A stretch of 64,000 nt of DNA from Candidatus Latescibacterota bacterium (GTDB lineage Bacteria > Latescibacterota > UBA2968 > GCA-2709665): assembly GCA_965205485.1 (NCBI GenBank), contig OZ242180.1, forward strand, positions 288,001 through 352,000, read 5' to 3'. The notes beneath the pieces are model-generated. The model saw only the letters and a program-made list of their open reading frames with translations, had not been told where the DNA came from and made no database searches. How positions within the stretch are numbered: the stretch's first letter is position 1; each line of letters starts with the position of its first letter. This document shows positions 1 through 64,000 of the stretch, piece by piece. The position numbers and the translations under genes were made by a program.

Positions 1-1
1 G

Positions 2-103
2 GTCGCGGACGACACCCTCTACGTCAGCCGGGACCGGGGCCTCACCTGGGCACCCGCGTGGAAAGCGTCCTCGAAAATCCGCATGATCGCGGTGCAGCAG
101 TAA
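2..103 (+). CDS. 3' end of an Asp-box/BNR-repeat beta-propeller protein (partial, starts before the window)
   Basis: Frame from position 2 reads VADDTLYVSRDRGLTWAPAW...QQ* and contains the Asp-box motif SxDxGxTW. Confidence 0.55.
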   Translation, partial: VADDTLYVSRDRGLTWAPAWKASSKIRMIAVQQ

Positions 104-195
104 CGAACCTGCCGTAGCCGGACGTCCGGACGAGGATCCCTTCTTCAACCGATCGCCCGGCCGCCCCACCCGCACCCTCTCAAACAGGAGTATCC

Positions 196-1131
196 ATGGC
201 TCACCATCACTTCGTCCCTGAAACCTACCACACGGCTATCGGCGCACACGACCCGGTGCTGAGCGTCGCCAGCGGAGACACCATCTCAACCACCACGGTT
301 GACGCGGGCGGAAGCGATGCCACGGGCAAGCCGATCACACCCGCCGGCAATCCCCAGACGGGACCCTTCTACCTGGAAGGCGCCGAGCCCGGCGATACGC
401 TGGCCGTTACCTTCGACAAACTGGCGCCCAACCGGAAGATCGGGTACACGTCGGGCGTTGTCGCCGCCAACGTCCTGGATTTCGGTTACATACCCGAATT
501 CGACGACAACCTCGGCCGCCTCCTGGATTGGGAAATTGACTACGAAAACAATACGGCCACGCCCGTCGGCTTCGATGAACTGCCCATCGGCAGGCTCCGG
601 ATCCCGCTGAAACCCATGGTGGGCTGCTTCGGGGTGGCGCCGCCACGCGGCCAGGCCATTTCCACCGCCACCTCCGATACCCACGGCGGCAACATGGACT
701 ACAGGGAATTTGTCCAGGGCGTAACCGTGTGCTTCCCCGTTTTCGTCGAGGGCGGCCTGTTCCACATCGGCGACGGCCACGCCGTGCAGGGCGACGGGGA
801 AATCGCGGGCACGGGCATCGAAATCTCCTTCGACGTGACCTTCACGCTGCGCCTCATCAAGGGAAAGACAATTCAGTGGCCCCGCGCAATTAACGACACC
901 CACGTGATGGCGGTGGGCAACGCCCGCCCGCTGGACCAGGCGACGCAGCACGCCACCACCGAGCTGATCCGGTTCCTCCAGGAAGACTTCGGCCTGGATG
1001 CCCGGTCCATTCACATCCTCATGGGCCAGGCCGTGGAATACGACGTGGGCAACGTCTACGACCCCGCGTACACCATGGTCTGCAAAATGCCCCTGGACAT
1101 CCTCGAAAGCATCGGTGCAAGCAGGCAATAG
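196..1131 (+). CDS. Acetamidase/formamidase family protein
   Basis: Motifs NPQTGPFYLEGAEPGD, HGGNMD, GDGHAVQGDGEIAGTGIE; AGGAG RBS upstream. Confidence 0.9.
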   Translation: MAHHHFVPETYHTAIGAHDPVLSVASGDTISTTTVDAGGSDATGKPITPAGNPQTGPFYLEGAEPGDTLAVTFDKLAPNRKIGYTSGVVAANVLDFGYIPEFDDNLGRLLDWEIDYENNTATPVGFDELPIGRLRIPLKPMVGCFGVAPPRGQAISTATSDTHGGNMDYREFVQGVTVCFPVFVEGGLFHIGDGHAVQGDGEIAGTGIEISFDVTFTLRLIKGKTIQWPRAINDTHVMAVGNARPLDQATQHATTELIRFLQEDFGLDARSIHILMGQAVEYDVGNVYDPAYTMVCKMPLDILESIGASRQ

Positions 1132-1327
1132 CCAAAAAAGCCACGGGGGGAATCCTGCCTGGTGGAGGACCCTGGCGCCGCACCCAGGGTACCAGTCTTG
1201 CAGACCCCCGGCGCCTGCTGCCATTGAGACGGGGATGGCGGCATTCCCTGGCCCGGAGCAGTCGACGAACTCCGGAATTCCGCATTCTTCCACCGCGTAC
1301 CCTCCAACCACCCCATAGTCAGGTATC

Positions 1328-2695
1328 ATGTCTCCGGACGAGAAGGCCCGCCTGAAAGACCTCGACCGCCGGCTGGTGTGGCATCCGTTCACCCAGATGC
1401 AAACCTACGCGCGTGAGGACCCCATTGTCATCGCGCGCGCGGACGGCGTCCGCCTGGAGGATATCGACGGCAACAGGTACCTCGACGGTTACTCGTCAAT
1501 GTGGTGCAACGTGTACGGTCACCGCGTCAAGGAAATCGACGACGCCGTTCGCGGACAACTGGACCAGGTCGCGCACAGCACTCTATTGGGTCTTTCCAAC
1601 GTCCCCGCGATCCGGCTGGCCGAAAAACTCGTGGAAATTACGCCCCGCGGCCTCAACCACGTGTTCTACTCGGACACCGGCGCGTGCGCCGTGGAAATCG
1701 CCCTTAAGATCGCCTTCCAGTACTGGCGGCAGAAACCGGATCCAAAACCGGAGAAGACGAGCTTTCTCAGCCTCGAGAAGAGCTATCACGGCGACACCGT
1801 CGGCGCCATGAGCGTGGGGAATATCGACCTCTTCCGCGAGGCGTACGGACCACTCCTCTTTCCGACGCAGAACGCGCCGTCGCCCCATCCGTACCGCTGC
1901 ACGTTCTGCGCAGGTGATCGCGGGTGCAACCAGGGTTGTCTGCGAGCAGTCGAAGAAATCCTGGAACGGGACGCCCACCGTATCGCCGCCTTCATTGTCG
2001 AACCGCTCATTCAGGGCGCGGGCGGGATGCTGGTCCATCCGGAGGGCTATCTGAAGGACATCGCCGACCTATGCAGGGCCCACGACGTCCTGCTCATCGC
2101 CGATGAAATCGCCACCGGCTTCGGCCGCACGGGCGCCATGTTCGCATGCGGGAAAGAAGGCGTCGCGCCGGACATTCTCTGCCTGGGCAAGGGCATCACC
2201 GGCGGATACCTGCCCGTGGCCGCCACACTCGCCACCAGCGAGATCTTCGATGCGTTTCTGGGCGAAGACATCGATGGCCGGACGTTTTTTCACGGCCACA
2301 CGTATACGGGCAATCCGCTCGGCTGCGCGGCGGCGCTGGCGGCCATCGAACGCTTTGAAACCCACGACGTACTGGCGTCTATGCGCCCCAAAATCGAGCA
2401 ACTCACGCGCCGGCTCGGCCGCTTCAGGTCCCTTGCCCACGTGGGCGACGTTCGCCAGTGCGGCTTCATCGCAGGCGTCGAACTGGTTGCCGACAGATCC
2501 GCCGGACGGCCGTATCCCCCCGCGGAGAGGATCGGCGCCAGCGTCTGCGGCGAAGCCCGAAAACGGGGTCTTCTCATCCGCCCGCTGGGCGACACCATCG
2601 TCCTCATGCCGCCCCTGGCCATTTCCGACCGCGATCTTGAAACGCTGCTGGATATCGTCTACGAGTCCATCAGCGTCGTGACGAACCCGGCCTGA
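1328..2695 (+). CDS. bioA: Adenosylmethionine-8-amino-7-oxononanoate aminotransferase
   Basis: VWHPFTQM, YHGDT, DEIATGFGRTG, PLP lysine in LGKGITGGYLP, HGHTYTGNP; adjacent to bioD. Confidence 0.93.
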   Translation: MSPDEKARLKDLDRRLVWHPFTQMQTYAREDPIVIARADGVRLEDIDGNRYLDGYSSMWCNVYGHRVKEIDDAVRGQLDQVAHSTLLGLSNVPAIRLAEKLVEITPRGLNHVFYSDTGACAVEIALKIAFQYWRQKPDPKPEKTSFLSLEKSYHGDTVGAMSVGNIDLFREAYGPLLFPTQNAPSPHPYRCTFCAGDRGCNQGCLRAVEEILERDAHRIAAFIVEPLIQGAGGMLVHPEGYLKDIADLCRAHDVLLIADEIATGFGRTGAMFACGKEGVAPDILCLGKGITGGYLPVAATLATSEIFDAFLGEDIDGRTFFHGHTYTGNPLGCAAALAAIERFETHDVLASMRPKIEQLTRRLGRFRSLAHVGDVRQCGFIAGVELVADRSAGRPYPPAERIGASVCGEARKRGLLIRPLGDTIVLMPPLAISDRDLETLLDIVYESISVVTNPA

Positions 2696-2808
2696 CCCGG
2701 CCCGCGCCAACTCGCGCAAGGCTGTCGAACGGCCGCCTTACGGCGGCCTGATGCATACTCTCGGCATACCAGCGCGGACTGGTCCGAATCTGCGGGAAAA
2801 ACACGATT

Positions 2809-3498
2809 ATGGGATCCAGGGGAGTCTTCGTTACCGCCACGGACACCGGCGCGGGCAAAACAGCCGTAACCGCCGGGATCGCGGCGTTGTTGCGCAGACG
2901 CGGCGTCGACGTGGGCGTTTTCAAGCCCGTCTCCTCGGGCGGAACGGCCGACGCGCGATTCCTGGCGAAAGCCGCGGACGTGGCCGATGCGCTCGAACTC
3001 GTCAATCCCGTCCGCCTCGCGGCGCCGCTATCGCCCAACGTTGCGGCCGAACTGGAAGGCCGCAAGGTCCCCCTGGAACCCATCGATGATGCCTACAGCC
3101 GCCTGACACGCCTTCACGATATCGTCCTGGTGGAGGGCGTGGGCGGCCTGCTGGTTCCCATTCGGGACGACTTTCTGGTCGCGGACCTTGCGCGCCGCCT
3201 GGATCTGCCCCTGCTGGTGGTCGCCCGCGCCGCGTTGGGCACGATCAACCACACTCTGCTGACGCTCGAAGCCGCCCACCGGCGCAACCAGCAGGTTATC
3301 GGCGTCGTCTACAACACGACCGGCCCCGGAGATCCGCGAGCCGCCCGCACCAGCCCGGAAGTGATATCCCGACTGTCCGGCGTCCGCTCCCTGGGCATCG
3401 TTCCCCATGATCCCGGCCTGGACGTGGATGCCGGAAACCCGGGATGCCTGCCCGACCTCATCGATCAACACGTGAACCTGGATGGCGTCTTCTTCTGA
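2809..3498 (+). CDS. bioD: Dethiobiotin synthase
   Basis: P-loop TATDTGAGKT, FKPVSSG, VEGVGG, LGTINHTLLT. Confidence 0.93.
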   Translation: MGSRGVFVTATDTGAGKTAVTAGIAALLRRRGVDVGVFKPVSSGGTADARFLAKAADVADALELVNPVRLAAPLSPNVAAELEGRKVPLEPIDDAYSRLTRLHDIVLVEGVGGLLVPIRDDFLVADLARRLDLPLLVVARAALGTINHTLLTLEAAHRRNQQVIGVVYNTTGPGDPRAARTSPEVISRLSGVRSLGIVPHDPGLDVDAGNPGCLPDLIDQHVNLDGVFF

Positions 3499-3533
3499 GT
3501 CCTGTCCAGGTCTTCCGCCTTCAGTTCACCGGC

Positions 3534-4340
3534 CTATCCTTTCTCCTGCTTCGCCACGCCGCGCGTTACCAGGTATTCGACAATCTTCGGGTTGATCAGA
3601 TGCAGCCAGGGCAGAAATCTGAGCTTGAAAGGAATGATCAGTTCCCGCTTCCTTTTCTTCATGGCTTCGATGATGGCCTGGCTGGCGTCGTCCAGAGAAA
3701 TGGACTCCTTGCTGTGCTTGCGGCTGGACGCGCCTAAAGAGCCGCCGTGCTTGCCGAAGGCCGCTTTGCGCAGATTCGTGCCCCGCAGCCAGTGGGGCAG
3801 CACCGTCAGGACGTCCACGCCGGTGTCGAGCAACTCCGTCCGCAGCGACTCGAAGAATCCCTGTACGGCGTGCTTGGATGCCACGTACCCGGTATGCATG
3901 GGGACGCCGATCTTTCCCTGGATGGAAGAGATCGCCACCACCATCCCGTCGCGCGCCTTCAGATGCGGGAGCGCGTAATACACGCAGTGCACGATGCCCA
4001 GGTAGTTCGTTTCCATCAACTTGCGAAAAATGGCCAGGTCTTCCACCTCGTCAAACCGCGCCCACATGCTGATGCCCGCACACGCAACCAGGTAGTCCAC
4101 GCCCCCGAACTCGGCAACCGCCGCGTCGATCCAGGCCTCGCAGTCCCCGGGTTTTCCGACGTCGCCCGTGGCCGTAACCGCGCGTCTGCCCCGCGCTCGA
4201 CACGCTTCCGCGGTATCCTGTACACCCTCGTCCAGGGCGAACAGGGCCAGGTCCGCGCCCTCGTCGGCGAACGCCAGCGCCAGAGTTGCCCCCAGGCCCG
4301 ATGAAGCGCCGGTTATCGCGACGATCTTTCCGTTGAACAT
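3534..4340 (-). CDS. Short-chain dehydrogenase/reductase, DHRS7B/PexRAP-like; candidate acyl/alkyl-DHAP reductase
   Basis: TGASSGLG, SSIQGK, catalytic YVASK; start taken at ATG 4340 (TTG 4352 is an alternative); substrate inferred from context. Confidence 0.85.
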   Translation of the reverse strand: MFNGKIVAITGASSGLGATLALAFADEGADLALFALDEGVQDTAEACRARGRRAVTATGDVGKPGDCEAWIDAAVAEFGGVDYLVACAGISMWARFDEVEDLAIFRKLMETNYLGIVHCVYYALPHLKARDGMVVAISSIQGKIGVPMHTGYVASKHAVQGFFESLRTELLDTGVDVLTVLPHWLRGTNLRKAAFGKHGGSLGASSRKHSKESISLDDASQAIIEAMKKRKRELIIPFKLRFLPWLHLINPKIVEYLVTRGVAKQEKG

Positions 4341-4360
4341 TAGGAAACCCAATCTCCAAA

Positions 4361-4387
4361 CAGCCGTCAGTTATCAGACGTCAGCTA
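4361..4387 (-). repeat. GCTGAYR heptamer array
   Basis: Minus strand reads tagctgacgtctgataactgacggctg; same family as 15978, 18884, 19458, 19672 and 50333. Confidence 0.7.
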
Positions 4388-4442
4388 AGAACAAAAACAA
4401 AACGAAAAAACCCCTTTTCCCAAAATTCCCTGCCTACGGCGT

Positions 4443-4496
4443 GTTCCTTTTGAAGCGACCAAAAGGAACCAAAAAGTCGCCGCTGGGCGCGGGGCC
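4443..4496 (-). repeat. Diverged inverted copy of the 4871-4933 hairpin motif
   Basis: Reverse complement ggccccgcgcccagcggcgactttttggttccttttg...caaaaggaac resembles 4871 ggccccgcgccgagcggcgccgttctttttggcccttttt. Confidence 0.65.
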
Positions 4497-4746
4497 TGCC
4501 TTATGCAGAGCGCGAATTTCCTTACTGGATCCGCATAGCACGTTGCCCTGCCAGCCACAGAAGAAGACCCATTTTCAGTGTGGGACGGAACCACGCGCTC
4601 TGCTCTGGAAGCACTCTGGAATGCAGTCGCGTTAGAAATCTGACTGGCCTGCCGAGTAAGAGCAGCAATCAGCCGCCAACTTAAGGCGAAAGGCGGCACC
4701 AACGCAAAACCGAGCGGTGGACATTCTCTCTCAGTAAAACCACCGA

Positions 4747-4938
4747 CCGCACGGTCGTGGTGAGGGGGGTTTTTCCGTGCAAATCCGTCCCGCACCCGTC
4801 GTATTGGGACACGGGGCGCTCAGGCCACCCAATTTCCATTTTCGCCACTGAGGTGATTCACGGAAAAACCGGCCCCGCGCCGAGCGGCGCCGTTCTTTTT
4901 GGCCCTTTTTCTTTGGCGAGAAAGAAAAAGGGCGTAAA
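4747..4938 (+). repeat. ~190-bp structured interspersed repeat, copy 1
   Basis: 4848-4938 is nearly identical to the reverse complement of 18538-18628; 4747-4797 matches the reverse complement of about 18681-18730. Confidence 0.9.
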
Positions 4939-5007
4939 AAATTAATAATAAATGATTTAGGATATAAATCACGTGGTCTAAAAGCGAGACTATTTAATCC
5001 TGATGCC

Positions 5008-6855
5008 TTAGCCTGTTTCTCCGAAAACGCCGTTCCGTATTCCAAATATATTTTTCGGATCCATCGCGTTTTTCGCCTGGCGCATGACCTGCATGCTGTT
5101 ATCGGTCTGGATCTGAGGCAGGAAGTCCCGCCGAACCTTGCCGACGCCATGGTGGTGCGACAACGACCCCCCGTTGTCAAGTATCACCTGCCGCAACTGG
5201 TGTTCGATCGCGTGAAACGTCCGGCCGGGTTGTTCCAGGCCCTTGCCGTAGATGCCCATGGTAAAATAGATGCAGACGCCCGTATGGTAGGTCTGCGTCA
5301 CCCTGTACGAGAGATAGGGTTTGCCGGGTACGTCGTGCTTGTCTGCCTGGGCGACCAGTTCGCCGGATACCGCATCGCACACCTGGTGAATCCGGTCCCA
5401 GGGCACGGACGTTTCGAAGGTTTCCCCGAGAATTCCGTACTGGTTCAGGAAGTCCCGGATATAGGCGATGCCGAACGTCAGCGAGTACCCCCTCTTGCCG
5501 TTGCTCGCGCCCGCGCTCTTTGCGCCGTATTTTTTCGCCAGGCTGAAAATCGTGCGTTCCTGCTGACCGACCTCGTCGTGCGTTCCCTCCATCACGATGG
5601 TACATGCCGCCATCTTCATGGGATCGAAACCCAGCAGCTTCAGCAGGACGAACTTCTGAATCCGGTCCTTGACGCTTTTAAGAAACGTCGGCGCCGGTTT
5701 CAGCGCCTGGCCGAACCGGAATTCGTTGTTGTTGACCAGGCGGATACTGGCGGGCAGCATACCGGTCTGCCGGAGCGCCTTCAGGTACGCGACGCCCTTC
5801 TCGAATGCCGGAAACACAAGCGCGCCGTACCTGCGAGTCTCCGGGATCGGATGGATCTTGATCACCGCCGTGGTGATGATTCCGAAATTGCCTTCGCTGC
5901 CGAAAAGCAGACCCCTGGGCTGAACGCCCGTGGAATTCCTGGGCGTCACAGCTCGTGTGGCAATCTCCCCGGTGGGCGTCACCAGCGTCGCCTCGAGTAC
6001 GATGTCTTCGATATTGCCGTAACGGTTCTTCTTCATCCCGCTCGCGTTGGTGGAGATCCACCCGCCCATCGTGGAGAGTTCCACGCTGTCGGGATCATGC
6101 CCCGACGTATACCCGCGCTCCCCCAGCGCCCGCTCCATCGCCTTCCCCGAAATGCCCGATTCGACGCAGGCCTGAAGATTGTCCTCGTCAATCCACACCA
6201 CCCGGTCCATGCGACGCATATCCACGGAAACGATCGTGCGCCGCTCATCGGGCGGACACGCCAGCGCCCCGCTCACGTTCGTCCCTCCGCCATAGGGCAC
6301 CAGGCAGACGTCGTGCGCATTCGCCAGGTCGATGATGGCCTTGACATCGGCCTCTTCCTTCGGATAGAACACCATATCGACCAGGCGCGGCAGCGAATCC
6401 CCGTACATCACCCGATACACTTCCTCAACGCTCAGTTGTCCGTGGCTGTGTACCAGCCTCGTTTTGGGATCGAACGAAACCTGTCCCTCGCCAAACTGCT
6501 CGTTCACCGCGTCGCCGAAGGCGTCGTCCACGTTCGGCTCGGGCGCTTCGACGTCCCCGCGTTCCGCGTACGAGTCTTCCCGCCGGATTGTAATCCCCAA
6601 CACGTCCTCCACAAAGTCCAGCAGAAACGGCATCCGATACCCCGAAATCGGGTACCTGCTCCCGGTTACCTTCACCGTCCGATCGCCTACGAACTCGAAG
6701 CGCGTATCCGTGTATCCCCACTTGTGGGGGAACCGTTCCCCCTCGGAGTGATCGAAAAAATCGTCCGTTTCGTTTCCGGATCGCCTCCGGTTCGACAGGT
6801 GCGCAAATATCAGGACAACGGCTACGGCAACCGCTGCTGCTCCCCAGTCAGGCAT
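5008..6855 (-). CDS. Alkyldihydroxyacetonephosphate synthase (AGPS/ADHAPS-like FAD-linked enzyme)
   Basis: PYGGGTNVS, GHDPDSVELSTMGGWISTNASGMKKNRYGNIED, GSEGNFG, FETSVPW, RVTQTY..GVCIYF, GGSLSHHHGVGK; hydrophobic N-terminal anchor. Confidence 0.9.
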   Translation of the reverse strand: MPDWGAAAVAVAVVLIFAHLSNRRRSGNETDDFFDHSEGERFPHKWGYTDTRFEFVGDRTVKVTGSRYPISGYRMPFLLDFVEDVLGITIRREDSYAERGDVEAPEPNVDDAFGDAVNEQFGEGQVSFDPKTRLVHSHGQLSVEEVYRVMYGDSLPRLVDMVFYPKEEADVKAIIDLANAHDVCLVPYGGGTNVSGALACPPDERRTIVSVDMRRMDRVVWIDEDNLQACVESGISGKAMERALGERGYTSGHDPDSVELSTMGGWISTNASGMKKNRYGNIEDIVLEATLVTPTGEIATRAVTPRNSTGVQPRGLLFGSEGNFGIITTAVIKIHPIPETRRYGALVFPAFEKGVAYLKALRQTGMLPASIRLVNNNEFRFGQALKPAPTFLKSVKDRIQKFVLLKLLGFDPMKMAACTIVMEGTHDEVGQQERTIFSLAKKYGAKSAGASNGKRGYSLTFGIAYIRDFLNQYGILGETFETSVPWDRIHQVCDAVSGELVAQADKHDVPGKPYLSYRVTQTYHTGVCIYFTMGIYGKGLEQPGRTFHAIEHQLRQVILDNGGSLSHHHGVGKVRRDFLPQIQTDNSMQVMRQAKNAMDPKNIFGIRNGVFGETG

Positions 6856-6941
6856 AACGGACTCCAGACGACCGCAAGCGGCCGTACCATACGTTTGCGA
6901 CAGCGCAATTCAATGACGGTTGTTCGGTACGTCCCGACGCA

Positions 6942-8882
6942 TCACCGGGAGGGCTCCGGATTCAGCAGGTTGGAAATATGCACCGCCTGAAGCAGATTGG
7001 CGGCTTCCAGCTGGATTCGCAGCGAGCGGCGACGCGGCAGCAACGTGGTTTCGCCCGGCATAGGGGGCAGGATCACCGCCTCGATCACACCCGGATTGAT
7101 ATTCAGATTGCGCGCCGGGCACTTCGGCCATAGCGCATGGCTGCCGCGAAATACGATGGGAATCATCACCACGTCCGCGGGGAGTTTCGCGAACAGCGCG
7201 TGCTGGAGCGGGAACAGCTGTACGTCGAACGAAGCCGTTGTGCCCATCGGATAGATCACCCCGGGGCGGTGTTCCATCTCCTGCAGGATGCGTGGAATCG
7301 TATGGGACGAGATATCCACGCTGTCTCTGGTGATGAAGCCGTCGACGGTTTCGAACATTCTGTCGAATTTGTCAGGGGACATTCCGAAGATGCTGATCTC
7401 GCGGGATCCGATCTTCACCGACGTCGACTTCGCCAGTCCCGTGCGGGCCAGTTGGACCACCGGACGGGAATGGTCCCACCCCATCGCATCCAGAAACACC
7501 GGGTCGTTGAAAACCGAAAACACAACGAAGTGCTCCAGCATGCTCTGGTGGGAAGGCAGGAACAGAATCCTCTGGCCGCCGCGGGAAAGTTCCATTTCCC
7601 GGACCAGTGTCCGGAACATCGGATCAATCGTCACTTCCAGCCGGATGCCGAAGGCATTCATCGTGTCGCGGGACCAATCCAGCCAGACTTCCCACGCGCG
7701 TTCGTGCCTTTGTGACGGCGTGAGGTCCTCTTCAGCGATCCGTTTCCGGCGCCGCCCAACCCGCCAGCAGCGCCTCGCCCACCGCACCATCCTCATTTTG
7801 CGCTGGAGGGACGTCAATTCCTCCGTGACGCCCACATGAGCATAGTCCAGAAATCGACCCGTATGAGAACCTGCCAGCAGCGGAGGGAGCGCCGTTTCAG
7901 TCAATCCGTCCCCGTCTCGAACCGCGGAATTCACCGCATCCACAATCCGGACGCTCAGATCGACCATATCCCGTGTCAGATAACTGTACGGCTGCCCGTA
8001 CCAGTAGTTCTCGGGCCGCAGACGGGCGGGGTCCTCCCGGTGCGCCGCGAGAAACTCCACGAGCATACTCCGGCACAGGTCCACGTCCGCCTTCAGGGAC
8101 GCCATGCGCTCCGCGTCCGAATCCTCCATCTGATACAGCCGTACGTCGGCGTCCGCGACCACCTTCCAGACCGAACTGCCGAACCATCCCAGGTTATTGT
8201 ACGTGTTGTAGCGCGTGGCAAGCAGTTCGCCGGCGGCAATCAGGTGCAAGGTCCGCTGCGCCACGTCTTCCAGGAGTTCACGGAGGGACCCGTTCCATGT
8301 ATCGCCATTCACCTCGCAGGCGTATTCGACCAGCCATCGCGGGTCCTCGTCCGTGGCAACGCTGGGCAGGGCTTCCGCAACGGCCCTGGCGTGGGACAGC
8401 GGCACCCTCGAGATCCTGGCCTGTGCCAACGCTGTCTCGGCCAGGTCGGGCGAGAAATCGTCCCCTTTTGCGAGCGCCTCAACGTATAGCGACTGGTACA
8501 GTTTCAGGAAATCCTGTCCCGTTCCGGCGCCGCTGCCGACGAATTCGTCCCGCAGCCGCAGGTAAATCCGGTTTCCCTCGTGGTAGGCCGGCGTCAGTTC
8601 GACGAAGTGGTCGTGCGCCTCCTTCAGCCTCCGGTCCCTCAGCGCCGGAACACCGACATAAATCGCGTCCACGATTCGCGCGCGCTTTCGCAGCCCTTCC
8701 AGGCCGACCTTATCCGCGCCGCCGGCCGGCCACGTCAGCTCCCCGGCCGTCCAGCCCTCGAAATAACCCTCGGGCTGAACCGCTTCGATCAACTCCGACG
8801 CGGCCTGATCGTACGCCGCACGCAGCCTGTCCGGATCCTGCAACAGCATCCGGTGCACCGGGACCGTCTTGTTTCGATCCAT
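6942..8882 (-). CDS. Atypical glycerolipid acyltransferase: large unknown N-terminal region plus C-terminal PlsC-like domain
   Basis: ILFLPSHQSMLEH (Hx4D-like, Hx4E) and VIYPMGT (FPEGT-like), followed by IPIVFRGS. Confidence 0.65.
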   Translation of the reverse strand: MDRNKTVPVHRMLLQDPDRLRAAYDQAASELIEAVQPEGYFEGWTAGELTWPAGGADKVGLEGLRKRARIVDAIYVGVPALRDRRLKEAHDHFVELTPAYHEGNRIYLRLRDEFVGSGAGTGQDFLKLYQSLYVEALAKGDDFSPDLAETALAQARISRVPLSHARAVAEALPSVATDEDPRWLVEYACEVNGDTWNGSLRELLEDVAQRTLHLIAAGELLATRYNTYNNLGWFGSSVWKVVADADVRLYQMEDSDAERMASLKADVDLCRSMLVEFLAAHREDPARLRPENYWYGQPYSYLTRDMVDLSVRIVDAVNSAVRDGDGLTETALPPLLAGSHTGRFLDYAHVGVTEELTSLQRKMRMVRWARRCWRVGRRRKRIAEEDLTPSQRHERAWEVWLDWSRDTMNAFGIRLEVTIDPMFRTLVREMELSRGGQRILFLPSHQSMLEHFVVFSVFNDPVFLDAMGWDHSRPVVQLARTGLAKSTSVKIGSREISIFGMSPDKFDRMFETVDGFITRDSVDISSHTIPRILQEMEHRPGVIYPMGTTASFDVQLFPLQHALFAKLPADVVMIPIVFRGSHALWPKCPARNLNINPGVIEAVILPPMPGETTLLPRRRSLRIQLEAANLLQAVHISNLLNPEPSR

Positions 8883-9007
8883 TTGTTGTCACTTCGGAAA
8901 AAAGCCGACAGACCGTCAATACATGATTCGGATTCGCCCTGTTCGCATCCCCGTCGCGTGAACATACGAGCGATGACGATTCTGAACCTCGAACCCCTCC
9001 ATCGCCG

Positions 9008-10642
9008 TCAATCGGCCTCGGCGGAAACCACTGAAACCGCCCCGTCCCCCTCTTTCAATACGTGGTGTTTCAATCCCGGAATGTGGATCTCCTGGATATA
9101 TTCCCGCCAGTCGATGCGCGTCACGTCAAAGTTGAATTCCCTCTGATCTTCGGGATTCAGCGCCTCGAACAGCCGGCGGGTATTCTCCGTTTCGAACTCG
9201 CAATCGAGATGGGTGTACCCGCAATAGGTATCGACCAGGGACTCGAGCCGCTCAAGCACGGCTTCCATACCGGACACCCGGCGCCTGTAGCGGGAAACCC
9301 ATCGGGCGGGCAGATAGTCCACGGCCGCCTTCAACAGGCTCAGGGGAAGCTTGTACTTCAGGGCGACCAGACAACGGAACCGCCGCTGGCTGATGAACTT
9401 CCAGGGCCGGACGTCGATGGGCCGCCCGGCTCGGTCCTGCATCGGCGAAGATTTGAAATACCCGTATACCAGTTCGACCATTTCGCTGGCCCGAACCGGG
9501 TTCTGTGAGCCCGAGGCCACGTGGTAGACCTTCATCTCCCCGGACCCGTGTACCTGCGGAAGAACCGCGGTGACGGCGTTGCTCAGGACGTCCACGGGTA
9601 TGATATCCAGCACAATCCCGGGATCGATCGGGAAATTTGAAAGCCGGCCCTTGCCGTAGTGGACGATCAGCGGATCGGCGACTTTCAGGTCCTCCACCCA
9701 GCCGGGTTCCGGGTCCTCCAGGCTGCTCTCCACGATCGCCGGCCGGACGATGACCGTCGGAAGGTCTCCCCGCAGTTTCACGACCAACTGTTCGCCCATC
9801 GCCTTGGTGAGGGTGTAGCTGTCGTTCCAGCCGTGACGCCTCGCACGCCGCATCCCTTCGTCCACCATCTGCTTCCGGATCCATCGCTGGCGAAGGGCTT
9901 CTACCTGGTGTGCCTTCCGGTAGTCGGTCACGCGTTTTCCGCGGTCCTGCCGCCGGAGCTGCTTCAGGAACGCCGCCTCGAGGCCGGGTTCCCTGGATGC
10001 CTCCTCGACTTCCCGTGTAAAGGCCCGGATAGCGTCAATCTCGTCCTGCAGGTCGAACCCGGCGGCCCTTCCGTTGATAAGGTCCGAAACGCTCTTGTTT
10101 TGGGGAAACGGCACTTCGGGTATCCGGCCGGTGCGCTTTCCGCTCACGTACGCGGTTGATACATGAACGAGCGCAGCTTTCCGGCAGGCTTTCGCGAAGG
10201 CGACGACGCGGGCGGCGCCCATCGCATTCTGTTCGAGGGCGCTGTCGATGGGCTCGTCGAAGACCACGGTCCCGGCGTAATTGACGACAAAATCGACGTC
10301 TTCGGCGAGTCGCTCGCGTTGTTCGGTGGAAATCCCCAGTCCGTCTTCGGTCAGATCGCCGGCCACTGCCACGACCTTCTCGGACATCACCGATGGAAAT
10401 GCCGCGCCCCACTTCGCTCGCAACCTTTCGAACGCGCGGGACTGAAGGATTTCGGACTCCAGGCGTTCCGCATCCGAGACGATCTGGCCGTTGGAACGCG
10501 ACCGGGGACGGATCAGGAGATAGATCCGCGCCACCTCGGGCGCGGAAAACAGGACCTTCTCCACGAACCCCTTCGCCAGGAACCCCGTCGCGCCGGTTAC
10601 AAAAAGCGTCTTGCCGCTCAGAAACTCTGCAATGGACTGCAT
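9008..10642 (-). CDS. Fatty acyl-CoA reductase (alcohol-forming FAR, male-sterility type)
   Basis: VTGATGFLAK, HVSTAYV, YTLTKAMGE, RPAIVES..PGW, DIIPVD, C-terminal FNFDVTRIDW..HIPGLKHHVLKE. Confidence 0.9.
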   Translation of the reverse strand: MQSIAEFLSGKTLFVTGATGFLAKGFVEKVLFSAPEVARIYLLIRPRSRSNGQIVSDAERLESEILQSRAFERLRAKWGAAFPSVMSEKVVAVAGDLTEDGLGISTEQRERLAEDVDFVVNYAGTVVFDEPIDSALEQNAMGAARVVAFAKACRKAALVHVSTAYVSGKRTGRIPEVPFPQNKSVSDLINGRAAGFDLQDEIDAIRAFTREVEEASREPGLEAAFLKQLRRQDRGKRVTDYRKAHQVEALRQRWIRKQMVDEGMRRARRHGWNDSYTLTKAMGEQLVVKLRGDLPTVIVRPAIVESSLEDPEPGWVEDLKVADPLIVHYGKGRLSNFPIDPGIVLDIIPVDVLSNAVTAVLPQVHGSGEMKVYHVASGSQNPVRASEMVELVYGYFKSSPMQDRAGRPIDVRPWKFISQRRFRCLVALKYKLPLSLLKAAVDYLPARWVSRYRRRVSGMEAVLERLESLVDTYCGYTHLDCEFETENTRRLFEALNPEDQREFNFDVTRIDWREYIQEIHIPGLKHHVLKEGDGAVSVVSAEAD

Positions 10643-10947
10643 AACTTCCCGAATTGGACAAAAAACCCGTTTCCCCTACCTCATTAGTCAGCCGCAACAA
10701 TCCGGAAGAATCTCCGTCGTTGTTCTTCCGTCATCGCGCCGCGAGGTCGAGTGAACGGGACGTCATAAAATCGCTGAATCGCAATAACCAATGGCAACCG
10801 TAAACCATACCACCGGTGTTCGTTTACCAGATAAGGAAGGAAAGCCAAGATCCGCTTGGAGTCAAGGGAAATCTGGTTACGGACACTTTTGATTTGTCCT
10901 TTGGATTCTTTCCTCGTATATTTGGTATAAATGAGGAAGTGATGTCT

Positions 10948-11250
10948 ATGAAATGGCTAAGAGAAAATGCAGCAGCAATTATGGCTATAATGGCTATTCT
11001 GACTCCTTTGCTGCTTTATGCTTCAAGCATAGATGGACGACTTGATAGCATAGAAAAGGATGTTTTGGTCATAAAGAAGGATCTTTCAGCGTTGAAGGGA
11101 GATCTTTCGGCGTTGAGGGGAGATTTCTCAGTGTTGAAGGGAGATCTTTCAGCGTTGAAAGGAGATTTTTCGGCGTTAAGAAAGGATCTTTCAGCCATTA
11201 AGCGTCATATAGGAGTTTCGTCGGCTTCAATTGCAACCAGCGAAAATTAG
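10948..11250 (+). CDS. Small membrane-anchored coiled-coil protein with heptad repeats
   Basis: GAGGA RBS at about 10933 (starts at 10939 or 10942 also possible); N-terminal hydrophobic helix, then six GDLSALK-type heptads; AT-rich. Confidence 0.7.
   Translation: MKWLRENAAAIMAIMAILTPLLLYASSIDGRLDSIEKDVLVIKKDLSALKGDLSALRGDFSVLKGDLSALKGDFSALRKDLSAIKRHIGVSSASIATSEN
11077..11202 (+). repeat. 6 x 21-bp in-frame tandem repeat
   Basis: Units of the form ggagatctttcagcgttgaag. Confidence 0.9.
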
Positions 11251-11304
11251 ACTCAATCAAACCCACTAAATGGAAACTTCATCCAGTGGGTTTTAATCAT
11301 TCTG

Positions 11305-11354
11305 GCAAAACAAACCGCTCAGTCACTCAATTGTGACTGAGCGGTTTGTTTTGC
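11305..11354. terminator. Perfect 22-bp inverted repeat with 6-nt loop; probable bidirectional terminator
   Basis: gcaaaacaaaccgctcagtcac-tcaatt-gtgactgagcggtttgttttgc, between convergent genes. Confidence 0.7.
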
Positions 11355-11395
11355 TGACCGGGAAGTTCATTACTCAATACAGGATGTCGGGATTT

Positions 11396-11578
11396 TTAGG
11401 TCGTTTTTGGACATTTCGAGACTTTTTCGGGATTTCCCATCAGTGTCTTGCCTGAATCCTCCCATACCGCTTCATCTTCCGCCGTTGCTTCGTATTCTGT
11501 CTGTGATTCGTAATGTCCCAGAAGGCGTCGGACACGGTCCTCGTCCCAACCATCCGGAAATCTGGTCGCGTTCTTCAT
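11396..11578 (-). pseudogene. Putative antitoxin-like small protein, probably frameshifted near the C-terminus
   Basis: FPDGWDEDRVRRLLGHYE..EATAEDEA family pattern; atg-g-gaa-atc-ccg suggests one extra G in the expected MEIP; ATG overlaps the upstream toxin-like stop. Confidence 0.5.
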
Positions 11579-11751
11579 CTTCCTCTCCTTCTCATCCGCC
11601 TGCGATACGCAATTGGCGATTTACCGTTCAGTTCGTAGGCGGTAATGACAAATGCACAGTTCGGTTCGGGATCCGGTACATAGATTGGTCGGAGATATCA
11701 ACCTCCTCGAATCCGTCCAATTGCAACACGCGATCCTTCTCGACTTGGTCC
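11575..11751 (-). pseudogene. BrnT-like toxin remnant with an in-frame stop and no 5' end
   Basis: Translates GPSREGSRVAIGRIRGG*YLRPIYVPDPEPNCAFVITAYELNGKSPIAYRRRMRRRGR*; internal TGA at 11698-11700. Confidence 0.6.
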
Positions 11752-11795
11752 GTTTTTGACCGGCACAGAGGATACCGTCTCGGCTGGATGATCAC

Positions 11796-12899
11796 TTAAA
11801 AATACTTTCTGCGAATCAACTCGTTTACTGTTCGCTGCAGATCTGCCAGAAATTTTCCATCAATATTGGCCGTCCACCAATGTGCAATATCATTCCTGTA
11901 TTCCGTCAACTCCTGTAGGGTCTTTTTGCCGGCCACAACTACATTGTCATTCCTGATATTTCCCCCATAGCCTAGGTACTTCGCTCCAGCCTCTACCAAC
12001 GACTGCCACAACCGCAAGTATTGGAGGCGCTTGTAAGAGTCGTCTTTTTGCTCATCGCAATACATTGAGTTAATTAGAAGTGACACGTGCGGAGTCTCAA
12101 CGTCCTGCTTCATAGCAACAATCGCTTTCCCAATCTCTGCCACCCTGCAGCCGAACGACTCGGCATCCATCATCTTCACTGTTTCCACCTGTACTGACGC
12201 CATAGTTTGCTTCATGACGACGAAACGGCCGTCGTCGGTTACCAGACAGCGCTGATCCACATATCTCTTTATTGGATCCGGTGTCCTCTGTGCTACCCGG
12301 ATTCCTGCAAGTATCAGATTCACCGTCTGCTGGCTGTTGGGAAGTTTCGGCCACGCACCGTCACTTGTAGCCCACGCGGAAATGTACTTCCTATTCTCCC
12401 TACCTCCAATCAACGCAGGTATCTTCTCGCCATTTCGGACGAATACTTCGTCCGAAATGCTACATTCACCCTTAATCATCTCAACCGGCTCCAAAGCACG
12501 ATTCTCCTCAATCACCAAAAACACAGGTACGCGACCCTTTTGTTGGGATCTGACATTTTCGTTCGTCTGGCCAACAACGTGTCGCAAGCAAGGACTGATA
12601 GAGTAATGCCTACCACGTGTCCACTTTGCAAAGTAGTCGATCAAATTTGACGTGACACCCGCTTTAACAGACGACGAGTCATAAATCTTGTAATGATGTT
12701 CGCTTGAAGCTGGATGCAGATTGATCCTTGGAAACTCGAAAATCTGGGTTCGGCAATACCCTGTGATTGTACAACAGAACTTCGTTTCTCCTGTGTTCGC
12801 ATACCCTCTCTGCACCCATGCTAGCGTAGTGCTCGCCTCCTGAGAGACCGTTTGGAGCGACTTCTCACGATCCGCTACTGTTCGGTTATTTCTAGACAT
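11796..12899 (-). CDS. Hypothetical protein with C-terminal HEPN-like domain
   Basis: YLRLWQSLVE...YRNDIAH (Rx4H motif); lower GC than the flanks. Confidence 0.65.
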   Translation of the reverse strand: MSRNNRTVADREKSLQTVSQEASTTLAWVQRGYANTGETKFCCTITGYCRTQIFEFPRINLHPASSEHHYKIYDSSSVKAGVTSNLIDYFAKWTRGRHYSISPCLRHVVGQTNENVRSQQKGRVPVFLVIEENRALEPVEMIKGECSISDEVFVRNGEKIPALIGGRENRKYISAWATSDGAWPKLPNSQQTVNLILAGIRVAQRTPDPIKRYVDQRCLVTDDGRFVVMKQTMASVQVETVKMMDAESFGCRVAEIGKAIVAMKQDVETPHVSLLINSMYCDEQKDDSYKRLQYLRLWQSLVEAGAKYLGYGGNIRNDNVVVAGKKTLQELTEYRNDIAHWWTANIDGKFLADLQRTVNELIRRKYF

Positions 12900-13019
12900 A
12901 ATGGATTTTTCCCCTTGGATGCTAAGATTCGAGTTCAGCCACCATCACTTCGCCACCCGAATTGTCCCTCGATTTTTCGTAAGGTAATATCGCGTAATAT
13001 GGGACGTATAGGGTAAAGA

Positions 13020-13784
13020 TTAGACGTACCCGCCCCGCCTCACAAACTCCAGCCAGTTTCTGAACTCGATCTTCCTGAAGTTATTATCTTCCCTCTCTTT
13101 CTTCTTCAAGCTCTCCAGCAGATTCCGGAAGTCATCCTCCGTGAACATCGACGTATAATTCGACGTCCAGTGCAGCATCAGCTTACCGATGTAGTCGTAG
13201 GGCAGTTCGGGATGGTATTGCGTGCAGGTGATGCGCCGGTCCCTTGATACGACGGCCTGCAGCGTTGTCGCATTTTCTGCGACAATCTCGAACTCCCGCG
13301 GCAGCCGGGCAGTCTCGTCGAAGTGATGGGCCGGCGCATCGAACGTGTGCGGTTTGCCACGATACAGGGTCCTGGAAAAGTCCAGCGATCGTACCGTGAT
13401 GTCTCGTGCGATGCCGATTTCCGGACGGCGCGCCGGCGCCACCTCCCCGCCGCAAACGGTCGTGATGACCTGAAATCCCCAGCAGCTTCCCCAGACGTGG
13501 GGTACATCCGTGAGTACCCGCTCGCCCAACTCCAACTGACGCCTATTGAATGGATTGTCTTCGTAGATGTTGCCGCCCCCGCCGGTCCAGACCACGCCAT
13601 CGTACCTGCTGAAGTCCAGGTCTGACGTTCCGGCGTCGCCATACGTGTGGACAATCCGAACTTCGGTTTCAGGCTGGTTTTCCCGAACGAGCGCCTCGAA
13701 CACGCGTGCCTGCTCCTCCACCCCCGCACGCGCGTGCGACCGATTCCCTTCCCGGGTCCAGCCGTCGACGATCAGGATCCGCAT
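13020..13784 (-). CDS. Class I glutamine amidotransferase family protein
   Basis: WTGGGG, nucleophile elbow GSCWGFQ, QYHPE; start taken at ATG 13784. Confidence 0.85.
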   Translation of the reverse strand: MRILIVDGWTREGNRSHARAGVEEQARVFEALVRENQPETEVRIVHTYGDAGTSDLDFSRYDGVVWTGGGGNIYEDNPFNRRQLELGERVLTDVPHVWGSCWGFQVITTVCGGEVAPARRPEIGIARDITVRSLDFSRTLYRGKPHTFDAPAHHFDETARLPREFEIVAENATTLQAVVSRDRRITCTQYHPELPYDYIGKLMLHWTSNYTSMFTEDDFRNLLESLKKKEREDNNFRKIEFRNWLEFVRRGGYV

Positions 13785-13791
13785 CTCCCCG

Positions 13792-14697
13792 TCACCTCTC
13801 TGCAAGAAGCCATTCGTCACCGATCTCGATCTCTCCGGTTGCAGTCAAGACGGCAGGGCCGCCCACGTCCACGGAAACGACCTTTCCGTTGCGCAGATGA
13901 GCCGCCGCGTCCATTCTGCTGGGGCGGCCGATTTTCACGCCCTGCGTTACCGACAGCTCCAGTACGCCCGATTGGATGCCGCTTCTCAGTCCGGCGACGC
14001 GGACAAGCGCGGCGACTGCGCTGCCCGTGGCAGGGTCTTCGTCAATGCCGTGTGAGGGCGCCGACATCCTCGCGTAGATCTCCGCTCCGGATTTCAGCTC
14101 GCCCGCGAAGAAAAAGATATCCGACGACCGTGCATCGGAAAGCGTTCTGCCCCACGCCTGCTTGTCCACGGATGCTCGGTCCACGGCCTTTCTCGACACC
14201 AGATGCGCGAAACAGAAGTTCAGTCCCACGCCTGCGAAGAACCCGTCAAGGACGTCGCCCGCGTCGAGGGACAGGACTTCCGCAAGGGACGCAGTCGAGG
14301 GTCCTTCCGCCGCGTAATCCAATGGCGCATCGCTGGTCAATGTACCGTACAATACGCCGTCCTGATTTGAGATCCTCACAGGAATCCGGCCGACATTCTC
14401 TTCGAGAATAACGCAATCCGAATCCGCATGTCCGCTATAGCGAAGAGCGCATGCCGTACCGACCGTGGGATGACCCGCAAAGTCCACCTCGGCTGCAGGC
14501 GTGAAAATTCGCACCCGGGCCGCCGCGAAATCATTTTCGTGCGGAAACACGAACGTGGTTTCGGAAAAATTGAATTCGCGGGCGACCTTCTGCATGCCAT
14601 CCGCGCTGAGACCCCTCGCATCGGGCAGGACAGCCAGCTGGTTTCCCCCGAATCCCGTCCGGGTGAAGACATCCAGGATGTAGAATCGATATTTCAA
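13792..14697 (-). CDS. PhzF family epimerase/isomerase
   Basis: DVFT..GFGGNQLAV, FNFSET, EVDFAGHPT, EDPATGSA; start taken at TTG 14697. Confidence 0.9.
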   Translation of the reverse strand: MKYRFYILDVFTRTGFGGNQLAVLPDARGLSADGMQKVAREFNFSETTFVFPHENDFAAARVRIFTPAAEVDFAGHPTVGTACALRYSGHADSDCVILEENVGRIPVRISNQDGVLYGTLTSDAPLDYAAEGPSTASLAEVLSLDAGDVLDGFFAGVGLNFCFAHLVSRKAVDRASVDKQAWGRTLSDARSSDIFFFAGELKSGAEIYARMSAPSHGIDEDPATGSAVAALVRVAGLRSGIQSGVLELSVTQGVKIGRPSRMDAAAHLRNGKVVSVDVGGPAVLTATGEIEIGDEWLLAER

Positions 14698-14761
14698 GGG
14701 TGTCCACACCTGTTCAAAATCGTCTATTTCAACCGCTATCACGACATGATCCACCTGTAAC

Positions 14762-14912
14762 CGGAGCGAGGGCATCCTGCCCTCGAACATCGCGGCACCG
14801 ACCCCTACTCGCGTGGAGAGACTGACGCGTCCATTCAATCCGACACCGGTTCGCGGAAAACACCGTGTGCGACGAGTTATCCGACGTCGAGGGCAGGATG
14901 CCCTCGCTCCCG
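14762..14912. repeat. Inverted pair of REP-like palindromes (GGAGCGAGGGCATCCTGCCCTCG)
   Basis: 14763 ggagcgagggcatcctgccctcga and 14887 tcgagggcaggatgccctcgctcc; partial third copy near 18803. Confidence 0.8.
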
Positions 14913-15366
14913 GGAACGCCAACCAAACCGGTCCCAAATCGGCTTCTGTCCTGGACAGCCGTGACTAAAAGAGGGGCACTGCATTGACGCATCGAAGCGA
15001 CTTTCAACAAAACCAGGTGCTTACGCATCCAGGATCGTCTCTTCCAAACTATCTTGGACAGCATGGATGTGCGTCATTTCAGATTGTTCGTGGCCTGGTA
15101 TTGGGGGTCGTTTCGCGGTCCCACAATATACGCACGAAGAGATTCCAGAGAAAGACAACTCGTCCAACGCAGACTCCTGGGCGGCAGCCGCTGAATCTTT
15201 GGTTCTCCCTTTGTGGACTACGGGCTTATATTATCCGGTAGATCGCAGCTGGTGTGTCCGGGCTGAACCAGCCTTAGCTCTGGTCATCCAGCGGATCGGC
15301 ATCTTATCACGCCTGGACGCACGTGGTCAATACGCGACTTTGCAAACAATAAAGGGAGACGAATCC

Positions 15367-15855
15367 ATGGCAGAACGGAATTTCGACATTACTGAAGCCA
15401 CGGAGAACCCGATTTTCGACCTTACGGTACCTGTGACCCGACCATTTCGCGGAATCTGGACCGGTTTGGGGATCATATGGGTTGTTCTTGGCTTCTTGAA
15501 TTTGGAGGACAACACCATTCTTGGCGCCATCCAACTGGCGTTGGGACTGCTCGTCTTACCCTTTGTTGGTCTCGCGCAGCGTCTGAACAGGTACATCATC
15601 GCGTTCAAAGATGGCAATCTTGAGATTGACGAAGGACTCTTCATACGCCGAAGGATTCCATGGACGTCGATCTCCGAAATTCGCATTGAATTGATGAGAT
15701 TGGAATTTGTAGTCGACACAGGGAAGCGCCGGAAGATCGACTTCACTGCATTGAGCTATAACGACAACCAGACTATCAAACCGCGGATCATCGATGCGGC
15801 CACGGCATTCGCGGAAGAGAAGGGGATCCCGGTTCAGGACGGCCGATCCGGGTAA
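15367..15855 (+). CDS. Hypothetical membrane protein (2 TM plus PH-like C-terminus)
   Basis: GGGAG RBS before ATG 15367; two hydrophobic helices, then RRIPWTSISEI. Confidence 0.7.
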   Translation: MAERNFDITEATENPIFDLTVPVTRPFRGIWTGLGIIWVVLGFLNLEDNTILGAIQLALGLLVLPFVGLAQRLNRYIIAFKDGNLEIDEGLFIRRRIPWTSISEIRIELMRLEFVVDTGKRRKIDFTALSYNDNQTIKPRIIDAATAFAEEKGIPVQDGRSG

Positions 15856-15888
15856 GCTATCATCCTGCGCGAAGGAAGTCTGGCATGC

Positions 15889-15913
15889 GGGCGACCACAA
15901 GGGTCGCCCCTAC
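15889..15913 (-). repeat. GTAG-type REP palindrome
   Basis: gggcgaccacaagggtcgcccctac. Confidence 0.8.
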
Positions 15914-15956
15914 AATTCCAACACAGGCAAGGATATAGTTGATTGATATTGCGTGT

Positions 15957-16009
15957 CCGTATCGCTGACCGGTTCAAGCTGATCGCTGACGGTTGACCGC
16001 TGATAGCTG
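15957..16009 (+). repeat. Lead-in plus GCTGAYR heptamer array
   Basis: ccgtatcgctgaccggttcaa-gctgatc-gctgacg-gttgacc-gctgata-gct. Confidence 0.75.
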
Positions 16010-16013
16010 CCTT

Positions 16014-18431
16014 ATGCCTTTAATCAAATTCATCGCTTCCACTGTCGTCACCGTGATCGTCGTTCTGGCTCTGGATACCCGGATGGGCGGGTTTCCCGCA
16101 GCGGGAAGATTCCTGAGTCCGTTCCACGGTTTCTGGCAGAACGCCGAGACGCAGGACCCGCCGGCGGAAGGCGAATTGCGGCTCGCCGGACTGATCGAAC
16201 CCGTATCGGTCCTCTATGACGAACGCAGGGTGCCGCATATCTTCGCGAAGAATGACCGGGACCTGTTTTTCGCGCAGGGATATATTACAGCGAAGGACCG
16301 CCTGTGGCAGATGGAGTTTCAGACGATGGCCGCGGCAGGGCGGCTTGCGGAGGTCCTCGGAACCAGCGCACTGGAGCGCGACCGGTACCAGCGGCGGGTC
16401 GGCCTGGTTTACGGCGCACGGAATACGCTCAAGGAAATCATGGCCGAGCCGGAAACCCGGCTTTCCGTCTCCGCGTACACAGACGGCGTCAATGAATACA
16501 TCGGCAGCCTGCGCGTGCGAGACTACCCCATTGAGTACAAACTGCTGGGCTACGCCCCCGAGCCCTGGACGCCATCGAAATGCGCGATCCTGATCAAGTC
16601 CATGGCGTGGACACTGCGCGGCGGGAACGCGGAACTCAGGATGACCAACACGCTCGACCGGTTCGGCGAGGAGGTTGTACGGGACCTGTTCTCAAACCCA
16701 TCCGGAGACGACACGATAATCCCGAGGGCAACGCCGTGGGACTTCGAGCCCCGAAAAGTCATCCGGCCGGACACGCGTTTCATCAGAGGGTCGATCGGCG
16801 CGGAAAACGGTAGCGGAATCGGAAGCAACAACTGGGCGGTCTCCGGATCCAGGACCGCCAGCGGGTATCCTATATTGGCGAACGACCCGCACCTGAGCCT
16901 TTCCCTGCCGTCGCTGTGGTACGAGATTCAACTCGCCGGACCCACCGTCAACGTGTATGGCGTATCCCTTCCGGGCGGACCGGGCGTGGTTATCGGATTC
17001 AACCGGCAAATCGCCTGGGGGTTCACGAACGCGGGAACGGACGTAACGGATTGGTACAAGATCGCCTTCAAGGATGACACACTCCAGGAATACCGCCACG
17101 GCGGCCGGTGGCGTCCGGTGGAAACTGTCGTCGAAGAATTCAGCGTGCGGGGCGGCGAGACCTTTCGCGACACCGTGCGCTACACGCATCACGGCCCGGT
17201 CGTATGGGATTCCAGCTACAGGCCATCCGACTCGCGGGTGCCGGAACGCCATGCGTTCCGCTGGACGGCTCACGACGGCGGAAACGAGTGGCTGGCCTGC
17301 CACCGCCTCAATTCAGCGCGCGGCTACGACGATTTCGTCGCGGCGCTCCCCCACCTCACCGCTCCCGGGCAGAACTTCGCCTACGCAGACGTTGACGGGA
17401 ATATCGCAATCTGGCATAACGGCCGATTCCCGGTAAGGTGGGAGGGCCAGGGCGCCTTCATCGCCGACGGCTCGGACCCCCTCCACGACTGGCAGGACTG
17501 GATACCAAACGCCCACAAGCCCCACGTCAAGAATCCGGATCGCGGGTTTGTGAGTTCCGCCAACCAGCGCCCGGCGGATGAATCCTATCCGTATTGGCTG
17601 GCCAACGGCTATTCCTCACCGGTTCGCGCGCGTCGAATCAACGAACGTCTGGCCGAATTGAAGGACATCACGCCGGACGACTTCCGGAAACTGCAGCTCG
17701 ACACAAAGCACCTCCGCGCCCAGGCCGTCCTGCCCGTCCTGCTGGCGTTTATCGAACCTGAGTCCCTCGGTCCCGATATGGCGGCGGTCTACCAGGAACT
17801 TCAGAACTGGGACTACTTCGCCGATGCCGCCAGGATCGCCCCCACCGTTTTCCAAACCTGGTGGGGAAAGCTCTACCGGGCAATCTGGGACGATGAATTC
17901 AGCGGATCGGGCCCCGGTCTGCAACGCCCTTCCGCGGATCGAACGGTGAGCTTGATCCTCGACGAGCCGGACGCCAGATGGTTTGACGACACGCGGACCG
18001 AACCTGTGGAGTCGCTGGCCGACCTTGCCCGCGGCACGTTTGCGGCATCTTGCATTGAATTGACGAAAAGGCTCGGTCCGGCGGGCGAAGCCTGGCAATG
18101 GGGACGCTTCAAAGGCGCGGATATCAGGCATCTGTTGAGGATACCTGAATTTTCGCATCTGGATCTGTTCGTACACGGCGGCCGCGACATCGTCAATGCG
18201 ACCCGGGGGGGGCATGGCCCATGCTGGCGAATGGTCGTGTCCCTCGGTCCTGACGTACGAGCATGGGGAATCTATCCCGGCGGGCAATCCGGCAACCCGG
18301 GCAGCAGGCACTACGACGACTTTGTCGACACCTGGGTCAATGGCGAACTGGATGAACTTCTGTTCATGAAAACGCCGGAAGACGGCCAAGGGCGTATCGA
18401 GGAACGGTTGACGCTGGTCACAAGACCGTAA
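16014..18431 (+). CDS. Penicillin acylase family Ntn-hydrolase
   Basis: VPHIFA, AQGY..AKDRLWQME, GSNNWAVSGSRT, LANDPHL, YPGGQSGNPGS. Confidence 0.92.
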   Translation: MPLIKFIASTVVTVIVVLALDTRMGGFPAAGRFLSPFHGFWQNAETQDPPAEGELRLAGLIEPVSVLYDERRVPHIFAKNDRDLFFAQGYITAKDRLWQMEFQTMAAAGRLAEVLGTSALERDRYQRRVGLVYGARNTLKEIMAEPETRLSVSAYTDGVNEYIGSLRVRDYPIEYKLLGYAPEPWTPSKCAILIKSMAWTLRGGNAELRMTNTLDRFGEEVVRDLFSNPSGDDTIIPRATPWDFEPRKVIRPDTRFIRGSIGAENGSGIGSNNWAVSGSRTASGYPILANDPHLSLSLPSLWYEIQLAGPTVNVYGVSLPGGPGVVIGFNRQIAWGFTNAGTDVTDWYKIAFKDDTLQEYRHGGRWRPVETVVEEFSVRGGETFRDTVRYTHHGPVVWDSSYRPSDSRVPERHAFRWTAHDGGNEWLACHRLNSARGYDDFVAALPHLTAPGQNFAYADVDGNIAIWHNGRFPVRWEGQGAFIADGSDPLHDWQDWIPNAHKPHVKNPDRGFVSSANQRPADESYPYWLANGYSSPVRARRINERLAELKDITPDDFRKLQLDTKHLRAQAVLPVLLAFIEPESLGPDMAAVYQELQNWDYFADAARIAPTVFQTWWGKLYRAIWDDEFSGSGPGLQRPSADRTVSLILDEPDARWFDDTRTEPVESLADLARGTFAASCIELTKRLGPAGEAWQWGRFKGADIRHLLRIPEFSHLDLFVHGGRDIVNATRGGHGPCWRMVVSLGPDVRAWGIYPGGQSGNPGSRHYDDFVDTWVNGELDELLFMKTPEDGQGRIEERLTLVTRP

Positions 18432-18537
18432 GACGGAAAATCGCGGGCGAATTTACAAAAAATGCCGAGACCCCAGTGACGGATCGCGCACCGGTGCCAC
18501 GACTTCATTTTACTCCCATCATATTGTTATTTATTTC

Positions 18538-18730
18538 TTTACGCCCTTTTTCTTTCTCGCCAAAGAAAAAGGGCCAAAAAGAACGGCGCCGCTCGGCGCG
18601 GAGCCGGTTTTTCCGTGAATCACCTCAGAGGTAAGAAAGAAATGAGTGCCCTACATGCCCCTGAAGCATATCAATATTAAGGTGCTGGACGGATTAACAC
18701 GGAAAAACCCCCCACGCCACAACCGAGCGG
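18538..18730 (-). repeat. ~190-bp structured interspersed repeat, copy 2
   Basis: Inverted copy of 4747-4938 with a diverged central segment. Confidence 0.9.
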
Positions 18731-18852
18731 CAAGGAGTTAGACTGGTAGGGACAGCCGCGTGGTGTTGCGGTTCTGCCGCTGGCTCCTGCGACTCCGGAA
18801 TCGAGGGCATCCTGCCCTCGTTGGGCCTCTTCGGGTCCTGCCTAATCGTGAC

Positions 18853-18907
18853 GCTGACATCGACAGGTTTGTTTTTGATTCAAGCTGATTGCTGACGGCT
18901 GATAGCT
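18853..18907 (+). repeat. Lead-in plus GCTGAYR heptamer array
   Basis: gctgacatc...ttgattcaagctgattgctgacggctgatagct; closely matches 50301-50364. Confidence 0.75.
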
Positions 18908-18915
18908 TTCTCTAT

Positions 18916-19260
18916 ATGATCTCAACCGCTCTATACGTCCTTGTATTCGGCCTGATCGCCGGCCTTACGCTACCGTGGTGGGGCATCGGCGTGGCAGGAT
19001 TCACAGCCGGGTTCTGGAAGTCGCCAACCGCGTGGAAAGCGCTGGGCGCGGGTTTCAGCGGCGCAGCGATCCTGTGGCTGGCGGCCGCTGGCTATATCCA
19101 CCTTAAATCCGGCGGCATTCTCACGGCGAAGATCGCCGGCATTGCAGGCCTTTCGGATCCATCCCTGCTGGTCGTAACAACGGCGCTGATCGGGGGCCTT
19201 GTCGCGGCGCTCGCCGCGGCGACGGGATACCATCTGAGATCGCTGCTGAAGAAATCCTGA
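18916..19260 (+). CDS. Small hypothetical membrane protein
   Basis: Highly hydrophobic 114-aa ORF with LPWWG motif. Confidence 0.75.
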   Translation: MISTALYVLVFGLIAGLTLPWWGIGVAGFTAGFWKSPTAWKALGAGFSGAAILWLAAAGYIHLKSGGILTAKIAGIAGLSDPSLLVVTTALIGGLVAALAAATGYHLRSLLKKS

Positions 19261-19275
19261 CATCGGGAATCGCGA

Positions 19276-19300
19276 GGGCGACCACAAGAGTCGCCCTTAC
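19276..19300 (-). repeat. GTAG-type REP palindrome (variant)
   Basis: gggcgaccacaagagtcgcccttac. Confidence 0.75.
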
Positions 19301-19359
19301 ATTTGAGACACAAGCGTCAGGATCAACTGACCCATGTGGCGCAACCCGTAGTTTTCCAC

Positions 19360-19381
19360 CCTCTCTCCCGCGGGAGAGAGG
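19360..19381. repeat. Perfect 22-bp palindrome, REP-like
   Basis: cctctctcccgcgggagagagg. Confidence 0.7.
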
Positions 19382-19437
19382 TCGCCATTTGCGGTCGCAC
19401 CATTCTGGCACTGACATCAATAATTGGCATCGCGCAT

Positions 19438-19488
19438 CCGTTTCGCTAACCGGTTTGGCTGAAAGCTGATGGCTGATGGCTGACAGCT
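19438..19488 (+). repeat. Lead-in plus GCTGAYR heptamer array
   Basis: ccgtttcgctaaccggtttg-gctgaaa-gctgatg-gctgatg-gctgaca-gct. Confidence 0.8.
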
Positions 19489-19583
19489 TGTTTCCTGGCC
19501 GCTGACCGCTGGCCTCTGCCTTTCCCTTTGTGTCTTTGTTTCTTTGTGCCTATGTGTGAGCCGATTCTTGCGTGCAGAACGAC

Positions 19584-19607
19584 GGGCGACCGGCCGGTCG
19601 CCCCTAC
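19584..19607 (-). repeat. GTAG-type REP palindrome
   Basis: gggcgaccggccggtcgcccctac. Confidence 0.8.
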
Positions 19608-19650
19608 AAATCCGATACGGGCGCGGATATCACCGGTGAACGTTGCTGAA

Positions 19651-19702
19651 CCGTATCGTTAACCGGTTTTGGCTGACGGCTGATAGCTGACGGCTGACAG
19701 CT
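19651..19702 (+). repeat. Lead-in plus GCTGAYR heptamer array
   Basis: ccgtatcgttaaccggttttg-gctgacg-gctgata-gctgacg-gctgaca-gct. Confidence 0.8.
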
Positions 19703-19720
19703 TAAAAACGAAGTTTGATA

Positions 19721-19749
19721 TTGACAAATCCCCGGAGAAAATCTATCTT
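19721..19749 (+). promoter_or_regulatory. Putative sigma70 promoter for ndk
   Basis: TTGACA-17 nt-TATCTT. Confidence 0.6.
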
Positions 19750-19812
19750 CTTCATCTTCAGCGTGATACGCGAACTTGACTCCTCGAACCCGGATGGAAA
19801 GCGCGGGCGTCG

Positions 19813-20223
19813 ATGCCTGAAAACACATTGCTGATCATCAAACCGGACGCGGTTTCCCGGAATGCCATCGGCGCCATCGTCAAACGCGTGGAAGACAAAG
19901 GGTTCAGGATTCGACAGTTGAGAATGACGCGATTCACCCGCGAGGAGGCCACCCGGTTCTACGCCGTACACGAGGGACAACCATTTTTTGACGGCCTGAT
20001 CGATTTCATGTCTTCGGGTCCCATCGTGCCGCTGGCGCTGGAGCGGGAAGACGCGGTGTCGATCCTGCGCGAAATCATTGGCGTAACCGATTCGGCGAAA
20101 GCCGCTGAAGGCACCATTCGCAGGGATTTCGGCACAACCGTACAGCGCAACGCCGTGCACGCGTCGGACTCGCCGGAAACAGCGACATGGGAGATTGCCT
20201 TTTTCTTCGGAGAAGACGCTTAG
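19813..20223 (+). CDS. ndk: Nucleoside diphosphate kinase
   Basis: TLLIIKPDAV, FMSSGP, GTIR, NAVHASDS. Confidence 0.97.
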   Translation: MPENTLLIIKPDAVSRNAIGAIVKRVEDKGFRIRQLRMTRFTREEATRFYAVHEGQPFFDGLIDFMSSGPIVPLALEREDAVSILREIIGVTDSAKAAEGTIRRDFGTTVQRNAVHASDSPETATWEIAFFFGEDA

Positions 20224-20235
20224 CCTTAATTCCGC

Positions 20236-20417
20236 AAAAACAGCAACGCGGCGACGCGATAAAACCCTCCGAAACAGGGCGATATCGACGTTTAGAAGGA
20301 CGTTTTTTCCGTTCACGTCCAGTGACTTGGTGTATCCTGGAAATCCGCCGTCTAATCGCCTTTATTTACAAGCACATATTCGAATTAACGTCCCCGAAGA
20401 CTTAGGAATCAAGGTTA
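20236..20417. repeat. ~180-bp conserved intergenic element, copy 1
   Basis: Ungapped similarity to 32266-32447, including identical gataaaaccctccgaaacaggg and acgtccagtgacttggtgtatcctgg. Confidence 0.85.
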
Positions 20418-20452
20418 GAACGGACACGCGTAATCCAAATGGACACCTTTCG

Positions 20453-20965
20453 ATGATTGTCGCACTCAACGAACTCGAAGAAGGCACGGCCAGTCTGGAC
20501 TGGGAAGAAACTCCCGAAGAGTTGCACATCCAGGATGAAGATCTGCAATTTGTGGGTCCCATCAAGACGCGTATCAAGTTCGTCAAGATAGGCGAATCCA
20601 TATCTGCAAGCGGCCGGACGAATGCCGACCTTCGGCTCGAGTGCGTGCGATGCCTGGAACCCGTTTCGTTCTCCCTCTCCTCCGATTTCAAATTCGTCTT
20701 CCAGAAAAACCGTCCGGAATCCATGGCAGATGATGAAGACGAAACGATGATCTGGCTGGACGAATCCGGAGACAAAGTCGACCTCGGCGAAGAAATCAAG
20801 GACTACATACTGCTGGAAATGCCGTTGAATCCCCTGTGCAAGACGTCCTGCGAGGGGCTTTGCTCAATTTGCGGTGAGAACCTCAACCTGACGCAGTGCA
20901 ACTGTTCGTCAACTCAGATCGACCCCCGTTGGGAAGCCCTGCGAGCGTTGAAAGAACAATCCTGA
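20453..20965 (+). CDS. yceD: DUF177/YceD family protein
   Basis: [27 protein letters not shown]; upstream of rpmF. Confidence 0.9.
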
Positions 20966-20979
20966 AGGAGCATTTCAAA

Positions 20980-21162
20980 ATGGCACACCCGAAACGCAGG
21001 AGTTCCAATTCCAGAACCGGCAAGCGACGGACCCACTGGAAGCTTTCGAGACCCGCTTTCTCTGAATGTCCCAACTGCGGCCAGCCTCGCAGGCCTCACC
21101 GGGTCTGCTCGAACTGCGGCCAATACAACGGACGTGAAGTAACCGAAGGCGAAAGCGTCTGA
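20980..21162 (+). CDS. rpmF: 50S ribosomal protein L32
   Basis: [41 protein letters not shown]. Confidence 0.97.
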
Positions 21163-21218
21163 TCTCCGGAACGAGCGGCGTAACCCGATAACGAATCCCC
21201 CAATCGTCACCCTTGCCT

Positions 21219-22214
21219 ATGAAAAAAAAAGTCAATGCTTCCGTCACCGGCGTCTCCCGCTTTCTCCCCGAACGCCGGCTGACGAATGCCGACCTTGAAC
21301 ACATGGTGGATACTTCGGACGAATGGATTCGATCACGAACGGGTATTGCAGAACGCCGTATTCTCGACGACGGCCTGGGCGCCTCTCACATGGCCGCCCG
21401 GGCGATGGAGTCCCTGCTCGAACAAAAGGGTCTGGATGCGAATGAAATCGATCTGATTATCGTTGCAACGGTCACGCCTGACATGGTCTATCCCGCCACC
21501 GCGTGCCTGGTGCAGCACGAGGTGGGGGCCGGGAACGCGTGGGGGTTCGACCTCTCCGCGGCATGCTGCGGGTTCCTGTACGCGCTGGTCGTAGGCGGAC
21601 AGTTTGTGGAAAGCGGAGCGCACAGGAGAGTGGTGGTCATCGGCTCCGACAAAATGAGCTCCGTTGTCGACTACACCAACCGTGAGACCTGCGTCTTGTT
21701 CGGGGACGGCGCGGGGGCTGTCCTCCTGGAACCCGACGAGACCGGCGCCGGCATCCAGGACTTCATCCTGAACGTGGACGGATCCGGCGGCCAGTATCTG
21801 TGCCAACCGGCCGGCGGCAGTCTGCATCCCGCAAGCCACGAAACCGTTGACAAGAAAATGCACTACGTTCACCAGGACGGGCCTCGCGTCCTCAAGTTCG
21901 CCAGCAGCAGCATGGCCGCGGTTTCAGCGGAACTGCTGGAACGAAACGGACTCAGCGGCGACGATATCGCACTGCTGGTACCGCACCAGGCGAATAAACG
22001 CATCATCGACGCGACGGCGCGCCGAATGAAGCTGGCGCCGGAACGCGTACTGGTCAACATCGACAGATACGCGAACACGACCTGCGGCACAATCCCAATC
22101 GCCCTATCCGAAGCGGTCGAACAGGAACGTGTGAAGCGGGGCGACTACATTGTCGTGTCAAGCGCCGGAGCCGGCTATACCTGGGGAAGCGCCCTGCTGA
22201 AGTGGGCGTATTGA
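21219..22214 (+). CDS. fabH: Beta-ketoacyl-ACP synthase III
   Basis: DTSDEWIRSRTGI, AACCGF, LFGDGAGA, PHQAN, ANT. Confidence 0.95.
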   Translation: MKKKVNASVTGVSRFLPERRLTNADLEHMVDTSDEWIRSRTGIAERRILDDGLGASHMAARAMESLLEQKGLDANEIDLIIVATVTPDMVYPATACLVQHEVGAGNAWGFDLSAACCGFLYALVVGGQFVESGAHRRVVVIGSDKMSSVVDYTNRETCVLFGDGAGAVLLEPDETGAGIQDFILNVDGSGGQYLCQPAGGSLHPASHETVDKKMHYVHQDGPRVLKFASSSMAAVSAELLERNGLSGDDIALLVPHQANKRIIDATARRMKLAPERVLVNIDRYANTTCGTIPIALSEAVEQERVKRGDYIVVSSAGAGYTWGSALLKWAY

Positions 22215-22262
22215 TCGGAGTCGATGGTTGGAATCCACAAGCAGGTACGTTTTTGGACCGTC

Positions 22263-23183
22263 ATGTCCCTAGCATTCTTATTTCCCGGCCAGGGCGCGCA
22301 ATACGTGGGGATGGCCAGCGATCTTTACAGCGCCTCACCGATCGCACAGTACGTATTCAATCTGACCGACCGCATCTCCGAGACCGGTCTCAAGACATTC
22401 TGTTTCGACGGTCCGGAAGAATCCCTGAAACAGACGGCCATCACGCAGCCGGCCATCTTCGCGCACAGCATTTCGGTATTTGAAATCCTGAGAGACAGGG
22501 GCATCAACCCGGATTTCGTGGCCGGACACAGCGTGGGAGAACTGGCGGCCCTTGTCGCCGCCGGGGTCATGTCCCTGGAAGACGGTGTGCGCATCGTGGG
22601 AATACGCGGGCGGGCCATGCACGCGGCGGGGAAAATGCACCCCGGCACGATGGCGGCCATCATAGGCCTGGAAGACAGTGCGGTCGTGGACATCTGTGAA
22701 TCGCCTGGGACGGGTGTGGTGGTCGTGCCCGCAAACTTCAACTGCCCCGGCCAGGTCGTCATTTCGGGTGAGCCGACGGCCGTGAAACGGGCCATGATCA
22801 AGGCATCGGATGAGGGCGCCAGGAGGGTTGTCGAACTCCAGGTCAGCGGCGCCTTTCACTCGGGCCTTATGCAATCCGCCCTGGGCACGCTTGAAGGCGC
22901 CCTCGCGAACGTTCCATTCTCACCGGCGCGCATTCCGGTGGTGCCGAATACGACGGCGGAACCCACGACCGATCCGGACGTACTCAAAGACCTTCTCATC
23001 AAACAGGTTGTCTCCCCCGTCCGATGGACGGATTCAATGGCGCGGCTCGTTTCGGAAGGTGTTGACCGCGCGATCGAAGCTGGCCCCGGAAGTACGTTGA
23101 AAGCCCTGATGCGGCGCATCGAAAAGGGGGTCGCCGTAACGTCCGTCGGAACCCTCGAGGACCTGGACAGTCTTACGGTATGA
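22263..23183 (+). CDS. fabD: Malonyl-CoA:ACP transacylase
   Basis: FPGQGAQ, TQPAI, GHSVGE, VSGAFHS. Confidence 0.95.
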   Translation: MSLAFLFPGQGAQYVGMASDLYSASPIAQYVFNLTDRISETGLKTFCFDGPEESLKQTAITQPAIFAHSISVFEILRDRGINPDFVAGHSVGELAALVAAGVMSLEDGVRIVGIRGRAMHAAGKMHPGTMAAIIGLEDSAVVDICESPGTGVVVVPANFNCPGQVVISGEPTAVKRAMIKASDEGARRVVELQVSGAFHSGLMQSALGTLEGALANVPFSPARIPVVPNTTAEPTTDPDVLKDLLIKQVVSPVRWTDSMARLVSEGVDRAIEAGPGSTLKALMRRIEKGVAVTSVGTLEDLDSLTV

Positions 23184-23926
23184 ATCGACTCAAGGACAAG
23201 ACCGCGATCGTCACGGGCGGGTCCCGCGGCATCGGCGAGGCCATCGCCGGCCGCCTGGCCGAAGAAGGCGCAAGGGTGGCGGTGTGCGCCAGCCGGACCC
23301 TCGAAAGCGCACTGGCGGTGGCGGAAGCCATCGAGAGCCGCGGCGGGAGCGCGTTCGCGCTGAAGGCGGACGTTTCGAACGCCACCGACGTCGCCGAGCT
23401 TTTCAAGTCCGTCCTGGACCGCTGGGGCGGGGTGGACGTTCTGGTCAACAATGCCGGAATTACGCGCGACGGTTTACTGATGCGACTGAAGCCGGGGGAC
23501 TGGGACGACGTTCTCAACGTCAACCTCAAGGGCGCATTTCTGTGTACACAGGCCGCCGTAAGACCGATGATGAGGGCGCGGTCCGGTCGGATCATCAATA
23601 TCTCATCCGTAACGGGGTTGATGGGAAACCCGGGACAGGCCGGGTACACCGCCGCGAAATCCGGGCTTATCGGCCTGACAAAAACCACCGCGAAAGAACT
23701 GGCGAGCAGGGGCATCACTGCCAACGTGGTGGCGCCCGGATATATCCCCACCGAAATGACGGAAAAGCTCCCTGAACAACTCAAAGAGAAGATTCTCGAA
23801 CAGGTCCCCCTGGGCACACCGGGAACACCCGAAGATGTCGCGGCGGCGGTCGCGTTTCTGGCCTCCGGCGACGCTGCATATATCACCGGGCAGGTCCTGG
23901 TCGTGGACGGCGGGATGGTCATGTAA
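23180..23926 (+). CDS. fabG: 3-oxoacyl-ACP reductase
   Basis: [26 protein letters not shown]. Confidence 0.95.
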
Positions 23927-24009
23927 GCCGAACTGAACCGTCTGGCGACAGACGCGAACGGAGAGTCGCGCCGGGGTGTACAGTGCGACAAAAAAGGGAG
24001 ACAGTTGCC

Positions 24010-24252
24010 ATGGCTGAAGATATTCAGCAGAAAGTCGTCGATCTCATCGTTGATCAGTTGGGCGTGGATGCCGACAGCGTAACACCGGAAGCCCATTTCA
24101 TAGATGATCTTGGCGCAGATTCCCTCGACACGGTCGAACTGGTGATGGCCTTCGAAGAGGAATTCGATATGGAAGTTCCGGATGAAGACGCCGAGAAGCT
24201 GGAGACCGTCAGCGACGTCACGGTTTATCTCAAGCAACGCCTGAACGAATAG
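24010..24252 (+). CDS. acpP: Acyl carrier protein
   Basis: [20 protein letters not shown]. Confidence 0.97.
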
Positions 24253-24411
24253 CCGGCCGCAGACGGGACGGGCAGTTTCAACGGCTGGCGGCGCCCGTGA
24301 AGCGACGTCTCGACGTCAGGACTTGAGCGCAAGACACACGGTGGGCGTGGATTGTTCGACGATGCCGAAGTTCCGTGCCGATGCAAACACGATACCAGGG
24401 AGAAGGTGCCC

Positions 24412-25665
24412 TTGAACGGAAACCGAAGGGTTGTGGTGACAGGCCTCGGCGTCCTCGCGCCGAACGGATTGAACACCGAAGCCTACTGGGAGGCGTTGCT
24501 CAATGGAGAGAGCGGCGTCGATCACATCGGCAGATTCGATACGACGGGATTCAGGGTTACGTTCGGCGCCGAATTGAAGGATTTCGACGCCCAACGGTTC
24601 GGTCTCGACCGTAGACTGGCCAGGCGCAACGATCTGTGCACCCAGTATGCCATCTGTTGCGCGCAAATGGCTGTAACGGACGCCGACCTGGACGTGGACG
24701 CCGGAAACCCCGACCGGATGGGCGTGGTTTTCGGCTCGGGCATCGGAGGTATCTGGACCTTCGAAGATCAACACACCGTCCTCCTCGAGAAAGGCGCCCG
24801 GCGGATCAGCCCGTTCTTCATCCCCATGATGATTCCGGACATGACGTCGGGGCAGGTTTCCATCCTGCTCGGCGCCAGAGGGCCGAACTATACCACCGTG
24901 TCCGCCTGTTCCTCGGCCGCCCACGCCATCGGATGCGCCTTCAGGGAAATCCGCCACGACGAAGCCGACGTCATGGTTACCGGCGGCGCCGAAGCGGCCG
25001 TCAGCGCCATGTCGCTGGGGGGTTTCGCTTCGATGAAGGCGCTTTCCACGCGCAACGAGGACCCGCAAGCGGCCAGCCGTCCTTTCGACCTGGAGCGTGA
25101 CGGATTCGTGCTTGGCGAGGGGTCCGGCGCGCTCATACTCGAAGAACTGCAACACGCGCGGCGGCGGGGCGCACGAATCTACGCAGAGATTTCAGGAGCG
25201 GGTTTCACTGCCGATGCGTATCACGTCACCGACATGGCCCCGGGCGGCGAGGGCGGCGCACGGGCGATGAGAATCGCACTGAACCAGGCAGGGCTGAACC
25301 CGGAGGACGTGGACTACATCAATGCCCACGGCACGTCGACCCCGATCGGCGACCGGACCGAAACCGCGGCCATTAAATCCGTCCTGGGAGATCACGCGCG
25401 ACAAGCTGCGGTCAGCTCCACCAAATCCATGACGGGCCATCTGCTGGGCGCCTCCGGCGCGATCGAGAGCATCGCCTGCCTCCTGGCCATCCATCACGGC
25501 CGCGTGCCACCCACCATCAACTACGAACATCCCGATCCGGAGTGCGACCTGGACTACGTGCCCAACACGGCACGGGAAATGCCGGTCCGCGTGGCCATGA
25601 ACAACTCCTTCGGGTTCGGCGGGCACAACGCCGTGCTCGCGATGCGCAGCTACGACGGCCGATAA
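24412..25665 (+). CDS. fabF: Beta-ketoacyl-ACP synthase II
   Basis: RRVVVTGLG, SACSS, NAHGTST, KSMTGHLLG, NNSFGFGGHN; start at TTG 24412 or GTG 24406. Confidence 0.95.
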   Translation: MNGNRRVVVTGLGVLAPNGLNTEAYWEALLNGESGVDHIGRFDTTGFRVTFGAELKDFDAQRFGLDRRLARRNDLCTQYAICCAQMAVTDADLDVDAGNPDRMGVVFGSGIGGIWTFEDQHTVLLEKGARRISPFFIPMMIPDMTSGQVSILLGARGPNYTTVSACSSAAHAIGCAFREIRHDEADVMVTGGAEAAVSAMSLGGFASMKALSTRNEDPQAASRPFDLERDGFVLGEGSGALILEELQHARRRGARIYAEISGAGFTADAYHVTDMAPGGEGGARAMRIALNQAGLNPEDVDYINAHGTSTPIGDRTETAAIKSVLGDHARQAAVSSTKSMTGHLLGASGAIESIACLLAIHHGRVPPTINYEHPDPECDLDYVPNTAREMPVRVAMNNSFGFGGHNAVLAMRSYDGR

Positions 25666-25683
25666 TCCCCGCAGGTAAAGCTC

Positions 25684-26433
25684 ATCGGACTTGTTAAAAT
25701 CAGACATACGGTTGCACGCTGGCTCGGGCGCGACCGGGTAGCGCACACACCGGAAAGTCTCCAGGAAAAACTCGGCTATCGTTTTTCGGATCCCGATCTC
25801 CTGGTCCAGGCGATCAAACACCGCTCCTACGTCTACGCCGTTGACGAAGGGAGCATCGCTTCGAACGAACGGCTCGAGTTTCTCGGCGACGCCGTACTGG
25901 ACCTGCTGGTCACGGAAAACCTCTATCGGAAGTTTCAGAACAAACGTGAGGGCGACCTCACGCAGATCAAATCCGTACTCGTCAGCAAAGTCATTCTCGC
26001 GCAACGGGGCCGCGCAATCGGACTCGGTCACCACATCCTGCTCAGCAGGGAAGAAGACCTGGCGGGAGGAAGAGACCGGACGTCGATCATCGGAGATGCT
26101 TTCGAGGCAATTCTGGGCGCCGTCTATCTCGACGGCGGCCTCAAGGCCGCGGACGCCTTCGTTCAGCGCCACCTCCTGAGCAACATCGAGGGAATTGTCG
26201 CCAATAGCAGCTTTCTCAACTTCAAGAGCGTCCTTCTGGAGCATACGCAGGGGGAAGGCCGGGGACACCCCCGCTACCTGGTCAGCTCGGAAGAGGGTCC
26301 GGACCACCACAAGACGTTCAGTGTCGAGGTGTTGATCGCCGGCGAACGAATGGGCTTCGGAAAGGGACGAAGCAAGAAGGAGGCGCAACAGATGGCGGCG
26401 AAAGAGGCGTTGCAGAAGCTGGGAGTCTCCTGA
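25684..26433 (+). CDS. rnc: Ribonuclease III (start uncertain; absent from the ORF track)
   Basis: Frame 1 reads LQEKLGYRF..HRSY..SNERLEFLGDAVL..GDAFEAILGA, with dsRBD GPDHHKTF..GKGRSKKEAQQMAA. Confidence 0.9.
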   Translation: MGLVKIRHTVARWLGRDRVAHTPESLQEKLGYRFSDPDLLVQAIKHRSYVYAVDEGSIASNERLEFLGDAVLDLLVTENLYRKFQNKREGDLTQIKSVLVSKVILAQRGRAIGLGHHILLSREEDLAGGRDRTSIIGDAFEAILGAVYLDGGLKAADAFVQRHLLSNIEGIVANSSFLNFKSVLLEHTQGEGRGHPRYLVSSEEGPDHHKTFSVEVLIAGERMGFGKGRSKKEAQQMAAKEALQKLGVS

Positions 26434-26436
26434 TTC

Positions 26437-27312
26437 ATGCAGGAAACCGGATCGCGTTCATGGCGTTTCCTGAACACCGGGTCGGGGAACGCCTTTTTCA
26501 ATATGGCCGTGGACGAAGCCATCGTGCGCGGCGTTGAGGCGGATACGTCGCCGCCCACGGTACGGACGTTCGGCTGGACGCCGCCCGCGGTCTCTTTCGG
26601 ATACGCCCAGAGGATCGGCCGCGAAGTCGACGCGGACCGATGCCGGCAGCGCGGCATCCACCTGGTCCGCCGGCCGAGCGGTGGGCGCGCCGTCCTCCAC
26701 TGGAACGAACTCACGTACAGCGTCACCTGCCGCGCCGACGACCCGCTGCTGGGCGGCTCCATTCAGGAGTCCTACCGGAAAATCAGCGCCTGCCTGGTTG
26801 CAAGCCTGCGACTTCTGGGCGTGGACGCCCGATTCGAGCCGCGACGCAATCCGGTTTCGTCTCCCCGCGGAGAAGGCCTCACTTCGCCCTGTTTTTCGAG
26901 TACCACGCAATACGAGGTTACGATTCACGACCGGAAGATCATAGGCAGCGCCCAGCGGCGTCTGGGCGGCGTGCTGCTTCAACACGGCTCGCTGCTTCTG
27001 GGTCCGGAACACAAGCGTCTCATCGAACTCATGCCGGACCGTCGCGAGCCCCTGAAGGAACGCTTTCGTCGGGAACTGGACCGGCACACCGTCTCCCTTG
27101 CGGAAGTGGGCCGCCCCTCGGACTTCAACACCGTGGCGCGCGCACTGCGGGACGGTTTTGTAGAGACCCTGGGCATCTGCCTGACAGGAGCGACGTTGTC
27201 TCCCGAGGAAACCGCAGACGCCGAACATCTCGTTGAAACCAGGTACGGCACGGAATCCTGGAACCTGGGCGACGGCCTGCGCCAACCCCGCATCGTCCGC
27301 CGCATCATATAG
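26437..27312 (+). CDS. Lipoate-protein ligase A family protein (LipM-like octanoyltransferase)
   Basis: NMAVDEA, VRRPSGGRAVLH, KIIGSAQ, LQHGS. Confidence 0.88.
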   Translation: MQETGSRSWRFLNTGSGNAFFNMAVDEAIVRGVEADTSPPTVRTFGWTPPAVSFGYAQRIGREVDADRCRQRGIHLVRRPSGGRAVLHWNELTYSVTCRADDPLLGGSIQESYRKISACLVASLRLLGVDARFEPRRNPVSSPRGEGLTSPCFSSTTQYEVTIHDRKIIGSAQRRLGGVLLQHGSLLLGPEHKRLIELMPDRREPLKERFRRELDRHTVSLAEVGRPSDFNTVARALRDGFVETLGICLTGATLSPEETADAEHLVETRYGTESWNLGDGLRQPRIVRRII

Positions 27313-27360
27313 CGTCAATTCGAAGAATCAGCCTGGCCGTCTCCTTGCCGACTCCCATAA

Positions 27361-27520
27361 CAGCCCGTTGAAAAAGTCCATCCGGGCTACGGCCGGCCCT
27401 TGCGGTCGAAATACGGCGTTGCGCTCCCTCGCCGAATCGAGGGATGGGACTCGGTCGCGCGCCTTGTCTTCGACCACAATGACTCGGCCTCGCCTGCAGA
27501 GCGACTTTATCAACGGACTG
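27361..27520. mobile_element. 160-bp MITE-like element with terminal inverted repeats
   Basis: Ends cagcccgttgaaaaagtc and gactttatcaacggactg; second copy inverted at 30059-30382. Confidence 0.85.
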
Positions 27521-27527
27521 ATAAAGC

Positions 27528-27968
27528 ATGGACAAACCGAAGACGTCCGAATCGGCACCTGAACTCCGCTGGTCGGTCCATCCCCTCCTCGAAGAACCGC
27601 CCGCGAAAACCGGCCTGCTCATCCTGGTCATCCTGGCGCTGTCGGTTCTGATTGCCATTGAATTCGGCGTGCCGGCGTACGGTTTTCTTTCGACGGCGCT
27701 GCTCACGGCATCCATGTCCCGTTACTTTCTCCCCACGCGATACGCGCTCCTGGAGAGGCATATCCTTATAGCGCACCTTGGCGCGCGGCGGACCATTCCG
27801 TGGAACCGGATTCGCCGGCATACCGTCGTCCCGGACGGCGTCCTTCTCAGCCCGTTCGCCCGTCCAAACAGGCTCGATCCGTTTCGAGGCTGTTTCCTGC
27901 GCGTTCGTGACAATCGGGAGAAAATCATCGAGTATGTCCAGACCCGCCTCGCGGATGCAGCGCCTTAG
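27528..27968 (+). CDS. Hypothetical membrane protein (2 TM plus PH-like region)
   Basis: Two hydrophobic segments, YFLPTRY, LSPFARPNRLDPFRG; overlaps the next gene. Confidence 0.75.
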   Translation: MDKPKTSESAPELRWSVHPLLEEPPAKTGLLILVILALSVLIAIEFGVPAYGFLSTALLTASMSRYFLPTRYALLERHILIAHLGARRTIPWNRIRRHTVVPDGVLLSPFARPNRLDPFRGCFLRVRDNREKIIEYVQTRLADAAP

Positions 27969-28281
27969 AACCTGGTGCGAACACGCTTTCGCTGTCAACC
28001 CTCCGGAGAGCCGAATCACGGAGGAAGAACGCGCTCTGGCTGCCAAAATGGCGGAATTCGTCGTTCGCCGGCAGATGACCACACCCGCGTTGATGGTTCT
28101 GGAAGCCGGCAGGCCGTTCAACTTTATAGGCAGTCAGTTTTTGGCTTTTCTTTCCCCCTTTGTCACACTTATCTTCTCAGGCGCGGAATACGGTCGATTC
28201 GTGCGTTTTCTGGAGAAACGACAGAGCGTCCAGACACTGATCGATACCCTTGTGGAGACGGAAAACAGACGGAATGGATAG
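27955..28281 (+). CDS. Conserved hypothetical protein
   Basis: VVRRQMTTPALMVLEAGRPFNFIGSQF; overlaps genes on both sides. Confidence 0.75.
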   Translation: MQRLRTWCEHAFAVNPPESRITEEERALAAKMAEFVVRRQMTTPALMVLEAGRPFNFIGSQFLAFLSPFVTLIFSGAEYGRFVRFLEKRQSVQTLIDTLVETENRRNG

Positions 28282-30058
28282 ACCGGACGTCATCATCGCC
28301 ACGGACTGCGGCAGCACGACCACCAAGGCCATTCTTATCGAGAAAAAGGAGGAATGCTACAGGCAGACCTTTCGCGGCGAGGCGCCCACCACGGTCGAGG
28401 CGCCGTTTGAAGATGTCACGCGGGGCGTCCTCAACGCCATCCAGGAAGTCGAGGAACTCTCCGGGCGCGCCATCCTGGACGGCGAACGCATCATCACGCC
28501 CGCGGCAGACGGCCGCGGCGTTGACATTTATGTGTCCACCAGCAGCGCCGGGGGCGGCCTGCAGATGATGGTGGGCGGCGTTGTCCAGGCGATGACGGGC
28601 GAGAGCGCCCAGCGTGCGGCCCTGGGCGCCGGCGCCATCGTCATGGACGTGCTCGCTTCCAACGACGGCCGCCTGCCCCACCAGAAAATCGAGCGCATCC
28701 GCCATTTGCGTCCCGACATGGTACTCCTGTCCGGAGGAACGGACGGCGGTACCGTGAGCCACGTGGTGGAACTGGCGGAGTTCATCGCCGCGGCGGACCC
28801 GAGGCCGCGGTTCGGCGCCGGCTTCCGGCTCCCGGTCATCTATGCCGGAAACAGGGACGCGCGGGAGGACGTTCAACGGGTTCTGGGCGAAAAAACCGCG
28901 CTGAAGACCACGGACAATATCCGCCCTCAACTCGAACGCGAGAACCTGGGACCCGCGCGCCAGGTAATCCACGACCTCTTCCTCGAACACGTGATGGCGC
29001 AGGCGCCCGGGTACCGTAAACTGATGGAATGGACGGGCGCGCCCATTATGCCAACGCCCGGCGCGGTGGGCCTGCTCATTCAGACCGTCGCCCGGCGCCG
29101 GAACATCAACGTCGTGGGCGTCGACATCGGCGGGGCGACCACCGATGTCTTCAGCGTTTTCGGCGATCCATTCAACCGTACCGTTAGCGCCAACCTGGGC
29201 ATGTCCTACAGCATCTCGAACGTACTGGCCGAGGCAGGCCTGTCGAACGTCATGCGCTGGGTCCCATTTGAAATCGAAGAGGCCGACCTCAGAGACCGCG
29301 TCAAGAACAAGATGATCCGGCCGACCACCGTGCCGCAGACGCTGGAGGAGCTGCAGCTCGAGCAGGCCATCGCCCGCGAGGCATTGCGCCTGGCGTTCGA
29401 GCAGCACCGTGCACTGGCCGTAGGACTGAAGGGGGTGCAGACGGAACGCACCCTTTCCGACGCTTTCGATCAGACCGCCGCGGGCGAGAGCCTGATTCAC
29501 ATGCCGGACCTGGACCTCCTGGTGGGCAGCGGCGGGGTTCTTTCCCATGCGCCCCGGCGCGCGCAGTCGGCGGCCATGCTCATCGACGCCTTCCAGCCCC
29601 GGGGATTCACGAGGCTGGCCGTCGACAGCATTTTCATGATGCCCCACCTGGGCGTCCTGACAAGCGTCAATGAACAGGCCGCCGCCGAAGTGTTCGAACG
29701 GGACTGCCTGGTCGATCTGGGCACCTGTATTGCGCCTTCCGGGCAGGGAAAACCGGGCGAAGTCTGCGCCACGTACGAGATCTCGCTCGATGACAGCACA
29801 GAGTCCGGCGACCTGAAAGTCGGCGCCCTCCATATGTTCCAAGGGGACCCCGACCAGGAGGTCGACGTCAGCCTGCATCCCGAATCGGGTTGGGACGCCG
29901 GGGCGGGGGCCGGTCAGTCGATCCGACGCACGGTGAAGGGCGGCGTGGCCGGTCTGATCCTGGATGGGCGCGGACGGCCGCTTCCGTTTTCGGACGGGGA
30001 CGGGGTGGAGCGGGTTGCCGCCTGGAACAGGGCGTTGGACCTCTATCCCCGTCAATAG
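28274..30058 (+). CDS. GlmL/MutL-like (glutamate mutase L family) actin-fold ATPase
   Basis: Phosphate-1 TDCGSTTTKA, SSAGGGL, GGTDGG, IMPTPGAV, phosphate-2 VDIGGATTDVFS, GSGGVL. Confidence 0.85.
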   Translation: MDRPDVIIATDCGSTTTKAILIEKKEECYRQTFRGEAPTTVEAPFEDVTRGVLNAIQEVEELSGRAILDGERIITPAADGRGVDIYVSTSSAGGGLQMMVGGVVQAMTGESAQRAALGAGAIVMDVLASNDGRLPHQKIERIRHLRPDMVLLSGGTDGGTVSHVVELAEFIAAADPRPRFGAGFRLPVIYAGNRDAREDVQRVLGEKTALKTTDNIRPQLERENLGPARQVIHDLFLEHVMAQAPGYRKLMEWTGAPIMPTPGAVGLLIQTVARRRNINVVGVDIGGATTDVFSVFGDPFNRTVSANLGMSYSISNVLAEAGLSNVMRWVPFEIEEADLRDRVKNKMIRPTTVPQTLEELQLEQAIAREALRLAFEQHRALAVGLKGVQTERTLSDAFDQTAAGESLIHMPDLDLLVGSGGVLSHAPRRAQSAAMLIDAFQPRGFTRLAVDSIFMMPHLGVLTSVNEQAAAEVFERDCLVDLGTCIAPSGQGKPGEVCATYEISLDDSTESGDLKVGALHMFQGDPDQEVDVSLHPESGWDAGAGAGQSIRRTVKGGVAGLILDGRGRPLPFSDGDGVERVAAWNRALDLYPRQ

Positions 30059-30382
30059 CAGTCCGTTGACAAAGTCGCTCTGCAGGCGAGGCTTGGTGTC
30101 CCGTCCCGGAAATATGTCACCATTGGTCCGCCGATTCATCCCGTCTGGCGGCGTTGCCTTCGCTCGGTGACCTTGCGCAGGTCGCCTCGCTCAGGCGCCT
30201 TGCCAGCCGGGCGACTCGGCGTCCGAATTTCGGCAATCTATTTCCGGGTCGGAACACTTGCCATTGTGGTCGAATGCAAGGCGCGCAACCGAGTCCCATC
30301 CTGCGATTCGGCGAGGGAGCGCAACGCAGTATTTCGACCGCAAGGGCCGGCTGTAGCCCGGATGGACTTTTTCAACGGGCTG
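30059..30382. mobile_element. MITE copy 2 (inverted), interrupted by a nested element
   Basis: Ends cagtccgttgacaaagtc and gactttttcaacgggctg; both arms match the reverse complement of 27361-27520. Confidence 0.85.
30096..30257. mobile_element. Nested 162-bp MITE with 19-bp TIRs and TTG target-site duplication
   Basis: TTG|gtgtcccgtcccggaaata ... tatttccgggtcggaacac|TTG. Confidence 0.8.
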
Positions 30383-30407
30383 ACAAGCGTTGCAAGGGAG
30401 GCAAGAG

Positions 30408-32249
30408 ATGGCTAGAGTGTGCGGATTGGTAATCCTTGGATTGTTTTTCGTCTCTGCAGCCGCAGGCGAAGACGAAACCCCCTGGGAGAAAGTTCAGAGA
30501 ACGCTATTGGATACGAAGGAAGCTCCCGCTATCGTACTGGACGGAACGGAACGGGTACCCGCCAGGTACGCCGGCGATATCCAACCGGAATACGGAGACT
30601 GGATGGTTCGCCACTTCCTTTCCGATCCGGAGAATTTCAACCCGTACGTCTCAAACGACAGAGGCGCTTCCATCGTACACCAATACATCTTCGAATCACT
30701 CCTCGAGATTGAGAACGAATCGCCTTACAATCTCAGAGGGTTGGTTGCGAAGGGGCCCCCCGAGGTGTCCGAAGACAAGCTCACCTACACCTTCGACCTG
30801 CGCGAGAACGTCCATTTCGCGGACGGCAAGCCCCTCTCGGCGGACGACGTCCACTTCAGCATCAAAGTCATCAAGAACCCGAAAGTCCTGGCTGCCTCGC
30901 TTCGGAACTATTACGCGGCCATCAGCGACGTCGAGCAGGAGGGCAAATACAGAATCAGTTTCGTCTGCCGGGAACCCTATTTCAGGAACAACATCTCACT
31001 GGGTTCCATGGAGATTCTGCCGAAACATTTCTACGACCCCGACGGCCTGCTGGACCCCGTTGACATTGGAAGTCTCATCGACGGGTCCTGGGAAAACGGG
31101 CCGCACGCGGAGCGGGTGGAGCAGTTCGCCGAGACATTCAACACCGGCTACCATCGGAAAATGCTCGGCTCCGGGCCCTATCTCGTGGCAGACTGGGACG
31201 CAGACGTGATCACAGGGCAAAAGGTGATACTTACCCGCAATCCCAACTACTGGGGAGGGGGCCGGACCGATCTGATGCCCAAGGGATACGTGGAAAAGGT
31301 CGTCTTCAAAATCGTGAACGACCCTGAAGCCGCGTTCATAGAGCACACCAACGGAAATATAGACTACTTCGGGCTCAGGCCGCTTCAGTTCAAGGACAAG
31401 AGCTGGTCTCCGGATTTTATCGAGCGATTCAAGAAGAGCGTGATCTATTCTTCGGGATACGTGTACATCGGCTGGAACAACGCGCACCCCATCTTTCGCG
31501 ACCGACGCGTACGCAAGGCCATGACCTACCTCACCGACCGTGAAAGCATGGTGGTGAACCTCATGTTCGGTCTGGCGGAAACCGTTGAGAGCCCCATCCA
31601 CAAGTTCCGCCCGGAATACAACCACAGCCTGGAGCCCCACCCTTACGATCCCGACAGGGCGCTTGACATTCTGGATGAGGCCGGATGGACGGACAGCGAT
31701 AACGACGGCATCCTGGACAAGGTCATCGACGGAACGATACACCCGTTTAAATTCGAGTTCCTGGTCAACTCAGGGAACCAGCTCCGCAAAGACATCGCCC
31801 TGGCGCTGCAGTATGAACTGCAGGACATCGGAATCGTCTGCGAGGTGCGCGAACTGGACTGGACCATCTTTCTGGACCGGGTGGTTCGCAAGAAAGACTT
31901 CGCCGCCTGTACGCTGGGGTGGACCGGCAGCCTGATCATCCCCCCGGACTCCTATCAGATCTGGCATTCCTCACAGTCCGAGGGACAGGGGTCGAACTAT
32001 ATCGGCTTCAGGAACGAGGAGGTTGACCGCATCCTGGAATCCTATCGACGGGAGTTCGATATGGACGAGAGAATCCGGCTCTACCGGCGTTTCCAGGAAA
32101 TCCTGTACAACGAGCAACCCTATACGTTTCTCTGGAAATCACGCGCCGCCACTTCCTACAGCAGGCGCTTTGCGGGGGACAGCTGGTACGCCGGTGGCCC
32201 GGATACCCAGGAATGGTGGGTAGGCGCTTCCAACCGGTTGTATCAATAG
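30408..32249 (+). CDS. Peptide ABC transporter substrate-binding protein (family 5)
   Basis: Signal peptide, YTFDLRENVHFADG..SADDVHFS, GSGPY, DRRVRKAM; GGAGG RBS. Confidence 0.92.
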   Translation: MARVCGLVILGLFFVSAAAGEDETPWEKVQRTLLDTKEAPAIVLDGTERVPARYAGDIQPEYGDWMVRHFLSDPENFNPYVSNDRGASIVHQYIFESLLEIENESPYNLRGLVAKGPPEVSEDKLTYTFDLRENVHFADGKPLSADDVHFSIKVIKNPKVLAASLRNYYAAISDVEQEGKYRISFVCREPYFRNNISLGSMEILPKHFYDPDGLLDPVDIGSLIDGSWENGPHAERVEQFAETFNTGYHRKMLGSGPYLVADWDADVITGQKVILTRNPNYWGGGRTDLMPKGYVEKVVFKIVNDPEAAFIEHTNGNIDYFGLRPLQFKDKSWSPDFIERFKKSVIYSSGYVYIGWNNAHPIFRDRRVRKAMTYLTDRESMVVNLMFGLAETVESPIHKFRPEYNHSLEPHPYDPDRALDILDEAGWTDSDNDGILDKVIDGTIHPFKFEFLVNSGNQLRKDIALALQYELQDIGIVCEVRELDWTIFLDRVVRKKDFAACTLGWTGSLIIPPDSYQIWHSSQSEGQGSNYIGFRNEEVDRILESYRREFDMDERIRLYRRFQEILYNEQPYTFLWKSRAATSYSRRFAGDSWYAGGPDTQEWWVGASNRLYQ

Positions 32250-32265
32250 AGTTGGCCCCAATAGG

Positions 32266-32447
32266 AAAAAACGGCATCCGGGCGTCGTGATAAAACCCTC
32301 CGAAACAGGGAGTTAACGTCGTATGGAAGGACATCCTTTCAGTTGACGTCCAGTGACTTGGTGTATCCTGGTAATCCGCAGTTTAATCGCCTTTATCAAC
32401 TTTCACACATTCGGTTTAACGTCCACGAAAACATACGAATCCTGGTT
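32266..32447. repeat. ~180-bp conserved intergenic element, copy 2
   Basis: Direct, ungapped diverged copy of 20236-20417. Confidence 0.85.
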
Positions 32448-32480
32448 AACGGACGCCGGCACGGAGAGGCCTGAAGGCAG

Positions 32481-33782
32481 ATGATCCAGTACATCCTGCA
32501 GCGCAGCCTGCTGATGATCCCGACGATGATCGGTATCACCCTGATCTCGTTCCTGGTCATGCATCTCGCTCCCGGAGACCCCGTGGACTTCTTTCTCGGC
32601 GGCATGGCGGGGGAGGAGGGCATCTCGACAGAAGGGCAGTCCGATTTCGAAAAAACGCGCGAGGACCTTCGGCGGCAACTCGGCCTGGACCGGCCGGTTC
32701 ACATCCAATACCTGAACTGGCTGTCCAGCCTGGTTCTGCACGTGGAGCCGCTCAACAACTTCGAACGCATGGGCCGCCGCGTCGACGTCTATCTCTCGAA
32801 ACTGGACAGCGGGGAAAGAAGCGAGTTGGCAGCGCTTGAGAATAAGGCGCGTAAGGCCCGGTTTCTCAGGAGTTTCGAGAAACATCACCCGGACGAGGCG
32901 GAAGCGCTCGTCCTTTCCTCTTTCTGGGAGAGCAAGACGGTCAAACTCGAGAAAAACTATGAGTACACCGGCGCCGGCCTGCTCCTCTTCCACCTCTTCG
33001 ACCGGCGCTTTATCACGCTCAATTTCGGCCGCTCCTTCAAGGATCAGCAGCCGGTCATCTCCCATATCCTCGCACGCGTGCCTATCACCATCGAAATCAA
33101 CGTCATCAGTCTGATCGTGGCTTACATCATCGGTCTGCCGCTGGGTATATGGCTGGCCGTGAAACAGGACACCCGGACCGACCGCGCGCTGACCACGGGA
33201 ACCTTCATCCTGTGGTCCATGCCTTCATTCTGGGTGGGCATGCTGCTCATCGTGTTTTTCTGCAACAAGGAATTCTTCTACTGGTTTCCGGCCTCCGGCA
33301 TCCAGTCGCTGGACGCCTCTTCCGAATGGGGATTCTGGCGGCTGTTGACGGACCACGCCCATCACATGGCCATGCCGGTCCTGGCCTCGAGCTACGCCAG
33401 CTTCGCGGGTCTTTCCCGGTTCATGCGGACCAGTATGCTGGAGAACATGAGGCTGGATTACGTACGCACGGCCCGCGCAAAGGGGCTTTCGGAAAAAGTC
33501 GTGGTCCTGAAGCACGTCTTCCGCAACTCGCTGATTCCCATCGTGACCATTCTGGCGAATCTGCTTCCGGCCATCATCGCCGGCTCGGTCTTCATCGAGA
33601 CCATCTTCACCATACCGGGGCTGGGGTATCTGGGCGTTCAATCCGTACTCGTGCGCGACTATCCGATGGTGATGGCCATTCTGACCATCGGTTCGTTTCT
33701 CTCGCTGCTGGGTATTCTTCTCGCGGACATCCTCCTGAAAGTCGTGGACCCGCGCATCGAGTTTTCCCGTCTTCAGGGATAG
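32481..33782 (+). CDS. Peptide ABC transporter permease, OppB/DppB-like, with an extracytoplasmic insertion
   Basis: APGDP, LGLDRP, DYVRTARAKGL, ETIFTIPGLG, DPRI. Confidence 0.92.
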   Translation: MIQYILQRSLLMIPTMIGITLISFLVMHLAPGDPVDFFLGGMAGEEGISTEGQSDFEKTREDLRRQLGLDRPVHIQYLNWLSSLVLHVEPLNNFERMGRRVDVYLSKLDSGERSELAALENKARKARFLRSFEKHHPDEAEALVLSSFWESKTVKLEKNYEYTGAGLLLFHLFDRRFITLNFGRSFKDQQPVISHILARVPITIEINVISLIVAYIIGLPLGIWLAVKQDTRTDRALTTGTFILWSMPSFWVGMLLIVFFCNKEFFYWFPASGIQSLDASSEWGFWRLLTDHAHHMAMPVLASSYASFAGLSRFMRTSMLENMRLDYVRTARAKGLSEKVVVLKHVFRNSLIPIVTILANLLPAIIAGSVFIETIFTIPGLGYLGVQSVLVRDYPMVMAILTIGSFLSLLGILLADILLKVVDPRIEFSRLQG

Positions 33783-33786
33783 ATCC

Positions 33787-34857
33787 ATGCCTGACGCTAC
33801 AGCCCGCGACCTCAACGAACCGGACGTCGCAACGCCCGAACCCGAACCTGTCGAGGAGGGTCAGACCTACTCCAAACTGGTCTGGCGGCAGTTCAAGAAG
33901 AACCGTCCGGCCCTCATCAGCCTGGCGGCGATCGGCGTTCTCGCGTTCACGGCGGTGTTTGCAGATCTTCTCGCGGGCAACAAACCCTACTATATGGAGT
34001 ACAGGGGAAAGACCTATTTCCCGGCCTTTCGCCAGTATGCCGTTCATCTCGGGCTGGCCGACTGGCCGAAGCCGCTCAGACGAAGGAAGAATTTCAAACG
34101 TCTGAGGTCGGAATCCGCCATATTCCCGCCGGTTCCCTACGGTCCCAGCGACGTTAACCTCAGGGACAAGTACCAACCGCCCGGCGCAGCGCATTTCCTC
34201 GGTACGGATCGGCTGGGACGGGACGTGCTTTCGGGGCTGATCCATGGAACCCGTTACGCGCTCACGATCGGACTGGTCTCGGTGGCGATCTCGATGATTA
34301 TCGGCGTCGCCCTCGGCGCACTCGCGGGTTATTTCGGGGGCTGGACCGACCTGGTTCTCTCGCGTCTGTTCGAGCTCTGGGCCGCCATACCCACCCTCTT
34401 CCTGATCATCACGGTCGCCGCGTTCTTCCCGCCCAGCCTTTTCTTCGTGATGATCATTCTCGGCTTTACGGGATGGGTCGGGATCGCCAGGCTCACGAGG
34501 TCGCAGTTTCTGCAGGTAAGGAGCTACGACTTCGTTTCCGCGGCCAAGAGCCTGGGATACTCCAGCGGACGAATCATGTTCATCCACATTCTGCCGAACG
34601 CGATCGCGCCGGTACTCATTCCGGCTGCTTTCGGCGTGGCGGGGGCCATTTTGGCCGAGTCCGGCCTGAGCTTCCTCGGGATCGGCGTTCCCGCGGAGGC
34701 CATCACCTGGGGCGCGATACTGGCAGGCGCACGAAACAATACCGCGGCCTGGTGGCTGGTCATCGTACCCGGTTTCGCCATCTTTATCACCGTAACCCTT
34801 TACAACCTTTTGGGCGACGGCCTGCGAGACGCCCTGGACCCGAAGATGAAAGTTTGA
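33787..34857 (+). CDS. Peptide ABC transporter permease, OppC/DppC-like
   Basis: LGTDRLGRD, HILPN, ESGLSFLGIG, LGDGLRDALDP. Confidence 0.93.
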   Translation: MPDATARDLNEPDVATPEPEPVEEGQTYSKLVWRQFKKNRPALISLAAIGVLAFTAVFADLLAGNKPYYMEYRGKTYFPAFRQYAVHLGLADWPKPLRRRKNFKRLRSESAIFPPVPYGPSDVNLRDKYQPPGAAHFLGTDRLGRDVLSGLIHGTRYALTIGLVSVAISMIIGVALGALAGYFGGWTDLVLSRLFELWAAIPTLFLIITVAAFFPPSLFFVMIILGFTGWVGIARLTRSQFLQVRSYDFVSAAKSLGYSSGRIMFIHILPNAIAPVLIPAAFGVAGAILAESGLSFLGIGVPAEAITWGAILAGARNNTAAWWLVIVPGFAIFITVTLYNLLGDGLRDALDPKMKV

Positions 34858-34935
34858 AAAGCCGTGTGAAGACTCCGCAGGCCGTAGATCGTTGCCGCCG
34901 CCGGCGCGGCATGCCGGTTACGCAAATTTGAAGCC

Positions 34936-36057
34936 ATGGCTCATACGTACACACCGGGGCTGCGGGTCACCCGCAGGGCAACCATACGAAAGAGACGCCA
35001 GTTGCCGCTCGCAGGAGAGGTGCTGGTTTCTGAAGGGGAAACCGTGCAGCGCGACCGGGTGGTGGCCCGGACCGAACTGCCCGGCGACGTGACCACCCTG
35101 AACCTGGTCAACAGGCTGGGCGTCACCCCGGACGAACTCCCGGACTTCATGCTCAGGAAGGAGGGTGAGCCGGTCGAGTCGGGAGAGCCTCTGGCCGAGA
35201 CCCGCCCGTTCATCAAGTGGTTCAAAACCACGGTGGAATCGCCGGTTTCAGGCACCGTGGAAAGCGTGTCGCCCGTTACCGGCCAGGTTATTCTGCGGGG
35301 GCCGCCCCGACCCGTACAGGTCAGGGCGTACGTGGACGGCGCCGTTGTGGAAACCATTCCCGGCGAAGGGGTCGTCATCGAGACCGCCGGCGCATTCCTT
35401 CAGGGTATCTTCGGCATCGGCGGGGAAAGCTGGGGCGCTATCCATCCACTTGCCGCCACACCGGACGAGCGGCTCTCGGAAGACCGGATCGACGCCTCCT
35501 GTGCCGGCAGGATCTGCATCGCCGGAGGCCTGGTCACCCTGGACCTGATCCGGAAAGCGCGGGAAATCGGCGCGGCCGGCGTCATTGGCGGGGGCATCCG
35601 CGACCGCGACCTGCGGAGCCTTCTCGGTTACGACCTGGGCGTGGCCATCACCGGCACCGAGGAAATCGGTCTTACCGTCGTGGTTACCGAAGGATTCGGC
35701 GACATCGCCATGGCGACGAAGACCTTCGACATCCTGAACGAGAGAAACGGCGACGAGGCCTCGATCTCGGGCGCGACCCAGATACGAGCCGGCGTGCTTC
35801 GTCCGGAAATCATCGTTCCGGATACGGGAAGTACAGCGACCGCCGAGGAATCCGTCGCCACGGAAGGCCTTTCCGTAGGAGACCCGATCCGGACGATTCG
35901 GGCGCCCTTTTTCGGACAGACCGGTGTCGTCACGGCTCTGCCGTCCAAACTCGCGGCCGTTGAGTCGGAAGTTCGGGTACGTGTCCTTGAAGTTCAATTC
36001 GAGAACGGACAACAGGCCGTGATACCCCGCGCAAATGCCGAAAGGATCGAGGCATGA
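34936..36057 (+). CDS. Hypothetical protein with barrel-sandwich-hybrid-like repeats and KOW-like C-terminus
   Basis: VLVSEGETV, KEGEPVESGEPLA..SPVSGTVESV, TEGFG, TQIRAGVLRPE, VGDPIRTIRAPFFGQTG. Confidence 0.8.
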   Translation: MAHTYTPGLRVTRRATIRKRRQLPLAGEVLVSEGETVQRDRVVARTELPGDVTTLNLVNRLGVTPDELPDFMLRKEGEPVESGEPLAETRPFIKWFKTTVESPVSGTVESVSPVTGQVILRGPPRPVQVRAYVDGAVVETIPGEGVVIETAGAFLQGIFGIGGESWGAIHPLAATPDERLSEDRIDASCAGRICIAGGLVTLDLIRKAREIGAAGVIGGGIRDRDLRSLLGYDLGVAITGTEEIGLTVVVTEGFGDIAMATKTFDILNERNGDEASISGATQIRAGVLRPEIIVPDTGSTATAEESVATEGLSVGDPIRTIRAPFFGQTGVVTALPSKLAAVESEVRVRVLEVQFENGQQAVIPRANAERIEA

Positions 36058-36107
36058 TGATTTGGAGCGTCCAGGCGCGCCTGATTAAAACCGCCAGGAG
36101 ACACGCA

Positions 36108-37289
36108 ATGGCGCATCTATTCCTCAGTTTCGCCCTTGCCATCGCTGCCGCGCCGGCCGCCGGCGGTTCGGCGCCCACCGACGTCCGGGCTTTCGACACG
36201 CCCAACGACCAGGGGCACAGCATCACGCTGACGTGGCGCCGCCTGGATTTCCTGCCGGACAGCGCGCGATATCGCATCGGCGTTTCCGAACAGGCGGACG
36301 GGCCGTTCCATCCGGTTGCGGAACTGGACCCCAAAACGGCTCCGACCATGGCCGACGAGGCGGTCACGTTCGGCAGGGGGAAGGAGAACCGCAACCACCA
36401 CTTCGTCCACATTGAATCCTACTTCGACCCTCTGGGACAAAACCGGATCCGGATCGAGAACGACCGGCCCTATTTCGTTCGCATCGGCGTCCACGGCGCG
36501 GGCTACACGGTTGTGGAAGCCCGTGCCCACGGCAACTGGTTCAACTGGACCAAGCGCAACAATTTTCTGCTGGCCGCGCTGTTCTCCATTCTGATCCTCG
36601 TCTATATCCGTCTCGCCCGGCGCAAAAATCTCTATATCCGGCGGCTGGCAGGACTGGACGCCCTGGACGAAGCCCTGGGTCGCGCAACCGAGATGGGTAA
36701 ACCGGTGCTTTTCGTCCACGGCCTTCAGGACATGGGCAGCCCCTCCACCATCGCCGCCGTGAATATTCTCGGACAGGTGGCGAAGCGAACCGCCGAATAC
36801 GATACCCTGCTCAAGGTTGGCAACCGGGATCCGATTGTGATGTCCGTGAGCCAGGAAGTGGTCAAGGAGTCTTGCATCGAAGCCGGACGACCCGACGCGT
36901 TCAACCCTGACAACGTCTTTCTGGCGGCCGCGGACCAGTTCAGCTACGCGGCCGCGCTCGATGGGCTGATGGTGCGGGAGAGGCCGGCGGCCAATCTTCT
37001 GATGGGGTATTTTTACGCCGAATCCCTGCTTCTGGCCGAGACCGGCTCGACGACCGGCGCAATTCAGATCGCCGCTACCGACGCCTATACACAGCTTCCG
37101 TTCTTCATCACAACCTGCGACTATACCCTGATGGGTGAGGAACTCTACGCGGCGAGCGCCTATCTCTCCAGAGATCCCAAACTGCTGGGAAGCCTGAAGG
37201 GCCAGGACCTGGGGAAGGGAATTCTCATCCTGATGCTGGTGCTGGGTTCCTTATTGGCCGGCATCGGCTTCTGGCCGATCCTGATCTGA
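36108..37289 (+). CDS. Fn3-like plus DUF6754-like membrane protein
   Basis: Signal peptide, AFDTPNDQGHSITLTW, TM, IRRLAGLDALDEALGRATEMGKP, TTCDYTLMGEELYAASAYLS; AGGAG RBS. Confidence 0.75.
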   Translation: MAHLFLSFALAIAAAPAAGGSAPTDVRAFDTPNDQGHSITLTWRRLDFLPDSARYRIGVSEQADGPFHPVAELDPKTAPTMADEAVTFGRGKENRNHHFVHIESYFDPLGQNRIRIENDRPYFVRIGVHGAGYTVVEARAHGNWFNWTKRNNFLLAALFSILILVYIRLARRKNLYIRRLAGLDALDEALGRATEMGKPVLFVHGLQDMGSPSTIAAVNILGQVAKRTAEYDTLLKVGNRDPIVMSVSQEVVKESCIEAGRPDAFNPDNVFLAAADQFSYAAALDGLMVRERPAANLLMGYFYAESLLLAETGSTTGAIQIAATDAYTQLPFFITTCDYTLMGEELYAASAYLSRDPKLLGSLKGQDLGKGILILMLVLGSLLAGIGFWPILI

Positions 37290-37329
37290 CAGCATAGCAT
37301 ATACGTTCAATCCTTCGGGAGAAAACCGA

Positions 37330-37986
37330 ATGTACTTCCTGCAACGCACCCTGCCGCTCCTCGTTGCCTTTGCCGCGGGCGTGATCGGCATATTCACCTA
37401 TTATATCCCGGTTGCGCAGCCGGTGGAGATCACAACGTCCACGTGGTACCGGATCATCGCCGCGTTCGCGCTCTTCCTGGGAATCCACAGTCTGTTGCAG
37501 ATGCACTGGAACCGGGTCAAACGCAAACAGGCCGGATGGGCTTTCAGCGCCGTCGTCTTTGTCGGCTTCATCGTTACGATCCTGCTTGCCCTCTACAACA
37601 ACGGCAGCGGACCCCTGCAGCCGCTCGCCGGGGGCGACGGTCTGGATCTGAACTGGATGTATACGCACATTCACGTCGCCGGCGGCGCCACGATGTTCTC
37701 TCTGCTCGCGTTCTTTATCGCCTCCGCCGCCTACCGCACGTTTCGCGCCCGGTCGGCCGAGGCCGTTGTGCTTCTCGTTGCCGCGCTGCTCGTCATGCTG
37801 GGCCGGGTGCCCATCGGCGCGCTGATCTCCGAACACCTGCCCGCCATTTCACAGTGGCTGATGGCCACGCCCAACCTCGCCGCACGACGCGGCATTCTGC
37901 TGGGCGTGAGCCTGGGCGCAATCGCCACGGCACTTCGCATCATATTCGGTATCGAACGATCCTATCTTGGAGAAGAGGGACAATGA
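37330..37986 (+). CDS. Hypothetical multi-pass membrane protein
   Basis: About 6 hydrophobic helices; ATMFSLLAFFIASAAYRTFRAR, LRIIFGIERSYLG. Confidence 0.8.
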   Translation: MYFLQRTLPLLVAFAAGVIGIFTYYIPVAQPVEITTSTWYRIIAAFALFLGIHSLLQMHWNRVKRKQAGWAFSAVVFVGFIVTILLALYNNGSGPLQPLAGGDGLDLNWMYTHIHVAGGATMFSLLAFFIASAAYRTFRARSAEAVVLLVAALLVMLGRVPIGALISEHLPAISQWLMATPNLAARRGILLGVSLGAIATALRIIFGIERSYLGEEGQ

Positions 37987-38810
37987 TCGAGCGCCTCCTG
38001 AACATCGACCGCCGCATTGTGTACCTTGCCGTCTTTCTGGCTGTATGTATTCCTCTGCTTATCGGGTTCGAACTGCCCATCAAGGCCACACCAAACGTCC
38101 GCGCGGTGTACGACACCGTCGAGAGCCTGGCCGGAAATCCGGATGCCGTCGTGCTCATCTCCTTCGATTACGGACCCAGTTCGCAGCCGGAGCTCCAGCC
38201 CATGGCCCTGGCCATTCTGCGCCACTGCTTCAGCCGGAACATACGGGTGGTGGGCGTGACCCTCATTACAGAAGCCGTAGGACTTGCCATGCAGGCTTTC
38301 GAGACGGCGGCGACGGAATACGGGCGGGAAAACGGGACTGACTATGCGTTCCTCGGTTTCAAGGCGGGCGGCCCGATCCTGATCCTGAACATGGGTCAGG
38401 ACCTGCACGCCGCGTTTCCCGAAGACATCCGGGGCGCCGCCACCAGCGAAATGCCTCTCACCCGCAATCTGCGTTCGTTGAAGGATTTCGATTACGTGAT
38501 CGATCTGGCCGCCGGGTACCCCGGCGTGGACGAATGGATCGCTTACGGGCAGGAACGTTACAGGTTCCCCCTCGGCGCCGGTTGTACCGCGGTAATGGCG
38601 CCGGATTTCTTCCCCTTCCTTCAATCCCGGCAGCTCAACGGCCTTATCGGCGGGCTGGCGGGCGCGGCGGAATACGAAGCGCTCGTGGGCAAGAAAGGCC
38701 TGGCCGTAAGCGGCATGCGTCCACAGTCCGTCGCACATATCGTCATCATCGGGTTCATCCTGCTGGGCAACGCGGTCTACTTCCTGGGCCGCGGCGCTTC
38801 GAGGACGTAA
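37983..38810 (+). CDS. Hypothetical membrane-anchored protein
   Basis: IDRRIVYL, SFDYGPSSQPELQP, GLIGGLAGAAEYE; ATGA overlap with the previous gene. Confidence 0.8.
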   Translation: MIERLLNIDRRIVYLAVFLAVCIPLLIGFELPIKATPNVRAVYDTVESLAGNPDAVVLISFDYGPSSQPELQPMALAILRHCFSRNIRVVGVTLITEAVGLAMQAFETAATEYGRENGTDYAFLGFKAGGPILILNMGQDLHAAFPEDIRGAATSEMPLTRNLRSLKDFDYVIDLAAGYPGVDEWIAYGQERYRFPLGAGCTAVMAPDFFPFLQSRQLNGLIGGLAGAAEYEALVGKKGLAVSGMRPQSVAHIVIIGFILLGNAVYFLGRGASRT

Positions 38811-38822
38811 AGGTACATCGGT

Positions 38823-39566
38823 ATGCAAAGAGAACACCTCGTCTTCCCGATCTTCCTTCTGCTTTTTGCGGCCGTGAATGTCTATCTCCTGGCCGCCGGC
38901 AGCCTGGAAGCGAGCTGGTCGGGGTTCGGCATCATCCTCGCCGCGGGGATCACGCTGGCTCTGTACAGCTTTCTGTACAGGGACAATCCGCTCTTCAAGC
39001 TGGCCGAGCATCTCTACGTGGGCGTCGTCGCCGCATACGAACTCGCTCTGGTCTGGTACCAGAGCATCCTCGTGGACGTCGTCAATCCCCTGTTCCGACC
39101 GCATCCTGACGCCGGCGTCGACTGGTGGGTGATCGTTCCGGCGTTGCTCGGTCTCTTCCTGATGACCCGCTTTGTCGGCAGGGCGGTATGGCTCAGCCGC
39201 ATCTCGTTCGCCTTCTTCGTGGGACTCGGCGCCGGGTTGGCCATCCCCCGCCGCGTCGCCGCGTTCATCATCGAACAGATCGAGCCCACCATCCGCCCGT
39301 TTTCACAGGCGTCGGCGGACTTCGGGTGGGCCGTGCTGGATCCGGCGATCATCCTGATCGGCGTGTTGAGCGTACTGATTTACTTTTATTTCTCCGTTGA
39401 ACACAAAGGGGTTGTGGGCGGTATTTCCAGGGTCGGCATCTATTTCCTGATGGTTTCCTTCGGCGCTTCATTCGGTTATACCGTCATGGCGCGCATCTCC
39501 CTGCTCATCGGACGCGTGGATTTCCTGCTGGAAGACTGGCTGAATCTGAATCCGCCCCTCTTCTGA
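38823..39566 (+). CDS. Hypothetical multi-pass membrane protein
   Basis: [47 protein letters not shown]. Confidence 0.8.
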
Positions 39567-39675
39567 CCCGCGTGTACCGGCGGTGAGAGATTCGGCGGTA
39601 CGAATTGCTCTCGCGCGCACGCGCCAGGTTCGGACGGAATCCGGAAAGATCGCATTATACACAAATGGCAGGTTT

Positions 39676-40674
39676 ATGTCGGAACCCCTCCTAACTGTCA
39701 GAGATCTGAAAACATACTTCCATACGGACGGCGGTGTCGCCAGGGCTGTGGACGGGGTCTCCTTCACGCTGAAGAAGGGCGAAACCCTGGGCCTGGTGGG
39801 AGAGTCAGGCTGCGGCAAGAGCGTCACGTCTCTGTCCGTAATGCGTCTGGTACCCGAACCGCCGGGGGAAATCGTCTCGGGCGAGATCCGGTTCAACGGA
39901 CGCGACCTGCTGAGTCTGGACGAGGCCGCTCTCCAGGGCGTGAGGGGCAACGACGTCGCGATGATTTTCCAGGAGCCGATGACCAGCCTCAACCCGGTTT
40001 TCACCTGCGGAGACCAGATTGACGAAGCCGTAATACTCCATCAGGGTCTCGGCAGGGACGCCGCCCGGTCCGTCACGGTGGACATGCTGAACCTGGTCGG
40101 CATTCCGGATCCCGACCAGCGGGCAAACGAGTATCCTCACCAGCTTTCCGGGGGGATGCGCCAGCGGGTGATGATTGCAATGGCCCTGTGCTGCAATCCT
40201 GAACTCCTCATTGCCGACGAACCGACCACGGCGCTGGATGTGACCATACAGGCCCAGATTCTGGAACTTCTGGACCGGCTTCAACGAGAATTGGGGATGG
40301 CCGTCCTGATGATTACCCACGATCTGGGCGTCATTGCGGAGGTGGCGGACCGCGTGGCCGTCATGTATGCCGGAAAGATCGTGGAAACCGGAACGGTGGA
40401 TGAGATTTTCGCCAATCCGCAGCACCCCTACACGGTGGGACTGCTGGAGTCCATCCCCACGCTCAATGAAGAGAAAAGCCGGCTGTCAGTCATTCCGGGA
40501 ACCGTGCCCGACGCCACCCGATTTCCCGCCGGATGCCGTTTTGCGCCGAGGTGTTCATTGGCGGAGGACGTTTGTGCAGCGGACGAGCCGCGCCTGGAGC
40601 CGACCTCGGGCGGCCGCCTTGTGGCATGCTGGATGGTCGAAGATTATCCATCTCCCGTGACGCGATCGGATTGA
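39676..40674 (+). CDS. Peptide ABC transporter ATP-binding protein, OppD/DppD-like
   Basis: [33 protein letters not shown]. Confidence 0.95.
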
Positions 40675-40675
40675 C

Positions 40676-41665
40676 ATGTCCAGACCACTCCTCGAAGTCC
40701 ACGGCCTCAAGAAATACTTCCCGATCACCCGCGGGGTATTCTCCCGGACCGTCGGCTACGTTAAAGCCGTAGACGGCGTCTCTTTCACGATGCAACGGGG
40801 CGAAACCCTGGGCCTGGTGGGGGAATCCGGATGCGGCAAGACAACCGCGGGCAGGAGCATCCTGCGGCTGATCGAAGCCACGGCGGGCCGCGTACTGTTC
40901 AACGGCACAGACGTCTTCGGCCTGAAAAGCTCCGAACTCAGAGCCGTTCGACGGCGCATGCAGATCATCTTCCAGGACCCCTACAGTTCGCTGAACCCGC
41001 GCATGACGGTGGGTGGCATGCTGTCCGAAGCGCTGAAAATCCACAAGCTCACGGACGGGAGCGACACCCGGGAACGCGTGGCCGAACTCCTGGAAACCGT
41101 GGGCCTCCGGCCGGAATACGCCCGCAGGTATCCCCACGAATTCAGCGGTGGGCAGCGCCAGCGTATCGGCATCTCCCGGGCCCTGGCCGTGAATCCCGAT
41201 TTCATCGTTGCGGACGAACCCGTATCGGCCCTGGATGTGTCGATTCAAGCCCAGATCATCAATCTTCTCCAGGACCTTCAGAGCCGGTTCGGCCTTACCT
41301 TCCTCTTCGTCGCGCACGACCTGAGCGTTGTCAAACACATCTCCAACCGCATCGCGGTGATGTACCTCGGACGCATCGTGGAGATCGCGGAAAGCGGTAC
41401 CCTCTGCGGCAATCCGCAGCACCCCTATACCCGCGCCCTGCTATCGGCCGTACCCGAGCCGGACCCGCGCGTAAGGAAACAGCGCACGGTATTGACCGGT
41501 GACGTCCCAAGCCCGGCCAACGTCCCCTCCGGCTGCCCGTTTCATCCGCGCTGCCCCGAACGGGAAGACGCCTGCACGAAGATCGTGCCCGAACTGCTCG
41601 AAATCGACGGTACCCACAGCGTCGCGTGTATTCTTCGGACCGGGCAGCACCTCCGTACGGCCTGA
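40676..41665 (+). CDS. Peptide ABC transporter ATP-binding protein, OppF/DppF-like
   Basis: [33 protein letters not shown]. Confidence 0.95.
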
Positions 41666-41823
41666 AATTGGAACTGTTCGTTGTCTTCGCAAGTCTAATT
41701 GTATACTTTTAAGGCCGAACCGCGGCCGGCGCCGGCAAGACGAGATTATCAACCTGCGCCCACGCGCGTCTTACGGGCGCCCGGCGGCCGCCCATTTCAA
41801 CACCCGAAGTCCAGGAGAAGCAC

Positions 41824-44800
41824 GTGAACCGATCCACGATCCTTTCCATCTGCCTCTTCGGCGCTGTACTAATCGGCATTTCGTCCGGCGCGCCGTCCCC
41901 TTCCGACGCCCAGCAGTTTCCCAGAAAATTCAAACACGGACCCACCGTGGACATTGCCGACGTGCCGTTGAACCGCACCATGCCCGATTATACATGGGAG
42001 CGGCACGAGCGTCATTTCTTCCCTTCCCTGCTCGGCCTGCACGTGCCGGGCGCACGGGCAATCCGCACGAAGTATTTCGCCATCTATTACGCGGAAGCGG
42101 AGAATACGGCGCGCCGCATCGCGGAAATCGCGGACGACACCTTCGAGAAGATATCCCGCCATTACCCCGGTTCCATAGAACGCTACGCCCCGATTCACGT
42201 GGTCGTTTCCGACATTGACATTCTCGGAAATGCCTTCTCCTTCTACCTTGGAAATCTCATCTCGTTCGGTTCCACGCCCCTCAACTGGGACTCGCGAGGC
42301 ACCCACGACTGGGTGCGCGACGTTTTTACCCACGAACTCACCCACCACATCACGCTCAAGGCCTCCCACAACAGCATGCCCTTCGTATTCGGCCTTCTCG
42401 GCAGCAGCCGCTCCAACCAGAACCCGGACTTCGGCTTCTTTCTCCCGCTCTACCACTCGGCCATGCCGAACTGGTACGCGGAAGGTATCGCACAATTCGA
42501 AGCTGAAGAGTACGGGGGTGACCTCTGGGACACCCACCGGGATATGATCCTGCGGATGGCCGCGCTCGAAGACGACCTGCTTTCATATACCGACATGAAC
42601 GTCTTCGGCAAAGACGGCTTCAAGTCGGAACAGGTCTACAACCAGGGCTATGCATTTCTGAACTACCTGGCCGACACCTACGGTCCGGATTCCGTGCGAG
42701 CCATGTCCCGCGACCGGCCGATCGTCAACTTCAAATCCTCCGTCAAGAAGAGCACGGGAATCTCGGCGCCCGATCTTTATGACGAATGGACCACGCATCT
42801 CGATCGCAGATACGGCGCCCTTGCGGACTCCATCCGGGCTGCCGGAGAGCGCGAGGGCGAACTGCTCTCCGACCGGGGCGACGTGGAACACTTCCCCACT
42901 TACTCGCCAGACGGCACGAAGATGGCGTTCATCAGCAACGAGGGCGGCGACTACGCGATCATGGAAATGCTCGTGATGGACCTGGCCACGCGAAAACTGA
43001 CAAAGGTGGCCAGGAGCCGGAAGTACGGGAAATACGTCAACCTGCCCTTTTCCTGGACACCCGATGGCAACAGCCTGGTATACAGCAAATCCGTCGGTGG
43101 CAACTGGGACATCTTCATCTACGATCTCACCACGCGCAAGGAGCGCCGGGTCACCGTCGGTCTGCGCGGGAGAGACCCCGCCGTGTCTCCCGACGGAACG
43201 GAAATCGCCTTCGTGGGGAACCGGGACGGGACATCCAACCTCGGCATCGTGAACCTCGACGGCACGGACATCCGCTATCTGACCAACAACAACAACGGGA
43301 CGCAATACTATACGCCCAGGTGGACGGAAGACGGCAGCAGACTGCTGTTCAGCATCTTTCGAGGGGAAGACCGGGACATTGCCGTAATCAACGCGGACGC
43401 CACGCCCAGGCCGAAAAAGACCGACACGAAGAAAACCGCGAAAGAAGAGCTGGCCGAACGCATCGCCGAAAGGAAGAAAATCGAAACCGAGGTGGACAGC
43501 GCCCAGGCGGAGGCAGACAGCCTCGCGCTGGCGGACGCCGCGCGTCGCGACAGCATGGTCGCGTTCCCCGACAGCCTGGCCTATGCCAACAATGCGGGCT
43601 TCGAAGTGATCATCAATACACGGGCCGACGAACGCGACGCGGTATGGCTGCCCGGCGGCGGCGGAATCGTATACGCCTCCGACCGGACCGGTATCTTCAA
43701 CATCTACGCCCTTGACCTCACAACGGGCAGGCAGGAGCAGCTCACCAACGTGATCGGCGGCGCCTTTTCCCCCTCGGTTTCGCCCGATGGCAACGAAGTC
43801 CTCTACTCGGGATACCACGCCGCGAATTACAACATCTACCGCATCCGGAAGTCCGGCGCCGCCGAGGCCGCGGGGGCCGATTCCCTGGTGCGGGACTACA
43901 GCAGCATCTACAAGGGCAAGAAAGTCGGCGACCTGTTCAACACCGGACGGTACGCCCCCCGCCTGGCCTCCATCGGCGTCGTACCCATCCTGGTGCTTGG
44001 ACCGACCTTTATCGGCAACCGGTTCGGCCTGGATCAGCTGAGCGCGGGCGCGGAAGCCACCTGGGGAGACCTCCTAGGAAGCGACAATATCTACGCCGGC
44101 TTTACCATTGGCAAGAACCTGAAGAAAGGCGTGGATCTGAACTCGAATTTTTCCGCGTTCTACACGAAGGGCCTGCCGGCGGTTCACACCGAAGACCGGA
44201 CGTACGCTCCCAGGTTTTTCATTGGCGCCAGCCAACAGACCATCAACAGCCATATCGATCGCGGTATCGTGGATTCCCGCCGCGACACCTCCTCGGGCAC
44301 GTTGCAGATCGTGATCGACGACACGCTCCGTCTGGTTCCCGGGGTGACCAGTTTCACCAACCTCTCGCTCACCCAGGAAGACATGTACAAAAACCTCTTC
44401 AGCGATTTTGTGGTGGGCGTTGAAGCCAGCATCGGCAGGCGTCAGGTGCTGTCAATGACCTGGGGCCACAGGAGGTACAAGGAGAGTACCCAAACGAAAC
44501 AGGTCATACTGGACAGCACGAGGCTGGTCCAGAACAGAGCCGGCGTCATTACGGATATAACCGATCAGATTCCGGGCCTGGGCGAAGACGAGGTTGTTTT
44601 CGACGATTTCCTGTATCGCGACCTCAGCTTCTTCAAGAGCAACGATGTCACGGTCGGCTGGCGATATTTCAATTTCCTGCCCGCGAAGGACATGTTCGTG
44701 AACCCGTCCAGGGGCAGGGCGATCACCTTGAGGTACCGGCGCATCAACGCCTCCGTCACCGACTCGCTTTTCAGGTCCCAGCTGAATCAGGACGGCGTTG

Positions 44801-45390
44801 CCGCCCCGACCTACATGTCGGACCCGACCAAGCTGGGTATCAACGAGTACATCTTTTCCTGGAATGAATTCATCGGTCTGCCTGGAAGAGCCACGCTGGC
44901 GCTGCAGGGATTCCTCGCCTACAAGGACAAGCCGATCAAAGACGTCCAGGAGAACACCTCCTCCGCCGAGGGCGTGTTCTACTATCCGCTGAGGTATTAC
45001 CTGGGCGGACTCGGCACACTCCGAGGGTATCCGTATTTCTCCACGGCCGGCGGGAAGGCCCTGCTCGCGAGAGCAAGCCTGACCTTTCCAATATTCAAAC
45101 ATGCGGCCAAAGAACTGCCGCCCTTCCACTTCGACAAGATCTACGGGACGCTCTTTGTGGAAACCGGCGCCACCGGGAATTTTGAAAGTCTCCGCGCATG
45201 GCTTGATTCAGAAGACAGGTTCAAACGTTCCGCTTTCCTGACCGACTGGGGTTTCGAGCTCCGCATGCAGATGTTCACACACTACCGCATCCCCCTTTAT
45301 GGTTATTTTCAGATCGCCTTTCCCACCCGCGATACCATTCAGGGCCGCGAGATCGACAAGAACCGGATCTACTTCGGCCTGACTATCTGA
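41824..45390 (+). CDS. Exported zinc-metallopeptidase-like, PD40/TolB propeller and Omp85-like beta-barrel protein
   Basis: Signal peptide, HELTH...WYAEGIAQ, repeated SPDG/TPDG blades, LGGLGTLRGY, C-terminal IYFGLTI. Confidence 0.75.
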   Translation: MNRSTILSICLFGAVLIGISSGAPSPSDAQQFPRKFKHGPTVDIADVPLNRTMPDYTWERHERHFFPSLLGLHVPGARAIRTKYFAIYYAEAENTARRIAEIADDTFEKISRHYPGSIERYAPIHVVVSDIDILGNAFSFYLGNLISFGSTPLNWDSRGTHDWVRDVFTHELTHHITLKASHNSMPFVFGLLGSSRSNQNPDFGFFLPLYHSAMPNWYAEGIAQFEAEEYGGDLWDTHRDMILRMAALEDDLLSYTDMNVFGKDGFKSEQVYNQGYAFLNYLADTYGPDSVRAMSRDRPIVNFKSSVKKSTGISAPDLYDEWTTHLDRRYGALADSIRAAGEREGELLSDRGDVEHFPTYSPDGTKMAFISNEGGDYAIMEMLVMDLATRKLTKVARSRKYGKYVNLPFSWTPDGNSLVYSKSVGGNWDIFIYDLTTRKERRVTVGLRGRDPAVSPDGTEIAFVGNRDGTSNLGIVNLDGTDIRYLTNNNNGTQYYTPRWTEDGSRLLFSIFRGEDRDIAVINADATPRPKKTDTKKTAKEELAERIAERKKIETEVDSAQAEADSLALADAARRDSMVAFPDSLAYANNAGFEVIINTRADERDAVWLPGGGGIVYASDRTGIFNIYALDLTTGRQEQLTNVIGGAFSPSVSPDGNEVLYSGYHAANYNIYRIRKSGAAEAAGADSLVRDYSSIYKGKKVGDLFNTGRYAPRLASIGVVPILVLGPTFIGNRFGLDQLSAGAEATWGDLLGSDNIYAGFTIGKNLKKGVDLNSNFSAFYTKGLPAVHTEDRTYAPRFFIGASQQTINSHIDRGIVDSRRDTSSGTLQIVIDDTLRLVPGVTSFTNLSLTQEDMYKNLFSDFVVGVEASIGRRQVLSMTWGHRRYKESTQTKQVILDSTRLVQNRAGVITDITDQIPGLGEDEVVFDDFLYRDLSFFKSNDVTVGWRYFNFLPAKDMFVNPSRGRAITLRYRRINASVTDSLFRSQLNQDGVAAPTYMSDPTKLGINEYIFSWNEFIGLPGRATLALQGFLAYKDKPIKDVQENTSSAEGVFYYPLRYYLGGLGTLRGYPYFSTAGGKALLARASLTFPIFKHAAKELPPFHFDKIYGTLFVETGATGNFESLRAWLDSEDRFKRSAFLTDWGFELRMQMFTHYRIPLYGYFQIAFPTRDTIQGREIDKNRIYFGLTI

Positions 45391-45412
45391 AACGCGTAGC
45401 CCTGGTACCGAT

Positions 45413-45448
45413 CGGGGATCGAATCTGCAGCAGATCGATCCCCGTTTT
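45413..45448 (+). terminator. Putative intrinsic terminator
   Basis: cggggatcgaatctg-cag-cagatcgatccccg followed by tttt. Confidence 0.6.
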
Positions 45449-45484
45449 CGCGCCTCTACCTGAAAACTCGATTTCAGCCACGGA

Positions 45485-45570
45485 TTTTTCGTCTCTTCGC
45501 CGTTCGTTCTTGCACGTTTTTCGCCTTTCGTTTTCTCGTAGTCTCGTCTTTTCGTATTCTCGTCCTCTCT
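45485..45570. repeat. Degenerate pyrimidine-rich ~8-bp periodic repeat
   Basis: ttcgtctc / ttcgtttt / ctcgtagt / ctcgtctt / ttcgtatt / ctcgtcct. Confidence 0.6.
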
Positions 45571-46440
45571 ATGCTTCCTCTCATTCGATCCCTCCGGCCG
45601 AACCAGTGGATAAAGAGCGTGTTCGTACTCGCCCCGCTCGTCTTTTCGGAACACCTGCTCGACGGGCGCTATCTGTTGCGCAGCGGCGGCGCATTCGTTC
45701 TCTTCTGCCTCATGTCGAGCGCGGTCTACCTTCTGAATGACATTCGAGACGTCGAATCCGATCGGCGTCACCCCGAGAAGCGCAACCGGCCCATTGCATC
45801 GGGGCTGTTAAGCCCTGGCGCGGCGTCCGCAGCCGCCATCGTTATCGCCCTCTCGGCGCTTCCGCCGGGTTTTCTGCTGAGTACCTCATTTGGATGGGTT
45901 CTGTTGGCCTACGGGCTGATGAACGTCGCCTATTCGCTCTATTTGAAACACGTCGTCATTCTGGACGTGATGATCATCGCTACCGGATACCTGTTGCGGG
46001 CCATCGCGGGCGCACTGGTCATCAACGTGGCGATCTCCTCGTGGCTCATCCTGTGCACGGTGTTGCTGGCGCTGTTCATGGGTTTTGTCAAACGCCGGCA
46101 GGAACTGATCCTCCTGGAAGCCGGCGCGGCCGAACACCGGCGCATTCTGGATGAATACACGCCGCGGTTCCTGGACCAGATGATCGCCGTCGTCACGGCC
46201 GGCGCTCTCGTCTCGTACGCGCTCTACACTATGTCACCCGACGTCGCACAGAAACTCGGAACGCCGCATCTCAATCTCACCATTCCCTTCGTGATCTACG
46301 GGCTTCTGCGCTATCTCTATCTGGTCTATGCCAGGAACCAGGGCGGTAATCCATCCTCAACCATTCTGGGCGACCCGTCGCTGATGATCAACGGCGGCCT
46401 CTGGTTTCTTGCCGTCTTTGCCCTGCTCTATTTCAAATAA
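45571..46440 (+). CDS. UbiA family polyprenyl-phosphate phosphoribosyltransferase-like protein
   Basis: LRPNQWIK, YLLNDIRDVESDRRHPEKRNRPIASG, AYSLYLKH, KRRQEL. Confidence 0.88.
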   Translation: MLPLIRSLRPNQWIKSVFVLAPLVFSEHLLDGRYLLRSGGAFVLFCLMSSAVYLLNDIRDVESDRRHPEKRNRPIASGLLSPGAASAAAIVIALSALPPGFLLSTSFGWVLLAYGLMNVAYSLYLKHVVILDVMIIATGYLLRAIAGALVINVAISSWLILCTVLLALFMGFVKRRQELILLEAGAAEHRRILDEYTPRFLDQMIAVVTAGALVSYALYTMSPDVAQKLGTPHLNLTIPFVIYGLLRYLYLVYARNQGGNPSSTILGDPSLMINGGLWFLAVFALLYFK

Positions 46441-46502
46441 ACCGGACCTTACCAGCGTTACCGCGCCGACCCCCAGGTCGGCAACGCTCGAAAGCGCTCA
46501 TT

Positions 46503-47774
46503 ATGCAGAGCCGGGTAGCTGTTCTGAAAACCAGACCTGAAACGGTCTTGAGAGACTATCACAGGCTCTTGAACCTGGCGGGGTACCAGGACGTCCTGGA
46601 CAGGAAGCTCGACACCGCCCTCAAGGTCAATATTTCATGGCACTTTTTCTATCCGGGCAGTTCCACGACACCATGGCAACTCGAAGGCGTGATCCGCGCG
46701 ATGGCAAGGGACGGCTATCGCAAAGACCTGATCCACGCCTGCCACAACCGAACGGTCGTCATTGACGCCCGGCTGGGTGAGCGGGAGAACAAGCAGGTCC
46801 ACGTTGTCAACGCCCACGGCCTGCGGAACATCCACCTCTACGAAGGCGAGGAGTGGATCCACATACGCGATGCAGTGGGCAATCTCGCGGACGGGTTCCT
46901 GTGCCTGAACCAGGTCTACCCCGACGGCTTCCATATTCCCCGCCGCCTGATCGGGGAAAACATCGTCCACCTGCCCACTGTAAAGACGCACGTCTTTACG
47001 ACCACAACCGGAGCAATGAAAAATGCCTTCGGCGGCCTCCTCAACGAACGGCGCCACTGGACCCATCCGGTTATCCACGAGACCCTCGTGGACCTGCTGA
47101 TGATTCAGAAGAAAATCCATCCCGGCGTATTCGCGGTGATGGACGGGACTTTCGCCGGAGACGGGCCCGGTCCCCGATGCATGATACCCTATACCAAAAA
47201 CGTCATCCTTGCGAGCGCCGACCAGGTCGCCATCGATGCGGTTGCCGCCAGGATGATGGGGATGGATCCGCTATCCATCAAATACATCCGGCTCGCCCAC
47301 GACATGGGCCTGGGTTGCGGCGACCCGCGCGGGATCCGGATTTTGGGTGATACCTCCGCGGCCGAAGAAAACTGGCAATTCGCGGGTCCCTTCCGCAAAA
47401 TGACGTTCGCATCCCGAATGCAGCACAAGATCTATTGGGGACCACTCAAGAAGCCTGTCGAGTGGTCTCTCAAGACCTTCCTTGCGCCGTGGTCCTACCT
47501 GGCCAGCGTCCTCTACCACGACACCTTCTGGTATCCGTTTCTGGCCCGAAAACGAATGCGGGATGTTCTGGAAAGCGAGTGGGGCCGGCTCTTCAGGAAC
47601 TGGGAGCGTCTCGGCTCCACGGACGACGGCTACGACACCGTGGGAGATACCGCCGCCGAGATCCGCCGGACCGGATTCAACGCATTCAGGCGCTCTCTTG
47701 GCGTCCTGGTTTCCTGCATTCGAGAGGCCCCGGAATTCCTCACGCTGCGAAAGCGGCAGATGCATGAGAAGTAG
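46503..47774 (+). CDS. DUF362 domain protein
   Basis: LKVN, LPTVKTH..TTGAMKNAFG, MDG..GDGPGP, DQVAIDA. Confidence 0.82.
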   Translation: MQSRVAVLKTRPETVLRDYHRLLNLAGYQDVLDRKLDTALKVNISWHFFYPGSSTTPWQLEGVIRAMARDGYRKDLIHACHNRTVVIDARLGERENKQVHVVNAHGLRNIHLYEGEEWIHIRDAVGNLADGFLCLNQVYPDGFHIPRRLIGENIVHLPTVKTHVFTTTTGAMKNAFGGLLNERRHWTHPVIHETLVDLLMIQKKIHPGVFAVMDGTFAGDGPGPRCMIPYTKNVILASADQVAIDAVAARMMGMDPLSIKYIRLAHDMGLGCGDPRGIRILGDTSAAEENWQFAGPFRKMTFASRMQHKIYWGPLKKPVEWSLKTFLAPWSYLASVLYHDTFWYPFLARKRMRDVLESEWGRLFRNWERLGSTDDGYDTVGDTAAEIRRTGFNAFRRSLGVLVSCIREAPEFLTLRKRQMHEK

Positions 47775-48850
47775 TGCAACCTCCACGATCCATGCGCGCG
47801 CCTTCCTCCGAGCCGACGATCGAGGTCATCAGACGGATCGCTCCCACCAACCCGGGCGGCGGGTCCCCGGTTGAAGATGTCCGACCCATCCCCGGTCACC
47901 CTGACGTCTGGATAGTCACCCTCGTCGACGGTTCATTCCTCGTTGCCAAACAACACGCTTTCGCTCCTCTGGTACGCGGCGAACCTCACGACCTGCTGGC
48001 CGTTGAACGGCTCGCGCACGCACGCCTGTCCGGGGCGCCAGTCCCGACGCTATATGCTGCCGACAGTGACCACGACCTGGTCTTTTTCGAGTGGTGCGGC
48101 GACCGCACGCTCGACGACGTCTGCCAGGAGGGGGCTGCGGGAGTCTACGGCCGTCTGGTCGTTGATGGCTTTACCCGGATTCAATCCGCGTTTCACGAAC
48201 ATGTCGACGATTTCGCCCCGCGTACCTTTCCGGGGTGTTACCCGCAGGACCTGCGCCGGACGTGGCGGCGAACAACCCGAAATCTCGCCGGATCCCTGAC
48301 CAGCTTCGCCGAACGGCTTTCTCGATCCGTGCATCGAAGGCGTTTCACCGCGGAATCAGATACGCTAACCGAGCTTCTCCAATTCCTCGAACAGGCAGCG
48401 CCGCTGGCCGGTCCAACCGACTACCACGCACGCAACATCGTCATCAACCGGGCCACGCGATCGCTCCGTTTCATCGAATTCTCCAAGGTCGGCTGGGACT
48501 GGCCCGAACGCCGGCTCACACAGTATACAACCTCCCACGGCGCCGGGCGACTGACCGGCGGAACTGTCAGCGTGCTGACGCCTGCCCTGACCGGGCGATA
48601 TGCCGCGCTTGCATCGAAATACCGCGAGGAGCCACCCGAGCAGATTGCGGCCCTTCTGGACGGGCACCATTTCGTCTTTCACCTCCTGGCCGCTCAATCT
48701 CTCCTCGACGCCCTGCCCGATCCCCGGCATCCGCTGCTGGACAGGTGGCGGAACCCCGAGGCGCGCCTGGAACAACTGCGACGAATCCTCTCGATGCCCC
48801 TCTGCGACGATCCCCGGACGTCCGAGCTTCGATCCTGCTTTAAATCCTGA
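47774..48850 (+). CDS. Aminoglycoside-phosphotransferase/kinase-like protein (start uncertain)
   Basis: LVAK, VPTLYAAD, DYHARNIV catalytic-loop-like motif, FIEFSKVGW in place of D-F. Confidence 0.6.
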   Translation: MQPPRSMRAPSSEPTIEVIRRIAPTNPGGGSPVEDVRPIPGHPDVWIVTLVDGSFLVAKQHAFAPLVRGEPHDLLAVERLAHARLSGAPVPTLYAADSDHDLVFFEWCGDRTLDDVCQEGAAGVYGRLVVDGFTRIQSAFHEHVDDFAPRTFPGCYPQDLRRTWRRTTRNLAGSLTSFAERLSRSVHRRRFTAESDTLTELLQFLEQAAPLAGPTDYHARNIVINRATRSLRFIEFSKVGWDWPERRLTQYTTSHGAGRLTGGTVSVLTPALTGRYAALASKYREEPPEQIAALLDGHHFVFHLLAAQSLLDALPDPRHPLLDRWRNPEARLEQLRRILSMPLCDDPRTSELRSCFKS

Positions 48851-48959
48851 TCTCGCCACGAGTCCCGCCCACGATTGACCACCACATGGTGAATAATCTT
48901 CCGCTCCGTTTGCCAGCGAATCGGCAGATGGCGTATCACGACATGAACGCCCAAAGTGG

Positions 48960-48988
48960 TTGACATCCCCCCGCAATTGGCCTATCGT
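48960..48988 (+). promoter_or_regulatory. Putative sigma70 promoter
   Basis: TTGACA-17 nt-TATCGT upstream of ATG 49044. Confidence 0.55.
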
Positions 48989-49043
48989 AATTTCCGAAGG
49001 ATCGAGCGCCCCTGTCTCCCTTCATCTCATAAAAATTACAAAT

Positions 49044-50057
49044 ATGTGCGCCTTCCTGCCACCCGGGAAACTTCCGCTGGAAATGCTCTCCGGCCTGCTG
49101 CGCGAATGTACCGCCGAAGACGAGCGCATCCTGGTCGGGCCCCAAGTGGGCGAGGACGCCGCCGTTATTGACTTTGGCGGCACCTGCCTGGTCGTGAAGA
49201 CCGACCCGATCACCTTCGCCACGGACGAAATCGGCCACTATGCGGTCCACGTCAACGCCAACGATATCGCGACGATGGGGGCCGTTCCCCGCTGGTTCCT
49301 GGCCACCCTGCTCCTGCCGGAAGGCCGGACGAGCGAAACGCTGGTTCGGACCATCTTCGACTCGCTCCAACATGCCGCGGGCAAAATCGGCGTCTCTCTC
49401 TGCGGCGGCCACACCGAAATCACCGTCGGCCTGGACCGGCCGATCGTCGTCGGCCAGATGCTCGGCGAAGTCTCCCGGGAGCGCCTCATCCGGTCCAGCG
49501 GCCTGCAGGCGGGCGACCGTATTCTGCTGACCGGGGGGCTGGGGCTCGAAGCCACGGCCATTCTGGCGAGAGAAAAGGAAGCCGAACTGCGCGACCGGGG
49601 GTTCGATGCCGGCCTCCTGAAAACAGCACGCGAATACCTGCATACTCCGGGGATCAGTATTCTCGAGGAGGCGCGCATCGCCTGCGAAACTGCGACCGTA
49701 CACGCGATGCACGACCCTACGGAGGGCGGCGTTGCCACGGCGCTACGGGAACTGGCCGCCGCATCCGGCTGCGGCCTCTCCGTAGAAGCGGATGCGCTTT
49801 TCGCCTCCGAAGAAACGCGCCTCCTCTGCGATGCGTTCCAGCTCGATCCGCTGGGTATCATCTCATCGGGCGCGCTGTTGATCGGCGTCGCGCCGGAATA
49901 CGCCGACCGAGTCCGCGAAGCCATCCGAGCCGCGGGCATCCCCTGCGAAATTGTCGCGCGTGCGGAACCATCCGAATTCGGGCTCAAGCTCCGCATTAAC
50001 GACACTGTCGGCGACCTTCCCGAATTCGACCGGGATGAAATAAGCAAGATCTTCTGA
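49044..50057 (+). CDS. AIR synthase-related (PurM/HypE-like) protein
   Basis: GKLP, GEDAA, TDPIT, NANDIATMG, GGHTE, MHDPTEGG. Confidence 0.85.
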   Translation: MCAFLPPGKLPLEMLSGLLRECTAEDERILVGPQVGEDAAVIDFGGTCLVVKTDPITFATDEIGHYAVHVNANDIATMGAVPRWFLATLLLPEGRTSETLVRTIFDSLQHAAGKIGVSLCGGHTEITVGLDRPIVVGQMLGEVSRERLIRSSGLQAGDRILLTGGLGLEATAILAREKEAELRDRGFDAGLLKTAREYLHTPGISILEEARIACETATVHAMHDPTEGGVATALRELAAASGCGLSVEADALFASEETRLLCDAFQLDPLGIISSGALLIGVAPEYADRVREAIRAAGIPCEIVARAEPSEFGLKLRINDTVGDLPEFDRDEISKIF

Positions 50058-50165
50058 CTCGGATCGGTTGTCCTGTCCCGAAAGCTCCACCACCCCTTGG
50101 CGCGGCTTCACTCTGCTTATCCGAAAATAGATAGGCGGAAGGGAACCCGCGCGCTTGAAGGACCA

Positions 50166-50253
50166 ATCACTCCCCCCTTGAGGGGGAGTCGCAGAAGCCG
50201 AGCCGTCCCCTGAGCTTGTCGAAGGGCCGGCGACGGCTGATGCGGTGGGGGGA
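50166..50253 (+). repeat. REP-like element (CTCCCCCCTTGAGGGGGAG) with a nested CCCTGAGCTTGTCGAAGGG motif
   Basis: Related inverted copy at 62691-62758 lacks the nested motif. Confidence 0.75.
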
Positions 50254-50300
50254 TTCCAATTCCATATGCATGCAGCATGATTAATCAAGTACGTATCTTA

Positions 50301-50364
50301 CGCTGACATCAACGGTTTGTGTTCTTGATTCAAGCTGATGGCTGAGAGCTGACAGCTGATGGCT
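50301..50364 (+). repeat. Lead-in plus GCTGAYR heptamer array
   Basis: cgctgacatc...ttgattcaa-gctgatg-gctgaga-gctgaca-gctgatg-gct. Confidence 0.8.
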
Positions 50365-50463
50365 AATTTCCCTGACTGCTGAATCTGCTTGTCCGCAATT
50401 GGCGTAACGCCTAAATTAGACACGGCAGCTCCGGATTCCATCGCACTTTTGGGAGTACTTGAC

Positions 50464-51621
50464 GTGACGGACCAAAACGGCTTCACCTTCCATTCCCCCA
50501 CGCGCCTCTTCGTCGGCCGCGGGAGCGTTTCGGAAATCACTGGGATTCTCTCGGAACGAACAGAAAAAAAGGCCCTCGTCGTTACCGATAAGGGACTCGT
50601 CAAGGCCGGTGTGGCCCAGCAGGCCACCGGCGTCCTCGAGGCCGCGGGGATCCCGTTTGCGGTTTACGACGGCGTGGAAGAAAACCCTCCGGCCCACGTC
50701 GTTCAGGCATGTTTCGATCTTTACGAATCAGCGGGTTGTGACTGGCTCCTGGCCATCGGCGGCGGTTCTTCGATGGACACCGCCAAGTGCGCCGGGGTTC
50801 TGGCTGAAAACGGGGGCCGAATCGAAGACCACTTCGGTCTCCTGCAGGACCGGAAACGGGTGCCCTTCCTGTTGTGCGTGCCAACGACCTACGGCACCGC
50901 CAGCGAGGTCACCCCTTTCGCCGTCGTCACGGACGACAACCATTTCAAGGCCGCGGTTGGTGGCCCGCACGTCATTCCGGACGTCGGCATTCTTGACGCC
51001 GATGTAGCCGTCGGCCTGCCGATGCCCATCGCCGCCGCAACCGGAATGGACGCGCTCACCCACGCGGTGGAATCCTACGTCGCACGCGCCTCCAACCCGA
51101 TTGCCGACGGCCTGGCGCTGCACGCCATCCGTCTGACTGCACGGAACCTGCGGCAGGCCGCTTCAAGCAACCACAATTACGAAGCCACCGAACAGATGCT
51201 GCTCGCGAGCAATATGGCGGGCATCGCCTTCTCGCAGACGCGTCTTGGCAACGTGCACGCGATGTCACACGCCGTGGGCGGCCATTACGGTGTCCCTCAC
51301 GGCGTCGCCAACGCCATCCTGCTCACACGGGTCATGGACTTCAACAAAGTCGCGTGCCCGGAACGCTTCGCCGACATCGCCGTCGCGCTGGGTGAGAATA
51401 TCGAAGGCCTGTCCCACGTGGAAGCCGCCGACGTTGCCGTGGAGGCGGTGCAATCCCTGGCTTCCGACGTGGGCATTCCCGACACGCTCACCGAAGTGGG
51501 CGTTCCGCCTGAAGGTATTTCCGTGTTGGCGGAAGACGCGATGAAAAGCGGAAATATCCAGATCAACCCGCGCCACACCACGCTCAAGGACATCATCGCG
51601 CTCTACGAAGCCGCCATGTGA
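50464..51621 (+). CDS. Iron-containing alcohol dehydrogenase
   Basis: GGGSSMD, PTTYGTASE, DALTHAVE, HAMSH, HGVANA; GTG start with GGGAG RBS. Confidence 0.93.
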   Translation: MTDQNGFTFHSPTRLFVGRGSVSEITGILSERTEKKALVVTDKGLVKAGVAQQATGVLEAAGIPFAVYDGVEENPPAHVVQACFDLYESAGCDWLLAIGGGSSMDTAKCAGVLAENGGRIEDHFGLLQDRKRVPFLLCVPTTYGTASEVTPFAVVTDDNHFKAAVGGPHVIPDVGILDADVAVGLPMPIAAATGMDALTHAVESYVARASNPIADGLALHAIRLTARNLRQAASSNHNYEATEQMLLASNMAGIAFSQTRLGNVHAMSHAVGGHYGVPHGVANAILLTRVMDFNKVACPERFADIAVALGENIEGLSHVEAADVAVEAVQSLASDVGIPDTLTEVGVPPEGISVLAEDAMKSGNIQINPRHTTLKDIIALYEAAM

Positions 51622-51708
51622 TAGTCCCGCGCATCCGAACATTATTCGTACGGCTCTTGGTGCAAGACCCGAATTCTGAACTTTGTCCTATTTGACCGGA
51701 GGCCCAAC

Positions 51709-53007
51709 ATGCAATACCCCCACATGTTTCGGATCCGCCAGCGCTTCGACGCGCCTCGCGTCGACGACATTCCCGGCGCCACCCGGCGCGAAATCCGGAA
51801 TCTCAATCCCGGCGAGACCATCAAACCCGGTCACACGGTTGCGATCGCAGCCGGATCCAGAGGCATCGCCAACCTGGACACGGTCATCGCGACAATCGTC
51901 GAAGAAATGGTCGCGCTGGGCGCCAGGCCCTTCATCGTTCCGGCCATGGGCAGCCACGGCGGCGGCACTGCCGAGGGTCAGGCCGGCATTCTCGCCGAAT
52001 ACGGCATTACCGAAGCCGCGGTGGGCGCCCCCGTCAGATCCTCGATGGACGTGATCGAAATCGGCGTCACGGATTTCGGCATGCCTGTCTATTTCGATAA
52101 ATGCGCCTCCGAGGCAGACCACGTGGTCGTCGTCAACCGCGTAAAGCCCCACACGGGCTTCGTGGGTGAGATTGAGAGCGGCCTGATGAAGATGATGCTT
52201 ATTGGCCTTGGCAAGCACAAGGGCGCGACGATCTACCACCGCGCCATTATTCATCACTCGTTCGACAAGATCGTACGCGTTGTGGGCAAGACGGTGCGGG
52301 AGAAGATGCCGATTACGTTCGGCGTCGCCCTGCTGGAAAACGGCTACGACGAAACTGCGCAGATTGCTGCGGTGCCCGCGCGGGATTTCGAAAGCGCGGA
52401 AAAGGAGCTTCTGGTCAAAGCCAAGGCCTGGTGCCCCCGGCTGCCGTTCGACGAAGTGGACCTGCTGATCATCGACGAGATGGGCAAAGACATCAGCGGC
52501 TCCGGTATCGATACCAACGTGGTGGGACGCAAGCGCAACGAACGCCGCGCGATGGACGGAGACACGCCCAACGTGCTGCGGATCTTCGTGCGGGACCTCA
52601 CGGAAAAAACCCACGGCAACGCCGTGGGCGTGGGCATGGCCGAATTCACCACGGACCGGCTGATTGAGAAAATCGACTATCACGCAATGAACATCAACGC
52701 CATTACCGGGCAGCACCCCCCGGCCGCCTCCATCCCCATGCATTTTCCCACGGACGAGGAGGTTCTGCAGATCGGGCTCGAGTCCATCGGTCTCATCGAG
52801 CCGGAGGACGCACGGGTGCTCTGGATTAAGAACACCCTGGATCTGGGCGAAGTCGAAGCCTCCACCGCCTACCTCGAGATGGCGGAAATGCGGGACAACC
52901 TGGAGATCCTGGTCGGCCCCCGCCAGCTCGAACTCGGCCCGGACCGCAACCTCCCGCCCATCGATACCTTCGCGCGCAAGGCCCCCGAAATGGTCCCCGC
53001 GGATTGA
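51709..53007 (+). CDS. LarA/DUF2088-like protein
   Basis: GSRGIANL, PAMGSHGG, NRVKPHT, ESGLMKM, GKDISGSGIDTNV; GGAGG RBS. Confidence 0.72.
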   Translation: MQYPHMFRIRQRFDAPRVDDIPGATRREIRNLNPGETIKPGHTVAIAAGSRGIANLDTVIATIVEEMVALGARPFIVPAMGSHGGGTAEGQAGILAEYGITEAAVGAPVRSSMDVIEIGVTDFGMPVYFDKCASEADHVVVVNRVKPHTGFVGEIESGLMKMMLIGLGKHKGATIYHRAIIHHSFDKIVRVVGKTVREKMPITFGVALLENGYDETAQIAAVPARDFESAEKELLVKAKAWCPRLPFDEVDLLIIDEMGKDISGSGIDTNVVGRKRNERRAMDGDTPNVLRIFVRDLTEKTHGNAVGVGMAEFTTDRLIEKIDYHAMNINAITGQHPPAASIPMHFPTDEEVLQIGLESIGLIEPEDARVLWIKNTLDLGEVEASTAYLEMAEMRDNLEILVGPRQLELGPDRNLPPIDTFARKAPEMVPAD

Positions 53008-53382
53008 GGGAATGCCGCACGTTTATTGAAGTTTCCATTTAACCGGATCAGTATTCATTAAAGAGGAGATGACGTCTTCGAAAAAGCACCAACGTTCGAC
53101 GAAGAGGATTCGCTGGACTTGTTCCCTTTTCCATGGGAAGAAGCGAGGTTGTTTGATCCAATTCAGCTTGCCGGAGCCTGGCCAGGCGATGAACCGATCG
53201 AACAACTGCTTGCCCAACTCGATTGAAAAAACGCCCGCGCAAGCGGGCAAAGCTACTATCAACGGATAAAGACTTTCAACACCTTGACGGAATCTGGTTC
53301 CAATTCATCTACATTAATCAATAGCACTGCTTTTTTCACCCCAAATTTGTCAGAGGGATGTCGACAGAGTGCGAGCAAGTCT

Positions 53383-53760
53383 ATGAACGCACTGGACCTG
53401 GGCGCGCAACTCAATGATCTTCACGAGTTGCAGGACGGCTGGCTCGATGGTGAAGGAATAAAGCCGCCCACCGATGGCCTCCAGTGGTTGCGACACGCTT
53501 TCGAGTGCAATTACCCCGATAAATTACCCCTGCCGCACCTCTATCCCACCGAGAACGTCGGAGTGCAGGCCGAGTGGTCTCTCGGACCGAACGAGATCAC
53601 TTTCGATGTCAATCTTGAATCCCATTTGGGCGAATGGCACTTGCTCAATATGGTGTCTGGCCACATCTCCGAGCGCACGCTGAATTGCGACGATGACGGC
53701 GATTGGCGTTGGCTGGTCGACCGGATTAAGGCATTGGCGGTTAGTCACGGGGACCTGTAA
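53383..53760 (+). CDS. Hypothetical protein, possibly a fragment of a longer gene
   Basis: LQDGWLDGEG..P, PHLYPT..GVQAEW pattern; start uncertain. Confidence 0.5.
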   Translation: MNALDLGAQLNDLHELQDGWLDGEGIKPPTDGLQWLRHAFECNYPDKLPLPHLYPTENVGVQAEWSLGPNEITFDVNLESHLGEWHLLNMVSGHISERTLNCDDDGDWRWLVDRIKALAVSHGDL

Positions 53761-53836
53761 TACCGTAGTTGCCGTGGACATGCAGATCACGATTGAATTG
53801 GCGAATGGTGCGCCGTTTCAAACGAATGGAATTCTT

Positions 53837-54316
53837 ATGGTGTATGCGGGATTCTGGAAAAGATTCGCGGCGGCGTGGATCGATTACCTGGTTATTTACA
53901 CAGTAATGTCGATCTGGGGAGTCCTGTACGCAATCTACGTCATATTTCCCATCATAGCGGAATATGAAGGAACGTACGATTACGTAGACGCAAACGTAGA
54001 CGCACTCATTTTAGGGACGGTAATGTGGCTGGCGATCGCGTGGATCTATTTTGCGGTATTCGAGGCTTCGAGAAAACAGGCGACACTGGGAAAGTTGGCC
54101 GTCGGAATAAGGGTTACGGATCTGCACGGCAACCGCATCGGGTTCGGCAAGGCGTCGGGACGGTATTTCGGAAAGTTCATTTCTTCGACGATTATCGGTA
54201 TCGGCTATTTGATGGCTGCATTTACGAAGAGAAAGCAAGGGCTTCACGATATGATGGCCGGGTGCCTGGTGATCAGGCAGGATGCGGGTCCAGATTCCGT
54301 ATCTGTTGAGCGCTGA
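53837..54316 (+). CDS. RDD family membrane protein
   Basis: YAGFWKRFAAAWID, QATLGK, KQGLHDMMAG. Confidence 0.9.
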   Translation: MVYAGFWKRFAAAWIDYLVIYTVMSIWGVLYAIYVIFPIIAEYEGTYDYVDANVDALILGTVMWLAIAWIYFAVFEASRKQATLGKLAVGIRVTDLHGNRIGFGKASGRYFGKFISSTIIGIGYLMAAFTKRKQGLHDMMAGCLVIRQDAGPDSVSVER

Positions 54317-54455
54317 GCTCTCGATGCCGCGGCGAGTCCATCATCGAAACGCATCTTAAGGCAGATGGTTACGTAACAGCGGACGCAGGTGGTTTCGACC
54401 GTATACCTGGTTTTATGGCCTAACAGTGTCGTATTGTGTGGCTAACACGGGAATC

Positions 54456-54710
54456 ATGAAAACAACGATTGATATTCAAGACGAACTGCTGGCGATAGCA
54501 AAGCAGTACGCGAGGAAGTCGGGTCGTACATTGAGCGCGGTGGTCGAGGAAGGACTGAGAGAGGTACTCGACGGACCGAAGCCTCGAACTCAATACCGGC
54601 TTCCTGATTTAAGTACGGGCAATCCGAGTTCTTCCGATCCGTTAGAATCCTGCACGAGGCAGGATCTGCGCGAAATCATCTATGGAGACCTGGATAACCG
54701 GTTTACATGA
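54456..54710 (+). CDS. VapB-like ribbon-helix-helix antitoxin (DUF2191-like)
   Basis: MKTTIDIQDELL..AK..A...GRTLSAVVEEGLR. Confidence 0.75.
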   Translation: MKTTIDIQDELLAIAKQYARKSGRTLSAVVEEGLREVLDGPKPRTQYRLPDLSTGNPSSSDPLESCTRQDLREIIYGDLDNRFT

Positions 54711-54766
54711 GATTAGGCTGCCTGACGCCAGAAAAACAGCCATCCCTCCGCCGATTCCATCCTGCG

Positions 54767-57700
54767 CTACCCGCCCTCAGGCTCGAACACAAGCTCCGGT
54801 ACCACAACCTCCCAGGTATCGCATTTTGCATGTTCACGGAACCCCGGTTCCGATGCTTCGCGGGTCCACGTCACGACCGCGTAGACCGTGGCGGTCTTGC
54901 ACTGCATGTCCGGCGGAGGTTCAAACGCCTCGGCAAGGCGTCCCACCACCGTACCCGACCTGTCCAGCAATTCCCATCGCCCGTATTCGTCAATCCTCGT
55001 ATCGAGCCGATCGCCGGTTGACAGTGCGGCGATGGCGTGATGGACCGGATCACTGGCGTGGCGCCGTCCGGCAAAGCCTAAGTTGACCTCACTCAGAGTC
55101 GGTCGCCGATATTGGCGGCTGAGTTCGCTGGAATTTTCCGTGACAGCATCAGTCTTGCGGTGCAGAATTGCGCCGTTATCGGGAAATCTATAGGGCGCCG
55201 GGTTGAGCGGCTCCAGGTACGCTGCTGGCACTGTCTCACTGACGATGTCCGACCGTACGGGACGTTCTCCGCCTCGGGATTCCTGAAAGCGAACAAGGGC
55301 GAGTGTCTGTCTGGCGCGCGTCATGGCCACGTAGTAGAGCCTGCGCGGCGCGTCGGGGTCTTCGCCCGCGTCCACCTTGTTCCAGCCTCCGTCGAGCACG
55401 ACGATGTGATCGAACTCCAGACCCTTGGCACGGTGCGCGGTCGACAATAATAGCCCGCGCTGGCGGCGGCGTACATCACGCCCCCACTCTGCCAGCCACT
55501 CGATGAAGTGGTCCACCGGCACTTCGCCATGTCCGGCTTCCAGGGCGTGCTCGTCGAGTGCCTGCCGCAGAAGTTCGGTCCATGTCCCCTTCGGCTGAGC
55601 TCCCACCCACTCAGTCAGGCCCGATGCATCCACAAGGCGGGTGTCCCTGCCGCGCAGCCATTCCACAAACGCGCGGGTTTCCCGCAGGTGCCAGAAGCTG
55701 GGAATTCCCTCATTCGCCATTTGTACCGGGATACGATTGACTTCGCAGAACGCGCGCACCGGGTCCAGGTATTTCCATTCGCGCGCAATCACGGCACATG
55801 CGGGCCAGTCCCAATTCGGAGATACATCCTCGAGGCGCTGAAGCTCTGTCATCGCGACCTGCACCTGCGAAATCGGGTCCGGATCCGAGGGCAGAACCTG
55901 GACTCTTCCGCGTGCAATCGGATCCAGCCCATCCCAGTCGCCGCCCGGCGGTTTCTTCGCTCTTGCACGGTCGATGCGGATCGGGTGTCCGGTCTTCAAC
56001 CTTTGTCGAGCCGGTTTGATCAGGTCGTTGGCTGCTGTAATGATGTTGCCGGTAGAACGGTAATTGTCGATGAGGTAGCTGGGTCTCGGCCCATAATCCG
56101 CTTCAAAGCGACGAATGAACTCTACCGATGCGCCATTGAAGGCATAGATGTTCTGATCGTCGTCACCCACGGCGAAGAGTGTGAGTTTTCGGTCCTCATC
56201 CTGCAGGGTCCTTCCGGCGAGGGCCGATATCAGCGCATATTGTTCGGCGCCGATGTCCTGGTATTCGTCCACGAGGATCCAGCGGAAGCCCCTGAGCAGC
56301 CGTTCCCGCCGATCGTCCGCGTCTTCGGGCTCCAAACCCTCACCGCGCAGTAGAGCCACCGCCTGGCGCAACACCTCACGGAACGCGTCGTCGTCCAGCG
56401 GCCGCCGTTCCCTATCCTGAAAACTCACACCGACGAGTCGCATCGCCAACGCGTGGCAGGTGAGGACGGTCACACCCCGGGCGTCGTCTCCAATCAACTC
56501 CTTCAGTCGTTTTCGGATTTCGACGGCCGCGTGCCGGTTATAGGCCAGCGCCAGAATACCGCGGGGATTCTCGCGACGTGCGCGGACAAGGTAGGCGATG
56601 CGATGCACCAGCACGCGCGTCTTGCCGGAGCCTGGACCTGCGAGCACGAGGACGTTCACCTGCTCCCGATCGTCCGCGACGATGCGCTGCTGATCGGGAT
56701 TCTTGAGGCTCTCGACGATCGCCCGCCAGGATTCGGGCGTGGTCTCGCGCTCGATCTCCTTGCCTCTTTCCGGCAACCATCGGCTGAGGAAAGCTTCCTG
56801 TGTGAGACTGAAATATTCGAGCGCCAGTCGCAGCGCGTCGGCCATATTGTCGAGTCCGCGCTGTGCGAATTCGGCCATGACGTGGATCTGCATTGCCTGG
56901 CCTTTGTAGTGAAGCCTCAGTGGTTCGAAGTCAGGCGCAGCAAAGCCTCGCTTCTCATCCGTCAATTTGATCGTCATCGCCTGACGGAATACCGCAAGGC
57001 CCTTGTGGAGTCGAATGACCTCCTGCTCGTGGAGCCACAAAAGGGCGCGATCCATCAATTTTTCCGGATTCCTGCTCTTCAGGACGATATCCGACGTGAT
57101 CGCGGCCAGAAGCTTGCCGAGGGTCGTCTCGGCGAGCAGGTCCGTGCCGCGAGCGTTGGGGGGCAGGCACGACAGCAGGTGATCGAGCAGGAGTTTCGCC
57201 CCGGCACGCCGGCGCGACGCGAGTTCAGCGAGGCCAGTCCATTCACGTCGCAGTTCAACGTTCACCGTATCGGGGTCTCGCCGTCGGATACCCAGGCTGC
57301 CCGCGTCACCGCCTTCACCGCGTCCGTCATTGGCGATACTGCGCAGAATGCGCCACAATCTCTCGGGAAGGGGATCGGCCGCTCCTTCGTCTCGCAGCTT
57401 CTGAGAGGCAAGGCGCAAAAAGAGTGGCCACTTGTCTCCCTTGCTCATATCAGGTGCGGTCTCGCGCATCTGCGCGATCAAACCATTCTCCAACTCCACC
57501 GCTTCATCAAAGCGCTTCCGTGAGTTTCGCGCTACGCCAGCGTGAACAAAGGCAGTGAGTGCAGTATCATTGCTGGCGATACCGAGCCGCTCGAGATCGT
57601 ACATGGCGCGACGTACGCCTTCGGGACTCAACCCGGACACGCCCATCAGTTCGTCCGTGGTGATACCTTCGTCGGGGTCCGCATCGATAAGTGCTTCGAC

Positions 57701-59980
57701 GATTCTCAGCAACTGCCGTCGATATCCCTCTGCAATCCTTCGCCTCTGGAACCTGGCACTTGCCTCCTTCACTGTGTTGACTCGCAGAGACGATGGGAAT
57801 ACCTGTACCCGGTTTTCCTCCCGGGACAACAATACCGTTTCTTCCAGCCAGGAGACGGCGGTCCGCACACGGGTATCGTCCGTGGCGGAGTCCCGTTCGA
57901 AGGCATTTTCGTCGTCCTCTCCGAGTATTTCACCTGACGTTGCGACAACTTCGCCGCCAAGCCGTTTCTTCCGGTCCAGATTGCGGAGTGCCCACAGTAC
58001 ACCGTGGATTTCCCGCCGGGTCAGTCGGGACGCTGCAGACATGCCGAACTGCCGTTCCACGTCTTCCGGGGTATAAAGGAGTACGCATCGCGCGGTTTTC
58101 CGGTCCCGCCCCGCGCGGCCGGCCTCCTGCATGTAGTTCTCCAGCGAACCGGGAATGTCCGCGTGAATCACCAGGCGCACATCCGGCTTGTCGATGCCCA
58201 TGCCGAAGGCATTGGTGGCGGTTATCACGCGCAGTTCGCCCTCGATGAATCGCTGTTGCACACTCTTCTTCGTCTCTGGGGGCAGCCGTGCGTGAAAATG
58301 TTCCGCGTCGACGTCCTTAAGCTGCAGGAACTGCGCCGCCTCTTCCGTCTGGCGTCGCGTTGCGCAATAGACGATGGCGCCCCCGGGGGTATCCGGTGGC
58401 AGGTCCGCCATCAGTATCTGATGGATGTGCGCGAATTTCTCCGGTTCGGTCGTCTTCACGACCACGAATTCCAGATTCGTACGCTGGGCCCCGCCGTCGA
58501 ACACGCTTAACTCGATCTGTAACTCGTCCTGAAAATGCTGTCTGATGTCTGCGACGACGTCGGGCTTTGCGGTCGCCGTCAGGCAGATCACCGGGGGGAT
58601 CGGCTCCTCTCCCGCCTTCTCACGGATGAACCGTCCTATATAGCGGTAATCGGGACGGAAATCGTGGCCCCACCGCGAGAGGCAATGGGCTTCGTCCAGC
58701 ACCCACGCGCCGATTTCGCGCTGGTCCAGGACACGACGGAAGGAGTGACTGCGGAGTTGCTCGGGCGAAACGAGTACCATCCCGGCGTCCCCGAGACGCA
58801 CCCGGTCCAGCGCATCGGCGCGTTCGGGCATCGATAGCAGTCCGTTGATGGCCACACAGGAGGATATTCCCCTTGCTTCCAGCCCGGCAACCTGGTCAGC
58901 CATGAGTGCGACGAGCGGCGAAATCACCACGGTCAGGGCGCCAATCTTGTCGTAGCGAGACAGAGCAGGAATTTGGTAACACAGTGACTTTCCGGTTCCG
59001 GTTGGAAGGATGCCCAGAACGTGATCGCCGGCCATTGCAGCTTCGCAGATGTTCTGCTGCATCGGGCGACCGTCTTTGTCGGCCGGTTCCGGTCGAAAGT
59101 CGTCGAATCCGAACCATCGCTTCAGTTCCTTACACGGGTCGTGCCGCTCATTGCACCATTCGCAGTCCGACTCGCCGCACGGCCTGTCCCGCAACCGGCG
59201 AACGAGCTTACCGGCATCCGGGAACTGATGCCGTACCCACGGCGGCATCACCGAATTGCCCCCGGCGACCGACAGCCAGGCGATGGCGTAAGCGAGAGGC
59301 CAGCCGAACTCTCTGGAATTTTGAATGACAACCTGGCCGATGTTCTGACAGGCGTTGCCATTCAAGAGGCTGCCTATGGCTGCGCTTGCCTCGGCGTCCG
59401 AAGGCCGTTGATTCCGTCGCAGCGCGGAGAACAATGCGTCGAGACCGGAAGCTTCATTTCCGGAAAACGCGTCGATGCCTGACCCGTCACCCGCGGTCGA
59501 CGTGAGCCAGTGCCACGCCAGGGGCAGGTCCGGGGTGTCCCGAATGACTGCTTCCAATGCACCGCATTGGTCACGGAAGAGATCCAGGGCGAGGCGCGCG
59601 TCGAGTTCCGGGTCGTTTAAGCGCCCTTGTTTGAGCTGTGGGTCCTGGTAGTGCTTCACGAGGTGGTGATAGGGATTGCGAGGAAAGGCGAGAGGGTTCA
59701 GTTTCAGTGTATCGACGGCAGGCAGTTTCAGCAGCCGCAGGTTCGAATTCGCCGCTGCGAGATGCGGCAGATCGAAGGCAATCAGGTTATGGCCGAGCAG
59801 GAAGTCCGCGCCTTTGGCGAATTCGTCAAGTTCGGCCAACGCCGTTGTCAGATCAACCTTGCGGGAGGTCATGGACCGATCGGTATCCGTGCGGACCGCG
59901 GCGAAAGCACCGATGCGGCCGTCGTTCTTCCCGACCTCCAGGTCAATTGAAATGTAACGATGGGGCGAATTGGAATACAT
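54767..59980 (-). CDS. DEDD exonuclease-like, RecQ (SF2) and UvrD (SF1) helicase fusion
   Basis: IDLE..GHN..FD; LPTGTGKSLCYQ, DEAHC, QEAGRAGRD; AGPGSGKT, DEYQD, VGDDDQ, NYRS, STAHRAKGLEF, RLYYVAMTRAR. Confidence 0.88.
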   Translation of the reverse strand: MYSNSPHRYISIDLEVGKNDGRIGAFAAVRTDTDRSMTSRKVDLTTALAELDEFAKGADFLLGHNLIAFDLPHLAAANSNLRLLKLPAVDTLKLNPLAFPRNPYHHLVKHYQDPQLKQGRLNDPELDARLALDLFRDQCGALEAVIRDTPDLPLAWHWLTSTAGDGSGIDAFSGNEASGLDALFSALRRNQRPSDAEASAAIGSLLNGNACQNIGQVVIQNSREFGWPLAYAIAWLSVAGGNSVMPPWVRHQFPDAGKLVRRLRDRPCGESDCEWCNERHDPCKELKRWFGFDDFRPEPADKDGRPMQQNICEAAMAGDHVLGILPTGTGKSLCYQIPALSRYDKIGALTVVISPLVALMADQVAGLEARGISSCVAINGLLSMPERADALDRVRLGDAGMVLVSPEQLRSHSFRRVLDQREIGAWVLDEAHCLSRWGHDFRPDYRYIGRFIREKAGEEPIPPVICLTATAKPDVVADIRQHFQDELQIELSVFDGGAQRTNLEFVVVKTTEPEKFAHIHQILMADLPPDTPGGAIVYCATRRQTEEAAQFLQLKDVDAEHFHARLPPETKKSVQQRFIEGELRVITATNAFGMGIDKPDVRLVIHADIPGSLENYMQEAGRAGRDRKTARCVLLYTPEDVERQFGMSAASRLTRREIHGVLWALRNLDRKKRLGGEVVATSGEILGEDDENAFERDSATDDTRVRTAVSWLEETVLLSREENRVQVFPSSLRVNTVKEASARFQRRRIAEGYRRQLLRIVEALIDADPDEGITTDELMGVSGLSPEGVRRAMYDLERLGIASNDTALTAFVHAGVARNSRKRFDEAVELENGLIAQMRETAPDMSKGDKWPLFLRLASQKLRDEGAADPLPERLWRILRSIANDGRGEGGDAGSLGIRRRDPDTVNVELRREWTGLAELASRRRAGAKLLLDHLLSCLPPNARGTDLLAETTLGKLLAAITSDIVLKSRNPEKLMDRALLWLHEQEVIRLHKGLAVFRQAMTIKLTDEKRGFAAPDFEPLRLHYKGQAMQIHVMAEFAQRGLDNMADALRLALEYFSLTQEAFLSRWLPERGKEIERETTPESWRAIVESLKNPDQQRIVADDREQVNVLVLAGPGSGKTRVLVHRIAYLVRARRENPRGILALAYNRHAAVEIRKRLKELIGDDARGVTVLTCHALAMRLVGVSFQDRERRPLDDDAFREVLRQAVALLRGEGLEPEDADDRRERLLRGFRWILVDEYQDIGAEQYALISALAGRTLQDEDRKLTLFAVGDDDQNIYAFNGASVEFIRRFEADYGPRPSYLIDNYRSTGNIITAANDLIKPARQRLKTGHPIRIDRARAKKPPGGDWDGLDPIARGRVQVLPSDPDPISQVQVAMTELQRLEDVSPNWDWPACAVIAREWKYLDPVRAFCEVNRIPVQMANEGIPSFWHLRETRAFVEWLRGRDTRLVDASGLTEWVGAQPKGTWTELLRQALDEHALEAGHGEVPVDHFIEWLAEWGRDVRRRQRGLLLSTAHRAKGLEFDHIVVLDGGWNKVDAGEDPDAPRRLYYVAMTRARQTLALVRFQESRGGERPVRSDIVSETVPAAYLEPLNPAPYRFPDNGAILHRKTDAVTENSSELSRQYRRPTLSEVNLGFAGRRHASDPVHHAIAALSTGDRLDTRIDEYGRWELLDRSGTVVGRLAEAFEPPPDMQCKTATVYAVVTWTREASEPGFREHAKCDTWEVVVPELVFEPEGG

Positions 59981-60018
59981 GCTCAAGTATCGTGAAAATG
60001 ATGCCGGCGGCGAAAACC

Positions 60019-60043
60019 GGGCGCCCACAAGGGACGCCCCTAC
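60019..60043 (-). repeat. GTAG-type REP palindrome
   Basis: gggcgcccacaagggacgcccctac. Confidence 0.75.
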
Positions 60044-60097
60044 ACGGCATCGGGCATTTGGTCGGTCGGACAGAGATCAGCGATTTGAAAGCGCCCG

Positions 60098-62607
60098 TCA
60101 CATCGTCTCGGCTTTGTGCATGGTGAGGATATCCTCGCCCGTTCTATTGACGTCAAACGCGTAACATTCGTTGCCCGCCCCGATCACGAATCCATTCTCG
60201 TCTGCTGTCACCTGCGCGTTCAGGCTGTGATCCACGAACGCGAAGACCAGGACGTCGCCTGATGTCGACAGTCGCACGCGCATGCCAGGATCGCGGCCGC
60301 CCGGGAGAAGCTCTTCAGGCTCCCCGCCGCCAGTCCGGCGGGTGCGAAGGGGACCTCCTCCTGCTCGAAACAGGCGTCCTCACCGAAAAGCGGCATCACG
60401 TCGACTGTGCGCTCTCCGGCCCCGAACTGCGCGAGGTCTGTCCGTACGTCGCGCAGGTCCACCGGGTTCAGCTTCCATCCCATCGCCGCGCTTCCCGTTT
60501 CGGGCCCCATGTCCGTCTCGAAATCCACCTTCAGTCGCCTGCGGCCTGGGCATTTCAGGTCAAGCATGCCAAGGTCGCATTTCAATCCCGTCCCCGGCAT
60601 CTGGACCGCGCCGCCGAAGGCGAGCACCGTATTCGATTTGATGTAAAACGTCCTCGGCTCGGCGCGCGATTCGAGGTTCTGCGAATCCACGCCCAGTTCG
60701 CCGAAGACCGCGGGGTCGTCGAACCGGTTCCGGCTGCCGTCGACTTCGATCTCGATGAACGGCCGGTCGCCCCGGCGGTTGAACCCGCCCCAACGGATGG
60801 CCGCGTCGTGCCAAAGGCCGGTTTCGATCTTCACGGGCGACGTCACCTCTACCGACGTATTCCGCTGGCTCTGCACGACAAACTTCAGCGCGCTGCCTTC
60901 CATGATCGCCAGCGAGTAACTGTTCACCCGGTTTCCCATCACGCGCCCCACGCCGATTCCTGTATTGAAAAGGACTCCCGGTCCGTCTTCCCGGCTCTCG
61001 CCATTCAGCCGGAAACGCATCTTCAATTCGCCTGCCCTGGGATTGAAGAAAGGGCCGCGTTCGTACTGCAGATAGTCCCGTCCGTTCAATCGCGCGAATC
61101 CCCCGCCCCGTTGTCGCGCCAACTTCACCCCGCGGCGACGGCGTCTCAATGCCGTGACCAGGATTGGCGACGGCCTCTTCAGCAGCCAATACTCCTGGTC
61201 CGTTCGAACGGAGCGGACGCGCAGCCGGTCGCAACGCTCATCCTCTTTCAACCGCTTCAGGAACGCGACGATCTCGTTCTGTCCGCCCACGAAGGGAAGA
61301 CTCCCGCAGGCCACCGGCTGCGCTTCTTCCGCGGAGATCGACTTCAGTACCGGATGTCCGGACCACTGCGCGTGCAGGTTCAGATACCCGTGAGCGCCCC
61401 CGCCCTTGTATCCGGTCACGCTGCAGACCACCGCATCCCTGTCCCATCCGCTTCTCAGGAGCCCCGCCTCGCCATAGTGCGCCCGCATAAACGTCCTGGA
61501 ATGCGGGAGTTCCTGCCTGCGACGGGACGGATGGAACGCCGGATCGCAATAGCAATACGCATACGGACCGTACGAGATCATGCACTCGGCACTGGTCCCC
61601 TTCACGCCCATCCCGAATCTGTAGAGCCTCCCCAATCTCGGATCGCCGAGGGCCACGTCGCACATCTCCACGTCTCCCGCCTCCTGCGCCAGGCGAAGCA
61701 GGGTCACCGAACACGCATTGAGCTGACTGCCCGTGATCACGTTCGAATTCTGCGGATAATAGACCCTGTCTTCAATCAACCTGGGCGGCGCCAGGTGGTA
61801 ACGGAACCACTTCAGGGGCCGTTCCAGGCGCTTCGGGAACTCCCTGTAGAGATCCTCGCCGGTCACATTTCTCAGCGCGTCGGCGAAATGAAGCATCCAG
61901 AGGTTCTCCCACGGCCAGAACGAGGCGCCGTCTCCGGGCTCGCCGTCACGCCCGCAGCCGTTGGGCATCACCCCGGCACGAAACCGGTCGACAACGGCCG
62001 CCACCCACGCTTCCGCATCGGGATGTTTTCCAAGCAGATGCAGGGCAGCCGCGCCGAAGTGCCCGTTATCGACCACGGCGTGGTGCCGTCCGTCGGACGA
62101 ATGCCTGGACCTCTCCACGTCGGGCCACCAGCGCTCCATCAACCGGACGAGGCACGCCGTCGCCCGTACTTTTTCGCCGTCCGGCAACACATCGTCCAGC
62201 AGGTCCAGTGAGAGCGCAAACGCCTGCATATAGCGATTTGCGGTATAGAAATGCTCCTCCACGCGGTCGCTGTGTTCCCACTCAGACGCCGCCCGCATCC
62301 AGTCTCTGGCGCGTTTCAGCCAGCGCGGCTCACCGGTCAGCCTCCACGCGAACGCATAGTTCTCCATGAGCGCCGTTGCGTGCATCCCCGTATAGAAGGT
62401 GAGGTACAGCTGGTGGTACGGGTGCGGGCTGTCCGGCCGTTCGGGGATGCGTTTCCACGGACGCTGAGAATGGTATTCCTCGCAGTCCGCGAGGAGGTTT
62501 CCCAGAATGCGTTTTCGGGCCTCATCCTCCGGCGGGTTGAACCTGTACAATGGATCGTCGGCCGGACGGTACAGCCGGGGATGTTCTTCACGCAGAATCC
62601 GGGTCAT
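60098..62607 (-). CDS. Heparinase II/III or oligo-alginate-lyase-like protein with LamG-like insert; apparent frameshift near 60308
   Basis: Helical N-terminus (YAFAWRLTGEPRWL), DGEPGDGASFW, LLRSGW, WHDAAIRW; the main ORF ends at 60220 but a better C-terminus runs in another frame to 60098. Confidence 0.55.
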
Positions 62608-62690
62608 TTTGCGACTCCATTATTGTGGTTTGGATCTGTCGCTGAGTTGGAGCACTGTAGTGGGATTGGTGGGTTTGTACACGTTCAGTT

Positions 62691-62758
62691 TCCCCCCACC
62701 GGCGTGCCTTCGGGCTGACGCCCTTGGCTTGCCGACTCCCCCTCAAGGGGGGAATGAT
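62691..62758 (-). repeat. REP-like element, same family as 50166-50253
   Basis: gactccccctcaaggggggaatgat and ccccccaccg ends. Confidence 0.75.
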
Positions 62759-62798
62759 GCGTACTGTCCCGGCGAATCAGGCTCCGCATATTCTCCAA

Positions 62799-63929
62799 TC
62801 AGCGCACTCTCGCCGCCCTGATCGCATCCACGGCAAACGTGCCTTCCGGGCAATAGACCGACACAATAACTTCCGGCCCGACTGCCTGAAACTCAAGGAC
62901 GACCTTTCTGTCCTCCCTGCGAACCGAAACAACCCGCGCTGCCTTCAGCGGAGACGGCTTGAGGACGGGCGGGTTGACGTGCGTACTGTAATATTCGATA
63001 AGTACACGACACGGCCCGGGCGTCCTGATGGACCAGGTATGGAAGCCTGGCGGATACGTGCCGCCCAGGTAGTGGCCGCCCGCATATGCGGGCCCGTTCG
63101 ACACCAACCTCAGCACGTCGTTGTAATTCCCGTCCGCTTCACCGATCCACATTTCTTCCTGTACCGACAGGTCCGCGTCGACGGGAAAGGACACCGGGTC
63201 GTTGTGTCCGTAGGCGACCGGAAATGTCTCCGCGAGGTATTTCCGGTAGAGATCCAGAATCGGCGTCTTGTACCTGTCTTTCAGGTAGTCCGCCTCGACC
63301 GCCATAACCCCGTGAGACCGGACCGTATCGTCATACCGGCCGATCCAGGGCCGTTCCACCACCTTAAACGCCGTCCAACGGTCCTGCGCCATCACAAGAT
63401 CGTGGAACGACGCAACTTCCCCGGTGCCGTCATACGCCTTCTTCGAGTAAAAGAACAGACCGAACGTAGGATCCAGCAGATGCCATTTCCCGTCGTAGTA
63501 CACCTCGCTGATGGCGTGACTGCCCATGATCGGACGGAGATTGAACGCGCCGATATACCGGGAAGGTAGCCCCACCATCCGGCAGAGTACCCGGTGTACG
63601 TGCGAGAGCCCGCCGCAGATCGCATAGCCCTCCCTGATTATCTTCGTGGCCGTCCCGCCGTTGTTCTTCAGTTCGAGAGCAGACGACGCATAACGCAGAA
63701 TCGCGATCCCTTTCTGCTCGTCCGTCAATCCCCCGGTTCCGTCCGGGAAGATGCTTTTCAGCACGTTCTCCAGGAATGCACGGTCCTCTTCTGATGAAAT
63801 CTCCAGGTCTTCAGGTACGGGCATCGTACGAAAAGGCGGCATTGGACCCTTCTTCGTTGAAGCCATGGCCGATGCGGGACCCAGCAGCACCACGAAAAAA
63901 ACCGGCGCAATCAGAAACACGGAAAACAT
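62799..63929 (-). CDS. Exported transglutaminase-like domain protein
   Basis: Signal peptide; Cys-His-Asp triad ICGGLS / HAISEVY / WHLLDPT; GGAGG RBS before ATG 63929. Confidence 0.8.
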   Translation of the reverse strand: MFSVFLIAPVFFVVLLGPASAMASTKKGPMPPFRTMPVPEDLEISSEEDRAFLENVLKSIFPDGTGGLTDEQKGIAILRYASSALELKNNGGTATKIIREGYAICGGLSHVHRVLCRMVGLPSRYIGAFNLRPIMGSHAISEVYYDGKWHLLDPTFGLFFYSKKAYDGTGEVASFHDLVMAQDRWTAFKVVERPWIGRYDDTVRSHGVMAVEADYLKDRYKTPILDLYRKYLAETFPVAYGHNDPVSFPVDADLSVQEEMWIGEADGNYNDVLRLVSNGPAYAGGHYLGGTYPPGFHTWSIRTPGPCRVLIEYYSTHVNPPVLKPSPLKAARVVSVRREDRKVVLEFQAVGPEVIVSVYCPEGTFAVDAIRAARVR

Positions 63930-64000
63930 GGCAGGCCTCCATTCGTTTTCGATGACGATTTTCAGCAAGATAAGCACCGTCCCGCGAAACAGCAAGCCGC

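Follow-up and report, generated by a model that had tools for sequence, protein, structure and literature searches.

Sponges and sediments are rich in 1-O-alkylglycerol lipids, and little is known of the bacteria that make them. In mammals, the peroxisomal ether-lipid route relies on FAR1, GNPAT, AGPS and an acyl/alkyl-DHAP reductase (PexRAP/DHRS7B). Bacterial phospholipid synthesis is entered almost universally through GpsA, which normally supplies G3P de novo, combined with PlsX/PlsY or with PlsB.

An operon for an alkyl-DHAP route has already been described in Myxococcus xanthus, where it comprises MXAN_1676 (AGPS), MXAN_1675 (a fusion of FAR1-like and GNPAT-like regions) and MXAN_1674 (NAD-dependent epimerase/dehydratase family) (PMC9131029, PMC13012113). 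Agps homologues have also been reported from 67 of 92 Latescibacterota MAGs (PMC11868695). Furthermore, a myxobacterial origin has been argued for FAR/GNPAT and PEDS1, with AGPS found phylogenetically uninformative (PMC13012113). The Latescibacterota locus, as another bacterial AGPS system of different construction, is relevant to this debate about the origin of the eukaryotic pathway.

Here we present the analysis of a four-gene operon from a window of 64,000 nucleotides of a Candidatus Latescibacterota genome, assembled as one contig and 97.3% complete. We consider it likely that this locus encodes, in its Latescibacterota form, the AGPS (alkyl-DHAP) route to 1-O-alkyl glycerolipids, with an acyltransferase probably doubling as the sn-1 enzyme of ester lipids. 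This reading draws on family assignments, a predicted fold, synteny and genome co-occurrence, from which all substrates, cofactors and products are deduced. The operon would provide a concrete gene set for ether-lipid production in one widespread uncultured phylum and, if the reading is true, a rare instance of an acyl-DHAP route in a bacterium.

The first-pass annotation of this DNA had proposed a four-step 1-O-alkylglycerol pathway, with no known description as a single bacterial cluster. The pathway itself is supported by the identities of FAR and AGPS, by the conservation of the genes as a unit and by an SDR that tracks AGPS across genomes, but its novelty is not, the M. xanthus AGPS operon being already published (PMC9131029, PMC13012113). 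The bacterial AGPS operon as such is thus known, and what is new here is the splitting of FAR and acyltransferase into two genes, the orphan acyltransferase family and the different reductase. A literature search, with supplementary material (the GNPAT datasets of PMC13012113 and a bioRxiv sponge preprint) outside its scope, turned up no account of the acyltransferase family, none of the four-gene Latescibacterota operon and none of a lack of PlsX, PlsY, PlsB and GpsA.

Gene layout and described counterparts

The four genes lie on the minus strand, starting with FAR (544 aa, 9008-10642) and followed by the orphan acyltransferase (646 aa, 6942-8882), the AGPS orthologue (615 aa, 5008-6855) and a classical SDR (272 aa, 3534-4352), the candidate alkyl/acyl-DHAP reductase. 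The limits and common direction previously given for these genes match the ORF list exactly, and the translations contain the quoted motif strings: the 615-aa protein has SLSHHHGVGK, among others, and the 272-aa protein SSIQGK and YVASKHA. The FAR gene is separate from that of the acyltransferase, at a distance of 125 bp. Scans of positions 3300-11300 for promoters, terminators and Rfam families gave no signal above chance, and the minus strand ahead of FAR yielded no sigma-70-like promoter.

The first gene carries both domains of eukaryote-type FARs, PF07993 (NAD_binding_4, 3.4e-64) and PF03015 ("Sterile", 1.6e-16), together with the glycine-rich GATGFL motif at residue 17 and the YxxxK motif (YTLTK) at residue 276, and it matches the solved FAR 7eoz at E 2.7e-93. 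These features bear out the earlier naming of an alcohol-forming FAR, the alcohol product being predicted. By tblastn, it is the sole FAR-like gene of the genome. It shares 44-50% identity with the FAR domains of ElbD-like proteins (1430-1460 aa), the myxobacterial architecture that joins FAR, AMP-binding, ACP and acyltransferase domains. Unlike ElbD and the elb cluster, the Latescibacterota locus has no adenylation domain or carrier protein, distributes its functions over separate genes and includes AGPS.

The third gene encodes a real AGPS orthologue, as its signatures had suggested in the first-pass annotation. Its two Pfam domains, PF01565 (2.5e-38, residues 160-299) and PF02913 (7.8e-36, residues 337-604), are those of the flavin-dependent VAO/PCMH superfamily, which also includes D-lactate and glycolate oxidases. 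This membership raises the alternative that the protein catalyses another flavin reaction, for instance 2-hydroxy acid oxidation, and that the cluster does not serve ether-lipid synthesis. We give this alternative hardly any credence. The protein aligns almost over its full length (residues 45-608) with guinea-pig AGPS 4bby (E 1e-150, 506 bits) and with Dictyostelium AGPS 2uuu (E 8.4e-82), far ahead of its best non-AGPS solved match, the D-LDH 8jdc (E 4.1e-25, 91 bits), so that the grouping with D-lactate/glycolate oxidases, named earlier as an outcome that would speak against the pathway, was not seen. It also reaches only 165 bits against the GlcD equivalog model, far under the cut-off of 568, and it is found in the constant company of FAR, the acyltransferase and the reductase. 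R372, T520, Y530 and H567-569 align with R419, T568, Y578 and H615-617 of 4bby, among which we take R419, Y578 and H615-617 to be the active-site arginine, tyrosine and His-His-His loop, respectively. The N-terminus displays a hydrophobic segment followed by RRR. This segment recurs in 36 of 39 AGPS orthologues and probably anchors the enzyme in the membrane.

The fourth gene belongs to PF00106 (1.1e-43), scores 286 bits against NF004825 (cut-off 215) and contains TGASSGLG at residue 14, SSIQGK at 142 and YVASK at 156, with the Ser-Tyr-Lys set present. Its nearest solved relatives are acetoin reductase (1.3e-24), clavulanic acid dehydrogenase and 11-beta-HSD1 (4.1e-22), and an Atlas search returned generic bacterial SDR clusters only. 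Its ORF starts with TTG, an ATG lying 4 codons further in.

Like the published M. xanthus operon, the locus clusters AGPS, FAR, an sn-1-type acyltransferase and an NAD(P)-dependent reductase, consistent with a eukaryote-like alkyl-DHAP route. Unlike that operon as published, it has FAR and acyltransferase as separate genes, the order FAR-acyltransferase-AGPS-SDR and, as reductase, a classical SDR (PF00106) rather than an epimerase/dehydratase. The acyltransferase, moreover, showed no sequence link to GNPAT or PF01553 in our searches. The chemistry proposed comprises the four steps of the mammalian peroxisomal route, with which the locus also shares a near-full-length AGPS alignment and both FAR domains. 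It differs from this route by the lack of a peroxisome, by the hydrophobic N-terminal segment of AGPS and by an acyltransferase that is not detectably GNPAT by sequence.

The orphan acyltransferase

The 646-aa protein matches no Pfam or NCBIfam family, even at E 10 and E 1, and its profile found nothing under E 0.16 among PDB sequences. Searched against 1.84 billion representative proteins, the family profile recovers 65, all within the family, whose members are labelled "hypothetical" in databases. Nevertheless, 15 of 33 relatives match PF01553 at E <= 1 (best 8.9e-8), and the AlphaFold2 model (pLDDT 89.2, pTM 0.91) predicts a helical N-terminal domain (~1-356) followed by a PlsC-fold C-terminal domain (~357-646). 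The top Foldseek match of the model is the T. maritima PlsC structure 5kym_A (E 1.5e-4). Residues 357-646 superpose on this structure with Z 16.4 and an rmsd of 3.4 Å over 231/241 residues (VIA-align), and on plant and human GPATs with Z 8.2-9.0 (8.8 for human GPAT1, 8e4y). Aligned by hhalign with ElbD-like acyltransferase domains, the protein gives a weak match (probability 55%, E 1.2e-4) that keeps motifs I, III and IV in register. The earlier label of a PlsC-like acyltransferase is hence upheld by the predicted fold, by this weak profile-profile match and by the relatives assigned to PF01553, but not by a direct family match.

As in the PlsC/GPAT superfamily (PF01553), an HX4(D/E) motif is conserved, and it aligns with the NHxxxxD motif of ElbD-like acyltransferase domains. 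H445 is found in 33/33 relatives; at position 450, 25 of them have D and 8 have E. The window protein itself has E450 in place of the D of HX4D (motif I). Motif III, (F/Y)xEGTR, which serves in acceptor binding in PlsC and GPAT enzymes, departs from the canonical form. The window protein reads YPMGTTA, and the family YP(M/A)(G/A)TT, against FPEGTRS in ElbD-type domains; T548 is kept in 33/33 relatives, and the positions of the canonical E and R are occupied by M/A and T. Because motif I has E and motif III is without E and R, the acceptor of the enzyme is uncertain. Unlike PlsC/GPAT enzymes, the protein also carries the extra helical N-terminal domain of ~350 aa. Folded alone (pLDDT 86.5) and compared with 48,161 chains, this domain retrieved generic helical bundles only, the best Z of 10.0 being under the chance level for helical models and thus structurally uninformative. 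The orphan acyltransferase may represent a new family of first-step glycerolipid acyltransferases.

Distribution across Latescibacterota

Synteny was compared over 79 related loci, each holding the acyltransferase. FAR, acyltransferase, AGPS and SDR occur in this order and on the same strand in 37 of them, so that the arrangement is not due to chance, and the SDR lies downstream of AGPS in 37/37 of these four-gene loci. FAR is directly upstream of the acyltransferase in 50/79 loci and AGPS downstream of it in 40/79, the acyltransferase standing between both in 40/79, with median gaps of ~22 bp (FAR-acyltransferase) and ~91 bp (acyltransferase-AGPS). Genes flanking the operon are kept in at most 20/79 loci. 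The synteny search advised in the first-pass annotation, for which a lack of co-occurrence would have weighed against the pathway, thus delineates the four genes as a conserved unit.

This association extends to the scale of the phylum. Among 168 Latescibacterota genomes, which are related rather than independent and include many incomplete MAGs, AGPS was detected in 124, the acyltransferase in 132 and both in 123, that is in 123 of the 133 genomes with either. An SDR orthologue was present in 120/124 AGPS-positive genomes and in 0/44 AGPS-negative ones. The acyltransferase occurs without AGPS in nine genomes (G013, G042, G044, G066, G079, G154, G155, G157 and G158), all of them also without SDR orthologue and GpsA, G013 belonging to family f8 and the 8 others to families f1-f4. 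In these nine genomes the acyltransferase would therefore operate independently of the SDR, and may use G3P or another reductase.

Alternatively, FAR and the acyltransferase could make up a module of their own for fatty alcohols or wax esters (neutral lipids), placed beside an independent AGPS-SDR pair and not feeding it. FAR-acyltransferase pairs lack AGPS within ~8 kb at six loci and, in AGPS-less genomes, the pair persists and is followed by HAD, Zn-ADH and Lar_N genes. Moreover, where the acyltransferase stands alone, AGPS (64-66% identity) was located elsewhere in 5/5 genomes checked, directly adjoined by the SDR (52-64%), as expected from two separable pairs. A FAR homologue is also present in the same 5/5 genomes, and the neighbours of lone acyltransferases (32 ORFs over 9 loci) share no lipid context, with hybrid kinases, Gfo/Idh/MocA and others. 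We nonetheless regard a separate module as highly improbable, since AGPS requires a fatty alcohol and the operon FAR is the only FAR-like gene of the genome, since the acyltransferase and AGPS co-occur in nearly all genomes with either, and since no wax-synthase-type feature was noticed in the acyltransferase. In addition, the distribution of this enzyme, complementary to that of PlsY and GpsA, suggests a part in phospholipid synthesis.

This complementarity appears when the genomes are split by family. Families f1-f4 constitute one class of 132 genomes, including that of the window, and the other families account for 36 genomes. PlsY and GpsA were each found in 0/132 genomes of the class versus 29/36 in the other families; conversely, the acyltransferase is encoded in 130/132 and 2/36, respectively. 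PlsB was detected in 0/168 genomes of the phylum and in the E. coli positive control. In contrast to the M. xanthus system, searches of the window genome found no ElbD-like gene and no PlsX, PlsY, PlsB or GpsA; they retrieved a single PF01553 gene, a 286-aa PlsC-sized frame, and a glycerol kinase (674 bits, cut-off 590), so that G3P is obtainable from glycerol without GpsA. The acyltransferase thus seems to serve the class in a housekeeping capacity, not one restricted to ether lipids. As PlsX, PlsY, PlsB and GpsA were not found, the cell probably relies on this enzyme alone for the sn-1 acylation of ordinary ester lipids too, with G3P as acceptor besides or instead of DHAP. If this is true, the orphan acyltransferase closes what looks like a gap in the lipid metabolism of the entire class. 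Both the apparent housekeeping role and the missing enzymes had been overlooked in the initial reading.

Pushed further, the same data might mean that the acyltransferase is nothing but the housekeeping G3P acyltransferase, a substitute for PlsB or PlsY that sits in the operon because of its part in lipid synthesis generally, with acyl-DHAP supplied to AGPS by another enzyme. Its presence in nearly all genomes of a class without PlsY and GpsA, including 8 without AGPS or SDR, fits such an exclusive role, as do a top structural match of LPA/G3P-type and the glycerol kinase. However, the sole other PF01553 gene is the PlsC-sized frame, so no other candidate for acyl-DHAP formation is visible, and GpsA was detected in 0/132 genomes of the class. 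Furthermore, the position between FAR and AGPS is reminiscent of the fusions of FAR with GNPAT reported from myxobacteria and eukaryotes (PMC13012113). We accordingly judge an exclusively housekeeping function unlikely, and favour an acyltransferase shared by the ether-lipid and ester-lipid routes.

Proposed route and AGPS-SDR spacing

In the favoured alkyl-DHAP route, FAR would produce a fatty alcohol by reducing an activated fatty acid, while the 646-aa acyltransferase, through its PlsC-fold domain with HX4(D/E), would acylate DHAP to 1-acyl-DHAP, a substrate suggested by gene context and by the absence of another candidate enzyme. AGPS would then swap the acyl group for the fatty alcohol to give 1-alkyl-DHAP, whose keto group would be reduced by the SDR to 1-alkyl-glycerol-3-phosphate. 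The sn-2 position would finally be acylated by the single canonical PlsC-type enzyme of the genome, encoded elsewhere. PEDS1/CarF (PF10520) had no match in the window genome, which shows little as the control matched in 0/14 genomes; because of this search, which lacked a positive control, alkyl rather than vinyl ethers are tentatively expected.

A broader scenario, which we put forward as a speculative possibility less probable than not, is that the class formed by families f1-f4 gave up GpsA along with PlsX/PlsY or PlsB. Its glycerolipids would then be made as in the eukaryotic peroxisome, through direct DHAP acylation by the orphan acyltransferase, with AGPS converting much of the product to alkyl-DHAP and the dedicated SDR reducing both acyl- and alkyl-DHAP, and ether lipids would be bulk constituents of the membrane, not a by-product.

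Within the window, a dispersed repeat of 655 bp (4353-5007, no strand assigned) is inserted between AGPS and the SDR, whereas these genes are spaced by 61-168 bp in close relatives. Since this repeat intervenes, co-transcription of the SDR with AGPS is less sure in the window genome. We weighed a 136-aa ORF (4795-4385) as a possible fifth gene and discarded it as probably not a gene. It sits inside the repeat, matches no Pfam or NCBIfam family and, beyond a short 36-aa fragment, is present in only 1/79 loci (L003, 76%). The repeat, which had gone unremarked in the first-pass annotation, has more than 50 partial copies elsewhere in the genome, at 70-94% identity.

Operon architecture and published counterparts

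Four genes on the minus strand of the window encode, in order, a fatty acyl-CoA reductase (FAR; 10642-9008, 544 aa), an unnamed protein treated here as an acyltransferase (AT; 8882-6942, 646 aa), an FAD enzyme (6855-5008, 615 aa) and a short-chain dehydrogenase/reductase (SDR; 4352-3534, 272 aa), separated by gaps of 125 bp (FAR/AT), 86 bp (AT/FAD enzyme) and 655 bp (FAD enzyme/SDR). The ORF listing agrees exactly with the limits and common direction of the first-pass annotation, which had proposed a complete eukaryote-type alkyl-DHAP pathway at this place, and the motif strings quoted there were found in the translated proteins. Convergent bioA-like (1328-2695) and bioD-like (2809-3498) genes lie downstream and a divergent small ORF (10816-11250) upstream; these flanking genes are kept in at most 20 of the 79 related loci, so the four genes form the conserved unit. 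In close relatives the third gap is only 61-168 bp, against 655 bp in the window, where a dispersed repeat of ~600 bp in two modules is inserted at 4353-5007. This repeat is also present at about 18518-18730 and has more than 50 partial copies (70-94% identity) spread across the 5.1-Mb genome.

The same annotation had presented the locus as an undescribed kind of single bacterial cluster. This novelty claim falls because a Myxococcus xanthus operon and Latescibacterota Agps homologues are already in the literature. PMC9131029 and PMC13012113 describe the three-gene operon MXAN_1676 (alkyl-DHAP synthase, AGPS), MXAN_1675 (a FAR1-like and GNPAT-like fusion) and MXAN_1674 (NAD-dependent epimerase/dehydratase family), and attribute to MXAN_1676, with genetic support, a minor part in ether-lipid formation. 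PMC11868695 reports Agps homologues in 67 of 92 Black Sea Latescibacterota MAGs, and bioRxiv 10.64898/2026.06.23.733905 reports them in sponge Latescibacterota MAGs. Judged against these sources, the operon is a differently built version of an already known bacterial ether-lipid operon type: FAR1-like and GNPAT-like parts are fused in M. xanthus and accompanied by an epimerase/dehydratase-family gene, whereas FAR and AT are split in the window and accompanied by a classical SDR. Our literature search, from which the supplements of PMC13012113 and of the bioRxiv preprint were left out, found no published account of the orphan acyltransferase family or of an operon of four separate genes that includes a classical SDR; literature searching also returned none of a class-wide absence of PlsY, PlsB and GpsA, with PlsX missing too. 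Overall, the gene observation holds and the pathway interpretation holds in part; the part of real interest is the acyltransferase, taken with the standard enzymes for entry into phospholipid synthesis that were not found.

Identity of the AGPS, FAR and SDR

Judged by its sequence matches, the FAD enzyme is assigned as a true AGPS. A search against all PDB sequences matched guinea-pig AGPS (4bby, residues 45-608) at E 1e-150 and Dictyostelium AGPS (2uuu) at E 8.4e-82, with D-lactate dehydrogenase as the next family at just 4e-25, and the NCBIfam glycolate-oxidase model scored 165 bits, far under its cut-off of 568. By these scores the enzyme does not group with D-lactate/glycolate oxidases, and the first-pass reading of it as an AGPS stands. 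Residues R372, T520, Y530 and H567-569 align with R419, T568, Y578 and H615-617 of 4bby, which we take to be active-site or disease-mutation positions. Where mammalian AGPS carries a targeting leader, the N-terminus of the window protein (6780-6855) has a hydrophobic stretch followed by RRR; in 36 of 39 orthologues a hydrophobic segment precedes the conserved core by no more than 50 residues, the exceptions being those of loci L038, L073 and L074.

The FAR combines PF07993 with the 'Sterile' domain PF03015, matches the solved FAR 7eoz at 2.7e-93 and is the sole FAR-like gene of its genome. Its nearest longer relatives (44-50% identity) belong to two fusion types: ElbD-like proteins of 1430-1460 aa that combine FAR, AMP-binding, ACP and acyltransferase domains, none of which was found in the window's genome, and FAR/AMP-binding/HAD fusions. 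The latter, proteins P0099-P0138 of ~1190-1246 aa, join FAR, AMP-binding and HAD hydrolase (PF12710/PF00702) domains, unlike the ElbD architecture with its ACP and acyltransferase. The SDR is classical (PF00106, TGASSGLG, S-Y-K set), and its closest solved relatives are generic: acetoin reductase, clavulanic acid dehydrogenase and 11-beta-HSD1 (E 1e-24 to 4e-22). PEDS1/CarF had no match in the window's genome, in a search whose control also gave no match, and we therefore cautiously expect alkyl rather than vinyl ethers.

An orphan acyltransferase with a predicted PlsC fold

The 646-aa protein has zero matches in Pfam and NCBIfam, and a profile of 33 relatives found nothing below E 0.16 among PDB sequences. 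A word-indexed search returned 87 relatives, almost all unnamed or 'hypothetical' and from Latescibacterota-type MAGs, while profile searching of 1.84 billion representative proteins gave 65 matches at E <= 0.001 (7 full length, the others fragments) and none at this threshold outside the family itself. PF01553 was touched by 15 of the 33 relatives at E <= 1, with a best value of 8.9e-8.

The AlphaFold2 model (pLDDT 89.2, pTM 0.91) has Thermotoga maritima PlsC as its top Foldseek match (E 1.5e-4). Residues 357-646 align with PlsC 5kym_A over 231 of 241 residues (Z 16.4, rmsd 3.4 A), followed by plant, algal and human GPATs (Z 8.2-9.0), and the model thus gives this orphan family the fold of PlsC. 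H445 occurs in all 33 relatives; at position 450, 25 carry D and 8 carry E, the latter also being the residue of the window protein. In an hhalign comparison with ElbD-like proteins (probability 55%, E 1.2e-4), motifs I, III and IV line up. Motif III reads YP(M/A)(G/A)TT instead of FPEGTRS, making the predicted acceptor site atypical. Folded alone, residues 1-356 reached pLDDT 86.5, and their structural matches were generic helical bundles only (best Z 10.0), none of them informative.

Two recurrent gene pairs and the missing entry enzymes

Surveying one genome per species, we found 79 loci holding the acyltransferase, mostly in Latescibacterota MAGs, some labelled Gemmatimonadota, Eisenbacteria or Handelsmanbacteria. 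FAR-AT-AGPS-SDR occurs with identical order and strand in 37 of the 79; two others have FAR and AGPS on contigs leaving no space for the SDR, and in one (L038) both are present but the SDR is a different one. FAR stands without AGPS or SDR inside the flank in six loci and before too short a downstream contig in four, and the acyltransferase is alone in 29, 4 of them short-flanked. In all five 'AT alone' genomes examined, an AGPS orthologue (64-66% identity) is encoded elsewhere, immediately adjoined by an SDR orthologue (52-64%); the system therefore consists of two recurrent pairs, FAR-AT and AGPS-SDR, which are fused into a single operon in families f1 and f2, including the window's genome. 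FAR homologues were present in all five, two inside ElbD-sized frames and three free-standing.

The phylum scan covered 168 genomes, 132 in families f1-f4 (window's genome included) and 36 in f5-f14; as these genomes are related, and many also incomplete, the counts are not independent. AGPS (E <= 1e-100) was found in 124 genomes (123/132 in f1-f4, 1/36 in f5-f14), the acyltransferase (E <= 1e-50) in 132 (130/132 and 2/36) and the SDR orthologue (E <= 1e-50) in 120 (119/132 and 1/36). Window's genome excluded, AGPS reached 21/21 in f1, 29/31 in f2, 1/3 in f3 and 71/76 in f4. Conversely, PlsY (PF02660) and GpsA (PF07479) were each detected in 29/168 genomes, 0/132 in f1-f4 and 29/36 in f5-f14, and PlsB (TIGR03703) in 0/168 (0/132 and 0/36); as positive controls, PlsY was recovered in 8/14 named genomes, GpsA in 10/14 and PlsB in E. 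coli. Neither PlsX nor PlsY was found in the window's genome, a single 5.13-Mb contig that is 97.3% complete and whose one PF01553 gene, a frame of 286 aa, has the size of a PlsC.

The SDR is bound to AGPS by co-occurrence (120/124 AGPS-positive vs 0/44 AGPS-negative genomes), a pattern compatible with an alkyl-DHAP reductase. Two of the four AGPS-positive genomes without it carry a divergent AGPS, a clade 46-47% identical to the window enzyme and present in three genomes (G043, G099, G156). At L038 (7902-10483), the G043 locus, a classical SDR of 269 aa overlaps the end of this AGPS and is only 26% identical to that of the window.

The acyltransferase follows class membership, not AGPS (the two together in 123 genomes, acyltransferase only in 9, AGPS only in one that is 78% complete), and its distribution is complementary to that of PlsY and GpsA, which fits a housekeeping sn-1 acyltransferase. 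In the simplest model it would acylate DHAP, perhaps also G3P, since the substrate of AGPS is acyl-DHAP and we see no further candidate acyltransferase. Three observations speak against DHAP as the only route. Each of the nine genomes that have the acyltransferase and no AGPS also misses the SDR orthologue and GpsA. A glycerol kinase above the NCBIfam cut-off is encoded outside the window (G000:C1:1498049-1499518, the window's own genome), so glycerol could supply G3P where GpsA was not found. Finally, in AGPS-less relatives FAR-AT is followed by HAD, uncharacterised, Zn-ADH and Lar_N proteins.

Downstream of FAR-AT, these loci (L039 9994-16171, L078 10007-15688, L059 10544-15592 and L033 10121-15413) have other genes than the window: a HAD hydrolase (PF12710) not seen in L059, a 428-747-aa protein without Pfam match, a Zn-dependent alcohol dehydrogenase in L059 and L078, and, in L039, L059 and L078, a Lar_N (PF09861) protein of 515 aa. 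FAR-AT with HAD, Zn-ADH and Lar_N may represent a different, alternative elb-like ether-lipid module.

Follow-up and report, generated by a model that had tools for sequence, protein, structure and literature searches.

What does an actin-fold ATPase resembling the glutamate mutase accessory protein GlmL do among a row of membrane-protein genes, in a genome in which no glutamate mutase gene is found? The question is raised by a locus of a Candidatus Latescibacterota bacterium (assembly GCA_965205485.1), which we analysed within a window of 64,000 nt (contig OZ242180.1, positions 288,001 to 352,000 of the forward strand; the coordinates below are those of the window). The genes concerned are the following.

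Gene A: 27528..27968, plus strand; small accessory membrane protein of 146 aa, the soluble part of which is weakly bPH-like.
Gene B: 27955..28281, plus strand; 108 aa, matching no known family; core component.
Gene C: 28274..30058, plus strand; 594 aa, long GlmL-like actin-fold (ASKHA) ATPase.
Genes oppA-oppB-oppC: 30408..34857, plus strand; genes of an ordinary ABC importer for peptides, lying between C and D.
Gene D: 34936..36057, plus strand; 373 aa, soluble partner of C.
Gene E: 36108..37289, plus strand; 393 aa, DUF6754 protein.
Gene F: 37330..37986, plus strand; polytopic membrane protein.
Gene G: 37983..38810, plus strand; helix, predicted extracytoplasmic alpha/beta domain, helix.
Gene H: 38823..39566, plus strand; polytopic membrane protein.
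Genes oppD-oppF: 39676..41665, plus strand; the ABC ATPases belonging to Opp, outside the A-H system.

The original prediction spoke of seven non-Opp genes, where the correct count is eight. All eight open reading frames exist as described, co-directional on the plus strand and with the overlaps A/B (14 nt), B/C (8 nt) and F/G (4 nt); G and H are 12 nt apart, and an upstream ATG at 36054 would give E a 4-nt overlap with D. OppABC splits the cluster, and oppDF come after it. Gene-neighbourhood analysis met the A-H order again in dozens of loci, spread over many named phyla, and the clustering is far beyond chance. B is present in 60 of 80 loci, either before C or before E. A occurs in 27 of the 80; its soluble part gave a weak bPH_6 match in three of 25 members, and of the two transmembrane helices proposed for it, a hydropathy scan scored one and not the other. 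The core set comprises the seven genes B-H, with A as an accessory. A scan of the cluster for promoters and terminators gave signals at chance level.

That C belongs to the GlmL/MutL family at large is borne out by a 432-bit match to the Pfam MutL model (PF13941) and by two intact phosphate-loop motifs of the actin fold (D11-CGSTTTK and D284-IGGATTD), the positions of which, T17 included, are nearly all invariant among 63 homologues. MutL/GlmL is described in PMC4682846 as a chaperone that reactivates glutamate mutase, and C homologues go by the database name “glutamate mutase L”. C could thus be an ordinary GlmL or Or-4 protein serving a B12 mutase encoded elsewhere, with the membrane genes as bystanders; four B12-binding-domain matches do lie elsewhere in the source genome. 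However, C scores below the cut-offs of all three specific models: 233.8 bits against 475 for GlmL (NF040745), 166.8 against 204 for MutL (TIGR01319) and 215 against 600 for Or-4 (NF040744). The true short GlmL of sibling genomes, our positive control, scores 552-568 and is a separate gene adjoining glmS or glmE. C shares 33% identity over 342 aa with the true GlmL of one sibling genome, and differs in a C-terminal extension of about 105 aa (missing from the two true GlmLs compared), in its partner D, in its linkage to membrane genes and in having no mutase. No glmE match was found in the source genome (97% complete, a single contig), nor did it match sibling glmS and glmE used as tblastn queries; the ornithine/lysine aminomutase model PF09043 gave no match there, nor in any control genome. 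Among 125 genomes of the phylum glmE occurs in two, both times beside a separate GlmL copy, and C is tightly co-lost with the membrane genes. The system does not track glutamate mutase, just as the original prediction had it. C is almost certainly not a mutase accessory, and the bystander reading, largely refuted, retains next to no probability.

The partnership proposed for the ATPase and the membrane proteins is upheld by a near-perfect co-occurrence in 371 genomes of three phyla, of which 241 have both ATPase and membrane module, 124 have neither and six are discordant. The respective counts are 111, 13 and 1 in the bacterium's own phylum (125 genomes), 19, 102 and 0 in the phylum of a Nitrospira record (L080; 121 genomes), and 111, 9 and 5 in that of genome G126 (125 genomes). 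These genomes are not independent, because physical linkage and kinship explain part of the pattern; it nevertheless includes unlinked and rearranged genes. G was found elsewhere in all eight genomes whose retrieved ATPase locus had no E-H, and the ATPases of a distant clade, at 35-45% identity, also lie next to E-F-G-H, the rearranged order being B-E-F-G-H-C-D. One sub-group of that clade has C-D without E-H within up to 8 kb. The homologues are linked in other genomes, do not always accompany glutamate mutase and match no subunits of a known complex. C (with D) and E-H very probably constitute one ATPase-plus-membrane system, and we infer that they meet in a physical complex. The system is present in about 90% of the searched genomes in two candidate phyla, and further carriers are Nitrospira, the anammox bacterium Brocadia, WOR-3, Zixibacteria, Marinimicrobia and one Bacillota record.

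The distant clade bears on what kind of system this may be. All 15 of its sequences examined have degenerate phosphate loops, and its G carries a zinc ribbon and a long acidic Trp-repeat tail, next to a gene for a membrane-anchored Pro/Thr-rich protein. Such features would suit a machine for envelope building, secretion or motility, in which C acts as an actin-like scaffold or motor comparable to PilM/GspL or FtsA; one locus, judged by eye, runs on into Tol-Pal-like genes, and actin-fold proteins do serve in such machines according to passages of PMC5597319. Yet the neighbours include no recurrent pilin, secretin, porin or peptidoglycan gene, the main clade strictly keeps its ATPase motifs, and the system is dispensable, because it has been cleanly lost in a sister genus and is patchily present elsewhere (19 of 121). 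We consider an envelope machine improbable.

In its predicted structure, D consists of a barrel-sandwich hybrid region, a swivelling beta/beta/alpha domain and a C-terminal NusG-like KOW domain. In 43 of the 150 top homologues C and D form a single fusion protein, so the two are taken as one functional unit; the motif TQIRAGVxRP of D, in the form T-x-x-R-x-G-x-x-R-P, is near-invariant (39-40 of the 43 fusions). The swivelling domain (residues ~152-296) has the fold of the phospho-His domain of PTS enzyme I/PPDK (enzyme I: Z 9.1, rmsd 2.7, 105 aligned residues) and resembles rifampin phosphotransferase (Z 8.8), RraA (Z 8.8) and the aconitase X small subunit (Z 8.0). With the near-invariant motif possibly lining an active site, and with weak matches of C to hydantoinase/oxoprolinase Pfam models, these resemblances suggest that C and D might be an ATP-dependent enzyme of a type found among other ASKHA proteins (kinase, ligase or amide hydrolase), which would receive its substrate from the membrane unit and convert it chemically, in group translocation or trans-membrane modification. 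Sir2 (Z 11.9) leads the fold matches of the E core, followed by transhydrogenase dIII (Z 10.2), and this too speaks for the reading. The swivelling domain, however, has no conserved His: position 222, equated with the enzyme I His by position and not by superposition, is His in 20 of 53 sequences, Arg here and not His in the fusions. Nor does D have a PEP- or ATP-grasp domain; no pathway enzymes are conserved in the flanks of the cluster, and it is less easy to see why as many as nine divergent membrane units should depend on a single enzyme. We rate an enzymatic role for C-D as unlikely. A lipoyl carrier was also considered for D and rejected, the hairpin Lys being variable (38 and 45 of 53).

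The top Foldseek match of D was Thermotoga NusG (E 1.2e-5, TM 0.12). Together with an N-terminal HTH (GntR or HTH_3) in three of 28 scanned homologues and the variable ectodomains, the NusG-like KOW end might point to trans-membrane signalling, the outer domains sensing and C-D relaying to transcription. The HTH fusions are rare, though, the resemblance to NusG goes no further than small domains in common, and a receptor would not need a pair of polytopic subunits totalling about 12 helices, which leaves signalling most improbable. In the diol/glycerol dehydratase reactivase DdrA, too, an ATPase is combined with a swivelling domain, and the protein acts through an exchange of subunits driven by ATP. 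It is, like C, an actin-superfamily ATPase (in passages of PMC5597319); unlike C, it targets a soluble B12 enzyme and has no membrane unit. Dehydratase reactivase was absent among the D fold matches listed, and the literature searched held no structural paper on it.

Of the membrane proteins, E is a full member of DUF6754 (PF20539, E=7e-114), so far known as a catalogued domain only and not named in papers of the literature searched, which excludes most subscription journals. Its layout comprises a signal-peptide-like N-terminus, an optional Fn3-like ectodomain (missing in seven of 19 paralogues examined), a helix, the DUF6754 core, predicted as a Rossmann fold (pLDDT 87), and a second helix. 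The DUF6754 half of the earlier description of E thus stands, while the Fn3 half is a sequence pattern only (fn3 Pfam matches in 0 of 46 E homologues). F and H are polytopic; G is not, having two helices around a soluble domain of ~200 aa, similar in size to the E core. Lys/Arg bias, computed on segments of unequal length, predicts the E core inside (4.3 and 3.3 against 1.2 and 0.2) and the G core outside (3.2 and 3.1 against 1.6 and 1.8). Five helices were scored in F (probably six), with an invariant loop ASAxxRxFR, and six in H, with invariant Glu62, Arg126, Glu193 and Arg224; in G, His252 and Asn263 are invariant, in or at the last helix.

The E core also matches RCK/KTN domains (Z 9.2-10.0), and the barrel-sandwich part of D matches RnfC and NqrA (Z 7.2-7.5). 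With the conserved charged residues in or at helices of F, G and H, this would be consistent with an ion channel, ion pump or energy-conserving complex gated or driven through E, in the manner of RCK-gated K+ transporters, transhydrogenase dIII (which likewise have a membrane-tethered Rossmann domain) or Rnf/Nqr. The RCK and dIII scores of E are, however, below or level with those of Sir2 and generic Rossmann folds (Z>=8 was reached by 266 chains), there is no sequence match to these systems, the alignments of F, G and H reveal no conserved Cys/His cofactor motif, no Fe-S or flavin subunit and no RnfD/NqrB homologue was recognised by family matching, and no redox genes recur near the cluster. 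A respiratory complex, moreover, would not usually be encoded in as many as nine divergent copies in one genome. We regard an ion-translocating complex as quite improbable.

Family searches were otherwise silent: F and H matched no transporter family, neither Pfam nor NCBIfam nor PDB sequences offered a credible match of E-H to EcfT, S-component or ABC permease families, and PDB sequence searches with B, C, D, the E core, F, G and H returned nothing significant. In the ESM Atlas, G hit unnamed clusters only, and the E core had no usable match once DUF6754 clusters were excluded. Paralogy of E and G went undetected with shallow alignments; deeper ones gave a colinear match of 107 columns (E 0.006, probability 6%, the best of six pairs), reached by one of 60 block shuffles and falling to E 0.04 with the cores alone, which is a hint of possible paralogy and not a result. 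No homology was found between F and H. Among 8000 long candidates none had G fused to another subunit (two insertion variants only), which is weak evidence.

Some genomes hold 4-9 membrane modules beside one or two ATPases. The ratio of ATPase to G matches is 1:4 in G125 and in G127, 1:7 (two partial) in G145 and 2:9 in G154, while G143 has one intact and one broken ATPase for nine G matches, some of them fragments. Within genomes (with nine, five and five copies), paralogues share 56-61% identity in the E core, 37% in the G core, 39-40% in F and 40-42% in H. A constrained cytoplasmic domain of E and a variable outer domain of G form a pattern that would fit one motor common to several membrane units, each replaceable by another; a ligand common to the copies, or catalysis, would account for the high conservation of the E core just as well. 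Passages of PMC7755397 describe such an economy for group II ECF transporters, in which one EcfAA'T energiser serves many S-components encoded at dispersed sites. The sharing is here read from copy numbers and paralogue conservation, and the resemblance ends with the parts: C is of the actin fold (PF13941) and not an ABC protein, E-H have no EcfT or S-component match, and what would be exchanged is a set of four proteins, with soluble domains predicted to lie on either side of the membrane.

We tentatively favour, at somewhat short of an even chance for solute import specifically, that B-H encode an ATP-energised importer of a new class. The soluble actin-fold unit C-D would dock on the cytoplasmic Rossmann domain of E within an inner-membrane assembly of four proteins (E, F, G and H). 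The outer domain of G would capture the solute, helped in some copies by the optional ectodomain of E, and F and H would form the path, with their conserved buried Arg/Glu/His/Asn residues. C, being GlmL-like, may spend ATP to remodel the Rossmann domain of E and so free the bound ligand into the cytoplasm, an ATP-driven release that would make transport one-way. The degenerate phosphate loops of the distant clade and its sub-group with no E-H near C-D speak against this reading.

The interleaved peptide importer is not an obligatory partner of this system, since Opp, though often linked, proved separable. The oppB orthologue was matched in 66 of 125 genomes and, with this query, in none of the 21 genus g9 genomes that carry the system; G072 and G073 keep Opp and have lost the system, the whole A-H block being missing between oppA and oppB in G073. 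OppD/F, the only ABC-type ATPases at the locus, belong to this separable cassette. No substrate clue survived testing. Peptidases (C1, M28, M29, S8, M14) and Rce1 among 57 neighbour genes hand-picked from 140 were discounted, without a proper background, and secreted FlgD-tailed proteins (nine of the 57) are background, the genomes concerned having at least 136-150 of them. Rfam gave tRNAs only and no riboswitches (32 sources). Nitrospira and Brocadia are chemolithoautotrophs, and peptide feeding fits poorly because they carry the system.

We found no description of the A-H system in the same literature, most subscription journals lying outside it, and the pairing of a PF13941 ATPase with a membrane complex is absent from described machines. 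ATPases of the ASKHA fold are not known to drive transporters. The fullest version of the importer reading, which we rate as rather unlikely, is that of a new primary active transporter class, the first with an actin/Hsp70-fold energiser. In it, a GlmL-type chaperone that extracts cofactors would have become the motor of interchangeable four-subunit membrane units, each built on an anciently duplicated, oppositely oriented pair of Rossmann domains (E inside, G outside), and the class would be near-universal in several uncultured phyla. The label “glutamate mutase L” is misleading for these ATPases, as it wrongly implies B12-dependent glutamate fermentation. If the system is a transporter, it would add a new energising principle alongside ABC, ECF, P-type and PTS systems, and cultured Nitrospira and enriched Brocadia offer a direct experimental entry to it.

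All eight of the open reading frames originally predicted as a co-directional, partly overlapping set, here named A to H, were confirmed on one strand of the window, where peptide importer genes (opp) are interleaved with them. The set and its surroundings are laid out as follows:

21213–27312: an ordinary fatty-acid synthesis cluster upstream (fabH, fabD, fabG, acpP and fabF, by eye), then lplA
27360–27520 and 30060–30385: a non-coding, inverted-end repeat in two oppositely oriented copies around A-B-C
27528–39566, plus strand: genes A to H
between C and D: oppABC (Pfam/NCBIfam)
after H: oppDF (Pfam/NCBIfam)
41824–45390: after oppF, a 1188-aa exported protein with TolB-like propeller repeats and a metallopeptidase-like region (weak Peptidase_MA_2 match)

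The repeat has 105–117 genome-wide BLASTN matches and none in Rfam, and looks like a MITE. Protein C, the actin-fold ATPase, matches PF13941 with 432 bits, its closest named relatives (92–97% identity) being from Latescibacterota, and E matches DUF6754. In Pfam and NCBIfam, D has weak barrel-sandwich matches only, F a weak match only, and A, B, G and H none. Hydropathy gives a signal-like segment plus two helices in E, two helices in G, five in F and six in H. The Fn3 domain once assigned to E is a sequence pattern only, with 0 of 46 E homologues matching Pfam fn3.

A chaperone role in glutamate mutase reactivation has been ascribed to MutL/GlmL (PMC4682846), a family assigned to the actin superfamily (PMC5597319). 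That C serves as such a mutase helper is hardly credible: its scores stay below the cut-offs of all three NCBIfam GlmL/Or-4 models (234 versus 475, 215 versus 600 and 167 versus 204 bits). The absence of glutamate mutase, originally noted for the window, extends to the genome, with no match to glmE, or to sibling glmS and glmE as TBLASTN queries, in this 97%-complete, single-contig genome. Across the phylum, glmE was found in two of 125 genomes. Nine genomes of the window's genus carry a second PF13941 match of more than 500 bits and thus provide a natural control. The two of these short GlmL copies that were scanned score 568 and 552 bits, above the GlmL cut-off, and one directly follows glmS; in genome G040, the short copy adjoins glmE. 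The short proteins lack the final 107 model columns of C. Of the nine genomes, G040 and, with a fragmented copy, G041 are the only ones where glmE was found; the glutamate-mutase operon is apparently decaying in this genus. True short GlmL genes lie at L087:7435–9290 (G038), L088, L081 (G040) and L082/L083 (G041), beside glmS in the one checked.

Many of the 80 best loci centred on C come from short contigs; in these 80 we counted D in 61, B in 60, E in 50, F in 48, G in 45, H in 44, A in 27 and oppA in 18, the dominant order being A-B-C-D-E-F-G-H. Record titles of the best loci include Latescibacterota, Nitrospira, Eisenbacteria, Marinimicrobia and Oligoflexia, amongst others. Two records, L026 (titled Dormiibacterota) and L032 (Lentisphaeria), match Eisenbacteria- and Marinimicrobia-titled loci instead in gene content and order, and are possibly mislabelled bins.

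Within the window's phylum (125 genomes), DUF6754 occurs in 112 and the strong ATPase match in 111, once seven weak matches (≤29 bits) are set aside; 13 have neither, and the single discordant genome is a 930-contig assembly. D was found in none of five, and H in none of four, system-negative genomes tested. In the phylum of the Nitrospira record, both genes occur in the same 19 of 121 genomes, and in that of genome G126, 111 have both, nine neither and five are discordant, all of these counts overstating independence because the genomes are related and the genes often linked. This concern is reduced by three observations. Firstly, in all eight genomes where E–H are absent at the ATPase locus, G is encoded elsewhere. 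Secondly, a distant ATPase clade (35–45% identity) has the order B-E-F-G-H-C-D, with H adjoining the ATPase in 29 of 80 loci, many of them short. Thirdly, in G073 (L241:16307–19469), oppA is directly followed by oppB, and the whole A–H block is missing between flanks syntenic to locus L064. Co-retention and co-loss in three phyla, together with unlinked and rearranged loci, support the original prediction that the ATPase partners the membrane gene set. A distant-clade sub-group has C-D without E–H nearby and with degenerate motifs, which counts against a universal catalytic role.

D is fused behind C in 43 of the 150 best representatives. Its predicted model (pLDDT 88) comprises a barrel-sandwich region matching RnfC/NqrA (Z 7.2–7.5), a swivelling β/β/α domain matching enzyme I (Z 9.1), RraA and rifampin phosphotransferase (both 8.8), and, as its third part, a KOW domain (Z 8.3). 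No His is conserved in the swivel domain, where the motifs GVAITGxE and TQIRAGVxRP are kept. Rare ATPase fusions involve an HTH domain or, in P0010, an M1 peptidase plus helix; the database name of P0010, which is from Bacillota, is “glutamate mutase L”. That A–H form a signalling system is very improbable. The homologues P0010, P0003 and P0013 have an N-terminal membrane helix, and in P0010 the same chain includes an M1 aminopeptidase domain that is exported. Many-unit genomes often encode another, divergent C-D fusion away from all modules (L159:7390–10017 in G154, and about 17 genomes).

The predicted E core (pLDDT 87) is a six-stranded Rossmann domain between two helices. Its best match is Sir2 (Z 11.9, rmsd 3.5, 144 aligned), followed by phosphoglycerate kinase (10.8), transhydrogenase dIII (10.2) and RCK domains (9.2–10.0), with no standout; several of the top matches have a DHS-like nucleotide-binding fold. 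These matches and those of D to RnfC/NqrA would fit an ion or redox device, which is improbable. Lys/Arg bias suggests that the E core would be cytoplasmic and the G core outside, and the long N-terminal zinc-ribbon tail of distant-clade G is consistent with an N-in topology. A weak signal hints that E and G are inverted paralogues. The residues conserved within or at the helices of F and H include polar and charged ones, and neither protein matches a known family. An envelope machine, as the function of A–H, is quite unlikely. In the distant clade, a zinc ribbon with a long acidic, Pro-rich tail and repeated PxWL motifs occurs on G or in a separate upstream gene (L162, L163, L164, L193, L224 and about 50 others), and in 29 loci the gene after D encodes a two-helix protein rich in Pro and Thr.

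Opp linkage, peptidase neighbours and a riboswitch search gave nothing decisive on the substrate. Linked oppABC genes in Latescibacterota and Marinimicrobia-type loci match the window's opp genes best, as one subfamily, and the cassette is separable from A–H. To the extent that it could be tested, peptidase genes near the ATPase do not exceed background, and Rfam found no riboswitches; peptide uptake is no more than a possible function. In the best 80 loci, glycine-cleavage genes (12) and lplA (13) stand beside the ATPase, possibly as old synteny:

L016:8282–9712, L027:4792–9153, L158, L160 and window 26437–27312: glycine-cleavage/lipoate-ligase neighbours

In WOR-3 and Eisenbacteria-type loci, gcvT, H, PA and PB immediately precede A-B-C, and the lipoate-protein ligase gene lies upstream in Latescibacterota or downstream of H. 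An enzyme-coupled pathway, with C and D as the enzyme unit, is unlikely.

The literature searched, which includes few subscription journals, contains no description of this system. In the phylum of G126, genomes encode one to nine copies of G and, in the five checked, one or two intact ATPases. Paralogues within one genome are 56–61% identical in the E core, 37% in the G core and about 40% in F and H, and the E ectodomain is missing from seven of 19 copies. This is the pattern expected from a common cytoplasmic docking site with a diversifying outer face; a shared E ligand, or catalysis by E, would fit it equally well. The pattern parallels the shared motor and many units of group II ECF transporters (PMC7755397). 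Over all the alternatives we tentatively favour, at somewhat less than an even chance, an ATP-energised importer, in which C to H would form a complex across the membrane and a shared motor derived from a reactivase would drive transport.
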